DNA of 64,000 nt from Myxococcales bacterium (lineage in GTDB: Bacteria > Desulfobacterota > Binatia > HRBIN30). How positions within the stretch are numbered: position 1 is the first letter of the stretch; every line of letters begins with the position of its first letter. Made by a program: the position numbers and the translations under genes. The notes under the pieces are model-generated. The model did no database searches, was not told the DNA's origin, and saw only the letters and a program-made list of their open reading frames with translations. The stretch lies in the NCBI GenBank assembly GCA_037445065.1, contig JBBILD010000001.1, forward strand, positions 160,001 to 224,000, read 5' to 3'. Shown here piece by piece: positions 1 through 64,000 of this stretch.

Positions 1-2025
1 TCGGGGTTGGAGACCATCGAGGGAATCCGAGCCATCAAACAACACCTGCCGGCATGTAAGACGATTCTTGGTATCTCCAACGTTTCTTTCGGATTGCCTC
101 CCGCCGGGCGGGAAGTGTTGAACTCGGTTTTCTTGTACCACGCGGTGCAGGCGGGGTTGGATCTGGCGATCGTCAACTCCGAAAAACTCGAGCGTTACCC
201 CAGCATTCCAGAGGAAGAGCGGCGACTCGCGGAAGATCTGATCTGGTGGCGGGGAGAGGACCCGGTTGCCGCGTTTACCTCTTACTTCCGGGCCAAGACT
301 CGCGAGGTTCGTGCTGACAACCGGCTTGATTTGCCCCTCGATGAGCGGCTCGCTCGGTATGTGATAGAGGGCTCGAAGGATGGTTTGTTTGCCGACCTCG
401 ACGAAGCGCTCCGTTCCCGCAAGCCGCTAGAAATTATCAACGGGCCACTCATGGCAGGAATGGACGAGGTAGGCCGGTTGTTTGCCCGCAATGAAATGAT
501 CGTCGCCGAGGTGTTGCAGTCTGCCGAGGTGATGAAAGCCGCAGTCGCTTATCTCGAACCCCACATGGAGAAAAACGAGAGCACGGTGAAAGGCACGGTA
601 CTGCTGGCCACGGTCAAGGGCGATGTACACGACATCGGGAAGAACCTTGTGGATATCATTCTAGGCAATAACGGATTCCGGATCGTGAATTTGGGCATCA
701 AAGTTCCTCCCGAGGAGTTGATTCGCGCCTACCGCCAGTACGAGCCCGATTTGATCGGACTTTCCGGACTATTGGTGAAATCGGCTCAAATGATGGTGGT
801 GACCGCCCAGGACCTCAAAAACGCTGGCATCCGATGCCCGATCCTAGTCGGAGGAGCGGCATTGTCCGACCGCTTCACCCGTATGAAGATCGCGCCTGCA
901 TACGACGGCTTAGTGGCGTACGCGCGGGATGCCATGGCGGGCTTGGAGCTGGCCAATCAGGTGATGGACCCGGGTCGGCGCGAGGAACTGGCACGCAGGC
1001 TCGAGCGCGAAACAGAACGTTTGCTCTCGGAAGGGAGGCAGGCCAAAGAAGCCGCCGGAGCGGCGGTGGAGAGACCCCTGCGCTCGAATGTCGAGCCGGT
1101 CAGCGAAGTTCCATTACCCCCCGACCTGCGCGTGCACGTGCTGTCCGACTACGACTTGGAGGATGTGTTTCGATTCATCAATCCGGTGATGCTGTACAAT
1201 CGCCATCTCGGGTACAAAGGGGAATTCGAAGCGGCGTTAGCGCGCGGCGAGCCGAAAGCGGTGGAGTTGGCGGAAGCGGTCGCCGAGGTGCAGGCATTCA
1301 TGCTTGCACACCCGCAAATCCGTGCCCAGGCAGTCTATCGTTTCTTCCCGGCCAATTCTGAAGGGGATCGGCTGCATATTTTGAGCAGCGACCGCAACCG
1401 CGTGTTGGCCACGTTTCACTTCGGGAGACAGGCAGATCCTCCACACCTCTGCCTGGCAGATTTTACCTTGCCGATGGATCGGGGAGTCCCCGACTACATT
1501 TGCATGTTTGCGACCACCATCGGCCCAGATGTGAGGCGGATTGCTGAAGAATGGAAGGAGCGCGGCGATTACTTGCGCTCGCATATTTTGCAGGTGTTGG
1601 CACTCGAAGGCGCGGAAGGGTTCGCGGAGCTTCTCCATCAAAAAATCCGCGAAATGTGGGGGTTCCCAGACCCCCCTGGCATCCGCATGGAAGATCTCTT
1701 CAAGGCCCGTTACCGCGGGATCCGCGTCTCGTTCGGCTACCCAGCGTGCCCTCGTTTAGAGGATCAGGAGATCCTGTTTCGGCTGCTGGACGTGACTCGG
1801 CACATTAGTGTGCACCTCACCGAGGGGTACATGATGGACCCCGAAGGATCGGTCTCGGCGTTGGTTTTTCATCATCCGCAAGCCCGCTACTTCCGCTTGA
1901 GCGAATCTGACCTGCAACGACTGGAGCGAGCGATCGAGGAAGAGCAGCGGAGGCCCGAAGGGCGCCCACCGGATCGTTCCCTACCTGACGTGATGGAGCG
2001 ACAGGCTCCCCGCCTGAAAGCCTGA
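1..2025 (+). CDS. metH: Cobalamin-dependent methionine synthase, 3' part (gene begins before the window)
   Basis: Pterin-binding GISNVSFG, B12-binding TVKGDVHDIGKNLV and SGLL, activation domain RVSFGYPACP; stop TGA ends at 2025. Confidence 0.97.
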   Translation, partial: SGLETIEGIRAIKQHLPACKTILGISNVSFGLPPAGREVLNSVFLYHAVQAGLDLAIVNSEKLERYPSIPEEERRLAEDLIWWRGEDPVAAFTSYFRAKTREVRADNRLDLPLDERLARYVIEGSKDGLFADLDEALRSRKPLEIINGPLMAGMDEVGRLFARNEMIVAEVLQSAEVMKAAVAYLEPHMEKNESTVKGTVLLATVKGDVHDIGKNLVDIILGNNGFRIVNLGIKVPPEELIRAYRQYEPDLIGLSGLLVKSAQMMVVTAQDLKNAGIRCPILVGGAALSDRFTRMKIAPAYDGLVAYARDAMAGLELANQVMDPGRREELARRLERETERLLSEGRQAKEAAGAAVERPLRSNVEPVSEVPLPPDLRVHVLSDYDLEDVFRFINPVMLYNRHLGYKGEFEAALARGEPKAVELAEAVAEVQAFMLAHPQIRAQAVYRFFPANSEGDRLHILSSDRNRVLATFHFGRQADPPHLCLADFTLPMDRGVPDYICMFATTIGPDVRRIAEEWKERGDYLRSHILQVLALEGAEGFAELLHQKIREMWGFPDPPGIRMEDLFKARYRGIRVSFGYPACPRLEDQEILFRLLDVTRHISVHLTEGYMMDPEGSVSALVFHHPQARYFRLSESDLQRLERAIEEEQRRPEGRPPDRSLPDVMERQAPRLKA

Positions 2026-2138
2026 GGCGAGTGGGCCCTTCACCGAAGCCCCTTCGGACTGAACCAGTGGCCAAACCGGCAGCGGGGAGAGGGGGCGTTT
2101 TCCCGAGGTGCTCGTCCCCGCCTCAGGTCAGAAGAAAG

Positions 2139-2211
2139 GGTGAGTGAAGGGGCTTGAACCCTCAACCCCCGGAGCCACAGTCCGGTGCTCTGCCGTTGAG
2201 CTACACTCACC
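2139..2211 (-). tRNA. tRNA-His(GTG) with encoded G-1, no encoded CCA
   Basis: Minus strand G-GTGAGTG...CACTCAC-C acceptor stem, anticodon arm CCGGA-CTGTGGC-TCCGG, T-loop GGTTCAAGCC. Confidence 0.96.
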
Positions 2212-2314
2212 ACCTGTCGGACTTGTGAGCCGAGGAAAATACGAAAAGTCCCCCCTCGGCGCAAGGCGGTTGGCGTTCGCTGGGAGTCGATTTGCCGCCG
2301 GCGCGGCGGTGAAG

Positions 2315-2388
<74 letters not shown>

Positions 2389-2428
2389 GTTTTGCCCTTC
2401 GAACAAGTTCTTTCCCGCCAAGGTTCAG

Positions 2429-2502
2429 TCGGGGTGAGAGGATTTGAACCTCCGACTCCCTGCGCCCAAGGCAGGTGCGCTACCAGGCTGCGCTACACCC
2501 CG
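2429..2502 (-). tRNA. tRNA-Pro(TGG), no encoded CCA
   Basis: Acceptor CGGGGTG/CACCCCG, anticodon arm CCTGC-CTTGGGC-GCAGG, GGTTCAAATCC. Confidence 0.96.
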
Positions 2503-2572
2503 CTGGCCGAGCGGAGCTTGCTAACAGGGCCCCGAATCGGTTGCAACGGAAGTCGATAGCGGGCGCAGGGGG

Positions 2573-3196
2573 TCATTCGTTCCGCCGCGACTCAAAGCCG
2601 ATCAAGAAGGGCAATAAGTGCGGCCGTAAACGTTCCACGGCGCGAGCCCGATGCGAGACCTGGTTTTTCTCTTCAGGCGAAAGTTCCGCGAAGGTTTTGT
2701 CGAGTGGCGGGTAAAAGAACACGGGGTCGTAGCCAAAGCCCGCCTGGCCGCGTGGCTCGCGGAGGATGACGCCCTCGCAGCTCCCCTCCGCGCTGATCCA
2801 TCGCCCGTCGGGAAGGGCGAGCACCAGTACGCACCGGAAGCGGGCTGACCGCTGCTCCCAGGGCGTTCGCGCAAGAGCCGCGAGCAGCTTCTCGAGGTTT
2901 TGTGCATCGGTGGCCCTCTCCCCGGCAAAGTGAGCGGATTGCACCCCTGGGGCCCCAGCCAAAGCGTCTACCTCGAGGCCAGAGTCGTCCGCCAAGGCTG
3001 GCAGGCCCGACCAGCGGGCGATTGCCTCTGCCTTGAGCCATGCATTTTGCTCATAGGTGCTGCCTGTTTCGCGCACGTTGGGAGGATCGGCAAAGTGGCT
3101 CAAGTCGAGAGGCTCGATTGGACAAGAAGCGAGCAAATCGCGAAACTCTCGTGCCTTGCCGCGATTGTTCGTGGCGAGCAGAAGCAGCGGCCGCAT
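2573..3196 (-). CDS. rdgB: dITP/XTP pyrophosphatase (Ham1 family)
   Basis: ATNNRGK, ADDSGLEVDAL, GFGYDPVF, KNQVSHR; directly downstream of rph. Confidence 0.95.
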   Translation of the reverse strand: MRPLLLLATNNRGKAREFRDLLASCPIEPLDLSHFADPPNVRETGSTYEQNAWLKAEAIARWSGLPALADDSGLEVDALAGAPGVQSAHFAGERATDAQNLEKLLAALARTPWEQRSARFRCVLVLALPDGRWISAEGSCEGVILREPRGQAGFGYDPVFFYPPLDKTFAELSPEEKNQVSHRARAVERLRPHLLPFLIGFESRRNE

Positions 3197-3198
3197 TG

Positions 3199-3918
3199 TC
3201 AACCGAGTACCTCGCGCTGCAAGTGGAGGAGTTGCCGAATGGCCACGGAGCCCATCCCGATCAACTGGTCGAGCTGCTCACGGGAAAACGGTGTCCCTTC
3301 GGCTGTTCCCTGGATCTCCACGAAGAGATCCCGGTCTGTCATCACGAGGTTCATGTCCACTTCCGCACGCGAGTCCTCCTCGTAACAAAGATCCACCATG
3401 GGCACGCCGCTAACGATCCCGGCGCTAACCGCTGCGACCGCACCGGTAAGCGGGTTCTCGGGCAGCTCCCCGCTGGCGACCAATTTGCGTAGCGCCAGGG
3501 CGAGAGCCACGTACGCCCCCGTGATCGAGCATGTGCGCGTGCCTCCATCCGCTTCGATCACGTCACAGTCAATCCAGAGCGTGCGCGGCCCTAGCTTCTC
3601 CAGGTTCACAACAGAGCGCAAGCTGCGGCCGATCAGACGCTGAATCTCATGCGTTCTGCCTCCGAGGCGCCCGCGGGCAGCCTCCCGCGCAATCCGCTGC
3701 GGGCTCGAACCGGGCAGCATTCCATACTCCGCCGTGAGCCACCCTCTGCCTGTGTCTTGCAAAAATTGAGGAACGCTCTCCTCGATAGCTGCCGTACAGA
3801 TGACTCGCGTATTGCCTGCCTCGATAAGTACCGAACCCATCGCCTGTCGGATAAAGCCAGGCTCGATTCGAACCGGCCGCATCTGCTCGGGGCTGCGCCC
3901 ATCCACTCGTGATCCCAT
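3199..3918 (-). CDS. rph: Ribonuclease PH
   Basis: [47 protein letters not shown] before the ATG at 3918. Confidence 0.97.
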
Positions 3919-4060
3919 CGTGATTCTCCCTCCTTTGGACAAGCGGCTGCGCATATCAGCCAGCGCTGCACACGTGCAAGGCGGGCGCTCGCGCAGAATT
4001 TGCTTGCGGCCCTCTCCGGCCGGTGCTATTTTTTTGACGCTTGGCGTCCTGGGGAGGATT

Positions 4061-5041
4061 ATGGAAATTCAGATTGTGAAGGGGAACCACCCGGCGATGG
4101 AGAAGATTCTCCAGATTTGTCAACGGGTGGCGCCGACCGACTCGACGGTGCTGATTCAAGGAGAGAGCGGGACGGGGAAGGAACTTGTCGCACGGTACAT
4201 CCACGCCCACAGTAACCGGGCAAATAACCCTTTTATTGCCGTCAATTGCGGGGCTATCCCGGCCGACTTGCTCGAGTCCGAAATGTTCGGGCACGAGAAA
4301 GGTGCTTTTACAGGCGCTGTGGGCTCCCGCATGGGCCTGTTTCAGTTGGCCAATGGCGGCACCATCTTTCTCGACGAGATCGGGGAGATGACGCCTGCCT
4401 TGCAGGTCAAGCTCCTGCGCGTGTTGCAGGAGCGGGAGATCCGGCCTGTCGGTGCCGATCGGACCATCCGCGTTGACGTGCGCGTGATCGCAGCGACCAA
4501 CCGCGACTTGGCGCTGGAAGTGGAACGCAAGCGGTTCCGCGAGGACCTGTATTACCGGTTGCAGGTGATCCCAATCACGATTCCGCCGTTGCGGGAGCGC
4601 CGCTCGGATATCCCGGTCTTGGTGCAGTATTTTCTCGACCGGTTGAACAGTCAAAGGCCAGGCCAGCCGGTGCGAATTTCCAACGAGGCGATGGTGCATT
4701 TGTGGGAGTACGACTGGCCCGGTAACGTACGGGAACTCGAAAACTTGATCGAACGCCTGGTGATCTTGAGCGACGATGGGGTGATCCGCGCGGAGAATCT
4801 GCCGCCCAATATTCGCACGTTTATTTCTGACAAGAAAATCCCCCGGCCAACGTTAGGCGAAGAGGGGATTGACCTGAACCGTGCGGTGGAAGAATTCGAG
4901 TATCGTTTGATTGACGAGGCCTTGCGGAGGACCCGTGGCAATAAGCAAGCGGCCGCAAAACTGCTGGGTCTGAAGCGGACCACGCTCGTGGCAAAGCTAC
5001 GCCGCAAGGGGAACAATCCCGACCGCGGCTGTGTGGTGTGA
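4061..5041 (+). CDS. Sigma-54 enhancer-binding protein (AAA+ and Fis HTH only, no N-terminal regulatory domain)
   Basis: GGGGAGG SD then ATG 4061; [52 protein letters not shown]. Confidence 0.92.
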
Positions 5042-5078
5042 CCCACGGGACGGGGCACGAAGACTAGAGGGAACACGT

Positions 5079-5528
5079 ATGGGACTTGATCCGGGGAAGA
5101 TCATCGGCTCGGTTTTGGTGGTCGATGACGACGAAAATGCTTTAGAAATCCTCACTCGCATGCTGGCTCGGGAGGGTCACACGGTATCTTCGGCGCGCAG
5201 CGGTCCCGAGGCGCTCAAGCTGCTGGAAACAAGGAGCTTCGAGGTCATTCTGCTGGACGTCATGATGCCCGGGATGGACGGTTTCGAGGTGTGCGAGGCA
5301 TTGCGAAAGGACGCGCGGCTGCAGAAGGTTCCGGTAGTCTTGCTCACCGCCAAAGACGATCTCGAGAGTCGCGTTCGGGGTATGGAACTCGGTGTGGCCA
5401 AGTACCTCACAAAGCCGGTGGATCGCATGGAACTACTGACGACCGTGCAGGAACAACTGCACGCCAGTCGCATATACTCGAATCTGGAAAAAACAGCTCG
5501 GGGTCTCGGGGATCCGTCTGGGTCCTGA
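5079..5528 (+). CDS. Stand-alone response regulator receiver protein
   Basis: VLVVDDD, LLDVMMPGMDG, LLTAK, YLTKP; no output domain. Confidence 0.92.
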   Translation: MGLDPGKIIGSVLVVDDDENALEILTRMLAREGHTVSSARSGPEALKLLETRSFEVILLDVMMPGMDGFEVCEALRKDARLQKVPVVLLTAKDDLESRVRGMELGVAKYLTKPVDRMELLTTVQEQLHASRIYSNLEKTARGLGDPSGS

Positions 5529-5542
5529 TCGCACGCCTCTCT

Positions 5543-6715
5543 GTGCTGCCACCATCGCAAAGGTGTTCCCGGCCGCGGTCACGCGCTGGGTTGGGAATCT
5601 CCACAGGCGTCCTTTTGTTGGCGGTGTCCGTGTTTGTTGGTTGCCGAGCTGGCAGTGGTGCGTTCTGGCCTGCAGCGGCACAAGCGCCGGTGCCGACTCC
5701 CCTGCATGATGGATGGAAACGAGGGTTGGCGTGCAACGAGGCGCAATCCTGCCTGGACCCTCTGACGATGCCGCTGGACCGGCCTTGGCAGCCCGAGCCC
5801 GGCACTCGCTTGCTTGTCGTCGCTCCTCACCCGGATGATGAAGCGCTCGCCGCCGCTGGTCTCGTCTGGCAAGTGCAGCAATCCGGCGGCGCGGCGGCCG
5901 TGGTCTATCTGACTGACGGGGACGGGTACGCCGATGGAGTGCGAGCCTGGCGTGGTAGGGAAAGTTTGCGGGCGGAAGACTTCCGCGCGTATGGGGTGCA
6001 GCGGCGAGTCGAGGCACGTACCGCGGCGCGGCACCTAGGGCTAGCTCCGAACCACATTTGGTTCCTGGGCTTTCCGGATGGCGGTCTCCTGGAGCTTTGG
6101 GCACACTGGAGCCGAAAAGCCCCGTATTGCTCCCCGTACACCGGACGTTGTGCGTCCTCCCCGGTTTTGACCAACACTTCCCCTTACGCCGGAGAGGAAC
6201 TGGTGTCGGCCATCAGTGCGATTTTGCAGCGATGGCGGCCGGACCTGGTGCTTCTTCCCGACCCGAGAGACCTTCATCCGGATCACTGCAACGGAGGACT
6301 ATACGGGGGCTTGGCATGGAAAGAGCTGGCTCTTTCCAGCCCCCGCTCTCCCCAGGTGTTGACATACCTGGTTCACTCGCCCGAGTACCCAGGCGCGTCA
6401 GGATGGCTAGCGGCGGTTCGTGCCGCCGGGGTGTGTGGTAGCGGGGTTGGCCTTGCGGAGGTCTCCCGAACACCGTGGGTCTACTTTCCGTTGCCACCCG
6501 AAGCAATCGCCGCGAAGCGGGCAGCCTTGGCCGAGTATCGGACGCAGATGGGCGTGATGGCAGATTTCCTGAGCCACTTCGTGCGTCCGGCGGAGGTGTT
6601 CGCCCAGTGGTCGCCCAACCAACTGTTGGCTGCGGTTGCTTCGATACGGGGGCGCGTGCCGTTCGGCTCCGACTCAACCTCCCCCGCAATTGTTGTTCCG
6701 TATCCCGGGCCGTGA
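5543..6715 (+). CDS. PIG-L/LmbE-family deacetylase, probably exported or a lipoprotein (start uncertain)
   Basis: APHPDDE, FLGFPDG, HPDH metal motifs; hydrophobic N-terminus ending VFVGC. Confidence 0.85.
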   Translation: MLPPSQRCSRPRSRAGLGISTGVLLLAVSVFVGCRAGSGAFWPAAAQAPVPTPLHDGWKRGLACNEAQSCLDPLTMPLDRPWQPEPGTRLLVVAPHPDDEALAAAGLVWQVQQSGGAAAVVYLTDGDGYADGVRAWRGRESLRAEDFRAYGVQRRVEARTAARHLGLAPNHIWFLGFPDGGLLELWAHWSRKAPYCSPYTGRCASSPVLTNTSPYAGEELVSAISAILQRWRPDLVLLPDPRDLHPDHCNGGLYGGLAWKELALSSPRSPQVLTYLVHSPEYPGASGWLAAVRAAGVCGSGVGLAEVSRTPWVYFPLPPEAIAAKRAALAEYRTQMGVMADFLSHFVRPAEVFAQWSPNQLLAAVASIRGRVPFGSDSTSPAIVVPYPGP

Positions 6716-6850
6716 TAGTCCTGCGCTTGAGTCCATGCGCACCCAGGTGTCGGGTCAACGTATGTCTCCCCCGTTGGAACAGGGTAGGAACACCTGGCCC
6801 GTTCAGTGGGTACGGTCCATTACGTTGCTGTCGCTTTTCGGAGATCCGAT

Positions 6851-7918
6851 ATGCAGTTAGCGAACCCGTTGGTTTACCAAGTTGACCTCGAAGGGAACCG
6901 CGAGCGGCTGTCGCGGCTTCGAGCAGTTGTGGGCGATGCCGAAAAAGTCGCATTCGTCCTGCAAGATGACCCTGATCCAGATGGCATCGCCAGTGCGATC
7001 GCCCTGCGCACAGTGCTGGGGAGGAACCGCGCGACGACGCCGATTTTTGCTTTCGGACAGGTGACGCGCGCCGAGAACCTCGCCATGCTCCGTTTGCTCG
7101 ACGTGAGTATCGAGCAAGCGGACACCGAGACCCTGCGGAGCTTCCCTTGCATCGCATTGCTGGATGTTCAGCCCGCCTACTTCGGGGATCGGCTGCCGCA
7201 CGTGCACGTGGTCATTGACCACCACCCCAGAAATGGCGCCATTGATGCGGAGTTTTGTGATGTCCGCACCCAGTATGGGGCTACCTCTACGATTCTTACC
7301 GAGTATCTGGAGGCGGCGGGCGTCGACGTCAGCCAACGTCTTGCTACCGCGCTTTTGTACGGCATCAAGAGCGACACTTTGATGCTCAACCGCGAGACCG
7401 GGCCAGCCGACTTGCGTGCGTTTATGGCCTTGTACCCTCTGACGAATTACAACGTGCTGCGCCGGATCGAACGCCCCGAGCTTCCCCTTTCCTTCGCCAA
7501 CTTTCTTGCCCGAGTGCTGCCGCGGATCCGGAAGCGGATGGGTTTGTTGGTTTTGCACGTGGGAAAGGTAGACCGCGAAGACATTATCCCTCAGCTTGCC
7601 GACTTTTGCCTCCAGTTCGAAAACACCGAGTGGGTGGTGGTGTCCGGGAAGATTGGTGACTCGATCGTGATGTCCGTGAGGAACCCGGGGTATGTGCGCA
7701 GCGCCGGCGATTTGGTGCGCCGCCTGTTCGGAGGGGTTGGACGGGCCGGTGGGCACCGCTCTATGGCGAAGGCCGTTGTCCCTTTGCGAGAGTGGAGGAA
7801 AGCCCTCGGTTCGACCCGCGACCGGGCAGTGGCCGACAAAATCGAACTGTTGTTCTGGCAAGAAATCTACGGCGCGGGTAGCGAGTGGACGCGCACTGCT
7901 GCGAACGCGACGTCCTGA
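6851..7918 (+). CDS. DHH/DHHA1 phosphoesterase (NrnA-like)
   Basis: QDDPDPD (usual His replaced by Gln), VIDHH, YGIKSDT, AGGH. Confidence 0.9.
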   Translation: MQLANPLVYQVDLEGNRERLSRLRAVVGDAEKVAFVLQDDPDPDGIASAIALRTVLGRNRATTPIFAFGQVTRAENLAMLRLLDVSIEQADTETLRSFPCIALLDVQPAYFGDRLPHVHVVIDHHPRNGAIDAEFCDVRTQYGATSTILTEYLEAAGVDVSQRLATALLYGIKSDTLMLNRETGPADLRAFMALYPLTNYNVLRRIERPELPLSFANFLARVLPRIRKRMGLLVLHVGKVDREDIIPQLADFCLQFENTEWVVVSGKIGDSIVMSVRNPGYVRSAGDLVRRLFGGVGRAGGHRSMAKAVVPLREWRKALGSTRDRAVADKIELLFWQEIYGAGSEWTRTAANATS

Positions 7919-8088
7919 GCCGTTCGCGTTCGCCAGCAGGTTGACGCTCGAAAAGGTGCTGGCAGTAGCTTGCATCGCGGGCCCATCGTTGCAATAAAGG
8001 CGGACACGACATTGTGGCGCGGTAAAATTCGATAGGCGCGCTTGTATAGGTTTTGCGTGTAGACAGCGTAAAAGGTGGTGGTCAAATC

Positions 8089-8478
8089 ATGGCAGGCGTG
8101 AGAAGATTGACGATGCGGGATCCGGAGCTGCGGCTCGATGACTTGGTTGAAAGCAAGGGATCAAGGGAGGAGTCGCGGTTATTGAGCGTCAAGCTGCCAG
8201 CGAGTTTGATCGAGCGGATTGATCGGCTGGTGGCAATGTTGCCGGCAACTCGCCCGGAAGTAATCATTGCGATTCTCAACGAAGGACTGGACGTGGCGGA
8301 ACGGGATCTCAAGGACTACCAGCCTCCGCCCCGCATGGAGATTCCGAGAGAGCGGCGGTGCACGGTCCGCGGTTGCGAGCGGGAGCGGATCGCCCGCGGA
8401 TTATGCGCGACTCATTACCAGGCGCAACGGAGAGCGCGCCTGGCCCAGCAGGCGGCACGAGCGTCTGCGGAAAAGTAA
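8089..8478 (+). CDS. Small putative DNA-binding protein: ribbon-helix-helix plus C-x4-C-x9-C-x2-H zinc finger
   Basis: LLSVKLPASLIERIDRLVAML..TRPEVIIAIL pattern; CTVRGCERERIARGLCATHYQ; AT-richer upstream region. Confidence 0.7.
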   Translation: MAGVRRLTMRDPELRLDDLVESKGSREESRLLSVKLPASLIERIDRLVAMLPATRPEVIIAILNEGLDVAERDLKDYQPPPRMEIPRERRCTVRGCERERIARGLCATHYQAQRRARLAQQAARASAEK

Positions 8479-8549
8479 GTTGAAACGTGGGAGGCGTGCC
8501 CCGAAAAAGGCGCTTACGGGGAGCCTGCTTTGAGGCGAACCCGTACCTC

Positions 8550-8783
8550 GTGAGGAAGAGGATTGCGCGGCGTTTGTTCTGTGCCGTTCTGACATTGACG
8601 CTGTGCTGGCAAATGGCTGCCTGCGGCGGAGACGATATTGTGGTTGGCGGCAATCTTCCGCGTACGATTGTTGTCCCCACTCCGACGCCAACGCCCGCGT
8701 GCTTGGACTCGGGAAGCCCATGCACAAGGAGCCTAGATTGTTGCAGCGGAATCTGCCTCGCGGGATCGCTGGTTTGCCAGTAG
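8550..8783 (+). CDS. Small lipoprotein with PT linker and C-terminal cystine-knot (C-C-CC-C-C) domain
   Basis: Basic N-terminus, hydrophobic stretch, MAAC lipobox-like site, PTPTPTP, CLDSGSPCTRSLDCCSGICLAGSLVC. Confidence 0.75.
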   Translation: MRKRIARRLFCAVLTLTLCWQMAACGGDDIVVGGNLPRTIVVPTPTPTPACLDSGSPCTRSLDCCSGICLAGSLVCQ

Positions 8784-8800
8784 GAAACCCTGCGGGTTCG

Positions 8801-9079
8801 TCAGCTGGTGAGAATCCAAAGGAACCAGAGAACCCAGGCCACGATGGCAGCGACAAGGAGCACGGCTCCCGTATAATTCGAACTCTGTGCGAACCCTCGG
8901 GTAGCGTTGGGCGCTCGGGAAAGGGTTAACGGCGTCCCGGCAGAACTACGCTGCACAGCCACTACCCGCCACTTTTCGAATCCGGCGCTACGCAGCCGGT
9001 TTTCTACGGCAAGGCGAGCCGCAAGCGCATCAGGCTCGTTCACATCCAGGATTCGCACGTCGACTTCGTACTGTGGCAT
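8801..9079 (-). CDS. Hypothetical small protein with C-terminal transmembrane helix
   Basis: ATG with GGGGG upstream; C-terminal AVLLVAAIVAWVLWFLWIL; follows the PT-rich lipoprotein on the same strand. Confidence 0.7.
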   Translation of the reverse strand: MPQYEVDVRILDVNEPDALAARLAVENRLRSAGFEKWRVVAVQRSSAGTPLTLSRAPNATRGFAQSSNYTGAVLLVAAIVAWVLWFLWILTS

Positions 9080-9105
9080 GCGTCAGCCCCCCAACCGCCT
9101 CGGGC

Positions 9106-10032
9106 TCAAGGCACCCGTACCACCATCTCTGCCGCGGATCCAACGTTCCCCCCGATGTCTCTTAATCGGACGCGCACTATCGTATCGCCGGGCGGAAATG
9201 TCAACGCATCGTTAATGAGAACGCAGTACTGGACCGTCGATGCCGCTTCGCGGAAGCGCAGATTACCGCCCACGTCGAGTGTGCAAGCAAAGTCCGGCTC
9301 GGTGAAAACACGGAAACGGCAGGCGAAATCATTCACGGCGTCGGTGGTAGCGAGTTCGAAGGCAGATTCGGAGAGAATGCTCCCAGGCACTCCGCCTAGC
9401 CGCGGTGGCGTGACATCGCAAACGGCCTCGCTTCCGTCGCCGAGAGCTCGGCTCACTTGTACGATGAGGTCCGGCAGCGCCTGAGGGTCGTTCCGCTTTG
9501 GATTGAAAAAAACCGTACCGGGAGGAAGCTGGCTTAGCCCCGGCCTTCCTTCCACGAAAATCAGGAAACCTGCTTCGCTCGTTCGTGTGAAAATCGGTCT
9601 CCCCTGTGGGTCGGTTCCGGTCGGTTGGTTCGGTTGCCCCCCAAGATCGGCCACACCAAGCGCGGTTACGATGGGCCCGAGCACAGGTGTCGCGGTGGGC
9701 GGGGTGGTTGGTGACGGTGTTGGGCTCGGGGCCACGGTTTGCGTGGGGCTCGGTGTTACAGTCGGTCGCTGTGTTGGGGTGTGGGGCTGGCCGGTTTCCG
9801 TACCCGTGGGTGCTGAAGGTGGCGTGGATGGCTCTACTCGCGGTGTAGCCGTGGCCGTCGGTGGTGGGGGAGCAGTTGGACTCAGCACCGGGGTATCGGT
9901 TGGGGTCGGCGTTGGGGTCAAGGCGGGTGCAGTTCTCCCACCTCCGCCACTGCACGCAGAAACGGCAAGAAACAAAAAGGTGCAAGTCCCTCTCCCTAGC
10001 AGAGTCTGCGCCTCCCGCCAGCCAGGCCGCAT
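9106..10032 (-). CDS. Pro/Thr-rich lipoprotein with C-terminal Cys-containing globular domain
   Basis: Lipobox VSAC, long PT linker, beta-rich domain with 4 Cys. Confidence 0.8.
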   Translation of the reverse strand: MRPGWREAQTLLGRGTCTFLFLAVSACSGGGGRTAPALTPTPTPTDTPVLSPTAPPPPTATATPRVEPSTPPSAPTGTETGQPHTPTQRPTVTPSPTQTVAPSPTPSPTTPPTATPVLGPIVTALGVADLGGQPNQPTGTDPQGRPIFTRTSEAGFLIFVEGRPGLSQLPPGTVFFNPKRNDPQALPDLIVQVSRALGDGSEAVCDVTPPRLGGVPGSILSESAFELATTDAVNDFACRFRVFTEPDFACTLDVGGNLRFREAASTVQYCVLINDALTFPPGDTIVRVRLRDIGGNVGSAAEMVVRVP

Positions 10033-10196
10033 GGCAATTCCCTATCGCTAGGCAGGGAAAGCGTGTCAAGGAAGATCGTGGTGACTGAGGCAAATCCGCG
10101 AAGGCGTTTGCCCGGCACGGAAGCTTGATTCCTGGTGGGTGGGGTTGCATCACTGCCCAGCCTCTGGCACATCGGCTCGCCTTGGATCCAGGAGTG

Positions 10197-11558
10197 ATGA
10201 CGGCGAGCGCGCCTGCTTCCTTCGAGGACTGCGAGACCTTGCCGAATTGGCGAGAGCACTTTCGGCGGAAGTTGCTCTCTGCCGATGAGGCGGTGCAGTT
10301 CATCCGTGATGGGAACTCGGTTCGCTTGCCGATGGGATCGGTGCCGGTGAGCCTGGTCGAAGCCTTGGCGCGGCGGCGGGACGAGCTAAGAGGCGTGCGC
10401 GTTTACCAAGGTGCGAGTCGTTATCCGCTGCCGTTTGCCCAGGCGGATCCTGCTTGGATGGGGAAGATTGATTTCGTTTGCGATTTCATCTCGGCTTCGA
10501 TCCGAGCGGGAATCGAGGCACGCATTTCCGATTTCCTGGTGCTTGACTATGGCCTGGCTTCCCGCACCCAGCACGAGCAGCGGACAGACGTATGCCATCC
10601 TGACGTGTTTCTGGCGCCGGTTTCCGAGCCTGATCGGCAGGGAAACGTGAGCTTTGGGTTCACGCTTTGGAATGCTCGGGACTTCCTGCAGCGGGCGCGG
10701 CTGCGCATCGCAGAGGTGACGCCTGGGATGATTCGCACCGGCGGGGAGAATTCGGTGCCACTGGACGCGTTTGACTGGATTGTAGAGCGCAACGAACCCT
10801 CCGTCCTTGCTCCCCTTCCGGAGTTGAGCCCCGAGCGGATCGAAGTCACGGAGGTGATCGGCGCCTTTGTCTCGACTTTGGTGCGAGACGGAGACACGAT
10901 CCAGGTGGGCACCGGCACGCTGTCATCATGCATGGGGAGTTACTTGGAGGGCAAAAACGACTTGGGTATTGACGCGGAAATTCTGGTTCCCTCCGTCGTA
11001 GAGCTGATCAAGTTGGGCGTGGTGACTGGGAGCCGCAAGACGTTTCATCCGGGCGTGGCAACAGCCTCCTTTATCGTTCCCGGCAGCGACTTCGCATTTT
11101 GCCACCGAAACCCGCGCGTTGCCTTGTTCGACATCGAATGGTGCAACCACCTGCCTAGAATCGCGCAGATCGAGAACCTAGTGGCAATCAATCAAGCCTC
11201 GGCAATCGACCTCACGGGTCAGGTCGCCGCTGAGTCCATCGGGCCAACGATGTACACTGGCCCGGGGGGCCAGTTAGTTTGGACCATGGGGGCCCTGTAC
11301 GCCCCGCGAGGCCGGGCCGTAACCGTGCTGCCCTCGACCGCGCGAAACGGCACAGTCTCGCGCATCGTCCCTCAACTCACTCCAGGAACTGTGGTAACGG
11401 TGCCGCGGACATTTGTGGATTACGTGGTCACCGAGTATGGCATTGCCAATCTGCAGGGCCGGACCCAGCGGCAGCGCGCCGAGGCGCTGATCGAGCTGGC
11501 TCATCCGGATTTTCGTTCCGAGTTGCGGGCGGCGGCGCGGCGCCTTTTCTGGCCGTAG
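10197..11558 (+). CDS. Acetyl-CoA hydrolase / 4-hydroxybutyrate CoA-transferase family (start uncertain)
   Basis: DGDTIQVGTG, IDLTGQV, GPGGQ, YVVTEYGIANLQG, IELAHPDFR. Confidence 0.9.
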   Translation: MTASAPASFEDCETLPNWREHFRRKLLSADEAVQFIRDGNSVRLPMGSVPVSLVEALARRRDELRGVRVYQGASRYPLPFAQADPAWMGKIDFVCDFISASIRAGIEARISDFLVLDYGLASRTQHEQRTDVCHPDVFLAPVSEPDRQGNVSFGFTLWNARDFLQRARLRIAEVTPGMIRTGGENSVPLDAFDWIVERNEPSVLAPLPELSPERIEVTEVIGAFVSTLVRDGDTIQVGTGTLSSCMGSYLEGKNDLGIDAEILVPSVVELIKLGVVTGSRKTFHPGVATASFIVPGSDFAFCHRNPRVALFDIEWCNHLPRIAQIENLVAINQASAIDLTGQVAAESIGPTMYTGPGGQLVWTMGALYAPRGRAVTVLPSTARNGTVSRIVPQLTPGTVVTVPRTFVDYVVTEYGIANLQGRTQRQRAEALIELAHPDFRSELRAAARRLFWP

Positions 11559-11629
11559 CGCTGAGCCTGGCTCTCGGAACTCGTGCGCTGCGCCTGGTTG
11601 GCGGCAAGAAGAAAGGATGTGCGAGAAGG

Positions 11630-12760
11630 ATGGTCTGGTTGCTGACGTTTTTGGGAACCGGCTGGCTCCTGTACGCGCTTTTTGCCCGGCGGTGGTGGGT
11701 GGATCCAGTGCTGCGGCGCCCGGGCGTGGAAGCTTGCGGCCGCGTCGTTGCCGTGGTTCCCGCGCGCAACGAAGCGCGAGAGCTGCCCGTTACGCTGCCG
11801 GCTTTGCTGCGGCAGAGCTACCCGGACTTAGTAGTCGTTCTAGTTGACGATCATTCCCAAGACGACACGGCAAGTGTCGCCGAGCGGATCGCCAGAGAAT
11901 ACGCCAGTGAGGACCGCTTCCGTGTGGTCTTCCCCGACCCTTTGCCTCCAGGCTGGATGGGAAAGGTATGGGCTCAGCGGCGCGGTGTACAGGAGGCAAA
12001 GCAGTTGGGCGCGCTGTGGGTGTGGTTCACGGATGCCGACATCCGCCACGCACCGGACGTCCTCGAGCGGTTATTGGCGACCGCGCAAGCGGAGAGCCGT
12101 GACTTTGTGTCCGTGATGGCACGCCTTCACTGCAAGTCATGCTGGGAGCGACTCCTCATTCCAGCATTCATGTACTTCTTTGCCATGCTTTACCCATTCT
12201 CCAGTGTGGCCCGCGATGGCTCGAGGGTCGCCGCGGCAGCCGGCGGATGCATGTTGGTGCGCACCACTTTGCTCGATCGCATCGGTGGAATGGAAGCGAT
12301 TCGAGACGCAGTCATTGACGACGTTGCCCTGGCTCGCGCCTGCAAGCAGCTAGGCGGCCACCTGTGGCTAGGGTATTACGACGGCGTCCAGTCCACGCGC
12401 GGGTACCCGAGCCTAGGGGCGATTTGGAACATGGTGGCGCGTAGCGCCTACTCCCAGCTACGGTACAACCCGGTCGCCCTGGTCTTTACTCTTTTCGGAA
12501 TGGTCACGGTGTTCCTCTTGCCGGTGGCGGCCGCCTTTTGTGGGCACGGGGGCGCAAGGTGGTGGGGTTGGATCGCATACTTGAGCATGGTGCGAACCTA
12601 CGTGCCGGTGGTACGCTACGTGGGCTGTTCGCTTCGCTGGGCCTTCGCGTTACCGATTGCGGCACTGTTGTACACGGCCATGACCCTCTCGTCGGCGATC
12701 CGTTATTACCGCGGAACTCTGACAGCCTGGAAAGGCCGCACGTACAGGGTAAGTGGTTGA
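11630..12760 (+). CDS. hpnB: GT2 glycosyltransferase, hopanoid-associated HpnB-like
   Basis: VVPARNE, VDDHSQD, LPPGWMGKVWA, TDADI, AAAGGCML, IDDVALA, WNMVARSAYSQLRY. Confidence 0.75.
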   Translation: MVWLLTFLGTGWLLYALFARRWWVDPVLRRPGVEACGRVVAVVPARNEARELPVTLPALLRQSYPDLVVVLVDDHSQDDTASVAERIAREYASEDRFRVVFPDPLPPGWMGKVWAQRRGVQEAKQLGALWVWFTDADIRHAPDVLERLLATAQAESRDFVSVMARLHCKSCWERLLIPAFMYFFAMLYPFSSVARDGSRVAAAAGGCMLVRTTLLDRIGGMEAIRDAVIDDVALARACKQLGGHLWLGYYDGVQSTRGYPSLGAIWNMVARSAYSQLRYNPVALVFTLFGMVTVFLLPVAAAFCGHGGARWWGWIAYLSMVRTYVPVVRYVGCSLRWAFALPIAALLYTAMTLSSAIRYYRGTLTAWKGRTYRVSG

Positions 12761-13398
12761 CGCTGCGCTCGCTGCCGTGAGCCCGCGCGGCGAGGAGGAA
12801 GCCCGCCCGCACGGCACGGGATTCACTGTGCCATTGGATGAATCGTGAGCCGCGCTTCACACGACGTTCCGTCGCGGCGGCGAACCTGCACGCTGGGAGT
12901 GGGCTCTCAGCAGGCTTTGCATGGGTCCTGGTGCGGCGATGTGCACGGAACCAGGGGGCCAGCCGCGAACGCGGGCAGCATGACTGCGTCACGGTTAGTC
13001 GACCTCGAATCCTTTGCCGGGCCTGGACTGTCTTCGCGTGCGAGTGAGAGTGCATCGAGGACCGCATGAGGGCTCGACCGTGCTGGCTACGGGCGACGCT
13101 AGACAGCCACTCGTTGCTGGCAAACTCGCCTCGTCAGTGCGTGGCTCTCGAATTCGTGGCTGCCGCGGTCAATGTTGCATTGCCGGCCCCAGGTCGAGCT
13201 GTGCGAGCTTCCCGCACTGGGTTGCTGAGCGGGCGTGACGTGTGGGAGAAGGTTGCTGAGGCGAGGTCCGACGGCGGGTTACGGGAGTGTTTCCCAGCGT
13301 AGCGTGCCGTGCCGCATGCGGCGGCGTGGTGCCCGCCGGTTACCGGGCGTGGCAACCAAGACGTTGTGGGCACGCCCTCGAACCGTTCGGGGGCCGAA

Positions 13399-13426
13399 TT
13401 GACTCGAATTTGCACCTACTTTTAAT
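13399..13426 (+). promoter_or_regulatory. Putative sigma-70 promoter for the acyl-CoA dehydrogenase operon
   Basis: TTGACT-N16-TTTAAT about 60 nt before ATG 13488. Confidence 0.45.
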
Positions 13427-13487
13427 AGGCGGTCGTTCCCGCGCGGTTAGGGCGCTCGGGGATCAATACGGAGCCAGAGGACGTCGC

Positions 13488-14588
13488 ATGAATTTCGACT
13501 TTTCGGACGATCAAAAGATGCTGCGCGAGAATGCGCGCGCCTTCTTGAGTAAGGAATCACCCCTGACGCTGTGCCGGCAGGTTCTCGAATCGGACGCATC
13601 TTACTCGCAATCTCTTTGGCAAGCCGTGGCCGGGCAGGGGTGGCAGGGGACCGCCATCCCGGAAACGTACGGTGGGGCGGGGTTTGGCCGGCTCGATTTG
13701 GCGGTTTTGGCGGAAGAGTTAGGCCGCGCCCTCGCGCCGATTCCATTCTCTTCCACAGTGTACTTGGCGGCTGAGGCGTTGCTGGTGGCCGGAACGGAGG
13801 AGCAAAAGAAGCGCTACTTGCCCCCGGTCGCACGCGGGGAGTGTATCGCCACCGTGGCTCACGGCGAGGCTGGGGCCGATGGCGCCCTGCGAACATCATT
13901 CACGAAAGGACGAGTGCGGGGCCAGAAAGCGCCAGTGCCAGACGGCGACGTAGCGGACATCGCCCTGGTATCTGCCAAAAGCGGGAGGGAAGTGGGCTTG
14001 GTCATTGTGGAGCTGGCAGTGCCGGAGGTAACGCGGCAAAAACTCCAGTCCATCGACCCAAGCCGCTCCCTTGCCTCCCTATCGTTCCAGCGCGCCCCAG
14101 GGGAGTGGCTGGGCGGGAGGCCGTGCGGCTGGCAGACCATCGAACACATCTTTGATCGAGCCGCGGTCCTGTATGCGTTCGAGCAGCTGGGGGGTGCGCA
14201 ACGAGCCTTCGAGATCACGCGCGAGTATTTGCTGCACCGGTATGCTTTCGGGCGGCCGATTGGATCTTTTCAAGCGCTCAAGCATCGGATGGCGGACTGG
14301 TATGTGGAACTCGAGCTGGCAAGGTCGAATTGTTATTACGGCGCCTGGGCTCTGAGCAACGAGGCTCCAGAGCTTCCGGTTGCGGCCTGCGGAGCCAGAG
14401 TGAGCGCAGCGGCCGCCTTCGAGTTGGCCAGCAAAGAGATGATTCAGATGCATGGAGGCATGGGCTTTACCTGGGAGCACGATGCACATCTGTTTTATCG
14501 GCGAGCCCGCTGGCTGGGTTCCGTGCTGGGCAGTGCGCCTCTTTGGCGTGAAAAGCTGGTGGCTCGCTTAGAAGCGCAACAGGCGTGA
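13488..14588 (+). CDS. Acyl-CoA dehydrogenase, short partner subunit of an alpha2beta2 pair
   Basis: MNFDFSDDQ start, RYAFGRPIGSFQALKH, QMHGGMGFTWE. Confidence 0.92.
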   Translation: MNFDFSDDQKMLRENARAFLSKESPLTLCRQVLESDASYSQSLWQAVAGQGWQGTAIPETYGGAGFGRLDLAVLAEELGRALAPIPFSSTVYLAAEALLVAGTEEQKKRYLPPVARGECIATVAHGEAGADGALRTSFTKGRVRGQKAPVPDGDVADIALVSAKSGREVGLVIVELAVPEVTRQKLQSIDPSRSLASLSFQRAPGEWLGGRPCGWQTIEHIFDRAAVLYAFEQLGGAQRAFEITREYLLHRYAFGRPIGSFQALKHRMADWYVELELARSNCYYGAWALSNEAPELPVAACGARVSAAAAFELASKEMIQMHGGMGFTWEHDAHLFYRRARWLGSVLGSAPLWREKLVARLEAQQA

Positions 14589-14640
14589 GAAGACGGTCGG
14601 AATAAGTGTAGTTGCCGTGCCGAGTAGGAGGACGTAGGCT

Positions 14641-15879
14641 ATGGATTTCAACGACACATCGGAAGAAGCGGCATTTCGAGCCGAGGCCCGTGCCTGGCTA
14701 GAGGCGAATGCGGAACGGTTGGCACCGGGTGAGCAGCCAAGTGGCCTGGAGGGCCGCTTTGACCCAGAGATGGTCCAGAAGGCTAAAGAATGGCAGCGCA
14801 AAAAAGCCGATGCGGGTTGGGCCTGCATCACCTGGCCAAAGGAGTACGGTGGGCGGGGGGCCTCTCCCATCCAAGCCGTGATTTGGAACCAAGAAGAGTC
14901 CCGCTTCAAAACGCCTCCGAACATCTTTGCCATCGGCCAGGGAATGCTCGGCCCGACCATCATGGTGCACGGCACGGACGAACAAAAGCGGCGTTACTTA
15001 CGCCCGATGCTACGTGGCGAGGAGATCTGGTGCCAGTTGTTTAGTGAACCTGCGGCTGGATCCGATCTGGCTGGGCTTCGCACTACCGCTGTGCGGGACG
15101 GTGATGACTGGATTATCAACGGACAGAAAATTTGGACGACCGGAGCCCAGTATTCGAAGTGGGGCATGATTCTAACGCGCACCGACCCCAACGCCGAGAA
15201 ACACCGCGGGATCACGTACTTCATCGTCGACATGGAGTCGCCTGGCATCGAGATCCGGCCGATCAAACAAATGAACGGCATGTCGAGCTTCAATGAAGTG
15301 TTCTTCACCGACGTGCGCGTGCCGGACAAAAACCGCGTTGGTGACGTCAACGATGGTTGGCGCTGCGCACTGACCACGTTGATGAATGAGCGCCATGCAA
15401 TCGGGGCCGGGAGCGGTGGGCCAGATGTGCGCGACCTGTTTTTCCTTGCCCGCTCCGTGCTTTGGAACGGCAAGCCTGCCATTCGAGACAGCGGCGTTCG
15501 CCAGCGCCTGGCGGAGTTCTATGTTCGCGCGAAAGGGCTGCAGTACACGAGCTACCGCACCCAAACGGCCCTCTCTCGCGGACAAACGCCCGGGCCAGAA
15601 AGCTCGATCGGTAAACTGGTGGGCGCGCCATTGCGCCAAGAAATGGCTGCGTTCGCGATCGAGTTGCAAGGAGCGGCGGGGGCATTGCTGGACCCTTCGG
15701 CACCGCAGGAGGCCCTCTGGCAAATGGCATATCTCGGTTCCCCTGGGTTGCGCCTGGCAGGAGGGACGGACGAGATTCTGCGCAACATCATTGCCGAACG
15801 CGTGCTCGGGCTTCCACCAGAGGTGCGCGTAGATAAAGAAGTGCCGTTTAAAGACTTGCCGACCGGTCCGCGTTCCTGA
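14641..15879 (+). CDS. Acyl-CoA dehydrogenase, catalytic subunit of an alpha2beta2 pair
   Basis: WCQLFSEPAAGSDLA, NGQKIWT, FNEVFF, GGTDEILRN. Confidence 0.93.
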   Translation: MDFNDTSEEAAFRAEARAWLEANAERLAPGEQPSGLEGRFDPEMVQKAKEWQRKKADAGWACITWPKEYGGRGASPIQAVIWNQEESRFKTPPNIFAIGQGMLGPTIMVHGTDEQKRRYLRPMLRGEEIWCQLFSEPAAGSDLAGLRTTAVRDGDDWIINGQKIWTTGAQYSKWGMILTRTDPNAEKHRGITYFIVDMESPGIEIRPIKQMNGMSSFNEVFFTDVRVPDKNRVGDVNDGWRCALTTLMNERHAIGAGSGGPDVRDLFFLARSVLWNGKPAIRDSGVRQRLAEFYVRAKGLQYTSYRTQTALSRGQTPGPESSIGKLVGAPLRQEMAAFAIELQGAAGALLDPSAPQEALWQMAYLGSPGLRLAGGTDEILRNIIAERVLGLPPEVRVDKEVPFKDLPTGPRS

Positions 15880-15915
15880 GCGGCGGGGAATTCGCGGAGC
15901 GGCGCCGCCCAACTC

Positions 15916-17118
15916 ATGAGCTCCCCTCACCGCGGCGCGTTCGCACTGTTGTTCGTTTGCCTGCTGTGCGTGGGCATCGGACAGTCCATGCTATTCTCGA
16001 TTTTACCGCCAGCCGCGCGAGAGATCGGCATCTCGCCGTTCCAGGTGTCCACGATCTTTGCCACCTCCGCCTTTCTCTGGGTGTTCGTGAGCCCCTGGTG
16101 GGGCAGAAAGAGCGATGTCAGCGGCCGCCGGAAAATCATCTTGATCGGCTTGTTAGGTTACGCCCTGTCCATGGCGGCCATCGCCACGGTGATCCGTATT
16201 GGCAAAGGGGGGCAACTGCCGGCCCTGATCGTGTATCCGCTGCTGATCGCCTCGCGCTGCATCTTCGCGCTGATTGGTTCTGGGACCGGCCCGGCTTCTC
16301 AGGCATACATTGCGGATCGGACGACCCGGGCGGAGCGGGCTGCAGGCGTGGCCTTGGTGAGTGCGGCGATGAGCCTGGGAGAAACGATCGGCCCAGGAAT
16401 GGGAGCAGCGCTTGCGCCATGGGGTTTAGTGACTCCTTTGTACGTAGCCTCCGGGCTTGCCGTGGTCAGTGCCTTGGCGGTGTGGTTTTTCTTACCGGAG
16501 AGTGATCCCCCCCGGAGTCCACAGGGTAGCCCTGCCGAGCGTATGTCGGTTTTTGACCGCCGAGCGCGAGTCTACTTACTCGTGGTGACAGCTCTGCAGG
16601 CAGTGCGAGCCACTACCATCATTACGCTTGCCTTTTTCTTGCAAGACACGTTACGCCTCGATGCGCACGAAACGGTCCAGCTGTCCGGGATCGGGTTTGT
16701 GACTTTGGCCATTGCTGGTTTGTTTTCGCAATTGGTCATCGTTCAGCGTCTGCGGCCCTCTCCGCGCACAATGATGCGAGTGGGAGCGGTTTGCATGTTC
16801 TTGGCGTTTCTCGGCTTCGTCCTCGGCCAACGCTTCGAAGTGTATGTGTCGGCGCTTGCCGTGCTGGGGCTTGGCATGGGGTTGGTGCGGCCAGGAGCGG
16901 CGGCGGCGGCCTCGCTGTCGGTGCGTCCGCACGAGCAAGGCGCAGTTGCCGGTATCTTGGGCGGGATTTCTGTCGTGGGGAACGTGGTCGGGCCCATGGT
17001 AGGGACGCTTCTGTACAGCGTTGATCGGCATGGCCCCTACGTATTGAACGCGGCGGTGATGGCGGCAATTGTGGTGCTGGTGTGGACCAACGCGCGCATT
17101 CGCCAAATCCGGGTGTAA
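15916..17118 (+). CDS. MFS transporter (DHA1/TetA-like)
   Basis: About 12 hydrophobic segments, motif A WGRKSDVSGRR, AYIAD. Confidence 0.9.
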   Translation: MSSPHRGAFALLFVCLLCVGIGQSMLFSILPPAAREIGISPFQVSTIFATSAFLWVFVSPWWGRKSDVSGRRKIILIGLLGYALSMAAIATVIRIGKGGQLPALIVYPLLIASRCIFALIGSGTGPASQAYIADRTTRAERAAGVALVSAAMSLGETIGPGMGAALAPWGLVTPLYVASGLAVVSALAVWFFLPESDPPRSPQGSPAERMSVFDRRARVYLLVVTALQAVRATTIITLAFFLQDTLRLDAHETVQLSGIGFVTLAIAGLFSQLVIVQRLRPSPRTMMRVGAVCMFLAFLGFVLGQRFEVYVSALAVLGLGMGLVRPGAAAAASLSVRPHEQGAVAGILGGISVVGNVVGPMVGTLLYSVDRHGPYVLNAAVMAAIVVLVWTNARIRQIRV

Positions 17119-17120
17119 GC

Positions 17121-18161
17121 GTGAAGGGCGGAGGGGATCTACTGCGTCCCGTGCGGGAGTTTGGGTTGTTCGCAAACGAAGAGTTTTGGCGCGACTACGG
17201 CGCTCGGGTCGAGGCAATCGCAGCCCGCCACCAGGTGGCCTGCACGCAGATCCTTGCACCGGGGGGCGAGGAGCGGGTTCGTGAAGCGGAACTGAGCCGC
17301 ATCGAGGTGGCGACTTTCAACGGGTATTGGGAAGCGGACCCTCGTTTCACGCGCCACTTTTTCGGAGTGTTGCTCCGCGCACCCCGGCTTCGTTGGCTCC
17401 ACGCTCCCAATGCGGGAGTTGACCACCCCGTGTTTGCTCGCTTGTCGGAACGTGGCGTGTTGTTGAGCACCTCTGCCGGGGCCAACGCCCGCCCAGTCGC
17501 GGAAACGGCTCTCGCTGGGATGCTCGCGCTGGCGCGAGGCTTTCCTCACTGGTGGCGCGCACAACAGCAGCGCCAATGGGCCCCGCTCGGTGAGGCACGC
17601 CGGGATTTTTGCGGGCAGACGGTCGTCATTGTCGGGTTGGGCGCCATTGGACAGCAGCTAGCTCGGCTGTTGACCCCGTTTGGGGTGCACCTGGTAGGCG
17701 TGCGCCACAGCCGCCAGTCTTCACCCCTTGTTGCGCAGACCCTGGGTTACGAAGAGTTGGACTCGGTTTTACCGCGGGCGGACTGGTTGGTCCTCTGTTG
17801 CCCGCTGAGCGAACGCACGCGCCAGCTAGTTGATCGCCGCCGCTTGGGCTTGCTGCCGCGGCACGCCTGCGTCGTGAACGTGAGCCGAGGGGCGGTGATG
17901 GACGAGCAGGCACTGGCTGAGCGACTGGCGTCGGGAGAATTGGGCGGAGCCTATCTCGACGTGTTCGCTCAAGAACCCCTGCCGCCGAACTCGCCGCTCT
18001 GGACCCTGCCCAATGTGATTCTCTCCCCGCACGATGCCGCCGGTGCGCAGGGAAACCGCCAACGGGTAAGCGAGCTGTTTCTCGAGAACTTGGAGCGGTT
18101 TCTCTCTGGCCAGCCTTTGCGGAACTTAGTGCCTCCTAAGCAGCCGCGAGAGCGCGACTGA
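17121..18161 (+). CDS. D-2-hydroxyacid dehydrogenase family
   Basis: GLGAIG, VNVSRG, LDVFAQEPLP, ILSPH. Confidence 0.9.
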   Translation: MKGGGDLLRPVREFGLFANEEFWRDYGARVEAIAARHQVACTQILAPGGEERVREAELSRIEVATFNGYWEADPRFTRHFFGVLLRAPRLRWLHAPNAGVDHPVFARLSERGVLLSTSAGANARPVAETALAGMLALARGFPHWWRAQQQRQWAPLGEARRDFCGQTVVIVGLGAIGQQLARLLTPFGVHLVGVRHSRQSSPLVAQTLGYEELDSVLPRADWLVLCCPLSERTRQLVDRRRLGLLPRHACVVNVSRGAVMDEQALAERLASGELGGAYLDVFAQEPLPPNSPLWTLPNVILSPHDAAGAQGNRQRVSELFLENLERFLSGQPLRNLVPPKQPRERD

Positions 18162-18356
18162 GTCACCAATCATTCTTGTGCGTTTCGCCGCTTGCGTCGG
18201 CGCGGCTAGGCCTAGGCCAGTCGGAGTTCGTGGTCCGAACGCGGGCTGCATGCTGCCCGGTGGGCTTTTGCGCAGGGTTCTTGTGTAGAAGAAGCACCAA
18301 CTGCGGGGGAGATTCGGTGGGCCTAGCCGTTCCGGTGACCCGCCGGAGGGGAGAAC

Positions 18357-19196
18357 TCACTGCGCTGCGGGGGCAAGAATGGAGAGAGCCTGCGCATGCA
18401 AGGTGGCGTTGGCTGCGGCAATCACTTGCCCTCCCTGTGTGCAGTCGGAGCCACGCCAATCTGTCATGACTCCACCTGCTCGTTCCACGATCGGGATCAA
18501 CGCCTGCACATCGTAGGGTTCCAGACCTGACTCCACCACCAAGTCTACGCAGCCGAGTGCCACCATGCAGTACGCGTAGCAGTCCCCACTGAAACGGGTG
18601 AGCCGCACCTGCTGCGCCAGCCGTTCGAAAACCTTGAGTTCCTGGGCGGAAAACATCGCAGGGTGGGTAGACTGCAGCCGCGCATCGGCCAGCCGCTGGC
18701 AGGAACGCGTCTTAAGCGGCACACTCTCGCCACGATGGCGCAAAAAGGCGCCAAACCGGCTGGCTACAAAGCGCTCTTCCGTGAAGGGCTGGTTCATGAC
18801 GCCCAGCACGGGTGAAGCCCCGTCGTGCAGGGCGATCAGAGTCCCCCACAGCGGGATTCCGGTGAGAAACGCTCGCGTCCCATCGATCGGGTCGAGCACC
18901 CACGTAAGGCCGCTCTTGCCTTCTTCAAACCCGTGCTCCTCGCCGAGAATCCCATGGCCGGGAAACCGCTTCGAGATTAGGTCACGCATTGCATGCTCGG
19001 CTTCTTGGTCGGCGGCAGTGACAGGATCGAAGGAACCGTCCCGCGCCTTGTTTTCCTCATGCAGGTGCTGGCGGAAGTAACGTAGGATCGCGCGCCCAGA
19101 GACCTCTGCGAGAAGCTCAGCGAACTCCACGAGTTCCCGGAGTTCAGGGTCGCTCAGCTCCACGCGAGGGCGGCTGGGTAGGCTGTGCTTTGGCAT
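18357..19196 (-). CDS. hisN: Histidinol-phosphatase, inositol monophosphatase family
   Basis: FDPVTAAD, GEE, WVLDPIDGTRAF, GDCYAY, PYDVQALIP. Confidence 0.8.
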   Translation of the reverse strand: MPKHSLPSRPRVELSDPELRELVEFAELLAEVSGRAILRYFRQHLHEENKARDGSFDPVTAADQEAEHAMRDLISKRFPGHGILGEEHGFEEGKSGLTWVLDPIDGTRAFLTGIPLWGTLIALHDGASPVLGVMNQPFTEERFVASRFGAFLRHRGESVPLKTRSCQRLADARLQSTHPAMFSAQELKVFERLAQQVRLTRFSGDCYAYCMVALGCVDLVVESGLEPYDVQALIPIVERAGGVMTDWRGSDCTQGGQVIAAANATLHAQALSILAPAAQ

Positions 19197-19219
19197 AATT
19201 GCTCAGGCCGACCGCCGCC

Positions 19220-20632
19220 TCAGCGGATCTTATACCAGCCGTCCATGTAGTCCTTCATTGCTTCGGCGATGAAGGTGCGGTCCGGCAGCGTGTTGGCCAT
19301 ACCGTAGATCGGTGCTTGCCCGCCGGAAACGTCGGGATGTTTGCGCACGAACTCCACCGATTCACGAAGATCGTCGAGAAAGCGCTCCGCAACCCCCGGC
19401 TCGGTGTGGCGCAGCGTGACACACAAGTGCAGGCTGGGTGGGCGTTGTAATCCGTTCAAACTCCAGCCTCGATCCGCCATCGCGTCGAGGACTTTGTAAA
19501 TGTCGAGTTCGTGGGTGGCGAACGCGATCACGAACAAGGGGTCGCCCAGCACGTACAACTCGGGAATGGAGGAGATCCCGGCCTTGATCGTTGTGGCGGT
19601 CTCCAGAATGCGGCGGGTAGCCTCTAGGTAACCTTCTTCTCCGAAGGACACGAGTGCTGCCCAGCAGGCGGCGCTCAGACCGCCTGGGCGACTGCCCGCA
19701 AAGGTTGGCGAGCAGTACAAACCACCGGGCCAATCAGTCGCGGTGAAGTATTGGTATCGGCGCAGCTCCCGGCCGCGGTACAGAATCACCGACGTTCCCT
19801 TCGCCGCGTAACCGAACTTGTGTGTGTCCACTGAAATCGAGGTGACCCCAGGCAGTCGGAAGTCGAACGGGGGAACCGGATAGCCGAGACGTTCTGCCCA
19901 CGGGAGTACGAAGCCTCCCAGACAAGCGTCCGTATGAAAGCCGATACCGTGTTGGCGAGCGATTTCGGAGAGTTCCGCGATCGGGTCCACAATCCCATGC
20001 GGAAAGGGCGGCGCCGATCCGACCATGACGATCGTGTTCGGGGTAATGGCAGCGGCCATGGCTTGCACGTCGGCACGCCAGTCCGGACCGATCGGGATGT
20101 GATGGATTTTGATGCCGAAATACTGCGCAGCCTTGTCGAAGGCGGCGTGCGCCGTCGCCGGCACGATCATTTCCGGGTGCTCGATGCCGCGCTTTTCGCG
20201 CGCATAATCGCGATACGTTTTGATCGCCAGCAGAATGCTCTCCGTACCTCCGGAGGTCACCGTGCCAACGATTTCCCCGTCAGAGCCCGGTTCTGTGCCG
20301 GGAACTCCAGCTCCGAGCATGCGCGCAGTCATGGCCACGATCTCGGACTCGAACTTGACCGCGCTGGGCCAGAGGTCCACGTGCAAGGGGTTGGATTGCG
20401 AATGCAGTGCGTACGCTTGGTTGAGAAATTCGACGTGCTCGTCCGCCCCATTGTACACAGCACCGGAGGCGTACCCTGCCTTCCAGCGCGCTTCCTCCAA
20501 CTCCTTCATCTCGCGCAGGATGCACAGGATCTCGGCTCGGGGCAGGCCCTTTTCTGGTAACCGATCGAAGACTGGGAAGCGCTCGCGATAACTGTGCAGG
20601 TCGACCTTGATAGGCTTCTTCTCGCTGGCCAT
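19220..20632 (-). CDS. Sphingosine-1-phosphate lyase-like PLP enzyme
   Basis: [46 protein letters not shown]. Confidence 0.88.
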
Positions 20633-20681
20633 GGGCCGCCCTCTAGCGCAGTGCCGCGCACAAGGCGAGCCGACCGCAGCT

Positions 20682-21785
20682 TCAACCTAGACTCGGCAAT
20701 AGGCAAGAATGAATGCTCGCTTCGCCCTCGACTTCTCCGGCCAGTGTGCGAATGGCCAACTCCGCTTGCGCGAGAGGGAAATCATGGGTGTGCATTCTTT
20801 CGATGGGCACAGTTCCAGATTCGATGAGCCGGATCGCGTTTTGATACGACCGGCTGGTGACCCCGAGGGTGCCGAAGATTTGTAACTCCTTGGCAACGAC
20901 CAGGTCGCTGACAAAGTTCGGTACTGGGCGAAAACCCTTGACGCCGGCTAGCACCACCCGTCCCCCTGGCGCGGCGTAGTACAGCGCCTCGGCCACCGGC
21001 TCGGGAGAGTATGACGTAACCTCGACGACCACATCGGCTCCCTTGCCGTTCGTGTACTCGGCTACCAGAGCGCGCACGTCCTGCGATTCCACGTCAATGG
21101 TGTGGTCTGCTCCGAATTGCCGCGCAAGCTCGAGCTTTTGTGCATCTCGGCTCAGGCCCGTGACAATGATCTTCCCGGCTCCGGCCGCGCGTGCCGCAAT
21201 CACGCTCGCCAGACCACGCTGCCCCGGGCCGAGGATCAACACCGTATCGCCGGGCCGTGTGTTGGGTACTTCGACGGCCCAGCGGAACCCAGCCCCGAGC
21301 GGATTGAACAACGCGGCAACACTGGCCGGTAGGTCCTTGCGGATCGGGTGCACGATCGCACAAGGGTGCAGGTACAGATAATCCGCATAGGCACCCCAGA
21401 GACCGGGCGGATGCGAGAGGGGAATGTACGAGTACCCGAACAGTCCCCCGCGTCCGCGGCAAAGCTGGTAACGTCCTTGCCGACACGCGCCACAAAACTG
21501 GCAGGGGATGAGCACTTCGACGCAGACACGGTCCCCGACATCCACTCCCCACCGACGGGCCGCCCGTTCGCCAATCGCTTCAATGGTGCCAACAGGCTCG
21601 TGTCCTGGGATGAGCGGGAAACGCACGGGTAAGGTCCCGGTATACTGCTCGACGTCGCTTCCGCAGATGCCGCATGCCTCGACTCTGAGCAGAGCGCTCT
21701 CGGCATCGATCTCGGGCACGGGTAGCTCGCGCAGTTCCAACTGGCGTGGTCCGGTTTGCACGATCGCGCGGGTCGTTCGAGGCAT
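20682..21785 (-). CDS. Zn-dependent alcohol dehydrogenase (MDR)
   Basis: [31 protein letters not shown]. Confidence 0.9.
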
Positions 21786-21809
21786 GGCGCCAAACCAAAG
21801 TGTTGCTGC

Positions 21810-21839
21810 CTTTTACCGGATAGGAAACTTTGTTGTCAA
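21810..21839 (-). promoter_or_regulatory. Putative sigma-70 promoter for ADH-S1P lyase-hisN
   Basis: Minus strand TTGACA-N18-TAAAAG, about 25 nt before the ATG. Confidence 0.35.
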
Positions 21840-22046
21840 TCCGAAACGACCCCCAATCGAGCGGGTGACGCCAACGGTTGCAGGAGAGAGCCTACCACGG
21901 CGAGTGCTGTGCCGCCGATCATCCTGCACGTCGGACGCCGCGCTCGTTGACAGCGGCGCTGTTTTGCGGTCACCTGCGAGATCGCGAAACGGAGAACAAA
22001 GAGCGGCGCAGCGTGTCAGGAGCGCCTTTGCAGACGGAGGCAAGTC

Positions 22047-22799
22047 ATGCAGCGATTTACTGGGAAAGTGGCGTTGATCACAGGGGCGGGCTCCGGAATC
22101 GGCCGAGCCACGGCAGTGCGGCTCGCCTCTGAAGGCGCACAGGTGTTTTGTACCGATGTGAACGAGGTGGGCTTGGCGGAAACGCTGGCTGAGATTCGCG
22201 AAACAGGCGGGGAGGCTACCGCAGAGTGGTGCGACGTGAGTCAGGTGGATGCCGCGAGACGAAGTGTCGCGCGTTGTCTAGACCGCTACGGCGGCCTCGA
22301 CGTTCTCGCCAACATTGCCGGTATCGGCCGCTTCCAGCACACACTCGAAGCCAGCGTGGATGAATGGAATCGCACGCTGGCGGTGAATCTTTCCGGCACC
22401 TTCTTCATGTGTCAGGCCGCGCTGCCTGCACTGCTCGAGCGCCGGGGCGCGATCATCAATATGGCCAGTTCCGCGGGCTTGATCGGCCAGGCTTACAGTG
22501 CCGCATACTGTGCGTCGAAAGGCGGCGTGGTGCAACTCACAAAAGCGCTCGCGGTGGAGTTTGCGCGTCGCGGGTTGCGCGTTAACTGCGTGTGCCCCGG
22601 GGGGATTGACACCCCGTTGCTTTCTGGGTTTCGCCCACCGGAGGGTGCCGATTTAGCGCTGATTCAGCGACTCAAGCTGGTAGACGAGCGCGGCGACCCA
22701 AAAGCGGTGGCGGCAGCGGTTGCCTACTTGGCTTCCGAAGAAGCGCGCTACGTCAACGGTGCCGTACTTTCCGTGGATGGGGGACTGGTCGTCTCCTGA
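22047..22799 (+). CDS. Short-chain dehydrogenase/reductase
   Basis: TGAGSGIG, NIAG, YCASKGG, VDGG. Confidence 0.93.
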   Translation: MQRFTGKVALITGAGSGIGRATAVRLASEGAQVFCTDVNEVGLAETLAEIRETGGEATAEWCDVSQVDAARRSVARCLDRYGGLDVLANIAGIGRFQHTLEASVDEWNRTLAVNLSGTFFMCQAALPALLERRGAIINMASSAGLIGQAYSAAYCASKGGVVQLTKALAVEFARRGLRVNCVCPGGIDTPLLSGFRPPEGADLALIQRLKLVDERGDPKAVAAAVAYLASEEARYVNGAVLSVDGGLVVS

Positions 22800-22823
22800 G
22801 GAAGGAACGGCCCGTACTTGGAA

Positions 22824-23165
22824 TTACGAGTCGCGCTTTGCCGGTGTGTACACCGGTACGGGGAACGGGGTGACCTTTCCTCCTCCCTCCGCAGCCGCCA
22901 AGATCTTGCTTGCCCCGCGTTTCTCTACGGCGTCGATGCGCACGATCGCATGAACTGGGATGTAGGTTCGTTCCGCGCCCTCGAACTCATGCCGCAGAGC
23001 CTCCTCGCTCGGGTCTACAACCACTTGCGAACGCTCGCCGAAGAGGAGGCCTTCCACCTCGATGAAACCAAACAGCGCCGACTGACTCACGCTTTTCGCG
23101 TACAGCTCGTACACGCGCCCTTGGTTGTGGAACAGAATGCGGTACACGAGCTTTTTGTGCGCCAT
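22824..23165 (-). CDS. DUF1820-like protein
   Basis: YRILFHNQGRVYELYA, FGFIEVE, VVDPSEE, YIPVHAIVRID; GGAGG SD. Confidence 0.8.
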   Translation of the reverse strand: MAHKKLVYRILFHNQGRVYELYAKSVSQSALFGFIEVEGLLFGERSQVVVDPSEEALRHEFEGAERTYIPVHAIVRIDAVEKRGASKILAAAEGGGKVTPFPVPVYTPAKRDS

Positions 23166-23257
23166 GGCCTCTCCAATAAACACGCCCTTGCCGTTCGGCA
23201 ACCGTGACGTTCCGCTCGGGTGAGATGCCTGCTGGTCCTGCGGCAAGGGCGAGGCTG

Positions 23258-24256
23258 TCAGGAGGCCGAGGTCTGTAGGAAGCCCAAGCAGCTTGTGCGT
23301 TCGAGCAGCTCGAGCAAGTCAGGTGCCTGAGGTGACCGAGCGAAGCGCTGGCGCAGGACGTTGAGCGACTTTGCGTGGTATTTCTGGGGAGCTTGCACGA
23401 AACGCTGCCCCAAGATTTCCACTTCGAACTCATTCTTGCCCGTTCGCAGGGCCTGCTCGTTCGCAACCGTCCACGGCACAAAGGTCGTGCCGATTTCGTC
23501 TCGCAAAAGCGGAACGAGAGCGGGGGCGAGTACCGAGAAAGACTCCCAGGCGCCTTCGACTCGCGGCGATTGCATACGTTCGATCCAAGCGAGCACGGAG
23601 GGCGCTTTTTGTCGCAGCAAGGCGCCGGGTGTGGGATCTGTGGAGCACTCGTATAACTGGCCAAAGAGGCCAAAGTCCGCCAAGCTCGGCCGCTTTCCGA
23701 AAAGGTACGGCCGGTCCCGCAAAAGGTTCTCCAGCAGCTCGAGTAGGCGGGTGTAGGAACCCTCAATGACCTCTCGGGTCGCTTCCGATGAGCCGACAAA
23801 CGAAAGGCGGCGCACCATGCGGTCGCGGATCATGGCGATGGCGGTAGCGGGGTCCGCATCAGGCATCATGGTGGCAGCGAGTTTCGCTGCGGCCGCTTCC
23901 GCATCGGCCGGGTATTGCCAGCGATAGTGAAACATGGGCTTGTTCACCCACTCGTCGGCGTATTCCTCGATCAATGCTGAAAGAAACGCCAGACGCGGAT
24001 CCTCAGGAACAATGCTCGGCTCTGAGAATTGTGCTTCCAACACTTCGATGATTGGCGTCGAGTCCTGCAGGACCTCCCCGCTCGGAGTTACCACGAGCGG
24101 GATCAGAGGGAGTTTCGCGTGTTTTTGGAATTCTTCCTCTGTGTGAGCACCGCGCACGATCCACTCGTGCGCGAGCCCTTTGAAACGGAAGTACGCGCGA
24201 ACCTTCACCGAGTACGGAGACAACTCGTGCCCAAACAAACGGTATAGAGAAGCCAT
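23258..24256 (-). CDS. Glutathione S-transferase family protein
   Basis: SPYSVKVR, LIPLV, QDSTPI, PSLADF. Confidence 0.88.
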   Translation of the reverse strand: MASLYRLFGHELSPYSVKVRAYFRFKGLAHEWIVRGAHTEEEFQKHAKLPLIPLVVTPSGEVLQDSTPIIEVLEAQFSEPSIVPEDPRLAFLSALIEEYADEWVNKPMFHYRWQYPADAEAAAAKLAATMMPDADPATAIAMIRDRMVRRLSFVGSSEATREVIEGSYTRLLELLENLLRDRPYLFGKRPSLADFGLFGQLYECSTDPTPGALLRQKAPSVLAWIERMQSPRVEGAWESFSVLAPALVPLLRDEIGTTFVPWTVANEQALRTGKNEFEVEILGQRFVQAPQKYHAKSLNVLRQRFARSPQAPDLLELLERTSCLGFLQTSAS

Positions 24257-24322
24257 GCTCGTGCCCTTAGCCAGTTTGCCGCCTGTTTGGCTAGCCGGGA
24301 AAGAACAAGCCTGAGCTGAGGC

Positions 24323-25318
24323 TTACCTTTTCACCGTTGTTGGCCGGCGAGCGGTATTGTTCGAGACGTCGGGGTCGCCCGGGTAAACGAGACTGGCCAC
24401 GTTGGTAACCGAGGGGTACGCCTCGCTCCCAACCTGAACTGTGAGCGACAGGGTCGTGGCGCTGCCCGCCGCGAGAGTACCCGCAAACGAGCACTGCACC
24501 ACGTTGTTGCTCACCGCGCAGCTCCAATCTGCTCCCGAAGCGCTGCTCAGCGACAAACCCCGGGGCAGGCTGTCGACCAGAGTGATCGGAACGTTGGTCG
24601 CGTTCGGACCGAGGTTGGTGACCGTCAAACGGTACGTGCCCGTGCGACTCACGAAGAATGCTGCTGCCACTGTCTTGCTCAGCGCAAGGTTCGTAGTGGC
24701 GGGGACGGGGGTCGCGGTGGCGCTGGCCGTGGCCGTGACCGAGGGTGTGGGTGAAATTGTGGGCGACAGGGTGCGGCTCGGTGTCGGCGTCGGTACACCA
24801 GGACGGAGGGTGGCCGTTGGCGTCCAAGTCGGGATCGGACGGCGAGACGGGCGCACGCTGGTGACCTTTTGCGTCACGTTGTTCGTGGCGCGCGTGTCCC
24901 CACCATAACGAAGGGTGAACTGGGTGACGGCGCGAGGAACCGCTGGCGAGTCCACGCTCACGAATATCGTAAAGGTACTGGTGCGACCGGCAACCAGCGC
25001 CTGAGTGTTGGTGCAGGACACACCGGCGCTGGTCGGGTTGCAACTCCACGCTCCGCTGGATGAGGTGAAAGCAAGGCCGGGTGCCAGCCTAGCTTCGAGG
25101 GTGACCGCCGCATCGGTGGTCGCAGGGCCATTGTTTGCAACGGAAACCACGTATCGGCCCGGCATACCGACGGCAAACGAGGCTGCCGTGACCCGAACTG
25201 CCAGATCAGTGGCCGCCGCTTGGGCTAGGGCTTTTTCGGACAGAAGGTCCGAACTTAAAAGCCAGGTCCCAATCAACAACATCCAGCGACCCTGCCAAAG
25301 CGCATTTGCTCTGCCCAT
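24323..25318 (-). CDS. Secreted protein with two DUF11 (Ig-like) domains joined by a PT linker
   Basis: Signal peptide; two units D/NLA..Y.L/V.V.N.GP..T...LP.GL...W.C...C...NN; central TPTATL..TPTPS linker. Confidence 0.82.
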   Translation of the reverse strand: MGRANALWQGRWMLLIGTWLLSSDLLSEKALAQAAATDLAVRVTAASFAVGMPGRYVVSVANNGPATTDAAVTLEARLAPGLAFTSSSGAWSCNPTSAGVSCTNTQALVAGRTSTFTIFVSVDSPAVPRAVTQFTLRYGGDTRATNNVTQKVTSVRPSRRPIPTWTPTATLRPGVPTPTPSRTLSPTISPTPSVTATASATATPVPATTNLALSKTVAAAFFVSRTGTYRLTVTNLGPNATNVPITLVDSLPRGLSLSSASGADWSCAVSNNVVQCSFAGTLAAGSATTLSLTVQVGSEAYPSVTNVASLVYPGDPDVSNNTARRPTTVKR

Positions 25319-25471
25319 CGTGCCCTCCCGTTGCGAGCGACCATCGAGGATGGCTGCTCTTTGCGTCCTCTACAGCCGGCTCCGCTACGAAGCAAGCACG
25401 AGATTTTCGGCTCGGTTGCGCTCTAGCCCCGGGCCCCTTATGAAACTGCCATCGGACGCAAGGGGAAAGCC

Positions 25472-25840
25472 ATGCCGATTTACGAATACCGTTGTCGGAA
25501 GTGCCGCCGGCGCTTTAGCGTGCTGACCCTGCGCGTGAGCGAGAAGGTGGAGCCGCGCTGCGAGCACTGCGGCTCGGCGGAAGCCGATCGCCTCATGTCG
25601 CGCTTTGCCATGCCAAAGTCGGAAGAGGCGAGGTTGGACGCTTTGGCGGATCCTTCGCGGTTCGGGGACCTGGACGAGAACGACCCTAAGAGCTTGGCGC
25701 GCTGGATGCGTTCGGTCGGAAAAGAGATGGGGGAAGAGTTCTCGGGCGATGAATTCGATGCAATGGTGGACGAGCTGGAAAGTGGCGGCGCGGAAAAGGA
25801 TAGCGAAGAGGTCTCCGGAACCGACTCGGAAGACTTCTGA
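25472..25840 (+). CDS. FmdB-family zinc-ribbon protein
   Basis: MPIYEYRCRKC...CEHCGS, acidic C-terminus. Confidence 0.9.
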   Translation: MPIYEYRCRKCRRRFSVLTLRVSEKVEPRCEHCGSAEADRLMSRFAMPKSEEARLDALADPSRFGDLDENDPKSLARWMRSVGKEMGEEFSGDEFDAMVDELESGGAEKDSEEVSGTDSEDF

Positions 25841-26099
25841 ACCCGGTAGACTGCTCGCGCCGGGCTGAACTCAGGCCGTTGAGAGTAGCACGCGGGCTTG
25901 TGGTGCTGTACACCGAGGACACCGCCATCCCTCGGATTCGCCGAGAACGAGCGAGAGATCTTCGCAGCGTGACCTCCGCGTGTGCAAAACCCACCCGGGG
26001 CTCGACCCGGACCGTAAGTAGCCTTGCCTGTGTGGCCTCTTGCTCGGTGGCGCGGGAAGTTGATTGCTCGCCGGACCCGGACTGCGCAGCGATGGGATC

Positions 26100-26597
26100 C
26101 TACTGAGAACTCAAGTGCTCCGGCCTCTCCGCGAGCAAAACGATGGCAGTGGCAGAGATCGCCTCACCACGGCCGATGGCGTCCACGCCTTCGTTCGTTT
26201 TTGCTTTCACGCTCACCTGAGTGATGGGGATGCCGAGTAAGTCGGCGATGCGGTTGCGGATCGCATGGCGGTGTGGTGCCAGCTTTGGGGCCTCTGCGCA
26301 AACCGTGATGTCCACGTTGACCACTGACCATCCTTCTTGATCGATGAGCGCCGCCACCCGTTTCACAAGTTCGCTGCTGGGTGTTCCTAGAAAACGCTCG
26401 TCCGTGTCCGGAAAGTGCTGGCCAATGTCGCCCAACGCCAGTGCCCCGAGGAGAGCGTCGCATAATGCGTGCAGGACGACATCGCCGTCCGAGTGGCCCA
26501 GCAAACCGAGGTCAAATGGGATGGCAACGCCTCCGAGGTACAGCGCTCGGCCGCTGACCAGCCGGTGCAGGTCGTAGCCGTGTCCTACGCGCAGCAT
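26100..26597 (-). CDS. ispF: 2-C-methyl-D-erythritol 2,4-cyclodiphosphate synthase
   Basis: RVGHGYDLH, GHSDGDVVLHALCDA, GDIGQHFPD, KAKTNEG. Confidence 0.96.
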   Translation of the reverse strand: MLRVGHGYDLHRLVSGRALYLGGVAIPFDLGLLGHSDGDVVLHALCDALLGALALGDIGQHFPDTDERFLGTPSSELVKRVAALIDQEGWSVVNVDITVCAEAPKLAPHRHAIRNRIADLLGIPITQVSVKAKTNEGVDAIGRGEAISATAIVLLAERPEHLSSQ

Positions 26598-26645
26598 GCT
26601 CGTTCGGGTAGCAGGAAAGGCGGGCACCTGGTACGCCCCGACTGC

Positions 26646-27881
26646 TCAGAAAGGAGGCTCTTGCACCGGGGGCGCTGCGAGCCAAAGTGCTCGAATCGCA
26701 GTGCCGGCTTCGACCTGTGCGCAAGACTCGGGCAGAATGGCCAGGGCGTCAGCCAAAGAAAGCGAGCGCAGGACTCCCGAACTTTGGCTTCCTGAGCTCC
26801 GTAAGGAAAACCGACCCGCGTGAACGCGAAGCTGACAGCGCACGAAGTCGGTGAGACCTTCGCTCCCCTCGATCGGTTCCTCCGCTTCGCCCTCCACTAC
26901 GGGCGAGAAGATTTGCTTGGCGCCACTCACGCTCAAAAGCGCCGGTCGCACGTACAGGTAAAAGCAGACCAGCGCGGAGACTGGGTTTCCTGGCAATGCA
27001 AACACAAGTGTGCGACCGCGGGTACCGAAGCTCAGCGGCTTTCCGGGTTTTTGCCGTACCTTCCAAAAAAGCTCCTGCACTCCCAATCGAGCTAGCACCT
27101 GGCGGACCAGGTCGAAGTTTCCCATGGACACTCCGCCTGTGGAAAGCACCACATCGCTGCATTCGAGAGCCGCCTCGAATGGACGGAGGCTGCTCTCCAG
27201 GTCGTCAGGAACGATGCCGAGCAAGCAGGCCTCGCCGCCGGCCTCTCGCACCGCGGCAGCCAGGGCGTAGGCATTGCTGTTGGCGATTTTCCTCCCTTCG
27301 ATCGGTTCTCCGAGGCTCACCAACTCGTTACCCGTGGCGAGCACGCTCACCCGAGGACGGCGAAACACGGTGATGCTCGGCATGCCGAGCGAGGCCAGAA
27401 CGCCGATGTCAGCTGGGCGCAACAGGCGGCCTGCGGGCCACACGACCTCGCCGTCCCGTAAGTCCTCGCCGGCGCGACGAATGTGTTCACCGGGCCGAGG
27501 GGCCCGAAAGACCGCAACCCAACCGTCCCCGACTTGCGTGTCTTCCACCCGGACCACGGCGTCCGCTCCTGCTGGAACGGCGGAACCGGTCATCACCTGC
27601 ACCGCAGTACCAGGAACCACCGCGTGGCTCGCAAGGGAGCCCGCTGGCACCGTCTCGAGCAAGCGGAGGCGTACCGGGGCAGTAGGGGTGGCAGCAGCGA
27701 CGTCGGCGGCACGCACGGCAAAACCGTCCATCGCGCAGTTGTCGAATGGAGGTACGGTTCGGTTGGCGACAAGCGCGCGCGCCAAAACACGCCCGCAAGC
27801 CTGAGCAATGCTGATCTGTTCGGGGCCCACCCGGGCGACACTGGCGAGCACCGTATCGAGCGCCGCCCGCACACTGATCAT
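26646..27881 (-). CDS. moeA: Molybdopterin molybdotransferase
   Basis: PPFDNCAMDGFA, TGNEL, TGGVSMG, KPGKP, LPGNPVS. Confidence 0.95.
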   Translation of the reverse strand: MISVRAALDTVLASVARVGPEQISIAQACGRVLARALVANRTVPPFDNCAMDGFAVRAADVAAATPTAPVRLRLLETVPAGSLASHAVVPGTAVQVMTGSAVPAGADAVVRVEDTQVGDGWVAVFRAPRPGEHIRRAGEDLRDGEVVWPAGRLLRPADIGVLASLGMPSITVFRRPRVSVLATGNELVSLGEPIEGRKIANSNAYALAAAVREAGGEACLLGIVPDDLESSLRPFEAALECSDVVLSTGGVSMGNFDLVRQVLARLGVQELFWKVRQKPGKPLSFGTRGRTLVFALPGNPVSALVCFYLYVRPALLSVSGAKQIFSPVVEGEAEEPIEGSEGLTDFVRCQLRVHAGRFSLRSSGSQSSGVLRSLSLADALAILPESCAQVEAGTAIRALWLAAPPVQEPPF

Positions 27882-27990
27882 GCTCGCTGTTATGGCTGGG
27901 CACCGGCGCTTGTCAACCATCCTGCCTGTGTTAGGGTCCCACGCCGTCTGACGCGCCGCGCAACGGAGCGGCCTCGGACGTGCAGGGCGC

Positions 27991-29064
27991 TTGAGCACGC
28001 AGCTGGAAAACGTCTTGGCGAGCCTCGGAGAGGCGGTCATCCTCACGGATGCGGGGGGTGTGGTATGGTTTTCGAACGCCGCCGCGCAGGAGCTAACCGG
28101 GTATTCCGAAGCTTACCTGCGCGGCCGCCGTTGTGGGGAGATTTTCCCTGCTTCGCCTGCGTTCGATGCTTTGGTGCGGCGCACGTTGCAAACCGGGCAA
28201 TCGCAAGTATGCGGGGAGCTTCTGTTGTCGCTCTCCGATCGCACTGTACCAGTCCGGCTCAGTTGCTCCCCTGTTTGGTCGCCGGATGGAACGCTTCAGG
28301 GAACTGCGATTGTGTTGCAGGACCTCAGTTACCAGCAGAAACTCCAACAAGCTGCACGGCGTAACGAAACGCTGGCTCGCTTGGGCACCTTGGTGGCGGG
28401 GCTTGCGCACGAGATTAAGAATCCGCTCGGTGGCATTCGCGGCGCGGCGCAGTTGCTCGCTCAGCGGTTTCAGTCCGACCCACAGGCCCGTGACTTCACC
28501 GCGGTGATTCTGCGGGAGACGGATCGATTGGTCCGGTTACTCGACCAACTGCTGCAATTCGGCCAGGCTCCTACCCCGAACTTCCAACCAGTGAATGTGC
28601 ACCGGGTCTTGCACGACGTGCTCGAGCTCATGCGCCCAGAACTCGCATCGCTGCGGATTCAGGCTTCTCTGATCGTAGATCCCAGTCTGCCGGAAACGTG
28701 GGGTGATCCCGACCAGCTAACCCAACTCTTCCTGAACTTGATCCGCAATGCGTGCGAGGCGATGCCGGATGGCGGCCGCTTGAAGGTCACGACCAAAATG
28801 GAAACAGATTTCCACATGGCCCTGTCCGAGCGCTCCGGAAAGTTTTTGCGGGTGGAGATTGCCGACTCGGGACCTGGCTTCCCCGAGCACTTGCTCGACC
28901 GCGTCGGGGAGCTGTTTTTCACCACCAAGGCCAAGGGTACCGGCTTGGGGCTGCCGATCTGCCAGCGGATCGTCGCTAGCCACGGTGGCGACTTGCGTTT
29001 CGGAAACGCTCCCTGTGGGGGCGCTGTGGTGGTGGTGCACCTGCCTGTGGGAGACGGCACATGA
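27991..29064 (+). CDS. ntrB: PAS-domain sensor histidine kinase, NtrB-like
   Basis: [46 protein letters not shown]. Confidence 0.85.
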
Positions 29065-30542
29065 GTTTGGAAAGAGCCCGGATCTTGGTCGCGGACGATG
29101 AAGAGTCCCTGCGCTGGGTGCTGCAGCAGGCTTTGTCGGCTCAGGGCCACGAGGTAGAGACGGTTGACAACGGCAACGAAGCTTGGGAGCGATTGCGGTC
29201 TGGGAGGTTCGATCTCGCCCTGGTGGATATTCGCATGCCGGGCATGGACGGCTTGAGCCTGCTCACCCGCCTGCGGGAAGAGGGCGCCGACACGGCAGTG
29301 ATCGTAATTACGGCCCAGAACACGATGGCCAACGCCATCGAGGCCATGAAGCGTGGGGCCTTTGACTACGTGACCAAACCGTTCGACCTGGACGAGCTTG
29401 CGATTCTGGTTCAGCGCGCTTGGGAGACCCGCCGCCGCACTCAGGAACTGGCACGACTCGAGGAGGACCATCGCCGGCGCTTCGAGTTGGGGGTCGAAAT
29501 CGTCGGCACGACTCCGGTCATGCAGGAAATCTTCAAGACCATCGGCCGGGTCGCACCTACGGACGCCACCGTCCTCCTGCAAGGAGAAAGCGGCACGGGA
29601 AAGGAACTGATCGCGCGCGCGATCCACGCACACTCTCGGCGTTGGAGTGGTCCGTTCGTGGCGCTGAACTGCTCCGCCGTGCCGCGGGACCTGCTCGAGA
29701 GCGAGCTGTTCGGACACGAGCGTGGCGCCTTCACCGGTGCAGTGGAGCAGCGCGCTGGTGTTTTCGAGGCGGCTAGCGGTGGAACGCTGTTCCTGGATGA
29801 GATCGGGGACATGCCGCTCGAGCTGCAGGTCAAGCTCCTCCGGGTGGTTCAGGAGCGCGAGTTTTCCCGAGTTGGAGGACGGGAAGTGATTCGCGCGGAC
29901 GTGCGTTTGGTTGCCGCGACCAACCAAAACCTGGAGCGCGCGGTTCAGCAGGGTCGCTTCCGAGAAGACTTGTACTTTCGATTGAATGTAGTGCGGATTC
30001 AGGTGCCTCCGTTGCGGCAGCGACGCGCAGACATCCCAGAGTTGGTCCGTTATTTCCTCGAAAAAATTCGGCGCGAATTGGGTACCCAGGTCACCGCGGT
30101 TTCGAGCGAGGCGATGGCGTTGCTGGTTGAGCACCCCTGGCCTGGCAACGTTCGGGAGCTGGAGAACACGCTGGTGCGCGCAGCCGTGTTGGCACCGGGC
30201 CCAGTGTTGATGCCGCACGATTTGCATTTGGGGGGAAGTGCCCGACCCGCGGCTGAAGACTTGGGCGGGCAGTCGGTAGAGCAGGCGGTGCGCGCGCGGC
30301 TGTCCGAGCTGTTCGAGCAAAGCCCCCCTCCTGGTCCGCGCAACCTCTATGCCTGGCTCCTGGCCCAGGTCGAGAAACCGTTACTTGAATTTGTCCTGGA
30401 AAAAACTGACGGGAACCAGCTCCGCGCTGCATCTCTGCTAGGAATCAACCGCAATACGCTTCACAAAAAGATTCAGCAGTTGCGGATCCCCTTGCGGCGA
30501 GAGCGCGGAAGCGGTGACTCGGGTGAGTTGGGCTCGATGTGA
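29061..30542 (+). CDS. ntrC: Sigma-54 response regulator, NtrC-like
   Basis: Receiver domain, [35 protein letters not shown] overlap with the kinase. Confidence 0.85.
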
Positions 30543-31174
30543 GCAGGTTTCGCTTCCCCAGTCCTTTGTATCCGATTGTAGACCCGGCCGGGCACCCGCA
30601 CCGTGACCATCTCTCCTTGGCGGAAGCGGTCTTGCGCGGCGGTGCCCCCTTTCTCCAACTCCGTTGCAAACAGCTTGACTCCCGGGCGTTCCTTGACTGT
30701 GCCCGCGCTGTGCAGCGGCTGTGCGTTGGTTTTGGTGCCCAGCTCCTGATCAACGACCGAGCTGACATCGCTGCCCTAGTCGGTGCGCTTGGGGTCCATT
30801 TGGGGCAGGAGGATGTACCCCCCGCGCTGATTCGGCCCTGGCTCGGCTCATCCGCAGTGATTGGCTGCTCCACGCACAACTTGAGCCAGGCACGTGTGGC
30901 CGCCCAGCAAGGCGAGGTGGATTATATAGCGGTCGGGCCGATCTTCCCGACGGCAAGCAAGGAAAACCCGGACCCCGTGGTGGGTTTGGACGGGCTCCGA
31001 CGGATTCGCCAGGCGGTTGCCCTGCCGATTGTCGCTATTGGCGGGATCACGGCAGACACGGCAGCAGAAGTATTGGCCGCTGGGGCCGATGCGGTAGCGA
31101 TGATCGGCGCTATTGCTCACAGTGACGACCCTGCCGGCACGGTCCGACGTTTGTTGGAGCAATTGCAGCCGTGA
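30539..31174 (+). CDS. thiE: Thiamine-phosphate synthase
   Basis: [34 protein letters not shown]. Confidence 0.92.
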
Positions 31175-31237
31175 CTTGGGGCTGGGGGGACTGCGGTGCC
31201 CTTCCTGAAAGCATCACCGGAGCGCCGGATCCTGATC

Positions 31238-33487
31238 CTAACGGCCACGCATGAGATTCAAGGCCGCGCCGGCACGGAACCACTCGAGCTGTTCAGAACT
31301 GAAGCTGTGCCGACACCAAAGGGTTTCTTCGCTGCCGTCCGCGTGATGCAGAATCACCCGTACCGGCTTGCCCGGTGCAAGCTCGCGCAAGCCAACAATG
31401 CTGATGCGATCGTCCTCGCGAATCTTGTCGTAGTCTTCCGGGTTTTCGAAGACGAGCGGCAGGAGCCCTTGCTTCTTGAGGTTGGTTTCGTGAATCCGCG
31501 CGAAGCTGCGAGCCAAAATGGCTTTACAGCCGAGGTAGCGAGGCTCCATAGCGGCGTGTTCGCGGCTCGATCCTTCGCCGTAATTTTCGTCGCCGACAGC
31601 CACCCACCCGATTCCGTGCGCTTTGTAATCGCGCGCGATGGTTGGGAAGGGAACACCGCGTTCACCGGTGCGCAGGTTACGCCCGCACCCGACCTCTCCG
31701 GTAAAGGCGTTGACCACGCCAGTAAACAAGTTGTCGCTGATCTTATCCAGGTGGCCCCGGTAGCGAAGCCAGGGCCCAGCCGGAGAAATGTGATCGGTTG
31801 TGCACTTGCCCTTGGCTTTCACGAGCACCGCTAAGCGTTCGAAGTCATTGCCATCCCAGGGGGGAAATGGTTCGAGCAACTGCAGGCGCTCGCTATCGGG
31901 CTTGACGCGCAGCTCCACCTGGCTGCCGTCTTCCGGTGGCTCGATGTAGCCCGCGGTACCAGGGGCAAAGCCCTGCGCTGGTAACTCTGGTGCGCTGGGG
32001 GGCTCTAAATACACCGGCTCGCCGTTGGGGCCGGAAAGCGGATCGGAAAGAGGATCGAAGTCCAAGCGCCCGGCCAATGCGAGTGCGGTCACGATTTCAG
32101 GACTGCCAATAAACGCAAGCGTTTCTGGGTTGGAGTCGTTACGGGCTGGGAAGTTGCGGTTGAACGAGGTAACGATCGAGTTGCGCTCTCCTTTGCGAAT
32201 ATCGTCGCGCTGCCACTGGCCGATACAAGGACCGCACGCGTTCGCGAGCACCACGCCGCCGATCCCGGTAAGAACGTCCATCAGCCCGTCCCGGCGGATC
32301 GTGTTGTGGATTTGGTCAGACCCCGGGGTAATCAGAAACTTCGTGCGTGCGCGAATTCCGCGCTGCAAAGCCTGGCGCGCCACGTGAGCGGCGCGCCCAA
32401 TGTCCTCGTACGAGGAGTTCGTGCAGCTCCCCACCAAGGCCGCCCGGATCTCCAGCGGGTAGCCGTGCTTCTGAGCATCCTCTTTGAGTTTGGAAATGGG
32501 GCGAGCGAGGTCCGGAGAGTGCGGCCCGACCACGTGCGGTTCGAGTGCAGACAGGTCAATTTCGATGACCTCGTCGTAGTATCGTTCCGGTGCCTCCCAC
32601 ACTTCCGGGTCGGCGCGGAAGGAGTCGGCGAAGCGGTCGGCCAGTTCGGCTACAGCTGCACGGTTGGTTGCGCGCAGGTAGGTGGCCATGCGCTGGTCAT
32701 AGGGGAAGATGGAAGTCGTCGCACCCAGCTCGGCCCCCATGTTCGTGATCGTTGCCTTGCCAGTGCAGCTAACGGACGCAGTACCCGGGCCGAAGTACTC
32801 GATTATTTTACCCGTGCCGCCCTTCACGGTCATGAGACCGGCCAGCTTCAAAATGACGTCCTTCGGTGCAGTCCAACCGGACAACTGCCCGATCAGGCGA
32901 ACCCCTACGAGCCGGGGCACTTGCACGCTCCACGGCAACCCCGCCATGACCTCGGCGGCATCGGACCCGCCGACGCCGATTGCCAACATGCCTAAGCCAC
33001 CAGCATTCGGAGTGTGGGAGTCGGTGCCGATCATCAAGCCCCCGGGAAAGGCGTAATTCTCCAGGACGACTTGGTGGATGATTCCCGAGCCTGGTTTCCA
33101 GAAGCCGATCCCGTACTTTTGCGAGGCGGAAAGCAGGAACTGGTAGACCTCGTCGTTTTCTCGCAACGCAGCCTCGGTATCCTCCGCTGCGCCGACGCGT
33201 GCCCGAATCAGGTGGTCGCAGTGAACCGTGGTCGGGACGGCAACCCGCTTGCGGCCCGCTTGGATGAACTGCAGAAGAGCCATCTGCGCGGTGGCGTCTT
33301 GCATGGCTACCCGGTCCGGCCATAGTTCGATCCACGCGTGGCCTCGCTCGAGGTCGGCGTGCTCGGGATCCTTAAGGTGAGCAAAAAGGACTTTCTCGGC
33401 TAGCGTCAAGGGACGGCCTAGCCGTTTGCGCATGAACGCAATGCGTTCGGGGTAGCGCTCATACAACGCTCGGATTGCTTCGATCAT
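31238..33487 (-). CDS. acn: Aconitate hydratase (mitochondrial-like subfamily)
   Basis: [60 protein letters not shown]. Confidence 0.95.
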
Positions 33488-33574
33488 CTTGGTTTCACTC
33501 TTCGAGAGAGCCGTCAGCGTTCGTTGGGGTCGCTCTGCTTGTTCGGAATGAATCTAGCGTCCGTTCGTGCAAGC

Positions 33575-33865
33575 TCACGCGGCCGAAGCGAGGCTCTGGT
33601 TGAGAACATCCGCCAGCTGGTCGTCGCGTTCCCACGGGCCGTCTTTTGAGCGGCGAATGCATGAACCGACATAATCATACCGCCGCCAGTAGATAACCCG
33701 TTCTGCCGCCCCGCTCGGGTCGCGCCGCGGGTGGCGATAAAGCCAGCGCTCGTTGTAACGAAAGCCGTTTTCTTCCTGTTCGCGGGGTTCATTCACCGAG
33801 CCTTCCGCTTCGTCCGGTGTGCCGAACCAACGCACGATGTCATTGCGGCGAATCGCCTTTCTCAT
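33575..33865 (-). CDS. Hypothetical protein between trxA and aconitase
   Basis: GAGG SD, tight coupling to the trxA stop, protein-like composition (WFGTPD, ERWLY). Confidence 0.7.
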   Translation of the reverse strand: MRKAIRRNDIVRWFGTPDEAEGSVNEPREQEENGFRYNERWLYRHPRRDPSGAAERVIYWRRYDYVGSCIRRSKDGPWERDDQLADVLNQSLASAA

Positions 33866-33872
33866 CCTCACC

Positions 33873-34196
33873 TCACACCACGGCTTGCACGGCTTTTTCC
33901 AGCACGGCCTTGGGTACGGCGCCCACGATTTGGTCCTTTACCTCGCCGTTTTTGAACAAGACGAGATTCGGGATGCCACGCACTCCATAGCGCGCCGGTG
34001 TTTCCGGGTTGTCGTCAACGTTGATTTTGACCACTTTGAGCTTGCCAGCGTACTCTTTGGCCAGCTCGTCGACGAGCGGAGCAATTGCCCGGCATGGGCC
34101 GCACCACGGCGCCCAAAAGTCCACCAGCACGGGAATGGGCGAGTGCAGAACTTCTCGCTCGAACGTCGCATCGGACACGGAAAGAACGTCTGCCAC
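33873..34196 (-). CDS. trxA: Thioredoxin
   Basis: [23 protein letters not shown] before the GTG. Confidence 0.97.
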
Positions 34197-34457
34197 AAAC
34201 ACACCCTCCTTGGTCTGGGATGATCGAACCTTAAGAGGCGAGGGCAGGGTGATCAAGGGCAAGAGGCCGCATGCGATGGACGGCTGGCCCAGCGCGGGGG
34301 CCACGCTCGGAGCGCCTCCGTATTCCAGAACAGCAACTGGTTCGGGCGCCTCGGCTTGGAAGTCGGGCAGAAAACTTCTGCCCTCTCGTTATTGACTTCG
34401 CCTTGGCGTGCCGTTACTCGCAAAGCCGTTTTGGCGCGGCCAATTCGAGGAGGCAAC

Positions 34458-34625
34458 ATGGACGATCTCTTATGGGCCAAACGGCGCGAGGAAGAGGAAG
34501 AGGAGGACTGGGAGGACGAGGAAGAAGAAGATTTCGAAGAGGATTGGCTTGACGAAGAAGACGAAGACTTTGACGACTTTGACGAAGACGACTGGGACGA
34601 CGACGAGGAGGAAGAGGACCTCTGA
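34458..34625 (+). CDS. 55-aa extremely acidic peptide
   Basis: GAGGAGG SD, ATG 34458, 39 of 55 residues D/E, stop 15 nt before dtd. Confidence 0.75.
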   Translation: MDDLLWAKRREEEEEEDWEDEEEEDFEEDWLDEEDEDFDDFDEDDWDDDEEEEDL

Positions 34626-34640
34626 CCAGTAGCTTCAGCG

Positions 34641-35087
34641 ATGCGCGCTGTTGTCCAGCGTGTCGCCCGCGCTGAGGTCCGGGTAGCGGGGCTGCCAGTT
34701 GGACAGATCGGGCGGGGCCTGCTGGTGTTACTGGGCGTGCACCGCGCGGATGGCACCGCGGACGCCGATTGGCTCTGTGAAAAGATCCTCGCTCTGAGAA
34801 TCTTCGAAAACGAAGCTGGGAAGTTCGACCGCTCTCTCCTCGAGGTCGGGGGAGCGGTGCTGGTCGTTTCCCAGTTTACGCTCCTTGGTGACGTAACGAA
34901 GGGTCGGCGCCCGTCATTTTCCGAGGCCGCGAGCCCTGAGCACGCCCGCGAGCTGTACGAGTACTTCGTGGCTCGGGTCCGAGCAGCGGGTGTGGCTTGT
35001 GAGACGGGCCAATTCGCTGCGCGCATGGAGGTGGAGTTGGTGAACGATGGTCCAGTTACAATTGTCTTGGATTCGCCCCATGTTTAA
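34641..35087 (+). CDS. dtd: D-aminoacyl-tRNA deacylase
   Basis: MRAVVQRV, VSQFTL, KGRRPSF, NDGPVT. Confidence 0.97.
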   Translation: MRAVVQRVARAEVRVAGLPVGQIGRGLLVLLGVHRADGTADADWLCEKILALRIFENEAGKFDRSLLEVGGAVLVVSQFTLLGDVTKGRRPSFSEAASPEHARELYEYFVARVRAAGVACETGQFAARMEVELVNDGPVTIVLDSPHV

Positions 35088-35098
35088 TTCCTGGAACC

Positions 35099-35560
35099 AT
35101 GGCGCAAGCGGGTTTTTACGCCATACCACCACAGCGGCTTTCGTTTCGGAAAGATGGCCGCTGGTACGCAAACGATGAGCCGGTGACGCACGAGCGGCTA
35201 GCTCGGTTTTTCAGCCGCTACCTGAGGCGCAAGCCAGACGGCTCCGGGTATGAGGTGTGGGTGGACGAGCGCTTCCACGCGGACGTTGAGGTGGAAGACA
35301 CACCATACGTAGTCACGGCTGTGCAGCGCGACGCAGAAGGAGCGTGGCAGGTATGTCTCAACGACGGTCGTTGGGAACCGCTGGTCATTGAGTCGTTGTC
35401 CTCGGGTTCCGACGGCGCCTTGTACTGCTCCGTGCCGAATGGCGAGCGCGCCCGCTTCTTGCGCCAGCCTCAAGCTTACTTACTCGAGCACGTGGAAGAA
35501 GAGGGCGGCCTCTTCTACCTAATGCAGCGTGGCCAGCGCGTGCCTTTACCCGTCCGATGA
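35099..35560 (+). CDS. DUF1285-like protein
   Basis: DGRWY...L.RFFSRYL...VEVEDTPYVV pattern. Confidence 0.7.
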   Translation: MAQAGFYAIPPQRLSFRKDGRWYANDEPVTHERLARFFSRYLRRKPDGSGYEVWVDERFHADVEVEDTPYVVTAVQRDAEGAWQVCLNDGRWEPLVIESLSSGSDGALYCSVPNGERARFLRQPQAYLLEHVEEEGGLFYLMQRGQRVPLPVR

Positions 35561-36017
35561 TCCGAAATTTCACGTCGTCTTGGTCGCACCAGAAATTCCC
35601 CCGAACACGGGGAGTATCGGGAGGCTCTGTGCCGCGACGCGCTGCCGCCTGCACCTCGTTCGCCCGCTCGGCTTCTCGCTCGAAGACCGTTACCTGAAAC
35701 GAGCCGGCTTGGATTACTGGCCCTACGTGGACCTTGAGGTTCATGACTCCTGGGAAGCGTTCCGCGCACGCTATCCGAGCCTCAAGCTCCACTTGTTTTC
35801 TGCGCGTTCGACGCGCTCGTTCTGGCAAGGCTGCTATCGGCCGGGCGATGCGCTGGTGTTCGGCAGCGAAAGCCGCGGCTTGCCGCGGGAATTGCTGGCC
35901 GCTTACCCGGAGGATACGTACGTAATCCCGATCTCGCATCCGAACGTGCGCAGCTTGAACTTATCCAACGCTGTTTCGATTGTGTTGTACGAAGCCTTGC
36001 GGCAAAGCCTATTGTGA
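35529..36017 (+). CDS. trmL: tRNA (cytidine/uridine-34-2'-O)-methyltransferase (start ambiguous)
   Basis: HVVLVAPEIPPNTG, RAGLDYW, FGSESRGLP, RSLNLSN. Confidence 0.93.
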   Translation: MASACLYPSDDPKFHVVLVAPEIPPNTGSIGRLCAATRCRLHLVRPLGFSLEDRYLKRAGLDYWPYVDLEVHDSWEAFRARYPSLKLHLFSARSTRSFWQGCYRPGDALVFGSESRGLPRELLAAYPEDTYVIPISHPNVRSLNLSNAVSIVLYEALRQSLL

Positions 36018-36020
36018 CGC

Positions 36021-37094
36021 ATGCACCCAGAGCACGAGCTGGTTCTCGATTTTATCGCGCAGCCGGAGGCGCAGCGTTTTAACGAATTGGCTCTCGCTGT
36101 TTTTCGCCATCAGTTCGAGGCGATCCCGGAATACCGCCGCTGGTGCGTGCAACAAGGTGTTCGCCCAGAGGACGTGACCGACTGGCGCCACATCCCGCCG
36201 CTTCCGGCGGTGGCTCTCAAGTACCGGCAGTTCTCCTGTGGCGAGCCGGAGCGTGTGTTCCTGAGCAGTGGGACCACGCAAGGAACTGAGCGGCGGAGCC
36301 GCCACGCGATGCCCGATCTCCAGTTGTACAGAGCCTCGGCACTAGCTGGGCTCAAACGGTACTTGTTCCCGGACCTCGAGCGAATGCAGATTGTTTCTTT
36401 GATCCCGAGTGCGGAGGAGTGGCCACACTCCTCCTTAGCTCAGATGGTGAGTTGGGCCGTGGAGGAATTCGGGGTTCCGGGGAGCGGTTTCTTCGCAGCC
36501 GCGAATACGTTCGACTTTGTCCGCCTGCGCGAGCAGCTCGAGACGAGCAGTGCGGCAGGAGAGGCTGTGTGCTTGATGGCAACCACGGCCGGCTTAGTGC
36601 GGTTCTTGGATCACTGCCAAGCGGCGGGATGGAGCGTGCGCTTGCCGCACGGCAGCCGCGTCATGGATACCGGCGGGCAAAAAGGAGTCGAACGCCCGCT
36701 TTCCCGCCGAGGTTTGCTCCACGCAATTTGGCAGGCCCTCGCAGTCCCGGGTTACTTCGTGGTCAACGAGTACGGCATGAGCGAACTTTCCTCCCAGTAC
36801 TTTGACAGTGTGATCGCGGATCGCTGGTCGGGCAAACTTCTACCACGCCGAAAACTGGCACCACCTTGGTTACGAACCCGCGTACTCGAACCCGTCAACA
36901 TGCGAGAAGTTCCTCCTGGAGAAGTTGGTTTGCTGTGCCACGTGGACCTTGCCAATGCCGGCTCCGTGTTGGCGCTTCTGACCGAAGACCTCGGGCGCTT
37001 GGTAGACGGCGGGCTCGAGGTGGTGGGACGGGTCGCGGGTGCCGAGCCGCGAGGGTGTTCGCTGGCCACCGGGGACTTTGTCGAGGGAGCGTGA
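36021..37094 (+). CDS. LuxE-family acyl-protein synthetase
   Basis: IPPLP..ALK, FLSSGTT, MDTGGQKG, NEYGMSELSSQ, DLAN, TEDLG, C-terminal RGCS acylation Cys. Confidence 0.88.
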   Translation: MHPEHELVLDFIAQPEAQRFNELALAVFRHQFEAIPEYRRWCVQQGVRPEDVTDWRHIPPLPAVALKYRQFSCGEPERVFLSSGTTQGTERRSRHAMPDLQLYRASALAGLKRYLFPDLERMQIVSLIPSAEEWPHSSLAQMVSWAVEEFGVPGSGFFAAANTFDFVRLREQLETSSAAGEAVCLMATTAGLVRFLDHCQAAGWSVRLPHGSRVMDTGGQKGVERPLSRRGLLHAIWQALAVPGYFVVNEYGMSELSSQYFDSVIADRWSGKLLPRRKLAPPWLRTRVLEPVNMREVPPGEVGLLCHVDLANAGSVLALLTEDLGRLVDGGLEVVGRVAGAEPRGCSLATGDFVEGA

Positions 37095-38440
37095 GCAACG
37101 TTGTGGGATGGACGCCGAGAGCATCCTCTCGCATCCCGCGTGTGGGCGGCATGTGCATGAATCACGGAGCGCACTCGGGGCCCCAAAATTCGGCACCGCC
37201 CCTGGAGGAAAGCCGAGCCATCTGCGGGCGCTTGGAGCGGTTGCGCTGGGCCGCTGGCCGTCTACGCCAACGGCCGCTTCGACAGAGGTTGGCTGCGCTT
37301 GAACGAGTTCGGGCGCAGTGGCTAGCCCCCGGATCGAGCTGGCTGGAGCGCGCTACCACCGAGATCGCAGCTGCCACTGGTTTTCATCCAAACATGGTGC
37401 GCCATGCGTTGCCTTTTCACTTCGAACCTCTCCACCCTGCACAGGTGCGCAAGTTGATGCGCGAAGAACTTAGCGCCTCACTGCGCGCTCGCAGCGGCGC
37501 AAGCCCTTCCCCAGAGATCATCGTTTTCGTGCTTGCTGGGAATCTTCCCGGCTTGGCGATTTGGCCTGCGTTCCTCGGCCTCGCGGTGGGCGCTGGTGTT
37601 GTGCTGAAGCCTGCAGCGGGGGACCCGGTATCTCCGTGGCTCCTGCTCGAATCCATTCGCTGCGCCGCTCCGGAGTTGGCAGAAGCGGTCTGGGTGTTTG
37701 CGTGGCGCGGCGGGGACCGCGTGGTCGAAAAGGCGTTGTTCGCAAAGGCGGATCTGGTGGTGGCGCAAGGAAGCGACGCGACCGTCACGGCCCTCGCCTC
37801 TTGGGTGCCGTGTCGCTTTTTGGGATACGGCTCGCGCTTGAGTTGCGCATTCGTGGCTCGAGAGATCCTGGAGCAGCGGCGCTGGCAACGAGTCGCAGCT
37901 CGCCGCTTGGCTACCGACGTGACGATTTGGGATCAAAGAGGTTGCCTTTCCCCGCACGTGTGTTTCGTGGAGTGCCAGAGTCCCCACGACCTAGACTCAT
38001 TCGGGGAATTGGTGGCTGCAGAGTTGCACCGCCTAGCGTGCATCTTGCCGCCCCGCCGGCGTACGGCTTGGGAGCAAGCTGCGGTGCGGTCCTTTCGCGA
38101 TCAGGCGCTATGGTCTGGGGCGAGGTTGCTTGGTAGCGAGGCCGACCTGGCATGGTCGCTGGCGATCGAGCCGGAAGCAAGTGTGCAGGCGACTTGCGGT
38201 GACCGCTGCGTTCGCGTGCAGCCTGTAGCCAATCTCGATGCACTGCGGGCCGCAATCGAGCCGCACTGCGGGACTCTCGAAGCTGTGGGGGTAGCGGTGG
38301 GGCGGAGGCGGCACGCGCAGGTGGTGGAGACGCTGCGTGGTGCTGGAGTTGCGAACGTGGTGCGGCTCGGGTCCATGCAGCGCCCCACGCTCGCCTGGAA
38401 GCCAGGCGGCCGTCCGCGGATCGGTGAATGGTTTGTGTGA
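37091..38440 (+). CDS. LuxC-family acyl-CoA/acyl-protein reductase
   Basis: GTGA overlap with luxE; AGNLP, LKPA, QGSDATV, GYGSRLS, catalytic DQRGCLSP. Confidence 0.85.
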   Translation: MSNVVGWTPRASSRIPRVGGMCMNHGAHSGPQNSAPPLEESRAICGRLERLRWAAGRLRQRPLRQRLAALERVRAQWLAPGSSWLERATTEIAAATGFHPNMVRHALPFHFEPLHPAQVRKLMREELSASLRARSGASPSPEIIVFVLAGNLPGLAIWPAFLGLAVGAGVVLKPAAGDPVSPWLLLESIRCAAPELAEAVWVFAWRGGDRVVEKALFAKADLVVAQGSDATVTALASWVPCRFLGYGSRLSCAFVAREILEQRRWQRVAARRLATDVTIWDQRGCLSPHVCFVECQSPHDLDSFGELVAAELHRLACILPPRRRTAWEQAAVRSFRDQALWSGARLLGSEADLAWSLAIEPEASVQATCGDRCVRVQPVANLDALRAAIEPHCGTLEAVGVAVGRRRHAQVVETLRGAGVANVVRLGSMQRPTLAWKPGGRPRIGEWFV

Positions 38441-38450
38441 GAGAGCGCTC

Positions 38451-39653
38451 ATGACCGAACGGAGTCTACGGGAAACGTTTTTTCGCCATGTTTGCCAAAC
38501 CTCGCCGGAGCCGCTGGGAATCGAGGTGGTGAAAGCGCAGGGAAGTCGAATCTGGGATCGTCAAGGTCGGGCCTACCTCGATCTGCTTGCGGGGATGGGA
38601 GTCGCGAATCTCGGTCACAACCACCCGTCCGTGGTCAGGGCAATCGCGGAACAAGCGAGCAGGTACCTTCACGTAGCGGTGTACGGGGAAATGGTTCTCG
38701 AACCTCAAGTGCGACTCGCGGAGACCTTGGCTGAAGTGAGCCCGGGAGAACTCTCCGTGGTGTATTTTGCCAACAGTGGCGCCGAGGCGATCGAGGGAGC
38801 GATGAAGGCAGCACGGAAGTTTACCGACCGCTCGCGCTTCGTTGCGTTCGAGGGGGCCTTTCACGGAGACACGCTGGGGGCACTGTCCTTGAACGGAAAC
38901 CCGTTGTACCGAGAGCCGTTCGAGCCCCTGTTGCCGGTGGTGGACTTCCTGCCGTACGGGTCGTCCGAGGTTTTGGGCCGCATTGGGCACGACGTGGCGG
39001 CGGTCATTGTGGAGCCGTTGCAAAGCGAAGGAGGTGTGCGCATTCCTCCGGATGACTTCTTGCCTTCGTTGCGCGAGCGCTGCCGGGAGGTGGGTGCGCT
39101 TTTGGTATTCGACGAAGTGCTCACGGGTTTTGGACGTACCGGTAAGTTGTTTGCCTGCAACCACTGGGAGGTGACGCCAGATATCCTGGTCCTCGCCAAA
39201 GCACTTGGTGGGGGCCTTCCCTTGGGTGCCTTCGTTGGCACGGCGGAGGTGATGCGCACTTTGGGAGAGAATCCACCTTTAGCGCACGTCACCACGTTCG
39301 GAGGACACCCTCTCAGTTGCGCGGCTGGCTTGGCGGCGTTGCGGGTGTTGCTGGAGGAAAACTGGATCCAGCGAGCCGCACGGGTCGGCGAGCAGTGGCG
39401 CAGGGATCTCGAACGAGCGCTGGCCGGTGCCGTGCGGGAAGTCCGGGGGCGCGGGATGTTGGTAGGGATCGAGTTCGATACTGCGGAGCGCACGCGCGCT
39501 TTTGCCCGCGAGTGCCTAGCCCGTGGACTAATTGCGAGCGGGACCTTGCACTGTGACAACGTGCTGCGCCTGCTGCCCCCGCTCACAATCGAGGAGGGAG
39601 AACTGGAATTCGCCACGCAAGTCATGGCAGAGGCAGCACGTCAGATTCGGTAG
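38451..39653 (+). CDS. Class III PLP aminotransferase (ArgD-like fold, QTSP subfamily)
   Basis: YLDLLAG, NSGAEAIEG, FHGDT, DEVLTGFGRTG, AKALGGG, TTFGG. Confidence 0.9.
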   Translation: MTERSLRETFFRHVCQTSPEPLGIEVVKAQGSRIWDRQGRAYLDLLAGMGVANLGHNHPSVVRAIAEQASRYLHVAVYGEMVLEPQVRLAETLAEVSPGELSVVYFANSGAEAIEGAMKAARKFTDRSRFVAFEGAFHGDTLGALSLNGNPLYREPFEPLLPVVDFLPYGSSEVLGRIGHDVAAVIVEPLQSEGGVRIPPDDFLPSLRERCREVGALLVFDEVLTGFGRTGKLFACNHWEVTPDILVLAKALGGGLPLGAFVGTAEVMRTLGENPPLAHVTTFGGHPLSCAAGLAALRVLLEENWIQRAARVGEQWRRDLERALAGAVREVRGRGMLVGIEFDTAERTRAFARECLARGLIASGTLHCDNVLRLLPPLTIEEGELEFATQVMAEAARQIR

Positions 39654-39669
39654 AGGAGTCCTGCACGCA

Positions 39670-40899
39670 ATGAAGGCGCTGGTTGTCACGAACAATATCC
39701 CGCGGATCGCCGTTACCAGGCTGCTCGCTGCGTTCACGCCGCGGGCGTATGTGAGCGCCGTGGCGCCGCTGGCTCTGCGTGACTTGCCTGTTCCCCCGCT
39801 GCGACCACGCTGGGTGCGAATCCGTACGGTTCTCTGTGGCCTGTGTGGCAGCGACTACAAACAAGTGTTCCTAAAAGGAGCGATGGACAATCCCATGACC
39901 GCGGTCATTTCGTGGCCCCAGGTGCTCGGTCACGAGGTGGTCGGTGTGGTGGAAGAGATCGGCAGGGAAGTCGATCCGGCTTGGCTCGGCAGGCGCGTCG
40001 TCTTGAATCCATGGCTTTGGTGCGAGGTGCGCGGGATCGAGCCCGCTTGTGAATGGTGCCGGAACGGTGACTACGCGCAGTGCCGGAACTTCACGCGCGG
40101 TACGATCGCGCCTGGGATTCATCATGGAAACAGCCGCGACGCCACCGGTGGTTTTGCCGAGCTGGTGCCCGCGCACGTGGCACAGTTAGTACCGATTCCC
40201 GATGCGGTGAGTTTCGACCGCGCGGTGTTGGCCGATCCGTTCTCCGTGTCTCTGCACGCCACCCTGCGCAACCCTCCGCCTCCGAATGGCACGGCTGTGG
40301 TGTATGGTTGTGGTACGCTGGGCCTGCTGAACGTGGCGATTCTGCGGTTGCTGTTTCCGGGGGTGCGTGTGCTTGCCGTGGCGCGGTATCCGCACCAGGC
40401 TGAGCAAGCGGTTGCCTTCGGAGCACAGGAAGTGGTGCCTTGGCGTCCCCTGCCTAGCCTGCTCGAGCGGATTGCGGCGGTCACTGGTGCCGAGTTGTTG
40501 CAGCCTTGGCGTGGGTTGCCGATGTTGGACGGTGGTGTGGATGTCGTCTACGATTCCGTAGGCTCTCCGGAGACAATCGAAGTCGGTGTCCGGATCACGC
40601 GCAGCCGGGGGAAGATCGTAGTCACGGGAGTCGAAATGCCCCGGCGCTTCGAGTGGACCCCGCTGTACTTCAAGGAGATTTCCTTGGTGGGATCCAATGC
40701 ATTCGGCGTGGAAGAATGGGAGGGACGGCGGCAGCATGCGATGGAGTGGTACCTGGAGTGGGTACGAGCGCGAGATCTCGATCTGACTTCGATCATCACC
40801 CATCGCTTTCCGCTGAGCGCTTACCGGGACGCGTTCCTGGCGTGCTTCGATCAGGGCCGTTCCCGCGCCATCAAAGTGCTGTTTACCTTCCCGCACTAG
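39670..40899 (+). CDS. Zn-dependent alcohol dehydrogenase (MDR)
   Basis: GLCGSD, GHEVVG, C..C..C..C Zn site, GCGTLG. Confidence 0.9.
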   Translation: MKALVVTNNIPRIAVTRLLAAFTPRAYVSAVAPLALRDLPVPPLRPRWVRIRTVLCGLCGSDYKQVFLKGAMDNPMTAVISWPQVLGHEVVGVVEEIGREVDPAWLGRRVVLNPWLWCEVRGIEPACEWCRNGDYAQCRNFTRGTIAPGIHHGNSRDATGGFAELVPAHVAQLVPIPDAVSFDRAVLADPFSVSLHATLRNPPPPNGTAVVYGCGTLGLLNVAILRLLFPGVRVLAVARYPHQAEQAVAFGAQEVVPWRPLPSLLERIAAVTGAELLQPWRGLPMLDGGVDVVYDSVGSPETIEVGVRITRSRGKIVVTGVEMPRRFEWTPLYFKEISLVGSNAFGVEEWEGRRQHAMEWYLEWVRARDLDLTSIITHRFPLSAYRDAFLACFDQGRSRAIKVLFTFPH

Positions 40900-40920
40900 G
40901 CCGCGCGTGCTCTAAAGCTT

Positions 40921-41322
40921 GTGACCTTCGCTGATTACCTGCACCCCGTTGTCGGTGGCTTGTTCCTCGCCCTGTGGTGGGTTGGGGGTAGCCTGGGGCT
41001 CAGGGCTCGCCGGGCGCGGCCGGGTGTGCGTGCTCAACTGCTGCGGCGCCACGAGTACCTGGCGCGCCTTGCCAGCGCCGGGCTCGCGGTGGCCTTTGCG
41101 AGCGGGATGGTCGCGGTTCTCTTTGGCCGCGAGGACCTGGTAGTCGGGTCTACGACCCACTTCAAAGTGGGCAGCGTGCTGGTGTTGGTCGCGGGCCTAC
41201 AGTGGATCAGCTCGCAGCAGATGCACCGGCCGTGGGTGCGGTCCGTGCACCCGTGGATTGGGGCCTTTGGCATGCTGCTCGGCGTAGCGCATGTCTTCTT
41301 TGGCCTGCAGCTTACGCGATAA
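40921..41322 (+). CDS. Four-TM membrane protein with His at helix starts (DUF4079 / cytochrome b561-like)
   Basis: YLHP, RRHE, TTHF, SVHP each precede a hydrophobic helix. Confidence 0.65.
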   Translation: MTFADYLHPVVGGLFLALWWVGGSLGLRARRARPGVRAQLLRRHEYLARLASAGLAVAFASGMVAVLFGREDLVVGSTTHFKVGSVLVLVAGLQWISSQQMHRPWVRSVHPWIGAFGMLLGVAHVFFGLQLTR

Positions 41323-41327
41323 AGAGC

Positions 41328-42560
41328 CTACTCGTAACGCAACGCGGCGATCGGATCGAGTTGGGATGCTTTCCATGCCGGGTAGTAGCCGAAGAAGATC
41401 CCGACGGCTCCGGAAAACATGATTCCACCGACCACTGCTAGGGGTGACAGTAGTGTTGGCCAGTGGGCCAGGCTGGCGATCAGGAAAGACGCTGCGATGC
41501 CGAGCACTGCCCCGAGCAGCCCACCGGCGCCACTCAGCAACACCGCTTCGACGAGGAACTGCAGCAGAATGTGCTTTGGCTTGGCGCCTACGGCCATGCG
41601 AATGCCGATTTCTCGCGTGCGTTCGGTCACCGAGACGAGCAGGATGTTCATGATGCCGATGCCTCCGACGAGAAGAGAGATGGAGGCGACAGCGAACAGC
41701 AAGTGGGCCATCGTGCGGCTAGCGGTTTCGGAAGCGCGTGCCATATCCTCGAGGTTGCGTACGGTGAAGTCGTCCTCCTCACCGAGGGGAATGCGGTGGC
41801 GTTCGCGCAAAAGCAGGCGGATTTGTTCGGCAGCGGTGGCCATTTCCTCCAGGCGGGTCGCGGACGCAAAAATCAGGTCCACGACTCCAGGCCACTGCGT
41901 CCCGAGCAGGCGCCGCTCGGCGGTGTTGAACGGAACCACGATCAGGTCGTCTTGATCTTGCCCCCAGGCGGTCTGCCCTTTGCTCGCCAGGACGCCGATC
42001 ACTTGTAGGGGTACATTGCGCACTCGGATCGTGGCCCCAACGGGATCCTGGCCGGGGCCGAACAGTTGCTCGACGACCGTTTGTCCGAGCACGGCGACCC
42101 GAGCCGCAGCTTCGTCCTCGCGCTCGGAAAAAAACACGCCCCGCTCCACTGGCCAGTCTCGGATTGCTGGGAACGATGCGTTCGATCCCTGCAACACGGT
42201 GCTCCAGTTTTGTTCCGCATGGATGACTTGAACGATTTGCCTGCGTACGTAGGTGACTCCCGCGACCGCAGAACACTCCCGCTCGATGGCACGTGCGTCC
42301 GCCACCGTCAGCGTGGACACGCCACCCCAACCAGACCGCACTCCCGCGCTGGTGGTGGCGCCCGGCACGATCATGAGCAGGTTGGTCCCTAGACTCCGAA
42401 TTTGTTCCTGCACGGCTGCGCTCCCGCCCTGCCCAATGCTGACCATGGCAATGACCGCGGCAACGCCAATGATCACGCCCAGCATCGTCAAGGCCGAGCG
42501 GAGTTTGTTGCGCCGCAGTGCGGATAGCGCAGCAGCGAAGCTCAGGCGCAAGAGTTTCAT
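41328..42560 (-). CDS. MacB/FtsX-type ABC permease
   Basis: RSALTMLGVIIGV, VGGIGIMNI, ERTREIGIR, PAWKASQLDPI. Confidence 0.93.
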   Translation of the reverse strand: MKLLRLSFAAALSALRRNKLRSALTMLGVIIGVAAVIAMVSIGQGGSAAVQEQIRSLGTNLLMIVPGATTSAGVRSGWGGVSTLTVADARAIERECSAVAGVTYVRRQIVQVIHAEQNWSTVLQGSNASFPAIRDWPVERGVFFSEREDEAAARVAVLGQTVVEQLFGPGQDPVGATIRVRNVPLQVIGVLASKGQTAWGQDQDDLIVVPFNTAERRLLGTQWPGVVDLIFASATRLEEMATAAEQIRLLLRERHRIPLGEEDDFTVRNLEDMARASETASRTMAHLLFAVASISLLVGGIGIMNILLVSVTERTREIGIRMAVGAKPKHILLQFLVEAVLLSGAGGLLGAVLGIAASFLIASLAHWPTLLSPLAVVGGIMFSGAVGIFFGYYPAWKASQLDPIAALRYE

Positions 42561-43261
42561 CCTCCGACCCCTACCTGCCGGCCATCGTGCACCACCCGAC
42601 CATCGCGAAATTGAACGACGCGCTGTGCATAAGCGGCGATGTCGGGTTCGTGGGTGACCAGCACGATGGTGAGACCTCGCTCGCGGTTCAAGCGTTCGAG
42701 GAGGAGCATGAGGTCGCGGCTTGCAATCGAGTCGAGATTGCCCGTGGGCTCGTCTGCAAGCAAGAGGCGTGGCTCGGTGACGAGCGCTCGCGCAATCGCA
42801 ACCCGTTGCTGTTGGCCTCCGGAAAGTTGGCTCGGTAGGTGGTGTTCACGGTCGGCCAGACCGAGCGACGCGAGCATGGCACGGGCGCGGGGCTGCTGCT
42901 GCGCGAGTGGCAAATCGCTGTAGAATAGAGGTAATTCGACGTTCTCCAGGGCGGAGGCTCGCGGGAGCAAGTTGAAGTTTTGGAAAACAAAGCCGATGAA
43001 CCGGTTTCTGAGTTCGGCTCGCCCATCCGCCGAGAGGTGACTCACCTCTCGCCCGGCGAGCCGATAGCTGCCCCGCGACGGGCGGTCCAAACAACCGAGG
43101 ATGTTGAGAAAGGTAGACTTGCCGGACCCCGAAGGGCCAACCACGGCAATGAACTCGCCTGGAGCAATGGTCAGCGACACTTCTCGCAACGCAGCGTGCT
43201 CGAGGTCCCCGGCCGAGTAGACCTTCCACAAATCGCGTACTTCAACGAGCGGCTCGTTCAT
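42557..43261 (-). CDS. ABC ATP-binding protein (MacB/LolD-type)
   Basis: [26 protein letters not shown]. Confidence 0.95.
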
Positions 43262-43270
43262 CTTCCGCAA

Positions 43271-44467
43271 TTAGCGAAAGCGGAGCGGGCCACCGAGCAC
43301 AGGTGGTCGCGAACGCTCGGGCCCCTCGCGTGCGAAGCCGATCGCAAGCTGATCGCCCGTGCGCAGCGGACCGGACACAAGTTCCGCATAAATGTCGTTG
43401 CGAATACCGAGCGTGACATCGACCGCTTCGATGCTGCCATTGCGTACGACCCAAACCCGCGAGGATGTGGACGGTACCGGCGCCTGGGGTGCTCCTTCCG
43501 TGCTGGCTTTTCCGGGACGGAAGCGGAGGGCGCTCAGGGGAACCCGGATGACCGAGTTCTTTTCGGTAGTAACGATGGTCACGGTTGCCGTCATGCCCGG
43601 TTTGAGCGAGAGGTCGGAGTTGTCCACGCTGAGCACCACGTCGTAAGTGACCACGTTCTGCACTACCGTTGGTGCATTGCGTACTTGGACCACCGTGCCC
43701 TCGAAGCGCCGCTCGCCATACGCGTCCACCGTGAAGGTGGCCCGCTGCCCCTCACGAACCTGGCCAATATCGGATTCGCTGACTGCCGCGTTCACTTGCA
43801 TCTTGGTGAGGTCGTCGGCGATCAGGAAGAGGGTAGGCGTTTGAAAACTTGCGGCGACCGTTTGGCCGACGTTTACGTTGCGGGATACCACCACGCCGTC
43901 GACCGGCGATACAATGTCGGTGTACGCTAGATTCACTTGCGCGTCGTCGAGTTCTGCCTCTGCCTGGGCCACCGCCGCCTGTGAGAGAAGGACCTGTGCC
44001 CGCGCTTGTTCGTAGTCGCTTCGCGCTTGATCCAAGTCACTGCGAGCGATGAGATCACGTGCGAACAAGCGTTGGTATCGTTGGTAGGTGAGTCGCTTGA
44101 GGGAGAGATCAATGCGGTCCTTTTCCAGTTTGGCCCGCGCGTTCTCGAGGCTCGCCCGCGCTTTGCGCACTTTGACCTCAAAAGGGGCGGGGTCAATCTT
44201 GGCTACCCGCTGATTGCGCCGCACGGGTGAGTTGAAGTCCACATCAATGGCGATAATCCGGCCAGAGACGTAGGTGCCAACCTGCACGGTGGTGACTGGG
44301 TTCACGGTTCCGTTTGCGGTTACTGTGGTGACGATCGGACCTTGGTCAACGACCGCTGTACGGTAGGTTTCTGCAGGTTGTTTCTGACTTCGCACCCAGA
44401 AAGCGGTGAGGGAGAGCGCGGCTGCCACCGCCGCAGCTACGCTGATGGCAGCAAGGCCGCGCCTCAC
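43271..44467 (-). CDS. MacA-like periplasmic adaptor
   Basis: VQVGTYVSG, SPVDGVV, GQTVAASFQTPTLF, LKPGMTA; GTGA overlap with the RND stop. Confidence 0.9.
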   Translation of the reverse strand: MRRGLAAISVAAAVAAALSLTAFWVRSQKQPAETYRTAVVDQGPIVTTVTANGTVNPVTTVQVGTYVSGRIIAIDVDFNSPVRRNQRVAKIDPAPFEVKVRKARASLENARAKLEKDRIDLSLKRLTYQRYQRLFARDLIARSDLDQARSDYEQARAQVLLSQAAVAQAEAELDDAQVNLAYTDIVSPVDGVVVSRNVNVGQTVAASFQTPTLFLIADDLTKMQVNAAVSESDIGQVREGQRATFTVDAYGERRFEGTVVQVRNAPTVVQNVVTYDVVLSVDNSDLSLKPGMTATVTIVTTEKNSVIRVPLSALRFRPGKASTEGAPQAPVPSTSSRVWVVRNGSIEAVDVTLGIRNDIYAELVSGPLRTGDQLAIGFAREGPERSRPPVLGGPLRFR

Positions 44468-47400
44468 ACCGTACCCCCCGAAGTGACCGGCGACGGTGCC
44501 GAGATTCCTCGCCACCGGCGTAACCAGCCCGAGAAGGATTCCAGGTAGGTATAGTACACCGGGGTGAGGTAGAGGGTGACGAGTTGGGAGAACAGCAATC
44601 CGCCGACGACCGCGACGCCAAGGGGCCGTCTGGATGTTCCCCCTCCACCCATGGCAAGCGCGATGGGTAAGGCTCCTAAAAGGGCAGCCATCGTGGTCAT
44701 CATGATCGGGCGAAAGCGAATCAGGCACCCCTGGACGATCGCTTCCAGCGGCTCCTTGCCCTCGCGCCGTTGCGCTTCTAGGGCGAAGTCAATTTGCATG
44801 ATCGCGTTCTTCTTGACGATCCCAATCAAGAGAATGACGCCCACGAACCCATACACATTGAGTTCCATGCCAAAGAGTTCCAGGGCAACCAACGCTCCGA
44901 AACCAGCCGAAGGAAGCCCGGAGAGGATCGTCAGCGGGTGCCAGTAGCTCTCATAGAGAATGCCGAGCACAAGGTAGATGACGAGTACGGCCGCGATCAG
45001 CAGGAGCCACATACCCGTGAGGGAAGCGGTGAAGGCTTGCGCGGCACCCTGAAAGCTGGTCGTGATGTTTGCCGGCAGTACCTGCTGAGCGACTCGTTCA
45101 ATGGCAGACACAGCTTGGCTCAACGAGTAGCCCGGGGCCAAGTTGAACGACAGAGTGACGGCCGGCAGTTGGCCTGCGTGGTTGACCGTCAGCGGTCCCT
45201 CTCTACGCTGGAGGCGGGCGAGACCGGTGAGAGGCACCAACTCTCCGTGTGCGGAGCGCAGGTAGAGCCAGGGAAGCTGTGACGGATCTGTTTGGAATCG
45301 GTCCTGCACCTCGAGCAAGACTTTGTACTGGTTGTTCGGCGCGTAAATGGTGGAAATCCACCGATCTCCGTAAGCCGCGTGTAAGCCGAGTTCGATTTGC
45401 TCGGCGCTCACGCCGAGTGTGCTGGCCCGATCGCGGTCAATGACAACGTCGAGGTACGGGTTCCGCAGTTGCAGGTCGCTAGTGACGTCGCGCAGCTCCG
45501 GCAGGGACAGCAGAGCGGCCTCCAATTTGGCTGCGGCTTCGAACAGGGCGCCTGTGTCCGGACTTTGCAGCGTGAACTGGTACAAACTTTTTGTGAGCTG
45601 GCCGCCGATTCGTACAGTCGGCAGCTCTTGCAGAAACACCTTTACCGCAGGAAAGTGTGCGGTTTTTGCTCGCAAGCGTGCCAAGACCTCAGGCAGTGGT
45701 TCCCGCTCGTGCCTCGGTTTGAGGAAAACGAATAACCGGCCTTGGTTGACCGTGCTGCCCGCCGTGGCACTGGTGCCGATGACGCTGGCCGAGACCACCC
45801 TGACGGCGGGGTCGGCGCGGATCACATCCGCAACTGCACTGTGGTACTGCCGCATCGCCTCGAAGGAAACACCTTGGTCTGCTTCCACAACACCGAAGAT
45901 CGAGCCAAGGTCATCGTTCGGGATAAAGCCTTTCGGAACCCGGGCAAACAGCCACAAAGTGATGCCGAGCAGGGCCAGTGAAGCGATGAACGTGGCACGC
46001 CGGTAACGCAAAACGAAGCGCAGGCTCTGTCCATAGGCATCGCGTAGGGTGTCAAAGGCCCGTTCTGACGCTTGGTACCAGCGAGAGCGGCTGGTCCGGT
46101 CGTGGTCGCGGAGAAAGCGGCTGCACAACATGGGCGTCAGGGTAAGCGACACCACGCCGGAGATGAGGATCGCTACGGAAATCACGACTGCGAATTCATG
46201 AAAGAGCCGGCCGACAATTCCGGGCATGAACAGGACGGGGATGAAGACGGCCACTAGCGACAGAGTCATGGACACAATTGTGAACCCGATTTCCCTCGCC
46301 CCGGTGATCGCGGCTTCGAAGGGAGGGCGCCCGAGTTCTCGGTGGCGCACGATGTTCTCCAGCATCACAATTGCGTCGTCCACAACGAAGCCGATCGAAA
46401 GAGTGAGCGCGAGTAGGGACAAGTTGTCGACGCTGAAGCCGAGCGGGTACATCACAGCGAACGTACCGATCAGGGAGACCGGTAACGCGAGACTCGGAAT
46501 GACGGTGGCGGGGAGGTCGCGCAGGAACAAGAAAATGACCGCGACGACAAGAACGAGCGCCAAGATCATCGTGAACTGCACTTCTCGGACTGACTCGCGA
46601 ATGGACTCCGACCGATCGAAGAGCACATGCATTTCGATCGCAGGAGGCAGAAACCGTTGCAGTTCCGGCAGCAGTCCGCGCACCGCCGAGGCCACCTGAA
46701 CCGTGTTCGAACCCGGCTGTCGCTGTACGGCGAGCACGATGGCTCGCTGGCGGCGCTCGAGGTTGCCGAACCAAGTCGCAGCGCGGTCATCCTCGACTCC
46801 GTCAATCACGTTTGCGACGTCTGCGAGGCGGACCGGAGCCCCGTTGCGGTATGCGATGATTACCGGACGGTACTGCTCTGCCGACAAAAGTTGGCCGGTG
46901 GCCAGCACCGTGAATCGCTGAGAGGGGCCTTGTAGGATCCCGGTCGGTAGGTTCACGTTCGCGCTGCGGATCGCACCTTCGACTTCGTCAATTCCCAAGT
47001 TGCGCGCAGCCAGTTCGCGCGGGTCTACTTGCACCCGAATGGCATACTTCTGTGCTCCGAAGACCAGTACCTGCGCCACATCGGGAACCATCGAGATCCG
47101 CTGCGCGATCAAGGTGTCGCCGTACTCATGCAGTTCCCACATCGGCAGCGTCGCCGAGGTCAGGCTGATGAAGAGAATCGGCTGGTCCGCAGGGTTGACC
47201 TTTTGAAAGGTCGGCGGGGAAGGCATGTCGGGCGGCAAGAGAGGCAGTGCTCGCGCGATTGCGGCCTGGACGTCCTGCGCGGCCGCATCAATGTCCCGGT
47301 TCAACTCGAACTGGAGGGTGATTTGCGTGGTACCGAGCGAACTCACCGAGTTCATGGAGGTGATCCCGGCGATGGTGGAGAACTGGCGTTCGAGAGGGGT

Positions 47401-47592
47401 GGCAACGGCAGAAGCCATGGTCTCCGGATTCGCGCCAGGAAGGGAGGCACTGACGAGCAGCGTGGGAAAGTCCACGTTCGGCAGGTCGCTGACGGGTAAG
47501 GAACGATACGCGAACAAGCCAAACGCCACGAAGGCCACCATCAATAGGGAGGTGGCAACCGAACGGCGAATGAACAGCTCCGAGAAGCTCAT
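44464..47592 (-). CDS. RND efflux permease (MdtB/C-like)
   Basis: LPNVDFPT, VVDDAIVMLEN, KKNAI, RFRPIMMTT. Confidence 0.93.
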   Translation of the reverse strand: MSFSELFIRRSVATSLLMVAFVAFGLFAYRSLPVSDLPNVDFPTLLVSASLPGANPETMASAVATPLERQFSTIAGITSMNSVSSLGTTQITLQFELNRDIDAAAQDVQAAIARALPLLPPDMPSPPTFQKVNPADQPILFISLTSATLPMWELHEYGDTLIAQRISMVPDVAQVLVFGAQKYAIRVQVDPRELAARNLGIDEVEGAIRSANVNLPTGILQGPSQRFTVLATGQLLSAEQYRPVIIAYRNGAPVRLADVANVIDGVEDDRAATWFGNLERRQRAIVLAVQRQPGSNTVQVASAVRGLLPELQRFLPPAIEMHVLFDRSESIRESVREVQFTMILALVLVVAVIFLFLRDLPATVIPSLALPVSLIGTFAVMYPLGFSVDNLSLLALTLSIGFVVDDAIVMLENIVRHRELGRPPFEAAITGAREIGFTIVSMTLSLVAVFIPVLFMPGIVGRLFHEFAVVISVAILISGVVSLTLTPMLCSRFLRDHDRTSRSRWYQASERAFDTLRDAYGQSLRFVLRYRRATFIASLALLGITLWLFARVPKGFIPNDDLGSIFGVVEADQGVSFEAMRQYHSAVADVIRADPAVRVVSASVIGTSATAGSTVNQGRLFVFLKPRHEREPLPEVLARLRAKTAHFPAVKVFLQELPTVRIGGQLTKSLYQFTLQSPDTGALFEAAAKLEAALLSLPELRDVTSDLQLRNPYLDVVIDRDRASTLGVSAEQIELGLHAAYGDRWISTIYAPNNQYKVLLEVQDRFQTDPSQLPWLYLRSAHGELVPLTGLARLQRREGPLTVNHAGQLPAVTLSFNLAPGYSLSQAVSAIERVAQQVLPANITTSFQGAAQAFTASLTGMWLLLIAAVLVIYLVLGILYESYWHPLTILSGLPSAGFGALVALELFGMELNVYGFVGVILLIGIVKKNAIMQIDFALEAQRREGKEPLEAIVQGCLIRFRPIMMTTMAALLGALPIALAMGGGGTSRRPLGVAVVGGLLFSQLVTLYLTPVYYTYLESFSGWLRRWRGISAPSPVTSGGTV

Positions 47593-48755
47593 GACCTGCC
47601 CTGACCCGCTCCCGGCTGCGCAGATCCCGGCGTTCGCGACCGGATCTCGACGGCAGCCCCGTCCGTGAGGCGGAACTGCCCCTCCGTGACGACCCACTGT
47701 CCGGCCTCGAGTTCTCCCTCGACGACCACCTGGTCACCGTACTCGAACACCACTCGCAGCGGCGCCACTCGCACGCGGTCTGTCCCTTCAATGCGAAACA
47801 CGTACGTGCCCTGCTGGCCCACCTGCACCGCGGCGCGCGGAATGACCAGTGCTCCGGCTACTTGGCCTACGATGAGTTCCAGCGGCACAAACTGTCCTGG
47901 CCACAGCTCCTCGCCGGTGTTCGGAAAGGAGGCCTTGAGCAGAACGGTTCCAGTGGACCGCTGTACCGTGTTGTCAATGAAATCCAGGATGCCCTGCGCG
48001 CGTACGTTGGCGTCGTTTGCCGCATCGGCCCAAACCTGCACGGGGAGTCGAAGTGCAGAGCTGCGGACCTCGGCCAAATCTTGCTCGCGAATCTGGAAGG
48101 CCACGCGCACTGGCGACATCTGTTGGACCACGGTGAGCACCGTCTCTTGCTTGCGCACCACGTTACCCGCATGAACGAACACCTGGCTTGCTCTCCCGGC
48201 GAGCGGAGAGCGAATCGAGCAATACTCGAGTTGCAGTTGTGCATCGGCAACCGCGGCTCGATCGGCTTCGACCGAAGCCTCGAGAGTGGCCACTCGGGTT
48301 TGTGCGGCTTCGTTCTCTTCGGCGGAGATCAGACCCTGCTCGAACAGCGCGGCACGCCTTCTGGCTTCGGCACGGGCATTCGTGAGTTCCGCTTGGTCGC
48401 GGCGTAGAGCAGCCTGGCGCTGCCGTAACAGCGCTTCAAAGGGTCGCCGATCGATCGTGAAGAGGAGTTGACCCTCCTCGACCCGTTGGCCCTCGCTGAA
48501 ATGCACGGCGGCAATCGCGCCGTCAACCTGTGGCATGATGCGTACAGAGTGCGGAGATTCGACCGCCCCGATCGCCTTGATGGTGCGCGGCACGGTGCGA
48601 CGTTCCACTTGTGTGACCGTAACCGGAGCCGGCTTCTGCTGGGTGGTGGGCCCTCCGGCTTGGTGTTGGTTGCATGCGGAAATGAGGCTGACCAGTCCGC
48701 AGAGCAGCGCGGTAAGGAGACGCCCGCACGAGCGGGTCGGGTGCTCAAGGGACAC
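47589..48755 (-). CDS. RND membrane fusion protein (MdtA-like lipoprotein)
   Basis: ISAC lipobox, PQVDG, IRSPLAG, IDNTV, LWPGQF. Confidence 0.9.
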   Translation of the reverse strand: MSLEHPTRSCGRLLTALLCGLVSLISACNQHQAGGPTTQQKPAPVTVTQVERRTVPRTIKAIGAVESPHSVRIMPQVDGAIAAVHFSEGQRVEEGQLLFTIDRRPFEALLRQRQAALRRDQAELTNARAEARRRAALFEQGLISAEENEAAQTRVATLEASVEADRAAVADAQLQLEYCSIRSPLAGRASQVFVHAGNVVRKQETVLTVVQQMSPVRVAFQIREQDLAEVRSSALRLPVQVWADAANDANVRAQGILDFIDNTVQRSTGTVLLKASFPNTGEELWPGQFVPLELIVGQVAGALVIPRAAVQVGQQGTYVFRIEGTDRVRVAPLRVVFEYGDQVVVEGELEAGQWVVTEGQFRLTDGAAVEIRSRTPGSAQPGAGQGRS

Positions 48756-50166
48756 GCGGAACCTCCACAGGTTTGACTGATTGTTTCAAAAGCTCGCTGC
48801 GGGGTGTGGCCGTGGCGCGTTCCAAGGAGGCGAGGGATGTGTGAAGGTTCTGGACCGATTGGACCAGTTGACCACGCGCTGAGAGGAGTAACGCTTGCGC
48901 GTCCGTTAACTCGATCACGCTTCCCACGCCGGTTTCATACCGGCCTTCCGCCAGGGTGAAGTTCGCTTGTGCTTCCTCTACGGCTCGCTCAGCCACACGG
49001 AAAGATTCTTGGGCCTCCCCTGCGCGCAGGAGTGCCTGCCGGACCTCCAAGGCAATGTCGCGTTGCAGACCGAGCGCTTCAGCTTCGAGTTCCTCTGCTC
49101 GCGCCTTTGCCTCTGCAGTTTGTGCCACCACTAGCCCTCCCGAGAACAGGGGCATTGTGACGGCCGCGCCCACATTCCAATTCGATTGCAGGGGGTAATC
49201 CGCTCCTGACCATTCGTACTGACCGCTGCCCTGAACGGTAGGAAGGTGGCTCTTCTCCAAAAATGAGATTCGCTCCTGGGCGGCGCGTTGCTGAGCGCGG
49301 AGGCTCGCCAATTCCGGTCGCTGTTCGTAGGCGCGCTGTACGAGGAGTTCCGGGTCGAACTGCGGCAGAACTGGGAGCGGTACATCCTCGATGTCGAAGC
49401 GAGGTTCTTCTTCCAGGCCGAGGGCGTTGCCCAGAGTCTCACGGCCCAGCCGGACATTGTTGTGAGCCCGCAAAAGGTTGAGTTCGTTGTTGGCGAGCTG
49501 GCTGCGCTGCCGGGTAACATCCAACGGGGGTGCGAGCCCCACCTCGAGGCGCGCTTGCGCCAGCTCCAAGTGCCTTCGGCTTTGGCGGACTCCTTCCTCA
49601 GCGACGCGGACCAGTTGCTGGCTCGCGAGGAGCGCAAAATAGGCTTGTTGCACTTGGAAGACGACGTTTGCCCGTTGCGTGTCGAGATCGGCTGCGGCTG
49701 CCTCGCTTTCGGCGAGTGCGGCACGTAGTGCGCTGAGGTTTTGACCGAAATCGAAGAGAAGTTGGGAAAAACTTATGCCGGTATTGAAGAAGTTGAAGGT
49801 CTGCGACGCAGTGCCGAGCGTGGTCCCAGTGCGCGCTGCCACGCTCGTATTGCGGCGGTTCGCCGAGTAAACCGCATCGATCCGCGGTAGGTATGCGGTG
49901 GCGGCCTGGCGGGATCGGGCCAGCGCTTGGCTCAATTTTGCCGCGCTCGCGTGTAGAGAGGGGTGCAGCTCGAGGGCAAGGGCTATGCAATCTTCGAGGG
50001 ACTTGGTCTCAGCGGGTCCGCGGGCAGGTGCAACGGCGATCGGAAGAAGCACAAATGCCAAGATCCAGGTGGGCGAGAGAGCGGACCGACGTTTTCGCCG
50101 ACTCGCGACCCCGGCTCGTCCCTGGAGCTCCCGCGCGCCCGTTTCGCCAATCGTCCGGCGCGACAT
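48745..50166 (-). CDS. TolC-family outer membrane factor
   Basis: SLEDCIALALELHP, LLFDFG, PLFSGG, RYETGVG. Confidence 0.9.
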   Translation of the reverse strand: MSRRTIGETGARELQGRAGVASRRKRRSALSPTWILAFVLLPIAVAPARGPAETKSLEDCIALALELHPSLHASAAKLSQALARSRQAATAYLPRIDAVYSANRRNTSVAARTGTTLGTASQTFNFFNTGISFSQLLFDFGQNLSALRAALAESEAAAADLDTQRANVVFQVQQAYFALLASQQLVRVAEEGVRQSRRHLELAQARLEVGLAPPLDVTRQRSQLANNELNLLRAHNNVRLGRETLGNALGLEEEPRFDIEDVPLPVLPQFDPELLVQRAYEQRPELASLRAQQRAAQERISFLEKSHLPTVQGSGQYEWSGADYPLQSNWNVGAAVTMPLFSGGLVVAQTAEAKARAEELEAEALGLQRDIALEVRQALLRAGEAQESFRVAERAVEEAQANFTLAEGRYETGVGSVIELTDAQALLLSARGQLVQSVQNLHTSLASLERATATPRSELLKQSVKPVEVPRVP

Positions 50167-50187
50167 TCCTGGGATGCATCCTCGCCG

Positions 50188-51954
50188 TCAGAAGCGCGAC
50201 CACCATGGCGCGGTTTCCTGGGAGCGCGCCTCGACGATCACATTGCGTGCCTGCAGCAAGGTTCCCTCGACGCGGCGCAGCTCGGCCAGGTCCATGTTGT
50301 AGCGCGCCAGCGCCTCCGCCTCTGCCGCCTGAGCTTGCGTGAGGCGGGTGGTGTAGTCGAGCAAGTCCTTGGTCGTTGCGAGCCCTACCTCGTACCGGGC
50401 CCGTTGGCTTCGCACGTTCTCCTCGGCGAGTAAACGAGCGGCGCGCGTTGCTTCGATGGCCTTGAGGTCGCTTTCCAGATTACTGACCGCGGTTTTGACT
50501 TCTAACGTCACTGCCTCTTGGAGTTGTTGCAAGGAGAGGTGCGATTGGGAAAGCGCGATGTTTGCTTGCGTGTAATTGGCTTTTGCCTGAGCGTTGGTCA
50601 GCGGGATTTCGATCGTTGCACCAACGGTGTAGTTGTAAAAGCGCCCATCCGGGAGCAATCCGAGTGCATCTCCGTAACCGCCAACGAACGAGGGGTTCAC
50701 TGGGATCACTTGCGGTGGATTGCCAAACGTGACTTTCTGATCCTTGCCCGCGACGCCGTTCACTCCGATGCCAGCCACCAGGTTCAGTTGGGGTAGCAAC
50801 TGGTTCTCGGCTACTTTGCGTTGTAAGGCGCGGGAGCGGACGGCAAGTCGGGCTGCGAGGAGTTCGGGTCGTTGTTCGACGGCGGTCGCGAGACTGCGCT
50901 CGAGATCGATCGGGTAGGCCTCGACTGCCGGTTTCTCGGCACTGTCGATCATCAACAGTACGTTTTCTTCCGGTCCCCGCGCGTTGACAAGTGCGCGCAG
51001 TTGGTCCCTGGCGACCACCACCGCGTTGCGCGCCCGGATCAGTTGGGCCTCGCGGTTGGCGACCTCCGCTTGTGCCTCCAGGACCGCCGTTTGCGGCAAT
51101 GCTCCGACCCGGAACTTGCCTTCGTTCTGCCGCAGTACCTCTCTTGCGAGCGCCAAACCTTGCTCCTGTACGCGCACGTTTTCTTGCGCGAGCACCAAGC
51201 CCCAGTACGCACGCTCGACTTGCGCGATGAGATTCGAAATCGCCGCAACATACTGGTGGTAAGCGGATTCTTCCTGGGCCACGGCCGCGTCAACCAATAA
51301 AAGGGAGTAACGCCAGCCAAAATTCTGCAAGAGAGGTTGCACCAAATTGACGCTTAGGTTGGTCGTGTACAGGGGTACGAGCGGGTTGGCGAGCGAGGGA
51401 TTGGTGACCCGGCGGTTATTGCTGAACTGAACCGAGATCTGGCCGCCGGTGAGTAAGGTTTTCCGTAAGCCCGCGTTGAGCGTGAAGTTCTGATTGAACA
51501 ACCTGGGTGATCCGCCGGCGAACAGAATCGTTGTTGCCGGCTGGGTGGCTCGGTCACGGGTAAGATTCGCGAATGCCTTCGGATCGAAGATCGCTCGCGC
51601 TTGCCGTACGGCGGCGCGAGCGGTGAGCGGGTTTAAGCGCTGGATTTGCAGGGAAGTATTGTTTTGCAGCGCCAACGCAATGCACTGTGCCAAAGTGGTC
51701 GGTTGCATGCGCGCTTCGAGCAGGAGACCGTAATGAGAAAGATCCTCTTCCGCCGCACGCGCGTCCTCGGGTAACTCGCCACTCCATTGGTTCTTCAGCA
51801 CCTCGGCGAGATTTGGGATTTGATCCAGCAGCTCGACCGCCCGCAGAGTGGGGCTAGGAACTTCCCCCACGGAGATGGATTCGCGCGGCTCTGTGGCGAT
51901 CGCGCCTGCGCCCCATAGGAACGCCACCACCGTGATCAGCCACCTTCCTTTCAT
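50188..51954 (-). CDS. TolC-family outer membrane factor (long form)
   Basis: TLAQCIALALQNN, QPLLQNFG, RPEL, LLPQLNL, RYEVGLAT. Confidence 0.88.
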   Translation of the reverse strand: MKGRWLITVVAFLWGAGAIATEPRESISVGEVPSPTLRAVELLDQIPNLAEVLKNQWSGELPEDARAAEEDLSHYGLLLEARMQPTTLAQCIALALQNNTSLQIQRLNPLTARAAVRQARAIFDPKAFANLTRDRATQPATTILFAGGSPRLFNQNFTLNAGLRKTLLTGGQISVQFSNNRRVTNPSLANPLVPLYTTNLSVNLVQPLLQNFGWRYSLLLVDAAVAQEESAYHQYVAAISNLIAQVERAYWGLVLAQENVRVQEQGLALAREVLRQNEGKFRVGALPQTAVLEAQAEVANREAQLIRARNAVVVARDQLRALVNARGPEENVLLMIDSAEKPAVEAYPIDLERSLATAVEQRPELLAARLAVRSRALQRKVAENQLLPQLNLVAGIGVNGVAGKDQKVTFGNPPQVIPVNPSFVGGYGDALGLLPDGRFYNYTVGATIEIPLTNAQAKANYTQANIALSQSHLSLQQLQEAVTLEVKTAVSNLESDLKAIEATRAARLLAEENVRSQRARYEVGLATTKDLLDYTTRLTQAQAAEAEALARYNMDLAELRRVEGTLLQARNVIVEARSQETAPWWSRF

Positions 51955-51986
51955 CGGCGTCCTCCTTACTCGAGATCGCTCGTTTG

Positions 51987-54900
51987 TCAGGCGCGTACCC
52001 GCCCGTTCCCGCGCGTCCAGGCCAAGTTGCGCGCGCTGTCGAGGGCGGAGCGAACGCGCGCCAAAAGACGCGCCTTCCCAAGATCATCGAACAGCGAGTA
52101 AGCCACCGGTGTGAGCAGCAGGGTTAGGAGCAAGCACAGAGCCTGCCCACCAATGATCACCTTGGCCATCGCAGCGCGAGTTGCGGACCCCGGCCCTTGC
52201 CCCAGAGCGATCGGAATCATGCCAGCAATCAGCATGACCGTCGTCATGAGAATCGGCCGCAGCCGAACGTGGTTCGCCTCGAGAATGGCGGCGTCTCTCT
52301 CCATGCCTTGCGCGCGCAACGTGTTGGTGTAGTCGATTTGCAAGATTCCGTTCTTCTTGACGATCCCGAAGAGCATGAACAAGCCGAGAACACTGTAAAT
52401 GTTCAGCGTGTCGCCCAGCATCAGTAAGGAGAGCAAGGCAAAGGGGACGGAGAGCGGCAGCGCCAACAGGATCGTGATCGGGTGCAACAGGCTTTCGAAC
52501 TGAGCAGCCAAAATCATGTACATGAAGATCAAGCTCAGTATGAAAGCGATGGCAAAGTTCGTGCCTGTTTCGCCCAAAGCCTTGGCGCGGCCGCCAAATT
52601 CTGCCCGGTACGTAGGAGGCAGATCGAGCTCCTGGATCCGGTGCTGGATCTTCGCGATGGCTTCGGAAAGCGCGAGCCCCTGCAAGTTCGCCACGATCGT
52701 TACTTTACGTTGGCGGCGGAAGTGATCAATTTGTGCCGGCCCGAGAGCCTCGTTGAGGTCCGCGAGGTTGGCGAGCTTGACCAATATCCCGTTGGGCGCC
52801 GACACAGTCAGGTCTCCTAATGCCCGAGGATCCGTGCGGTCCTCCGGCCGTGCCCGCAGCCACACATCGTACTGTTCCTGGCCTTCCTTGAATTTGGTCA
52901 CGGGTTCTCCGCCCACGAAGGTGCGCAGTGTGCTGGCAATATCTTCAACCCGGATTCCGAACTCGGAGGCCTTTTCCCGGTTGATGTGGACGCGCAACTC
53001 TGGTTGGCGCACGGACAGGGTCGTGTCCACATCCACGATGCCGGGGATCTTGCGCATGCCGGCCATGAGTCGCTCGGAGTATTGCTGCAGCTTGTCAATT
53101 TCGGGCCCAGTCAGGTCGATTTCGATTTCTGTGTAGCGCTGCCCGCCGCCCATGAAGAGGTTGATATTCTGCACGCTGGCACGCAAATCGGGGAACTCCC
53201 GCAACAACTTGCGAGCCTCCTCCATGAGCGCAAACTGAGAAATCGAGCGTTGCGCCAAGTCCGTAAGTTTTACGTAAATGGAACCTTCTGTGACTGGACC
53301 CTCGCCCGCGCGCAGGGTGCCACTGGCATCACCAATGGTGGTGAGCAAGTGTTCGACGTACGGGAGCGAGCGCAAGCGCTGCTCGAGCGCAGCAAAAGTC
53401 GCCTCGCTGCGTGCCAGACTGTACCCTTCCGGCGTCTGGACAATCACCTCGAACTCGCTTTGGTCATCCTGTGGCAGGAAGTCTTTGCCCACCCAACGAA
53501 ACAAAGGAACGGTGGATGCCATCGTCATGGCCGATAACACCACGATCACCAACCGATGGTGCAGAGACCAGCGCAGGAGCCGCCCGTAGCCACGATCCAG
53601 GGCGGCGTAAAAACGTTTGGTTCGGCTCTTCTCCAGCCGCTCAGGGTGGAGCTTGAGAAATCGCGCACACAGCATGGGCGTAAGCGTGAACGAGATGAGC
53701 AGGGACACCATGATGGCGCAGGCCACGGTAATGCCGTAGCTATTGAAAAAGCGGCCCACTCGCCCGGACATGAAGGCAACCGGCAAGAAGATCACCACCA
53801 GGGAAAGTGTGGTCGCCATGACCGCGAGGCTGATTTCTTGCGTGGCGGCGGCTGCCGCTTGGCGGGGAGGGATGCCCTTTTCTTCTGCGTACCGGAAAAT
53901 GTTTTCCAGCACGACAACCGCATCGTCAATCACGATGCCGGTGGCCAGCACGAGTCCGAGCATGGTGATATTGTTCAGTGTGAACCCGAGCCACCGCATC
54001 AGTGTAAAGGTGGCGATGATGGAGGTGGGGATCGCGATCGCTGCGATGAGGGTAGCGCGCAGGTTGGCAAGAAATGCCAACACGGTCAGGCTCACTAGCA
54101 GCGCGGCGAGGATGAGATGGAACTGCACTTCCTCGATGGACTTTTTGATGAAGCGCGAGTGATCGCGCACGATTTGCATCTGGATATCAGGTGGCAACAC
54201 CCGAGCCAGCTCGCCAAGGCGCTGTTTGATGCGCTCAATCACCTCGACTGTGTTGGTGCCGCTTTGCTTGCGCACGAGCAGGGAAACCGCGGGCTGCCCG
54301 TCCAGCCGCGCCACTGTACGCGGCTCCACGAATCCATCGGTTACCGTAGCGATGTCGCCCAAAACGATGGGCCTTCCCTGCACGTTGCCGACGATGAGCC
54401 GCTGAAAGTCTTCCACCCGCTCGATCCTGCCCATGGTTCGTAAGGTGAGTTCCTTACTGCCTTGGTCCACGTGCCCACTCGGCAACTCGAGATTCTGGGA
54501 GCGAAGGGCAGAGCGAACTTGCGCGAGGGAAAGGCCGTAAGCCGCGAGCCGCTGGGCGTCGACCGCGACGTTAATGGCCCGCTCTAGGCCGCCGACCAAA
54601 GTGACCGAGCCCACCCCATAAAGCGTCTCGAGGTCTTCCTTGATCAGTTTGCGGGCGATCTCGGTGACTTCGCGCAAGCTGCGCTTTCCGCCCACGGCGA
54701 TGGAGAGAATGGGCGAGGCGTCAACGTCGAACTTCATCACCAACGGCGGGTCGGTACCGGCGGGGAGCTTGGAGGTGATGGCGGCGACTTTGTCGCGCAC
54801 GTCTTGCGCCGCAGCCTCTCGATTTCGTTCCAGTTGGAAGATCACCACCACGTGCGACAAACCTTCCTTCGTGGTCGAGCGCAGTTCTTCGATGCCTTCG

Positions 54901-55121
54901 ATCGTGTTCACTGCTTCTTCGATCACCTTGGTGACGCTCGACTCCATCTCTTCCACACTGGCGCCCTTCAGCGTCGTGTTCACCACCACGATCGGGAAGT
55001 CGATATTGGGAAACAGATCGACCGGTAACTCGCGATAGGAGAAGAGTCCGAGCACGACCAAGAAGGCGATGCCCATGGTGGCGGCAACGGGCCGCCGGAT
55101 GCAGATGTCTACGAGCCTCAC
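51987..55121 (-). CDS. RND efflux permease (AcrB/HAE1-type)
   Basis: FPNIDFP, VIDDAVVVLEN, KKNGIL, RLRPILMTT. Confidence 0.93.
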   Translation of the reverse strand: MRLVDICIRRPVAATMGIAFLVVLGLFSYRELPVDLFPNIDFPIVVVNTTLKGASVEEMESSVTKVIEEAVNTIEGIEELRSTTKEGLSHVVVIFQLERNREAAAQDVRDKVAAITSKLPAGTDPPLVMKFDVDASPILSIAVGGKRSLREVTEIARKLIKEDLETLYGVGSVTLVGGLERAINVAVDAQRLAAYGLSLAQVRSALRSQNLELPSGHVDQGSKELTLRTMGRIERVEDFQRLIVGNVQGRPIVLGDIATVTDGFVEPRTVARLDGQPAVSLLVRKQSGTNTVEVIERIKQRLGELARVLPPDIQMQIVRDHSRFIKKSIEEVQFHLILAALLVSLTVLAFLANLRATLIAAIAIPTSIIATFTLMRWLGFTLNNITMLGLVLATGIVIDDAVVVLENIFRYAEEKGIPPRQAAAAATQEISLAVMATTLSLVVIFLPVAFMSGRVGRFFNSYGITVACAIMVSLLISFTLTPMLCARFLKLHPERLEKSRTKRFYAALDRGYGRLLRWSLHHRLVIVVLSAMTMASTVPLFRWVGKDFLPQDDQSEFEVIVQTPEGYSLARSEATFAALEQRLRSLPYVEHLLTTIGDASGTLRAGEGPVTEGSIYVKLTDLAQRSISQFALMEEARKLLREFPDLRASVQNINLFMGGGQRYTEIEIDLTGPEIDKLQQYSERLMAGMRKIPGIVDVDTTLSVRQPELRVHINREKASEFGIRVEDIASTLRTFVGGEPVTKFKEGQEQYDVWLRARPEDRTDPRALGDLTVSAPNGILVKLANLADLNEALGPAQIDHFRRQRKVTIVANLQGLALSEAIAKIQHRIQELDLPPTYRAEFGGRAKALGETGTNFAIAFILSLIFMYMILAAQFESLLHPITILLALPLSVPFALLSLLMLGDTLNIYSVLGLFMLFGIVKKNGILQIDYTNTLRAQGMERDAAILEANHVRLRPILMTTVMLIAGMIPIALGQGPGSATRAAMAKVIIGGQALCLLLTLLLTPVAYSLFDDLGKARLLARVRSALDSARNLAWTRGNGRVRA

Positions 55122-56203
55122 CGCTGGGCTCCTTCACTTGCCTCGGCTTGTACGGGAGCTGTTCCTTGCACAAGCACGGAGGCGCCATCCTCGAGCCTGC
55201 TCAAGCCGCTAACGGCAACTCGGTCGCCCTCGCAAAGTCCTTTGCGTACCTCGAGCCAACCGTTGGCGAGCCTCTCGCCCAGTTCCACCTCGCGCGCCCA
55301 AGCGCGGTTACCCTCGATTACGAACACGCGATCAATGCCGGCGAAGCGGACAACCGACTCCTGCGGAATGGAAAGTGCAGAGTCGTCCTCACGCACCACG
55401 ATGGCTGCGTTGGCGAAAAACCCGGGCTTCAGTTTGCGCTGGGGGTTGGAGACCAGAGCCTCCACAGTCACCGACCGGTTTTGCGCATTCGAACTGGGAG
55501 CAACCCTGGCCAACTTGCCGGTAAACACTTCTTGCCCGTAGGCATCCACGCGGATTTCTACGGACTGGCCAGAGGCGATCTCTGGCACGAACCGCTCTGG
55601 CACCTCGCCGCGAAGCTTGAGTGGATCGAGCACGACCAACGCAAACAATGGAGATCCCGGGCGAACGTACTCACCGGCGGACACAAACCTCTTGGCAACC
55701 GAAGCGCGCAGAGGGGAGGTGACCCGTGCGTGCCGCAAGGTCACGGCTAGGCTATCGCGCTGGGCCTGGGCCACGTCAGCCGCCGTTTTGCGCTGCTCGT
55801 ACTCCTGCGGCGAAATGATCTGTCCAGTGACAAGCTGGCGGGCCCGCACCTCGTCCGCGCGCGCCTTCGCCAAGTTTGCTTCCGCCTCGCGCAAGCGAGC
55901 CTGCCAAAGATCGTCATCAATCTCTGCGAGCAGAGCACCGGCCTCGATTTCGTCTGCAACGTCCGCGTAAAGCCGCTGCACCTGCCCTTCGACTTGGCTC
56001 GACAGAGTCACCTCGTCGTGCCCGTACAGCGTTCCGACGAAATGCACCTTCCGCTGCACTCTTTGGAGAACCACCTGCGCGATACGCACAGGCACCGCGC
56101 TCTCTGGTGTTTGCGCGGGAGGGGAAGCCTGAGAGGACCCCGCCCGACCACAGGCTGCAGAGAGCGACAAACTGAGCAACAAAGGGATGACAAACTGGCG
56201 CAT
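55118..56203 (-). CDS. RND membrane fusion protein (lipoprotein)
   Basis: SAAC lipobox, SQVEG, GEYVRPG, LKPGFF. Confidence 0.9.
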   Translation of the reverse strand: MRQFVIPLLLSLSLSAACGRAGSSQASPPAQTPESAVPVRIAQVVLQRVQRKVHFVGTLYGHDEVTLSSQVEGQVQRLYADVADEIEAGALLAEIDDDLWQARLREAEANLAKARADEVRARQLVTGQIISPQEYEQRKTAADVAQAQRDSLAVTLRHARVTSPLRASVAKRFVSAGEYVRPGSPLFALVVLDPLKLRGEVPERFVPEIASGQSVEIRVDAYGQEVFTGKLARVAPSSNAQNRSVTVEALVSNPQRKLKPGFFANAAIVVREDDSALSIPQESVVRFAGIDRVFVIEGNRAWAREVELGERLANGWLEVRKGLCEGDRVAVSGLSRLEDGASVLVQGTAPVQAEASEGAQR

Positions 56204-56213
56204 AGAACCGAAC

Positions 56214-56849
56214 CTATTCACTGCTGCCCGCGAGCGCTGCGCGGGCCCGGACGCGGCGCTCAGACCCCGGGCGCTTCTGGAGTCCGAACAAAAAGAGCTG
56301 CGCAACCGTCTCGGCCACTTCCTCCGGCCGGTCCGAGTCGAGACGGTAAACGCAAACGCTGCGGATCATACCGAGAAAAGCCTCCGTGGCTAGCCGCGCA
56401 TTCAGCCGGGCTGCCTCGCCGCGCACGGCCGCCCGCCGGATGACCTCGCTCAGCATGCGCACAATCTCGCTACGACGTGCTTGCCACTCCGCGCGCTCGT
56501 GGTCCTTCAACTTCGGCTCCAAGCGATGCAGCAGCACGAAAAAATCGCGCTTGCGCCAGAAATAGCCAATCAGCGTACGAGCCAGGCGGGCAATCGTTTC
56601 TGGGAGCGGCGTGTTTTTTTGGAGCACGGCAGTGACCGTTGCATGCAACTCGGTCAGACCTTCTCCGATGGCGGCCAGGTACAGCTCCTCCTTGGAGCGG
56701 AAGTAGCGGTACAACGTGCCCTTGCCGATCCCAGCTCGCGCCGCGATCTCGTCCGTCAGGACCTCGTGAAAATCCGCGTGCGCAAACACCTCCTCCGCCG
56801 CTTTGACGATGGCTTGCCGAGTGGCATCACTTTTTTTTCTGCCGGCCAT
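56214..56849 (-). CDS. TetR/AcrR-family regulator
   Basis: EIAARAGIGKGTLYRYFRSKEEL. Confidence 0.95.
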   Translation of the reverse strand: MAGRKKSDATRQAIVKAAEEVFAHADFHEVLTDEIAARAGIGKGTLYRYFRSKEELYLAAIGEGLTELHATVTAVLQKNTPLPETIARLARTLIGYFWRKRDFFVLLHRLEPKLKDHERAEWQARRSEIVRMLSEVIRRAAVRGEAARLNARLATEAFLGMIRSVCVYRLDSDRPEEVAETVAQLFLFGLQKRPGSERRVRARAALAGSSE

Positions 56850-56863
56850 GGTTTGTTTCCAGC

Positions 56864-56893
56864 ATTGTGAAACGGACTAGTCCGTTTCACAAT
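56864..56893. promoter_or_regulatory. Perfect 30-bp palindrome, probable TetR operator
   Basis: ATTGTGAAACGGACT|AGTCCGTTTCACAAT, 14 nt upstream of the tetR ATG. Confidence 0.85.
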
Positions 56894-56916
56894 ACCAGGG
56901 ACCGGCGTTGTGTCAA
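56889..56916 (-). promoter_or_regulatory. Sigma-70 promoter of the tetR-efflux operon
   Basis: Minus strand TTGACA-N16-TATTGT with TG extended -10; the -10 overlaps the palindrome. Confidence 0.6.
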
Positions 56917-57012
56917 TGCGGCGTGGTGTTAGCCAGCCGAGCGAGGTGCGGCTCGCGAGCAGGCGCGAGTTGTGCCGGTCATTCGATGCTCGCCCGGTAA
57001 AAAGGGCGCGGC

Positions 57013-58200
57013 TCAGCCCGTTGCAGCGAAGGGAACGTGATCGAAGCCGTGCACGTTGCTCATGTGAGCGCGCACGCAACGAGCTTCGTCCACCTCGTAC
57101 GCTGGGAACCGAATGAGGAATTCTTCGAGCGCAACCCGGGCCTCGAGACGAGCCAGCGCCGCCCCTAGGCAAAAGTGCACCCCGTAGCCAAAGCCCAGAT
57201 GTTGCGAGATCGTGCGGTCGATATCGAAGCGATCCGGGTCGGGAAACTCGCGCGGGTCGCGGTTCGCGGCACCGGTGAGAAGCAAGATGCGGGCTCCCTC
57301 CGGCACGGTTTGTCCATACCAGTCAACAGCGCGGGTCAGAGTTCGCCCTTGATACTGCGAGGGCGGCCAAAAACGAAGCACCTCCTCGATGGCTTGCGGG
57401 ATCTTACCAGGAGAAGCGCATAGTTTTTCCCACTCGCTGCGAAAGCGGCAAAACAGCACCGCCGCATTGCCCAGCAGGCGGGTTACCGTTTCGTTCCCGG
57501 CTGCCCCGAGTAGGGCACAAAAGCCCGCGATCTCTCCATCCGTCAAGCGCGTTGGCTGGCCATTCTCGTCTTCCACTTGCGCGTCGATCAAGGATGCGAT
57601 CAGGCCAGGCTGCGGCCGCTTTCGGTACTCCCCGACTAGTTGAAACCAGTAGCGCACCAGGTGCATGCTGGCCTCGATGGCCCGTGCCGGAATCGACGGA
57701 CTGCCATGATCCCGCTCGAGCGCCGCATCCATCCAGCGGCGCAAGGGTACGCGGTCCTGAGACGGTACCCCGAGCAGGGTGAAAATCACCTCGCGTGGTA
57801 AGGGCGCGGCAAAATCAGCAATGAAGTCACCCTCCCCAGCGCGAACCAACGGTTCGAGCAACTCCCGTGTCAGGGAGCGCACAAAGGGCTCGAGTTCGGC
57901 GATGCGGCGCGGAGTGAAGACGCTACTCACCAGTTTGCGCAGCCGGTCATGACGAGGCGGGTCCATGAAGATCATCATCGGGGTCAGTTCGAATAGAGTC
58001 GTATCGATCCGCTCGAGGGTGACCCCGTCGCGCGAGCTGTAGGTCTTCCAATCGAGGGAGGCCTGAAGCACGTCGCGAAAGCGGGCTAGAGCATAAAAGT
58101 CGAGGTTCGGGTTGTAATACAGAGGCTCGTGTTCGAGGAGGTAACGGTACACTGGGTAGGGGTTATCATGAAACTCGTACGAGAACGGATTGAGTTCCAT
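57013..58200 (-). CDS. Cytochrome P450
   Basis: DPPRHDRLR, AGNET, EEVLR (ExxR), FGYGVHFCLG heme motif. Confidence 0.96.
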   Translation of the reverse strand: MELNPFSYEFHDNPYPVYRYLLEHEPLYYNPNLDFYALARFRDVLQASLDWKTYSSRDGVTLERIDTTLFELTPMMIFMDPPRHDRLRKLVSSVFTPRRIAELEPFVRSLTRELLEPLVRAGEGDFIADFAAPLPREVIFTLLGVPSQDRVPLRRWMDAALERDHGSPSIPARAIEASMHLVRYWFQLVGEYRKRPQPGLIASLIDAQVEDENGQPTRLTDGEIAGFCALLGAAGNETVTRLLGNAAVLFCRFRSEWEKLCASPGKIPQAIEEVLRFWPPSQYQGRTLTRAVDWYGQTVPEGARILLLTGAANRDPREFPDPDRFDIDRTISQHLGFGYGVHFCLGAALARLEARVALEEFLIRFPAYEVDEARCVRAHMSNVHGFDHVPFAATG

Positions 58201-58449
58201 CGCACGGTTGCTGTACCACGGAGCGAAAAATCACCACAAGCCTCGGGGGAGGCGGAGCCCCGCGACCTGTGGATGAAGAGGGCGCACCCTGGGGCAGACG
58301 GGATTTTCATGGTACCTCGGGCGAAAAAACGCAGGCCGCCGCGAGTCGTTGGAGTCGGTTCGAGGTAACGGTACGCGGAGCGCAACCTGCCCAGGTAGGC
58401 CTCCGTTACGGGAGGGGTAGAGGCAGCTCCACGGGTATAAGGCTTACCC

Positions 58450-59022
58450 TTAGTTCGAAAGCCGAGTGCGCTGCCCCGTTTTCTTGCCCCGTTCTTTTGC
58501 TTGCTCGAGACGGGCCCGTTCCGCGCGCAGCCGGCGGCGGATCGAGGGGGCGAGGACCACCTTGTGTTGGCGACCGACGACTCGGTGCTGGTTGGCCAGC
58601 GCCGCGGCGCCGGTGGTCCCAGTCTGTTCACCGCGAATTTGGAACACGCGCAAGCGGTAGCGCAGCGCAGCCGCATCGATCCCCAACACAGAACAAATGT
58701 TTTCGTAAGAAAACGGCCAAGATGGGTCGGACTTGGCGATCCACGCCTCGGCTTCTCGCACCAGGCGTCTTGGGTTACGGCCAGCGCGGCCAGCGTACTT
58801 CAGGATCGTGTATACGGCATCTTCTAGGACCGCGAGCATCAAGCGTTGCTCTGGTGAGCTGATTCTGCAGGAAAGCGGCAAGTAGAACTGGTCGGGCAAG
58901 AGGATTTCGCTCGTGATCAGCGCTTTCGCTCCGGTTGCGGTGTGTGCGCCAACGTCTTGAATGGCAATTGCGTGCTCGACGCCAACAGGATCGGTCCCGC
59001 CGGGGAGGATTTTTCCTGACAT
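58450..59022 (-). CDS. Hypothetical protein with HTH-like segment and basic tail (start uncertain)
   Basis: PEQRLMLAVLEDA, AEAWI, WPFSYENICSVLGIDAAALR. Confidence 0.72.
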   Translation of the reverse strand: MSGKILPGGTDPVGVEHAIAIQDVGAHTATGAKALITSEILLPDQFYLPLSCRISSPEQRLMLAVLEDAVYTILKYAGRAGRNPRRLVREAEAWIAKSDPSWPFSYENICSVLGIDAAALRYRLRVFQIRGEQTGTTGAAALANQHRVVGRQHKVVLAPSIRRRLRAERARLEQAKERGKKTGQRTRLSN

Positions 59023-59065
59023 GATGCCAACTGGGGACGGAAAAAGCCCCACTTTTATGGCAAGC

Positions 59066-59100
59066 AAAAAAACAGGGCACCCGGTTACCCGAGTGCCCTG
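59066..59100 (-). terminator. Intrinsic terminator after the large secreted protein gene
   Basis: Minus strand CAGGGCACTCGG-GTAA-CCGGGTGCCCTG then T7. Confidence 0.88.
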
Positions 59101-59123
59101 CGGAGCATTGGTCCTGTCCGCGA

Positions 59124-61982
59124 CTACTGGAGGTTCAGGAAAATCGTGATCACTTGATTCAGGCGCGATACCTCGCGGCCAATCGGCTGCAGGCCTAACA
59201 ACGAAGGTAGAGGTAACGAGCCGAGCCCGCCGGCAAGGGAGGGCAGGAACTGCTGGACCAAGGTCGGCACCACGCTCTGGATTTCGGAGTCGGTCACACC
59301 CAGCGGGTTGACGAGAAGAACGGTGGTCACATCATTCGGGTCAATGTTGCTGATCACGAAGGAGAGGGAGTTGGTGGAAGCATCGTAATTGAGCTGCAAC
59401 CCGGTTCGCGCGTCGATGGCACCGCGCAGGTACAGCGTGCTTCCATCCACTGAGGTGATCGAGATCAGCAAGTGAGCCAACTTGAGTTCCGCCAAGTCAC
59501 CCGGGTTGGGCCCCAGATTCCCGGTCAGTACCGGCGCAATTGTCGGCGCAATGCTGATCTTGAGCGGGGTGCCAGGCGGCAAGTTGCCGAACGCGGGTAA
59601 GAAGACGGCGAGCAGGTCGGAGGTGATTTGCACCGGACCGGTGCCCAAGTCGATCTCCGTGATGTCGAAGTTCAGGATACCATTCTCGGTGAGGGCCTTG
59701 AGCAACTGGTTCATGGCAGAAGTGCCAAGCGAAATTGCCATGTGGTAGGTGAGGCCCTGTACCGGAGTGGTCGTGCCGTAGGTCGGGAAGCCCTCGGGAA
59801 CGTGCAGGGACGCGGTGAAGTCCGGCGTGTACGGGGGTTTATTGGGTGCCGTGATGCGCGCGTTGATCCCAAAGGTGATGCCGTTGTTGTCAGGACTCAC
59901 GAAGTTGAACGGCGCATCGAGTTGGACACCTAAGGCGCCTCCGATCGGTCCGGCAATCGAAAGGTTCGACAGCGCTGTTTGCATCGCGCCAGCGATGACG
60001 GAATCTTGCGGGCCCGAGCCGTCAGGATCCTTGAGGTAGTTCACCAAAGCGTTTCGTGCCTCGGTTTGCAGATCCACGAACAGCGGTGCGAGGAAATCTA
60101 CGACATCGCATGCGAATCCACCTTCGATCTCACCGTTGAATCCGTTGAAGGTTACCGTAACGTCGCCTTGCTGATTTACGTCGAGGAAGGATGGGTCCGA
60201 AGGCAGGGGTTGGAGTGTGTGATTACTGCGGATCAGGACCGATGAAGCTGTGATTCGCACGTAGCAATCTGGCACTACGCCAAAGTTGTCTAGGAACAGA
60301 CGGATGAAGACGTTGTACAACGTGATATCGAGCAAGACGAAGCCGGTCTGCGAGTCGATGTTAATGGCCATCGAGCTGAACGACGGCGCGGGCGAAGCGA
60401 TGAAAACTTTGTCAATGCCTCCGGCGCACGCGCCGAAAACACTGACCACACAGATGTCGTCGTCGGAAATCAAGGTTCCCGGTGGCAGCAGCGTCGCGAG
60501 GTCGAGAGGAATCATGCTCTGGATCACGGGTTCCAGTCTGTCGAAACCAGAGTCGTTGATGCGCAGCCCGATCGCGTTCGTCGAGAAGCCGCCATCAGGT
60601 ACGGATTGCCCGCGAATGATCACCCTGCGATCCCGCCGCACGAAGCCCGTGCTGGGCACGGTGAGTTGCGCCAGCACCGGGTTGAAGATCCGGGCCGCAT
60701 CCAGCGGTACGTTAATTGAGAAGTTGTTACTGCCGTCGAGCGTTACGGGCGTCCCATTCACGGTAACCTGCTGGCCGGGCACTGGGTTCACTACATGCCC
60801 CGTCACCGTGGCTGTTGACGCCGTTGTGAACACCCCGTGGCTGGGCGAGTCGAGGAAGATTTCCGGAGCAGGTGTCGGGGTAAAGGTCGGAGTCACGGTC
60901 GGGGTTCGGGTCGGCGTGTGGGTGCGTGTGGGCGTATGGGTGACTGTCGGGGTTCGGGTCGGTGTGTCCGTCCGGGTGGGCGTATGAGTGCGGGTGGGAG
61001 TGTCCGTCTTTGTCGGAGTGTGGGTGCGGGTTGGAGTGGCGGTTGGGGTGTCGGTCCGCGTCGGCGTGCTCGTCGGGGTGGGTGTCGGGGTCTTCGTGAT
61101 GGTCGGTGTGCGCGTCGGAGTGTCGGTCTTGGTCGGTGTCGCCGTTGCTGTTTCTGTCGGCGTTTCGGTTGGCGGCCGCGAGCCCGTCGGTGTCGGAGTC
61201 GCTGTCGGTACGGGTGGTTCGATGTGGCAACCTTGGTCGCATCCGTCGCCATTGATGCGGTTGCCGTCGTCACAAGTCTCGTGATCGGGTTGGATCACGC
61301 CGTCACCGCAGGTGCTCGGTAAGCACTGCAGGCGCAGTGTGTCGCTATCCAACAACCCACTGCTGGTGCGCGCGATGACGCGCACCGGGCGCGTACCCGG
61401 GCGGATTTTGCCGGACGCCTTCACCTTGAGAGGCACAACGAGGGAAACCGGTGCGCTGCAAGTGTTGAGGCTTGTATTTGTGCTGCCTGAACTAGTAGGC
61501 GTATTTTTGCGCATTACGGTGAGCCCGAAACCCACAGAGGCTTGGGTCTCTAGCGCTGCGAGGTTGGCAACATCGGCCGGATCCAAGCTCGTCGGTTTTG
61601 GCTTCTTCACCTCGAACGCGTCCAGGCCGCTCACAGAGCACAAGGGCAAGCGCGCATCGTTATTGTTGATACACAGTCGCACGGGGAATGTGCAGCTCCG
61701 GTTGGTGAGGTCGGGGTCCAAATCGCAACGCGGATCGCCTTCGTAACAGAAATACTTGTTCTTTGGAAAACCGCTTGCCGTAAACTTGGGAGAGTCCGGG
61801 AAGGTGGTAACAGGCACCAGCCATTCGAGATGGCAGTCGGTAGTTTTGGACCCGCCGCCGGGAATACAATTGTTGAATCCCAGCCCGGCCGTGCAACTTT
61901 GCCCAATCACAGGTGAAACCCATGCACTCGCCACGATCGCCGCAACCAAAAATCCGAACGCCATCCGCTTCGTTCGAATCAT
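59124..61982 (-). CDS. Large secreted protein: Cys-rich N-domain, Myxococcus Cys-rich repeat, Pro/Thr stalk, Ig-like domain, BPI/LBP-like C-terminal region
   Basis: Signal peptide; [34 protein letters not shown] repeats; TVTGHV..VTVNG Ig-like strand pattern; [11 protein letters not shown] and [14 protein letters not shown]. Confidence 0.85.
60868..61218 (-). repeat. Degenerate tandem coding repeats (TPT[R/K]T[H/D], about 18-nt unit) forming a Pro/Thr stalk
   Basis: [40 protein letters not shown] in the translation. Confidence 0.85.
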
Positions 61983-62329
61983 ACGCGCTGCGACCCCCTT
62001 TCCTTTCGTTCTTCTTGCATAGCGAAAAGATCCCTGGCGGGACCTCCTCCCCAGCAGCATGGGGTTCTACGACGCCGCGCGCGCGGATGTCAACAGGGAA
62101 CTTGTTGATTTCTTCGTTCACCGGTCGGCGGGCAAGGGTTTGGTACCATGCTTGACCGATGTATGGGCAGGGCTAGGGTTGCTCGCTCACAGGTATGGGT
62201 GTCGGCGAAGGAGGGATCCGGTGAACATGTCCCTGACTGGAACGCTTGCTCTGCGCGCCGAGAGCAGACGGGCTTTAGTGGCGTGAAGTACTTGCGGGAT
62301 CGGGGCGTGTTCGCGTCTTGGTTTTTTTC

Positions 62330-64000
62330 ATGAGTGCCAAGGACCGGACGAACGGCGAGAAGCTGGCAGGGCCCGGGGAGCAAGCGCGAGCGTCTACCGC
62401 GGCGCTCGCCGTAGCCGCCCTCGGGGTCGTGTACGGCGACATTGGAACCTCACCGCTGTACGCCGTACGGGAGTGCTTCATTGGCCCGCACGCTGTGCCT
62501 CTCACTCCAGCCAACGTGGTGGGGGTTTTGTCACTCGTGTTTTGGTCGCTCACCGTGATCGTTTCCATCAAGTACCTTGTGTTCGTACTCCGCGCCGACA
62601 ACGACGGGGAAGGTGGAATTCTGGCTTTGCTAGCTCTCCTCATGCCTTCCGCGGGGGACGCCTCTGGGCGCCGGGCAGCGCTGTTGGCTGTGGGCCTGTT
62701 CGGCGCTGCGTTGCTGTACGGCGATGGCATCATCACACCAGCGATTTCCGTGCTGTCGGCGGTGGAGGGTCTGCAGGTCGCCACGCACACCTTCGAGCCC
62801 TACATCGTCCCGATTGCGGCCGCCATCTTGCTCGGCCTCTTTTCCGTTCAGCGCCACGGCACCGGAGGGTTGGGCGCCGTCTTTGGTCCCACGATGTTGG
62901 TTTGGTTCGTGACCATTGGGGTACTGGGTTTGTGGGGGGTGTACCGGCTGCCGCACGGTGAGGTCTCGGTGTGGCAAGCCCTCAACCCTTGGCATGCGTT
63001 CGAGTTCTTTTGGCGGAACGGTTTGCACGGGTTTTTGATCCTCGGCGCGGTGGTCTTGTGCGTTACGGGGAGCGAGGCGTTGTACGCGGACCTCGGTCAC
63101 TTTGGCGCCCGCCCGATTCGCTTATCCTGGTACCTGGTGGTGTTTCCTTGCTTGCTTCTCAATTACTTCGGCCAGGGGGCATTGCTGCTTGCGCGCGGGA
63201 GTTCGGTCGTGAACCCGTTTTTCGAGTTGGCCCCGGCTTGGTTCCTTTACCCGTTGGTTGGCTTGGCGACCGTGGCGACGGTCATTGCTTCTCAGGCACT
63301 GATCTCTGGGGCGTTCTCCCTCACCCAGCAGGCTTCGCAGCTCGGGTATCTTCCGCGTTTCAATATTGTGCACACCTCGGAGGCGCAGGCTGGGCAGATT
63401 TACATCCCCGAGGTGAATGTTGCGTTGATGGTGATGTGCTTGCTGCTGGTGTTGGGCTTCCAGACCTCGAGCGCATTGGCCGGGGCATATGGGCTGGCGG
63501 TGACCGGGACCATGACCGCCACTTCCGTCCTCTTTTACGCCGTCTGCCGGGAACACTGGGGCTGGTCCTTACCCGTAGCGGCTTCCGTAGTGGGTCTCTT
63601 CCTGTTGTTTGACGGATCCTACTTGGTCGCGAACGCGGTAAAGATCGCGGACGGCGGCTGGGTCCCGATGGCGATCGGCGGGGTGGTCTTCACCATTTTG
63701 ACGACTTGGAAGCGGGGTCGCGCTGAGGTGGCCGAAATGCTCGCTCGCGCTAGCCTGCCAGTGGAGGTCTTTCTGGCGGACGTGCAAAACCAGAAACCCG
63801 TGCGCGTCGAGGGCACGGCTGTGGTGATGACCTCGTCGCCCTCGGGTGTTCCGGCTGTGCTGCTGCATTATTTCAAACACACTCGGACCCTCCACAAGCG
63901 AGTCGTGCTGCTCTCCATTTTGAGCGAAAAGCGGCCGCTCGTGCCGGACAAAGAGAAAATCGTGGTGACGGAACTCGGCCAGGGGTTTTACCGTGTGGTT
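62330..64000 (+). CDS. kup: KUP/HAK/KT potassium transporter, runs off the window end (absent from the ORF track)
   Basis: ATG 62330 then ALGVVYGDIGTSPLYA, ADNDGEGG, YGDGIITPAISVLSAVEG, EALYADLGHF, GQIYIP. Confidence 0.95.
   Translation, partial: MSAKDRTNGEKLAGPGEQARASTAALAVAALGVVYGDIGTSPLYAVRECFIGPHAVPLTPANVVGVLSLVFWSLTVIVSIKYLVFVLRADNDGEGGILALLALLMPSAGDASGRRAALLAVGLFGAALLYGDGIITPAISVLSAVEGLQVATHTFEPYIVPIAAAILLGLFSVQRHGTGGLGAVFGPTMLVWFVTIGVLGLWGVYRLPHGEVSVWQALNPWHAFEFFWRNGLHGFLILGAVVLCVTGSEALYADLGHFGARPIRLSWYLVVFPCLLLNYFGQGALLLARGSSVVNPFFELAPAWFLYPLVGLATVATVIASQALISGAFSLTQQASQLGYLPRFNIVHTSEAQAGQIYIPEVNVALMVMCLLLVLGFQTSSALAGAYGLAVTGTMTATSVLFYAVCREHWGWSLPVAASVVGLFLLFDGSYLVANAVKIADGGWVPMAIGGVVFTILTTWKRGRAEVAEMLARASLPVEVFLADVQNQKPVRVEGTAVVMTSSPSGVPAVLLHYFKHTRTLHKRVVLLSILSEKRPLVPDKEKIVVTELGQGFYRVV

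Follow-up and report, generated by a model that had tools for sequence, protein, structure and literature searches.

A luciferase-less LuxE/LuxC/aminotransferase gene trio as a proposed QueC- and QueF-independent branch of queuosine synthesis in Binatia and other phyla

Introduction

What does a LuxE-LuxC pair reduce when no luciferase lies beside it and a class-III aminotransferase follows? The question is raised by a locus within a 64,000-nt stretch of a Binatia genome (hereafter the window, i.e., the whole stretch analysed), for which a first-pass annotation had suggested a route to fatty amines or alcohols, or a kinase-free one to a terminal amine. Gene neighbourhood and phyletic pattern lead us to a different substrate, 7-carboxy-7-deazaguanine (CDG), and to a different product, preQ1.

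PreQ1 (7-aminomethyl-7-deazaguanine) is the base that Tgt puts into tRNA position 34 en route to queuosine. CDG, the product of QueE, is converted by ATP-dependent QueC to the nitrile preQ0, and NADPH-dependent QueF reduces the nitrile to the amine; QueA and QueG act after preQ1 has been inserted. To our knowledge, queuosine synthesis is held to be solved, with a single route from CDG to preQ1 via the nitrile chemistry of QueC and QueF, and genomes without the genes for these two enzymes are usually taken to be salvage-dependent.

Results

Organization of the locus

Five genes, from luxE to the gene for a small membrane protein, are tightly packed, as initially described and as borne out by ORFs, Pfam matches, and junctions read off the sequence. 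In window coordinates, these genes and the one preceding them are:

35529..36017, + strand: TrmL-like tRNA wobble-34 2'-O-methyltransferase (PF00588, 98 bits; TIGR00185, 175 bits vs. a cut-off of 190.6)
36021..37094, + strand: LuxE-like adenylate-forming carboxylate activator (PF04443, 60.9 bits)
37091..38440, + strand: LuxC-like thioester reductase (PF05893, 149.5 bits)
38451..39653, + strand: class-III (omega) aminotransferase (PF00202, 359 bits)
39670..40899, + strand: MDR Zn-dependent dehydrogenase/reductase, 409 aa (ADH_N, 76.3 bits, and ADH_zinc_N, 65.5 bits, both above cut-off)
40921..41322, + strand: DUF4079 small membrane protein (PF13301, 34.3 bits vs. a cut-off of 31.4)

The LuxE stop codon (TGA, 37092-37094) and a GTG at 37091 create a 4-nt overlap; from luxC onward, successive genes are separated by 10, 16, and 21 nt. 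The LuxC start codon is uncertain, since relatives align only from about residue 22-77. The TrmL-like gene ends 3 nt 5' of luxE and occupies the same upstream position in 10 of 40 relatives' loci; we regard it as context and not as a core part. A Pfam scan of 51 window ORFs returned no luciferase (luxA/luxB) or LuxD family, in agreement with the original description, and a bacterial lux operon was rejected on that ground.

The LuxE-like and LuxC-like proteins

Both proteins belong to the families after which they are named (PF04443, cut-off 24.9; PF05893, cut-off 21), and the LuxC match is the only one in this genome. The LuxE-like protein matches the solved LuxE 7xc6_E (E=4e-12), with its RGCSLA aligned to KGCSLS at the C-terminal, acyl-carrying cysteine, and this residue (C346) is invariant in 16/16 aligned relatives. 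A profile of the LuxC-like protein matches 7xc6_A (E=3e-36), its active-site DQRGCLSP aligns to DQQACFSTQ, and C285 is invariant in 18/18. The alignment and this invariance uphold the earlier observation that both catalytic cysteines are intact.

The locus thus has both families and both thioester-carrying cysteines in common with the LuxC-LuxE fatty acid reductase of Photobacterium phosphoreum (PDB 7XC6), whose ATP- and NADPH-dependent reduction of acid to aldehyde is described in a review (PMC12041015). By analogy, the LuxE-like and LuxC-like proteins likely share this mechanism. Unlike the P. phosphoreum system, however, the locus lacks luxA, luxB, and luxD and is coupled to an aminotransferase, and its proteins fall far below the lux equivalog cut-offs: the LuxE-like protein scored only 50.8 bits against the long-chain-fatty-acid ligase model (NF052244, cut-off 550) and the LuxC-like protein only 39 bits against the long-chain fatty-acyl reductase model (NF052251, cut-off 750). 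Both assignments were rejected. Where the lux system acts on myristic acid, the context of the present locus points to a deazapurine acid.

A conserved unit of three genes

Gene content, linkage, and fusions were all observed directly. A LuxC homolog was present in 57/61 related genomes, and among 40 loci fetched from such genomes LuxE was found in 34 and the aminotransferase in 37, directly 3' of LuxC in 36. Since a relative of the aminotransferase is so regularly present, and so regularly follows LuxC, the arrangement is not due to chance. The trio occurs across Candidatus Binatia and also in Methylomirabilota, Nitrospirota, Eisenbacteria, and Chloroflexota; across several phyla the aminotransferase adjoins LuxE in 50/80 loci, and aminotransferase relatives remain 52-72% identical. 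In Binatia the trio is single-copy, near-universal in the class, and surrounded by housekeeping genes. LuxC and the aminotransferase form single ORFs at three loci (L137, L138, and L144), and both LuxE-LuxC and LuxE-aminotransferase fusions were seen among 20 long relatives. These fusions and the conserved linkage support the sequence of acid to aldehyde to amine that had been proposed for the locus.

The neighbourhood whose conservation was to be checked also included DUF4079, and that part did not stand: DUF4079 is present in 11/40 relatives' loci and the MDR dehydrogenase, 3' of the aminotransferase, in 13/40. Only the LuxE-like, LuxC-like, and aminotransferase genes constitute the conserved unit, and the other two are lineage-specific add-ons outside this core. 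The dehydrogenase reaches no NCBIfam equivalog (best, 107 bits vs. a cut-off of 376), and nothing was found in support of the suggestion that the DUF4079 protein is a redox partner.

The aminotransferase forms a distinct clade and falls below every NCBIfam cut-off, its best matches being acetylornithine and putrescine transaminases. ArgD (TIGR00707; 359 bits vs. 410) and putrescine aminotransferase (359.5 bits vs. 612 for NF008570; 320.5 vs. 658.65 for TIGR03372) were both rejected, and PigE, also among the matches, was likewise far from its threshold (313.9 bits; cut-off, 850). The closest solved relatives are the E. coli putrescine aminotransferase 4uox (307 bits) and the Thermus acetylornithine/acetyl-lysine aminotransferase 1vef (289 bits). 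In ArgD, the arginine of the FHGRT motif binds the substrate carboxylate; its position is occupied by Asp in the locus clade (FHGDT) and by Lys in 4uox (FHGKS).

Queuosine genes in the genome and beside the trio

The genome that carries the locus also contains folE, queD-like, queE-like, tgt, queA, and queG (47% identity) genes. No queC or queF was found in it: tblastn with QueC and QueF of the relative G053 gave no match, and the only Pfam matches to the two families scored 25.8 and 27.3 bits, respectively, the latter inside folE. Two of the upstream assignments count against the role proposed below, since the queE-like gene, despite having five QueE models as its best matches, scored 70.8 bits against an NCBIfam cut-off of 300, and the queD-like gene 53.5 bits against 89. 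Elsewhere, queuosine genes adjoin the trio or its LuxE-LuxC part. The order queE, luxE, luxC on one strand, with queE directly ahead of the pair, was found in G330 (Gemmatimonadota) and L119 (Methylomirabilota), and at five Methylomirabilota loci queG precedes a co-directional aminotransferase, luxE, and luxC. Also to be weighed against a role in preQ1 synthesis, no preQ1 riboswitch was detected in the window or in 56 loci at Rfam gathering scores.

Complementarity with QueC and QueF

Tgt was present in 61/61 Binatia relatives, full-length QueF in only one of them (G053; 123 bits, and 178 bits for TIGR03139 vs. a cut-off of 87), and that genome, which is 100% complete, is without LuxC. Among 121 Gemmatimonadota genomes, QueF was found in 0/15 that are LuxE-positive vs. 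73/106 others (Fisher p = 2e-7) and true QueC in 0/15 vs. 87/106 (Fisher p = 3e-10), both p values being calculated on related genomes that are not independent. QueE (TIGR04349) was retained in 12/15 LuxE-positive Gemmatimonadota; PTPS, being near-universal (116/121), does not discriminate. Ten more trio-bearing genomes of other lineages gave QueF in 0/10 and Tgt in 5/5 tested. QueF was present in 123/151 Nitrospirota, and the single genome with a strong LuxE match is without it. Thus, among the genomes sampled, which include related ones and often have no known completeness, the trio and QueC/QueF show complementary distributions.

Several observations run counter to this pattern or to the role proposed below. 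QueC-like genes of 70-104 bits occur alongside LuxC in seven genomes (G058, G021, G019, G025, G052, G059, and G330), a 38-bit QueC fragment lies at a contig end in G060, and in G016 the trio coexists with a canonical queD-queE-queC cluster on a small contig. Furthermore, no aminotransferase adjoins luxE-luxC in Gemmatimonadota, and the best match in G063 is only 41% identical.

Discussion

Proposed route from CDG to preQ1

On the basis of neighbourhood and phyletic pattern, we propose, with a probability of about 0.65, that the LuxE-like, LuxC-like, and aminotransferase trio constitutes a QueC/QueF-independent route from CDG to preQ1. CDG is the predicted substrate because queE and queG adjoin the trio and because the trio is complementary to QueC and QueF, and the catalytic motifs observed in both Lux-like proteins suggest how the reaction may proceed. 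The LuxE-like protein would adenylate the carboxyl of CDG and then bind it in thioester linkage to the cysteine near its C terminus. Transfer to the cysteine of the LuxC-like protein and reduction there by NAD(P)H would give the predicted intermediate, 7-formyl-7-deazaguanine, and the aminotransferase would convert this aldehyde, with nitrogen from a putative amino donor, to the aminomethyl side chain of preQ1, after which Tgt, QueA, and QueG would finish queuosine. Such a route would share with QueC and QueF its start (CDG), its end (preQ1), the upstream folE/queD/queE, and the downstream tgt/queA/queG, but would use unrelated enzyme families, pass through an aldehyde where the canonical route has an amide and a nitrile, and take its nitrogen not from ammonia but from an amino donor. 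No description of a LuxE/LuxC/aminotransferase route to preQ1 was found in the literature searched. The predicted intermediate is a known, stable compound that is released by QueF variants (PMC13740343), which makes the proposed chemistry plausible.

Alternative substrates

The trio could instead convert CDG, or a 7-deazapurine acid akin to it, to a product other than preQ1 for tRNA (e.g., a different deazaguanine derivative), with the queuosine precursor salvaged from the environment. This would draw on the same neighbourhood evidence and would suit the Gemmatimonadota that have no adjacent aminotransferase, but we consider it improbable, given universal Tgt among the relatives, queA and queG in the genome itself, complementarity specifically with QueC and QueF, and fusion of the aminotransferase to LuxC or LuxE in several genomes.

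Kinase-free synthesis of a small omega-amine (e.g., putrescine from GABA via 4-aminobutanal, ornithine from glutamate or N-acetylglutamate, lysine from aminoadipate, or beta-alanine from malonate) is suggested by the nearest solved relatives of the aminotransferase and by its best NCBIfam matches, though all of these matches are below cut-off and the carboxylate-binding arginine of ArgD is replaced by Asp. The genome, moreover, keeps its own amino-acid genes: a canonical argB-argD pair lies elsewhere, on contig C11 (argD, 496 bits vs. a cut-off of 410), so the aminotransferase is not the sole ArgD, a point the first-pass annotation had marked for checking, and argC, proB, two asd genes, aspartokinase, panD, and two decarboxylase genes, classified only to the level of Orn/Arg/DAP type, are also present. 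The link to queuosine would be left unexplained, and we doubt that ornithine or lysine precursors, or other acids leading to small omega-amines, are the answer.

Least probable of all is conversion of a fatty acid to a fatty aldehyde and on to an amine (by the aminotransferase) or an alcohol (by the dehydrogenase) for amino- or ether-lipids, as the family names, the solved LuxC-LuxE reductase, and a dehydrogenase 3' of the aminotransferase might suggest. Acyl carrier protein, thioesterase, and fatty-acid genes are not among the recurrent neighbours of the trio, its scores are far under the lux equivalog cut-offs, it is single-copy, conserved, and set among housekeeping genes, and its complementarity with QueC/QueF and its adjacency to queE and queG would go unaccounted for. 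There is precedent for the chemistry in the alkylamine of tambjamine BE-18591, made by a LuxC-like reductase and an aminotransferase; the reductase, TabE, clusters with LuxC (preprint 10.1101/2025.08.11.669332). TabE with its aminotransferase and the PigE/TamH-type enzymes turn an acid or thioester into a primary amine by way of the aldehyde, as proposed for the trio; however, those modules handle fatty acyl chains within secondary-metabolite clusters, whereas the trio has a housekeeping context and is queuosine-linked.

A sister system and wider meaning

A related pair occurs in Chloroflexota, where an MDR-LuxE fusion shares an operon with LuxC (L143 and L165). Its LuxE is 42-43% identical to that of the window and has the same LuxC partner, but a Zn-dehydrogenase is fused to it and no aminotransferase is present. 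In the LuxE tree (FastTree) the two sequences form a separate branch (support 99), both genomes keep QueF, and the L143 operon lies directly behind a TPP riboswitch. This pair probably takes a thiamine precursor from acid to alcohol.

At somewhat better than even odds, we favor the wider view that the trio, proceeding from CDG through 7-formyl-7-deazaguanine to preQ1, is a widespread, undescribed branch of queuosine synthesis that replaces QueC and QueF in Binatia, Methylomirabilota, parts of Gemmatimonadota, Nitrospirota, and other phyla, and that the sister LuxE/LuxC pair behind the TPP riboswitch reduces a thiamine-precursor acid. If the proposed route is correct, de novo synthesis of queuosine would extend to many uncultured phyla of soil and sediment, and the annotations 'acyl-protein synthetase', 'acyl-CoA reductase', and 'acetylornithine aminotransferase' would need correction. 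The trio would also be a clear example of non-orthologous displacement and would provide, at a cost of one ATP and one NADPH, an enzymatic conversion of the carboxyl of a heteroaromatic acid to aminomethyl, which may serve biocatalysis. If the thiamine-side sister is confirmed as well, 'lux-like' pairs would be small heteroaromatic acid reductases in cofactor and tRNA-base synthesis.

A five-gene operon encoding LuxE-like and LuxC-like proteins

Open reading frames and Pfam matches agreed with the first-pass annotation in both the positions and the families of five co-directional genes:

36021-37094 (+), LuxE-like protein (PF04443, 60.9 bits)
37091-38440 (+), LuxC-like protein (PF05893, 149.5 bits)
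38451-39653 (+), class-III aminotransferase (Aminotran_3, 359 bits)
39670-40899 (+), dehydrogenase (ADH_N and ADH_zinc_N)
40921-41322 (+), DUF4079 protein (DUF4079, 34.3 bits)

Reading the sequence also confirmed the close packing described earlier: luxE and luxC overlap by 4 nt (the GTG at 37091 lies over the TGA at 37092-37094), and the gaps downstream of luxC are 10, 16 and 21 nt. The end of TrmL is 3 nt from the start of luxE. The true start of LuxC is uncertain, as alignments with relatives begin only at about residue 22-77. On the opposite strand after the operon (41328-56305, -) lie a MacB-type ABC permease, an ATPase and an HlyD-type adaptor and, further out, an outer-membrane factor, a further adaptor and two RND pumps of the AcrB type. 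Elsewhere in the window are three consecutive tRNA genes (2139-2502, -; Rfam RF00005, 64.6-72.5 bits).

Both thioester cysteines, which the first-pass annotation had called intact, align with those of the solved LuxC-LuxE structure 7xc6. The C-terminal RGCSLA of the LuxE-like protein aligns with KGCSLS of 7xc6_E (E=4e-12), its cysteine being invariant in 16/16 relatives, and a profile built from 18 LuxC relatives matches 7xc6_A (E=3e-36), DQRGCLSP aligning with DQQACFSTQ. Both proteins score far under the NCBI lux equivalog cut-offs (LuxE-like, 50.8 bits vs 550; LuxC-like, 39 bits vs 750), and no luciferase or LuxD was found among the 51 window ORFs scanned, as had been reported.

Conservation and neighbours of the trio

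A LuxC homolog was present in 57/61 related genomes, the exceptions being G011 (81% complete), G017 (83%), G044 (91%, an unpublished genome) and G053 (100%). The luxE/luxC/aminotransferase neighbourhood is kept in relatives: among 40 fetched loci, the aminotransferase occurred in 37, immediately following LuxC in 36 of these, and LuxE in 34, while the dehydrogenase, DUF4079 and TrmL were found in 13, 11 and 10, respectively. An alignment search of public genomes with LuxE confirmed 589 relatives, from which 80 loci were kept. The aminotransferase adjoins LuxE in 50 of these, and many of the others, uncounted, end at contig ends. Lineages with this linkage include Methylomirabilota (gene order aminotransferase-LuxE-LuxC), Nitrospirota, Eisenbacteria and Limnocylindria. 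LuxC and the aminotransferase form a single ORF in three loci (L137, L138 and L144), and 20 long LuxE relatives included eight proteins combining the LuxE and LuxC families, one combining the LuxE and aminotransferase families and nine dehydrogenase-LuxE fusions; none of the 20 was fused to a queuosine enzyme.

Neighbours were mapped by ORF calling with a codon-position GC filter, which gives rough maps in GC-rich DNA. In those relatives where luxE and luxC are spaced apart, the gaps contain unrelated inserts or a mere long open frame, and the idea of an additional gene there was rejected. Some Binatia have genes inserted ahead of the aminotransferase, after luxC; these were likewise unrelated (YkuD, an epimerase and one gene without a family). 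In one Binatia relative (L090:2959-7233, -), a gene for a 1424-residue Laminin_G_3/SpaA-like surface protein is inserted between luxE and luxC on the opposite strand. The genes that recur around the trio have housekeeping functions (groES/EL, dtd, release factor, EPSP synthase), and none of them encodes an acyl carrier protein or thioesterase. The fatty substrate first proposed for the trio is thus not borne out.

The aminotransferase and competing amine routes

The aminotransferase falls under every curated cut-off, including argD (359 vs 410) and putrescine aminotransferase (359.5 bits, cut-off 612). Its closest solved relatives are the E. coli putrescine aminotransferase (307 bits) and the Thermus acetylornithine/acetyl-lysine aminotransferase (289 bits). 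Its clade keeps the conserved Lys (K250) and C-terminal Arg (R373), but a motif that reads FHGRT in ArgD and FHGKS in the putrescine enzyme is FHGDT here, the Asp occurring in at least 90% of 14 alignment rows, which include ArgD itself. In ArgD, OAT and GabT, the residue at this position presumably binds the substrate carboxylate. The genome carrying the window has six class-III aminotransferases, among them bioA, hemL and a separate, canonical argD (496 bits, adjoining argB). It also encodes argC, proB, aspartokinase, two asd genes, panD and two decarboxylases classed only to the Orn/Arg/DAP type. Therefore, a kinase-free route to ornithine/arginine, proline, lysine or beta-alanine, the terminal-amine alternative raised earlier, is not needed and was set aside.

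Linkage to queuosine synthesis

QueE produces 7-carboxy-7-deazaguanine (CDG), a carboxylic acid whose aminomethyl counterpart is preQ1 (7-aminomethyl-7-deazaguanine), the queuosine precursor; QueC and QueF are the usual enzymes between the two. The chemistry predicted for the trio is exactly this conversion. The acid-to-aldehyde-to-amine order of the first-pass annotation appears right, and the substrate it proposed is probably wrong. In five Methylomirabilota loci, queG (QueG_DUF1730 plus Fer4_16) lies just upstream and co-directional; in L119, also of that phylum, queE is about 120 nt ahead of luxE-luxC, and in the Gemmatimonadota genome G330, queE, luxE and luxC are consecutive on one strand. 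No preQ1 riboswitch was found at the gathering threshold in the window plus 56 loci.

In the genome carrying the window, queA adjoins tgt and a queG ortholog is present (47% identity). QueA works on preQ1-tRNA and QueG on the product of that step, and therefore the cell needs preQ1. A radical-SAM gene 2 kb from folE has all five QueE models among its top matches, at 70.8 to 35.8 bits, which is below cut-offs and with NrdG2 (49.1 bits) ranked among them; it is 30% identical to the QueE of G016, a genome of the Binatia set. The PTPS/QueD-like gene scored 53.5 bits (cut-off 89). Contig C6 of this genome, outside the window, carries a ZMP/ZTP riboswitch (L181:5397-5482, -; RF01750, 57.3 bits), which is flanked by folE on one side and by a class-V aminotransferase gene and serA on the other.

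Complementarity with QueC and QueF

Tgt was present in 61/61 genomes of the Binatia set. At E<=0.001 the QueF family had 51 matches, of which 11 exceeded the 27.3-bit cut-off, but full-length QueF occurred only in G053 (123 bits; TIGR03139, 178 vs cut-off 87), which is the sole complete genome of the set without LuxC. The other matches cover profile positions 1-58/59 only (21-28 bits), and the one examined individually, in the genome carrying the window, sits inside folE. Strong QueC was confined to G053 (257 bits) and G016 (231 bits). In G016, which has 8% contamination, the trio (L041) coexists with a queD-queE-queC cluster of the canonical kind, carried by a small contig (L174, contig C341); this may reflect contamination or true redundancy.

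Queuosine genes in 121 Gemmatimonadota genomes (related, not independent; completeness not given)
Gene; LuxE-positive; others
QueF; 0/15; 73/106
True QueC (216-263 bits); 0/15; 87/106
QueE (TIGR04349); 12/15; 19/106

Fisher p values were 2e-7 for QueF and 3e-10 for QueC, although these genomes are related and not independent. Leaving out the unpublished genomes G322 and G282, both genes were found in 0/14 LuxE-positive genomes, and in 72/105 (QueF) and 86/105 (QueC) of the others. LuxE-positive genomes supply 11 of the 12 top QueE scores (266-304 bits overall), and in G330 the QueC-like gene reaches only 104 bits. PTPS/QueD is uninformative as a discriminator because it is present in 116/121 genomes. 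In LuxE-positive genomes, the PTPS gene adjoins a short-chain dehydrogenase (L197:3356-5252; L191:4243-5380; L193:3993-5265; L195:4351-5438) and, in G330, also the QueC-like gene. The pair may belong to a pterin pathway, and PTPS presence alone is therefore no proof of queuosine synthesis. For the third step, no aminotransferase is adjacent to luxE-luxC in Gemmatimonadota, and the best match within G063 is 41% identical; in the Armatimonadota genome G225, a 55% ortholog lies elsewhere in the genome.

Ten further trio-bearing genomes of other lineages had no QueF (0/10), and Tgt was present in 5/5 tested. In Nitrospirota, QueF was found in 123/151 genomes and was absent from the one genome with a strong LuxE match (470 bits); with one such genome in 151, this phylum has little statistical power. 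Nine Nitrospirota genomes carry LuxE-like genes that score lower (220-278 bits), and all nine have QueF. These LuxE-like genes match the profile only to position 334-336 of 349 and likely represent a different subfamily; two such copies lie side by side at G168:C17:24305-26575. Counting against the proposed role in preQ1 synthesis are seven genomes in which LuxC is accompanied by a QueC-like gene of 70-104 bits, and G060, where a contig ends in a QueC fragment.

Sister LuxE systems and overall interpretation

Two Chloroflexota loci (L143 and L165) encode LuxE as a fusion with a Zn-dehydrogenase and have no aminotransferase; both genomes keep QueF. In L143, from a Thermomicrobiales genome, a TPP riboswitch (5617-5721, +; RF00059, 64.4 bits) immediately precedes the fusion gene (5729-8080), with LuxC and an ABC permease downstream; acid-to-alcohol conversion of a thiamine precursor is a possible role for this operon. 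In a FastTree phylogeny of 109 LuxE sequences, with the root placed by choice on these fusions, the two are set apart on a branch of their own (support 99). The window's LuxE groups with Binatia (support 100), beside a group of Methylomirabilota and Nitrospirota sequences in which the queE- and queG-linked genes are found.

The dehydrogenase and DUF4079 protein fall outside the CDG-to-preQ1 scheme. According to a review of QueF (PMC13740343), QueF variants release 7-formyl-7-deazaguanine by hydrolysis. Literature outside subscription journals yielded no report that connects LuxC to preQ1 or QueF, or 'acyl-protein synthetase' to queuosine. Taken together, we consider it probable, at roughly 0.65, that the trio constitutes a QueC/QueF-independent route to preQ1.
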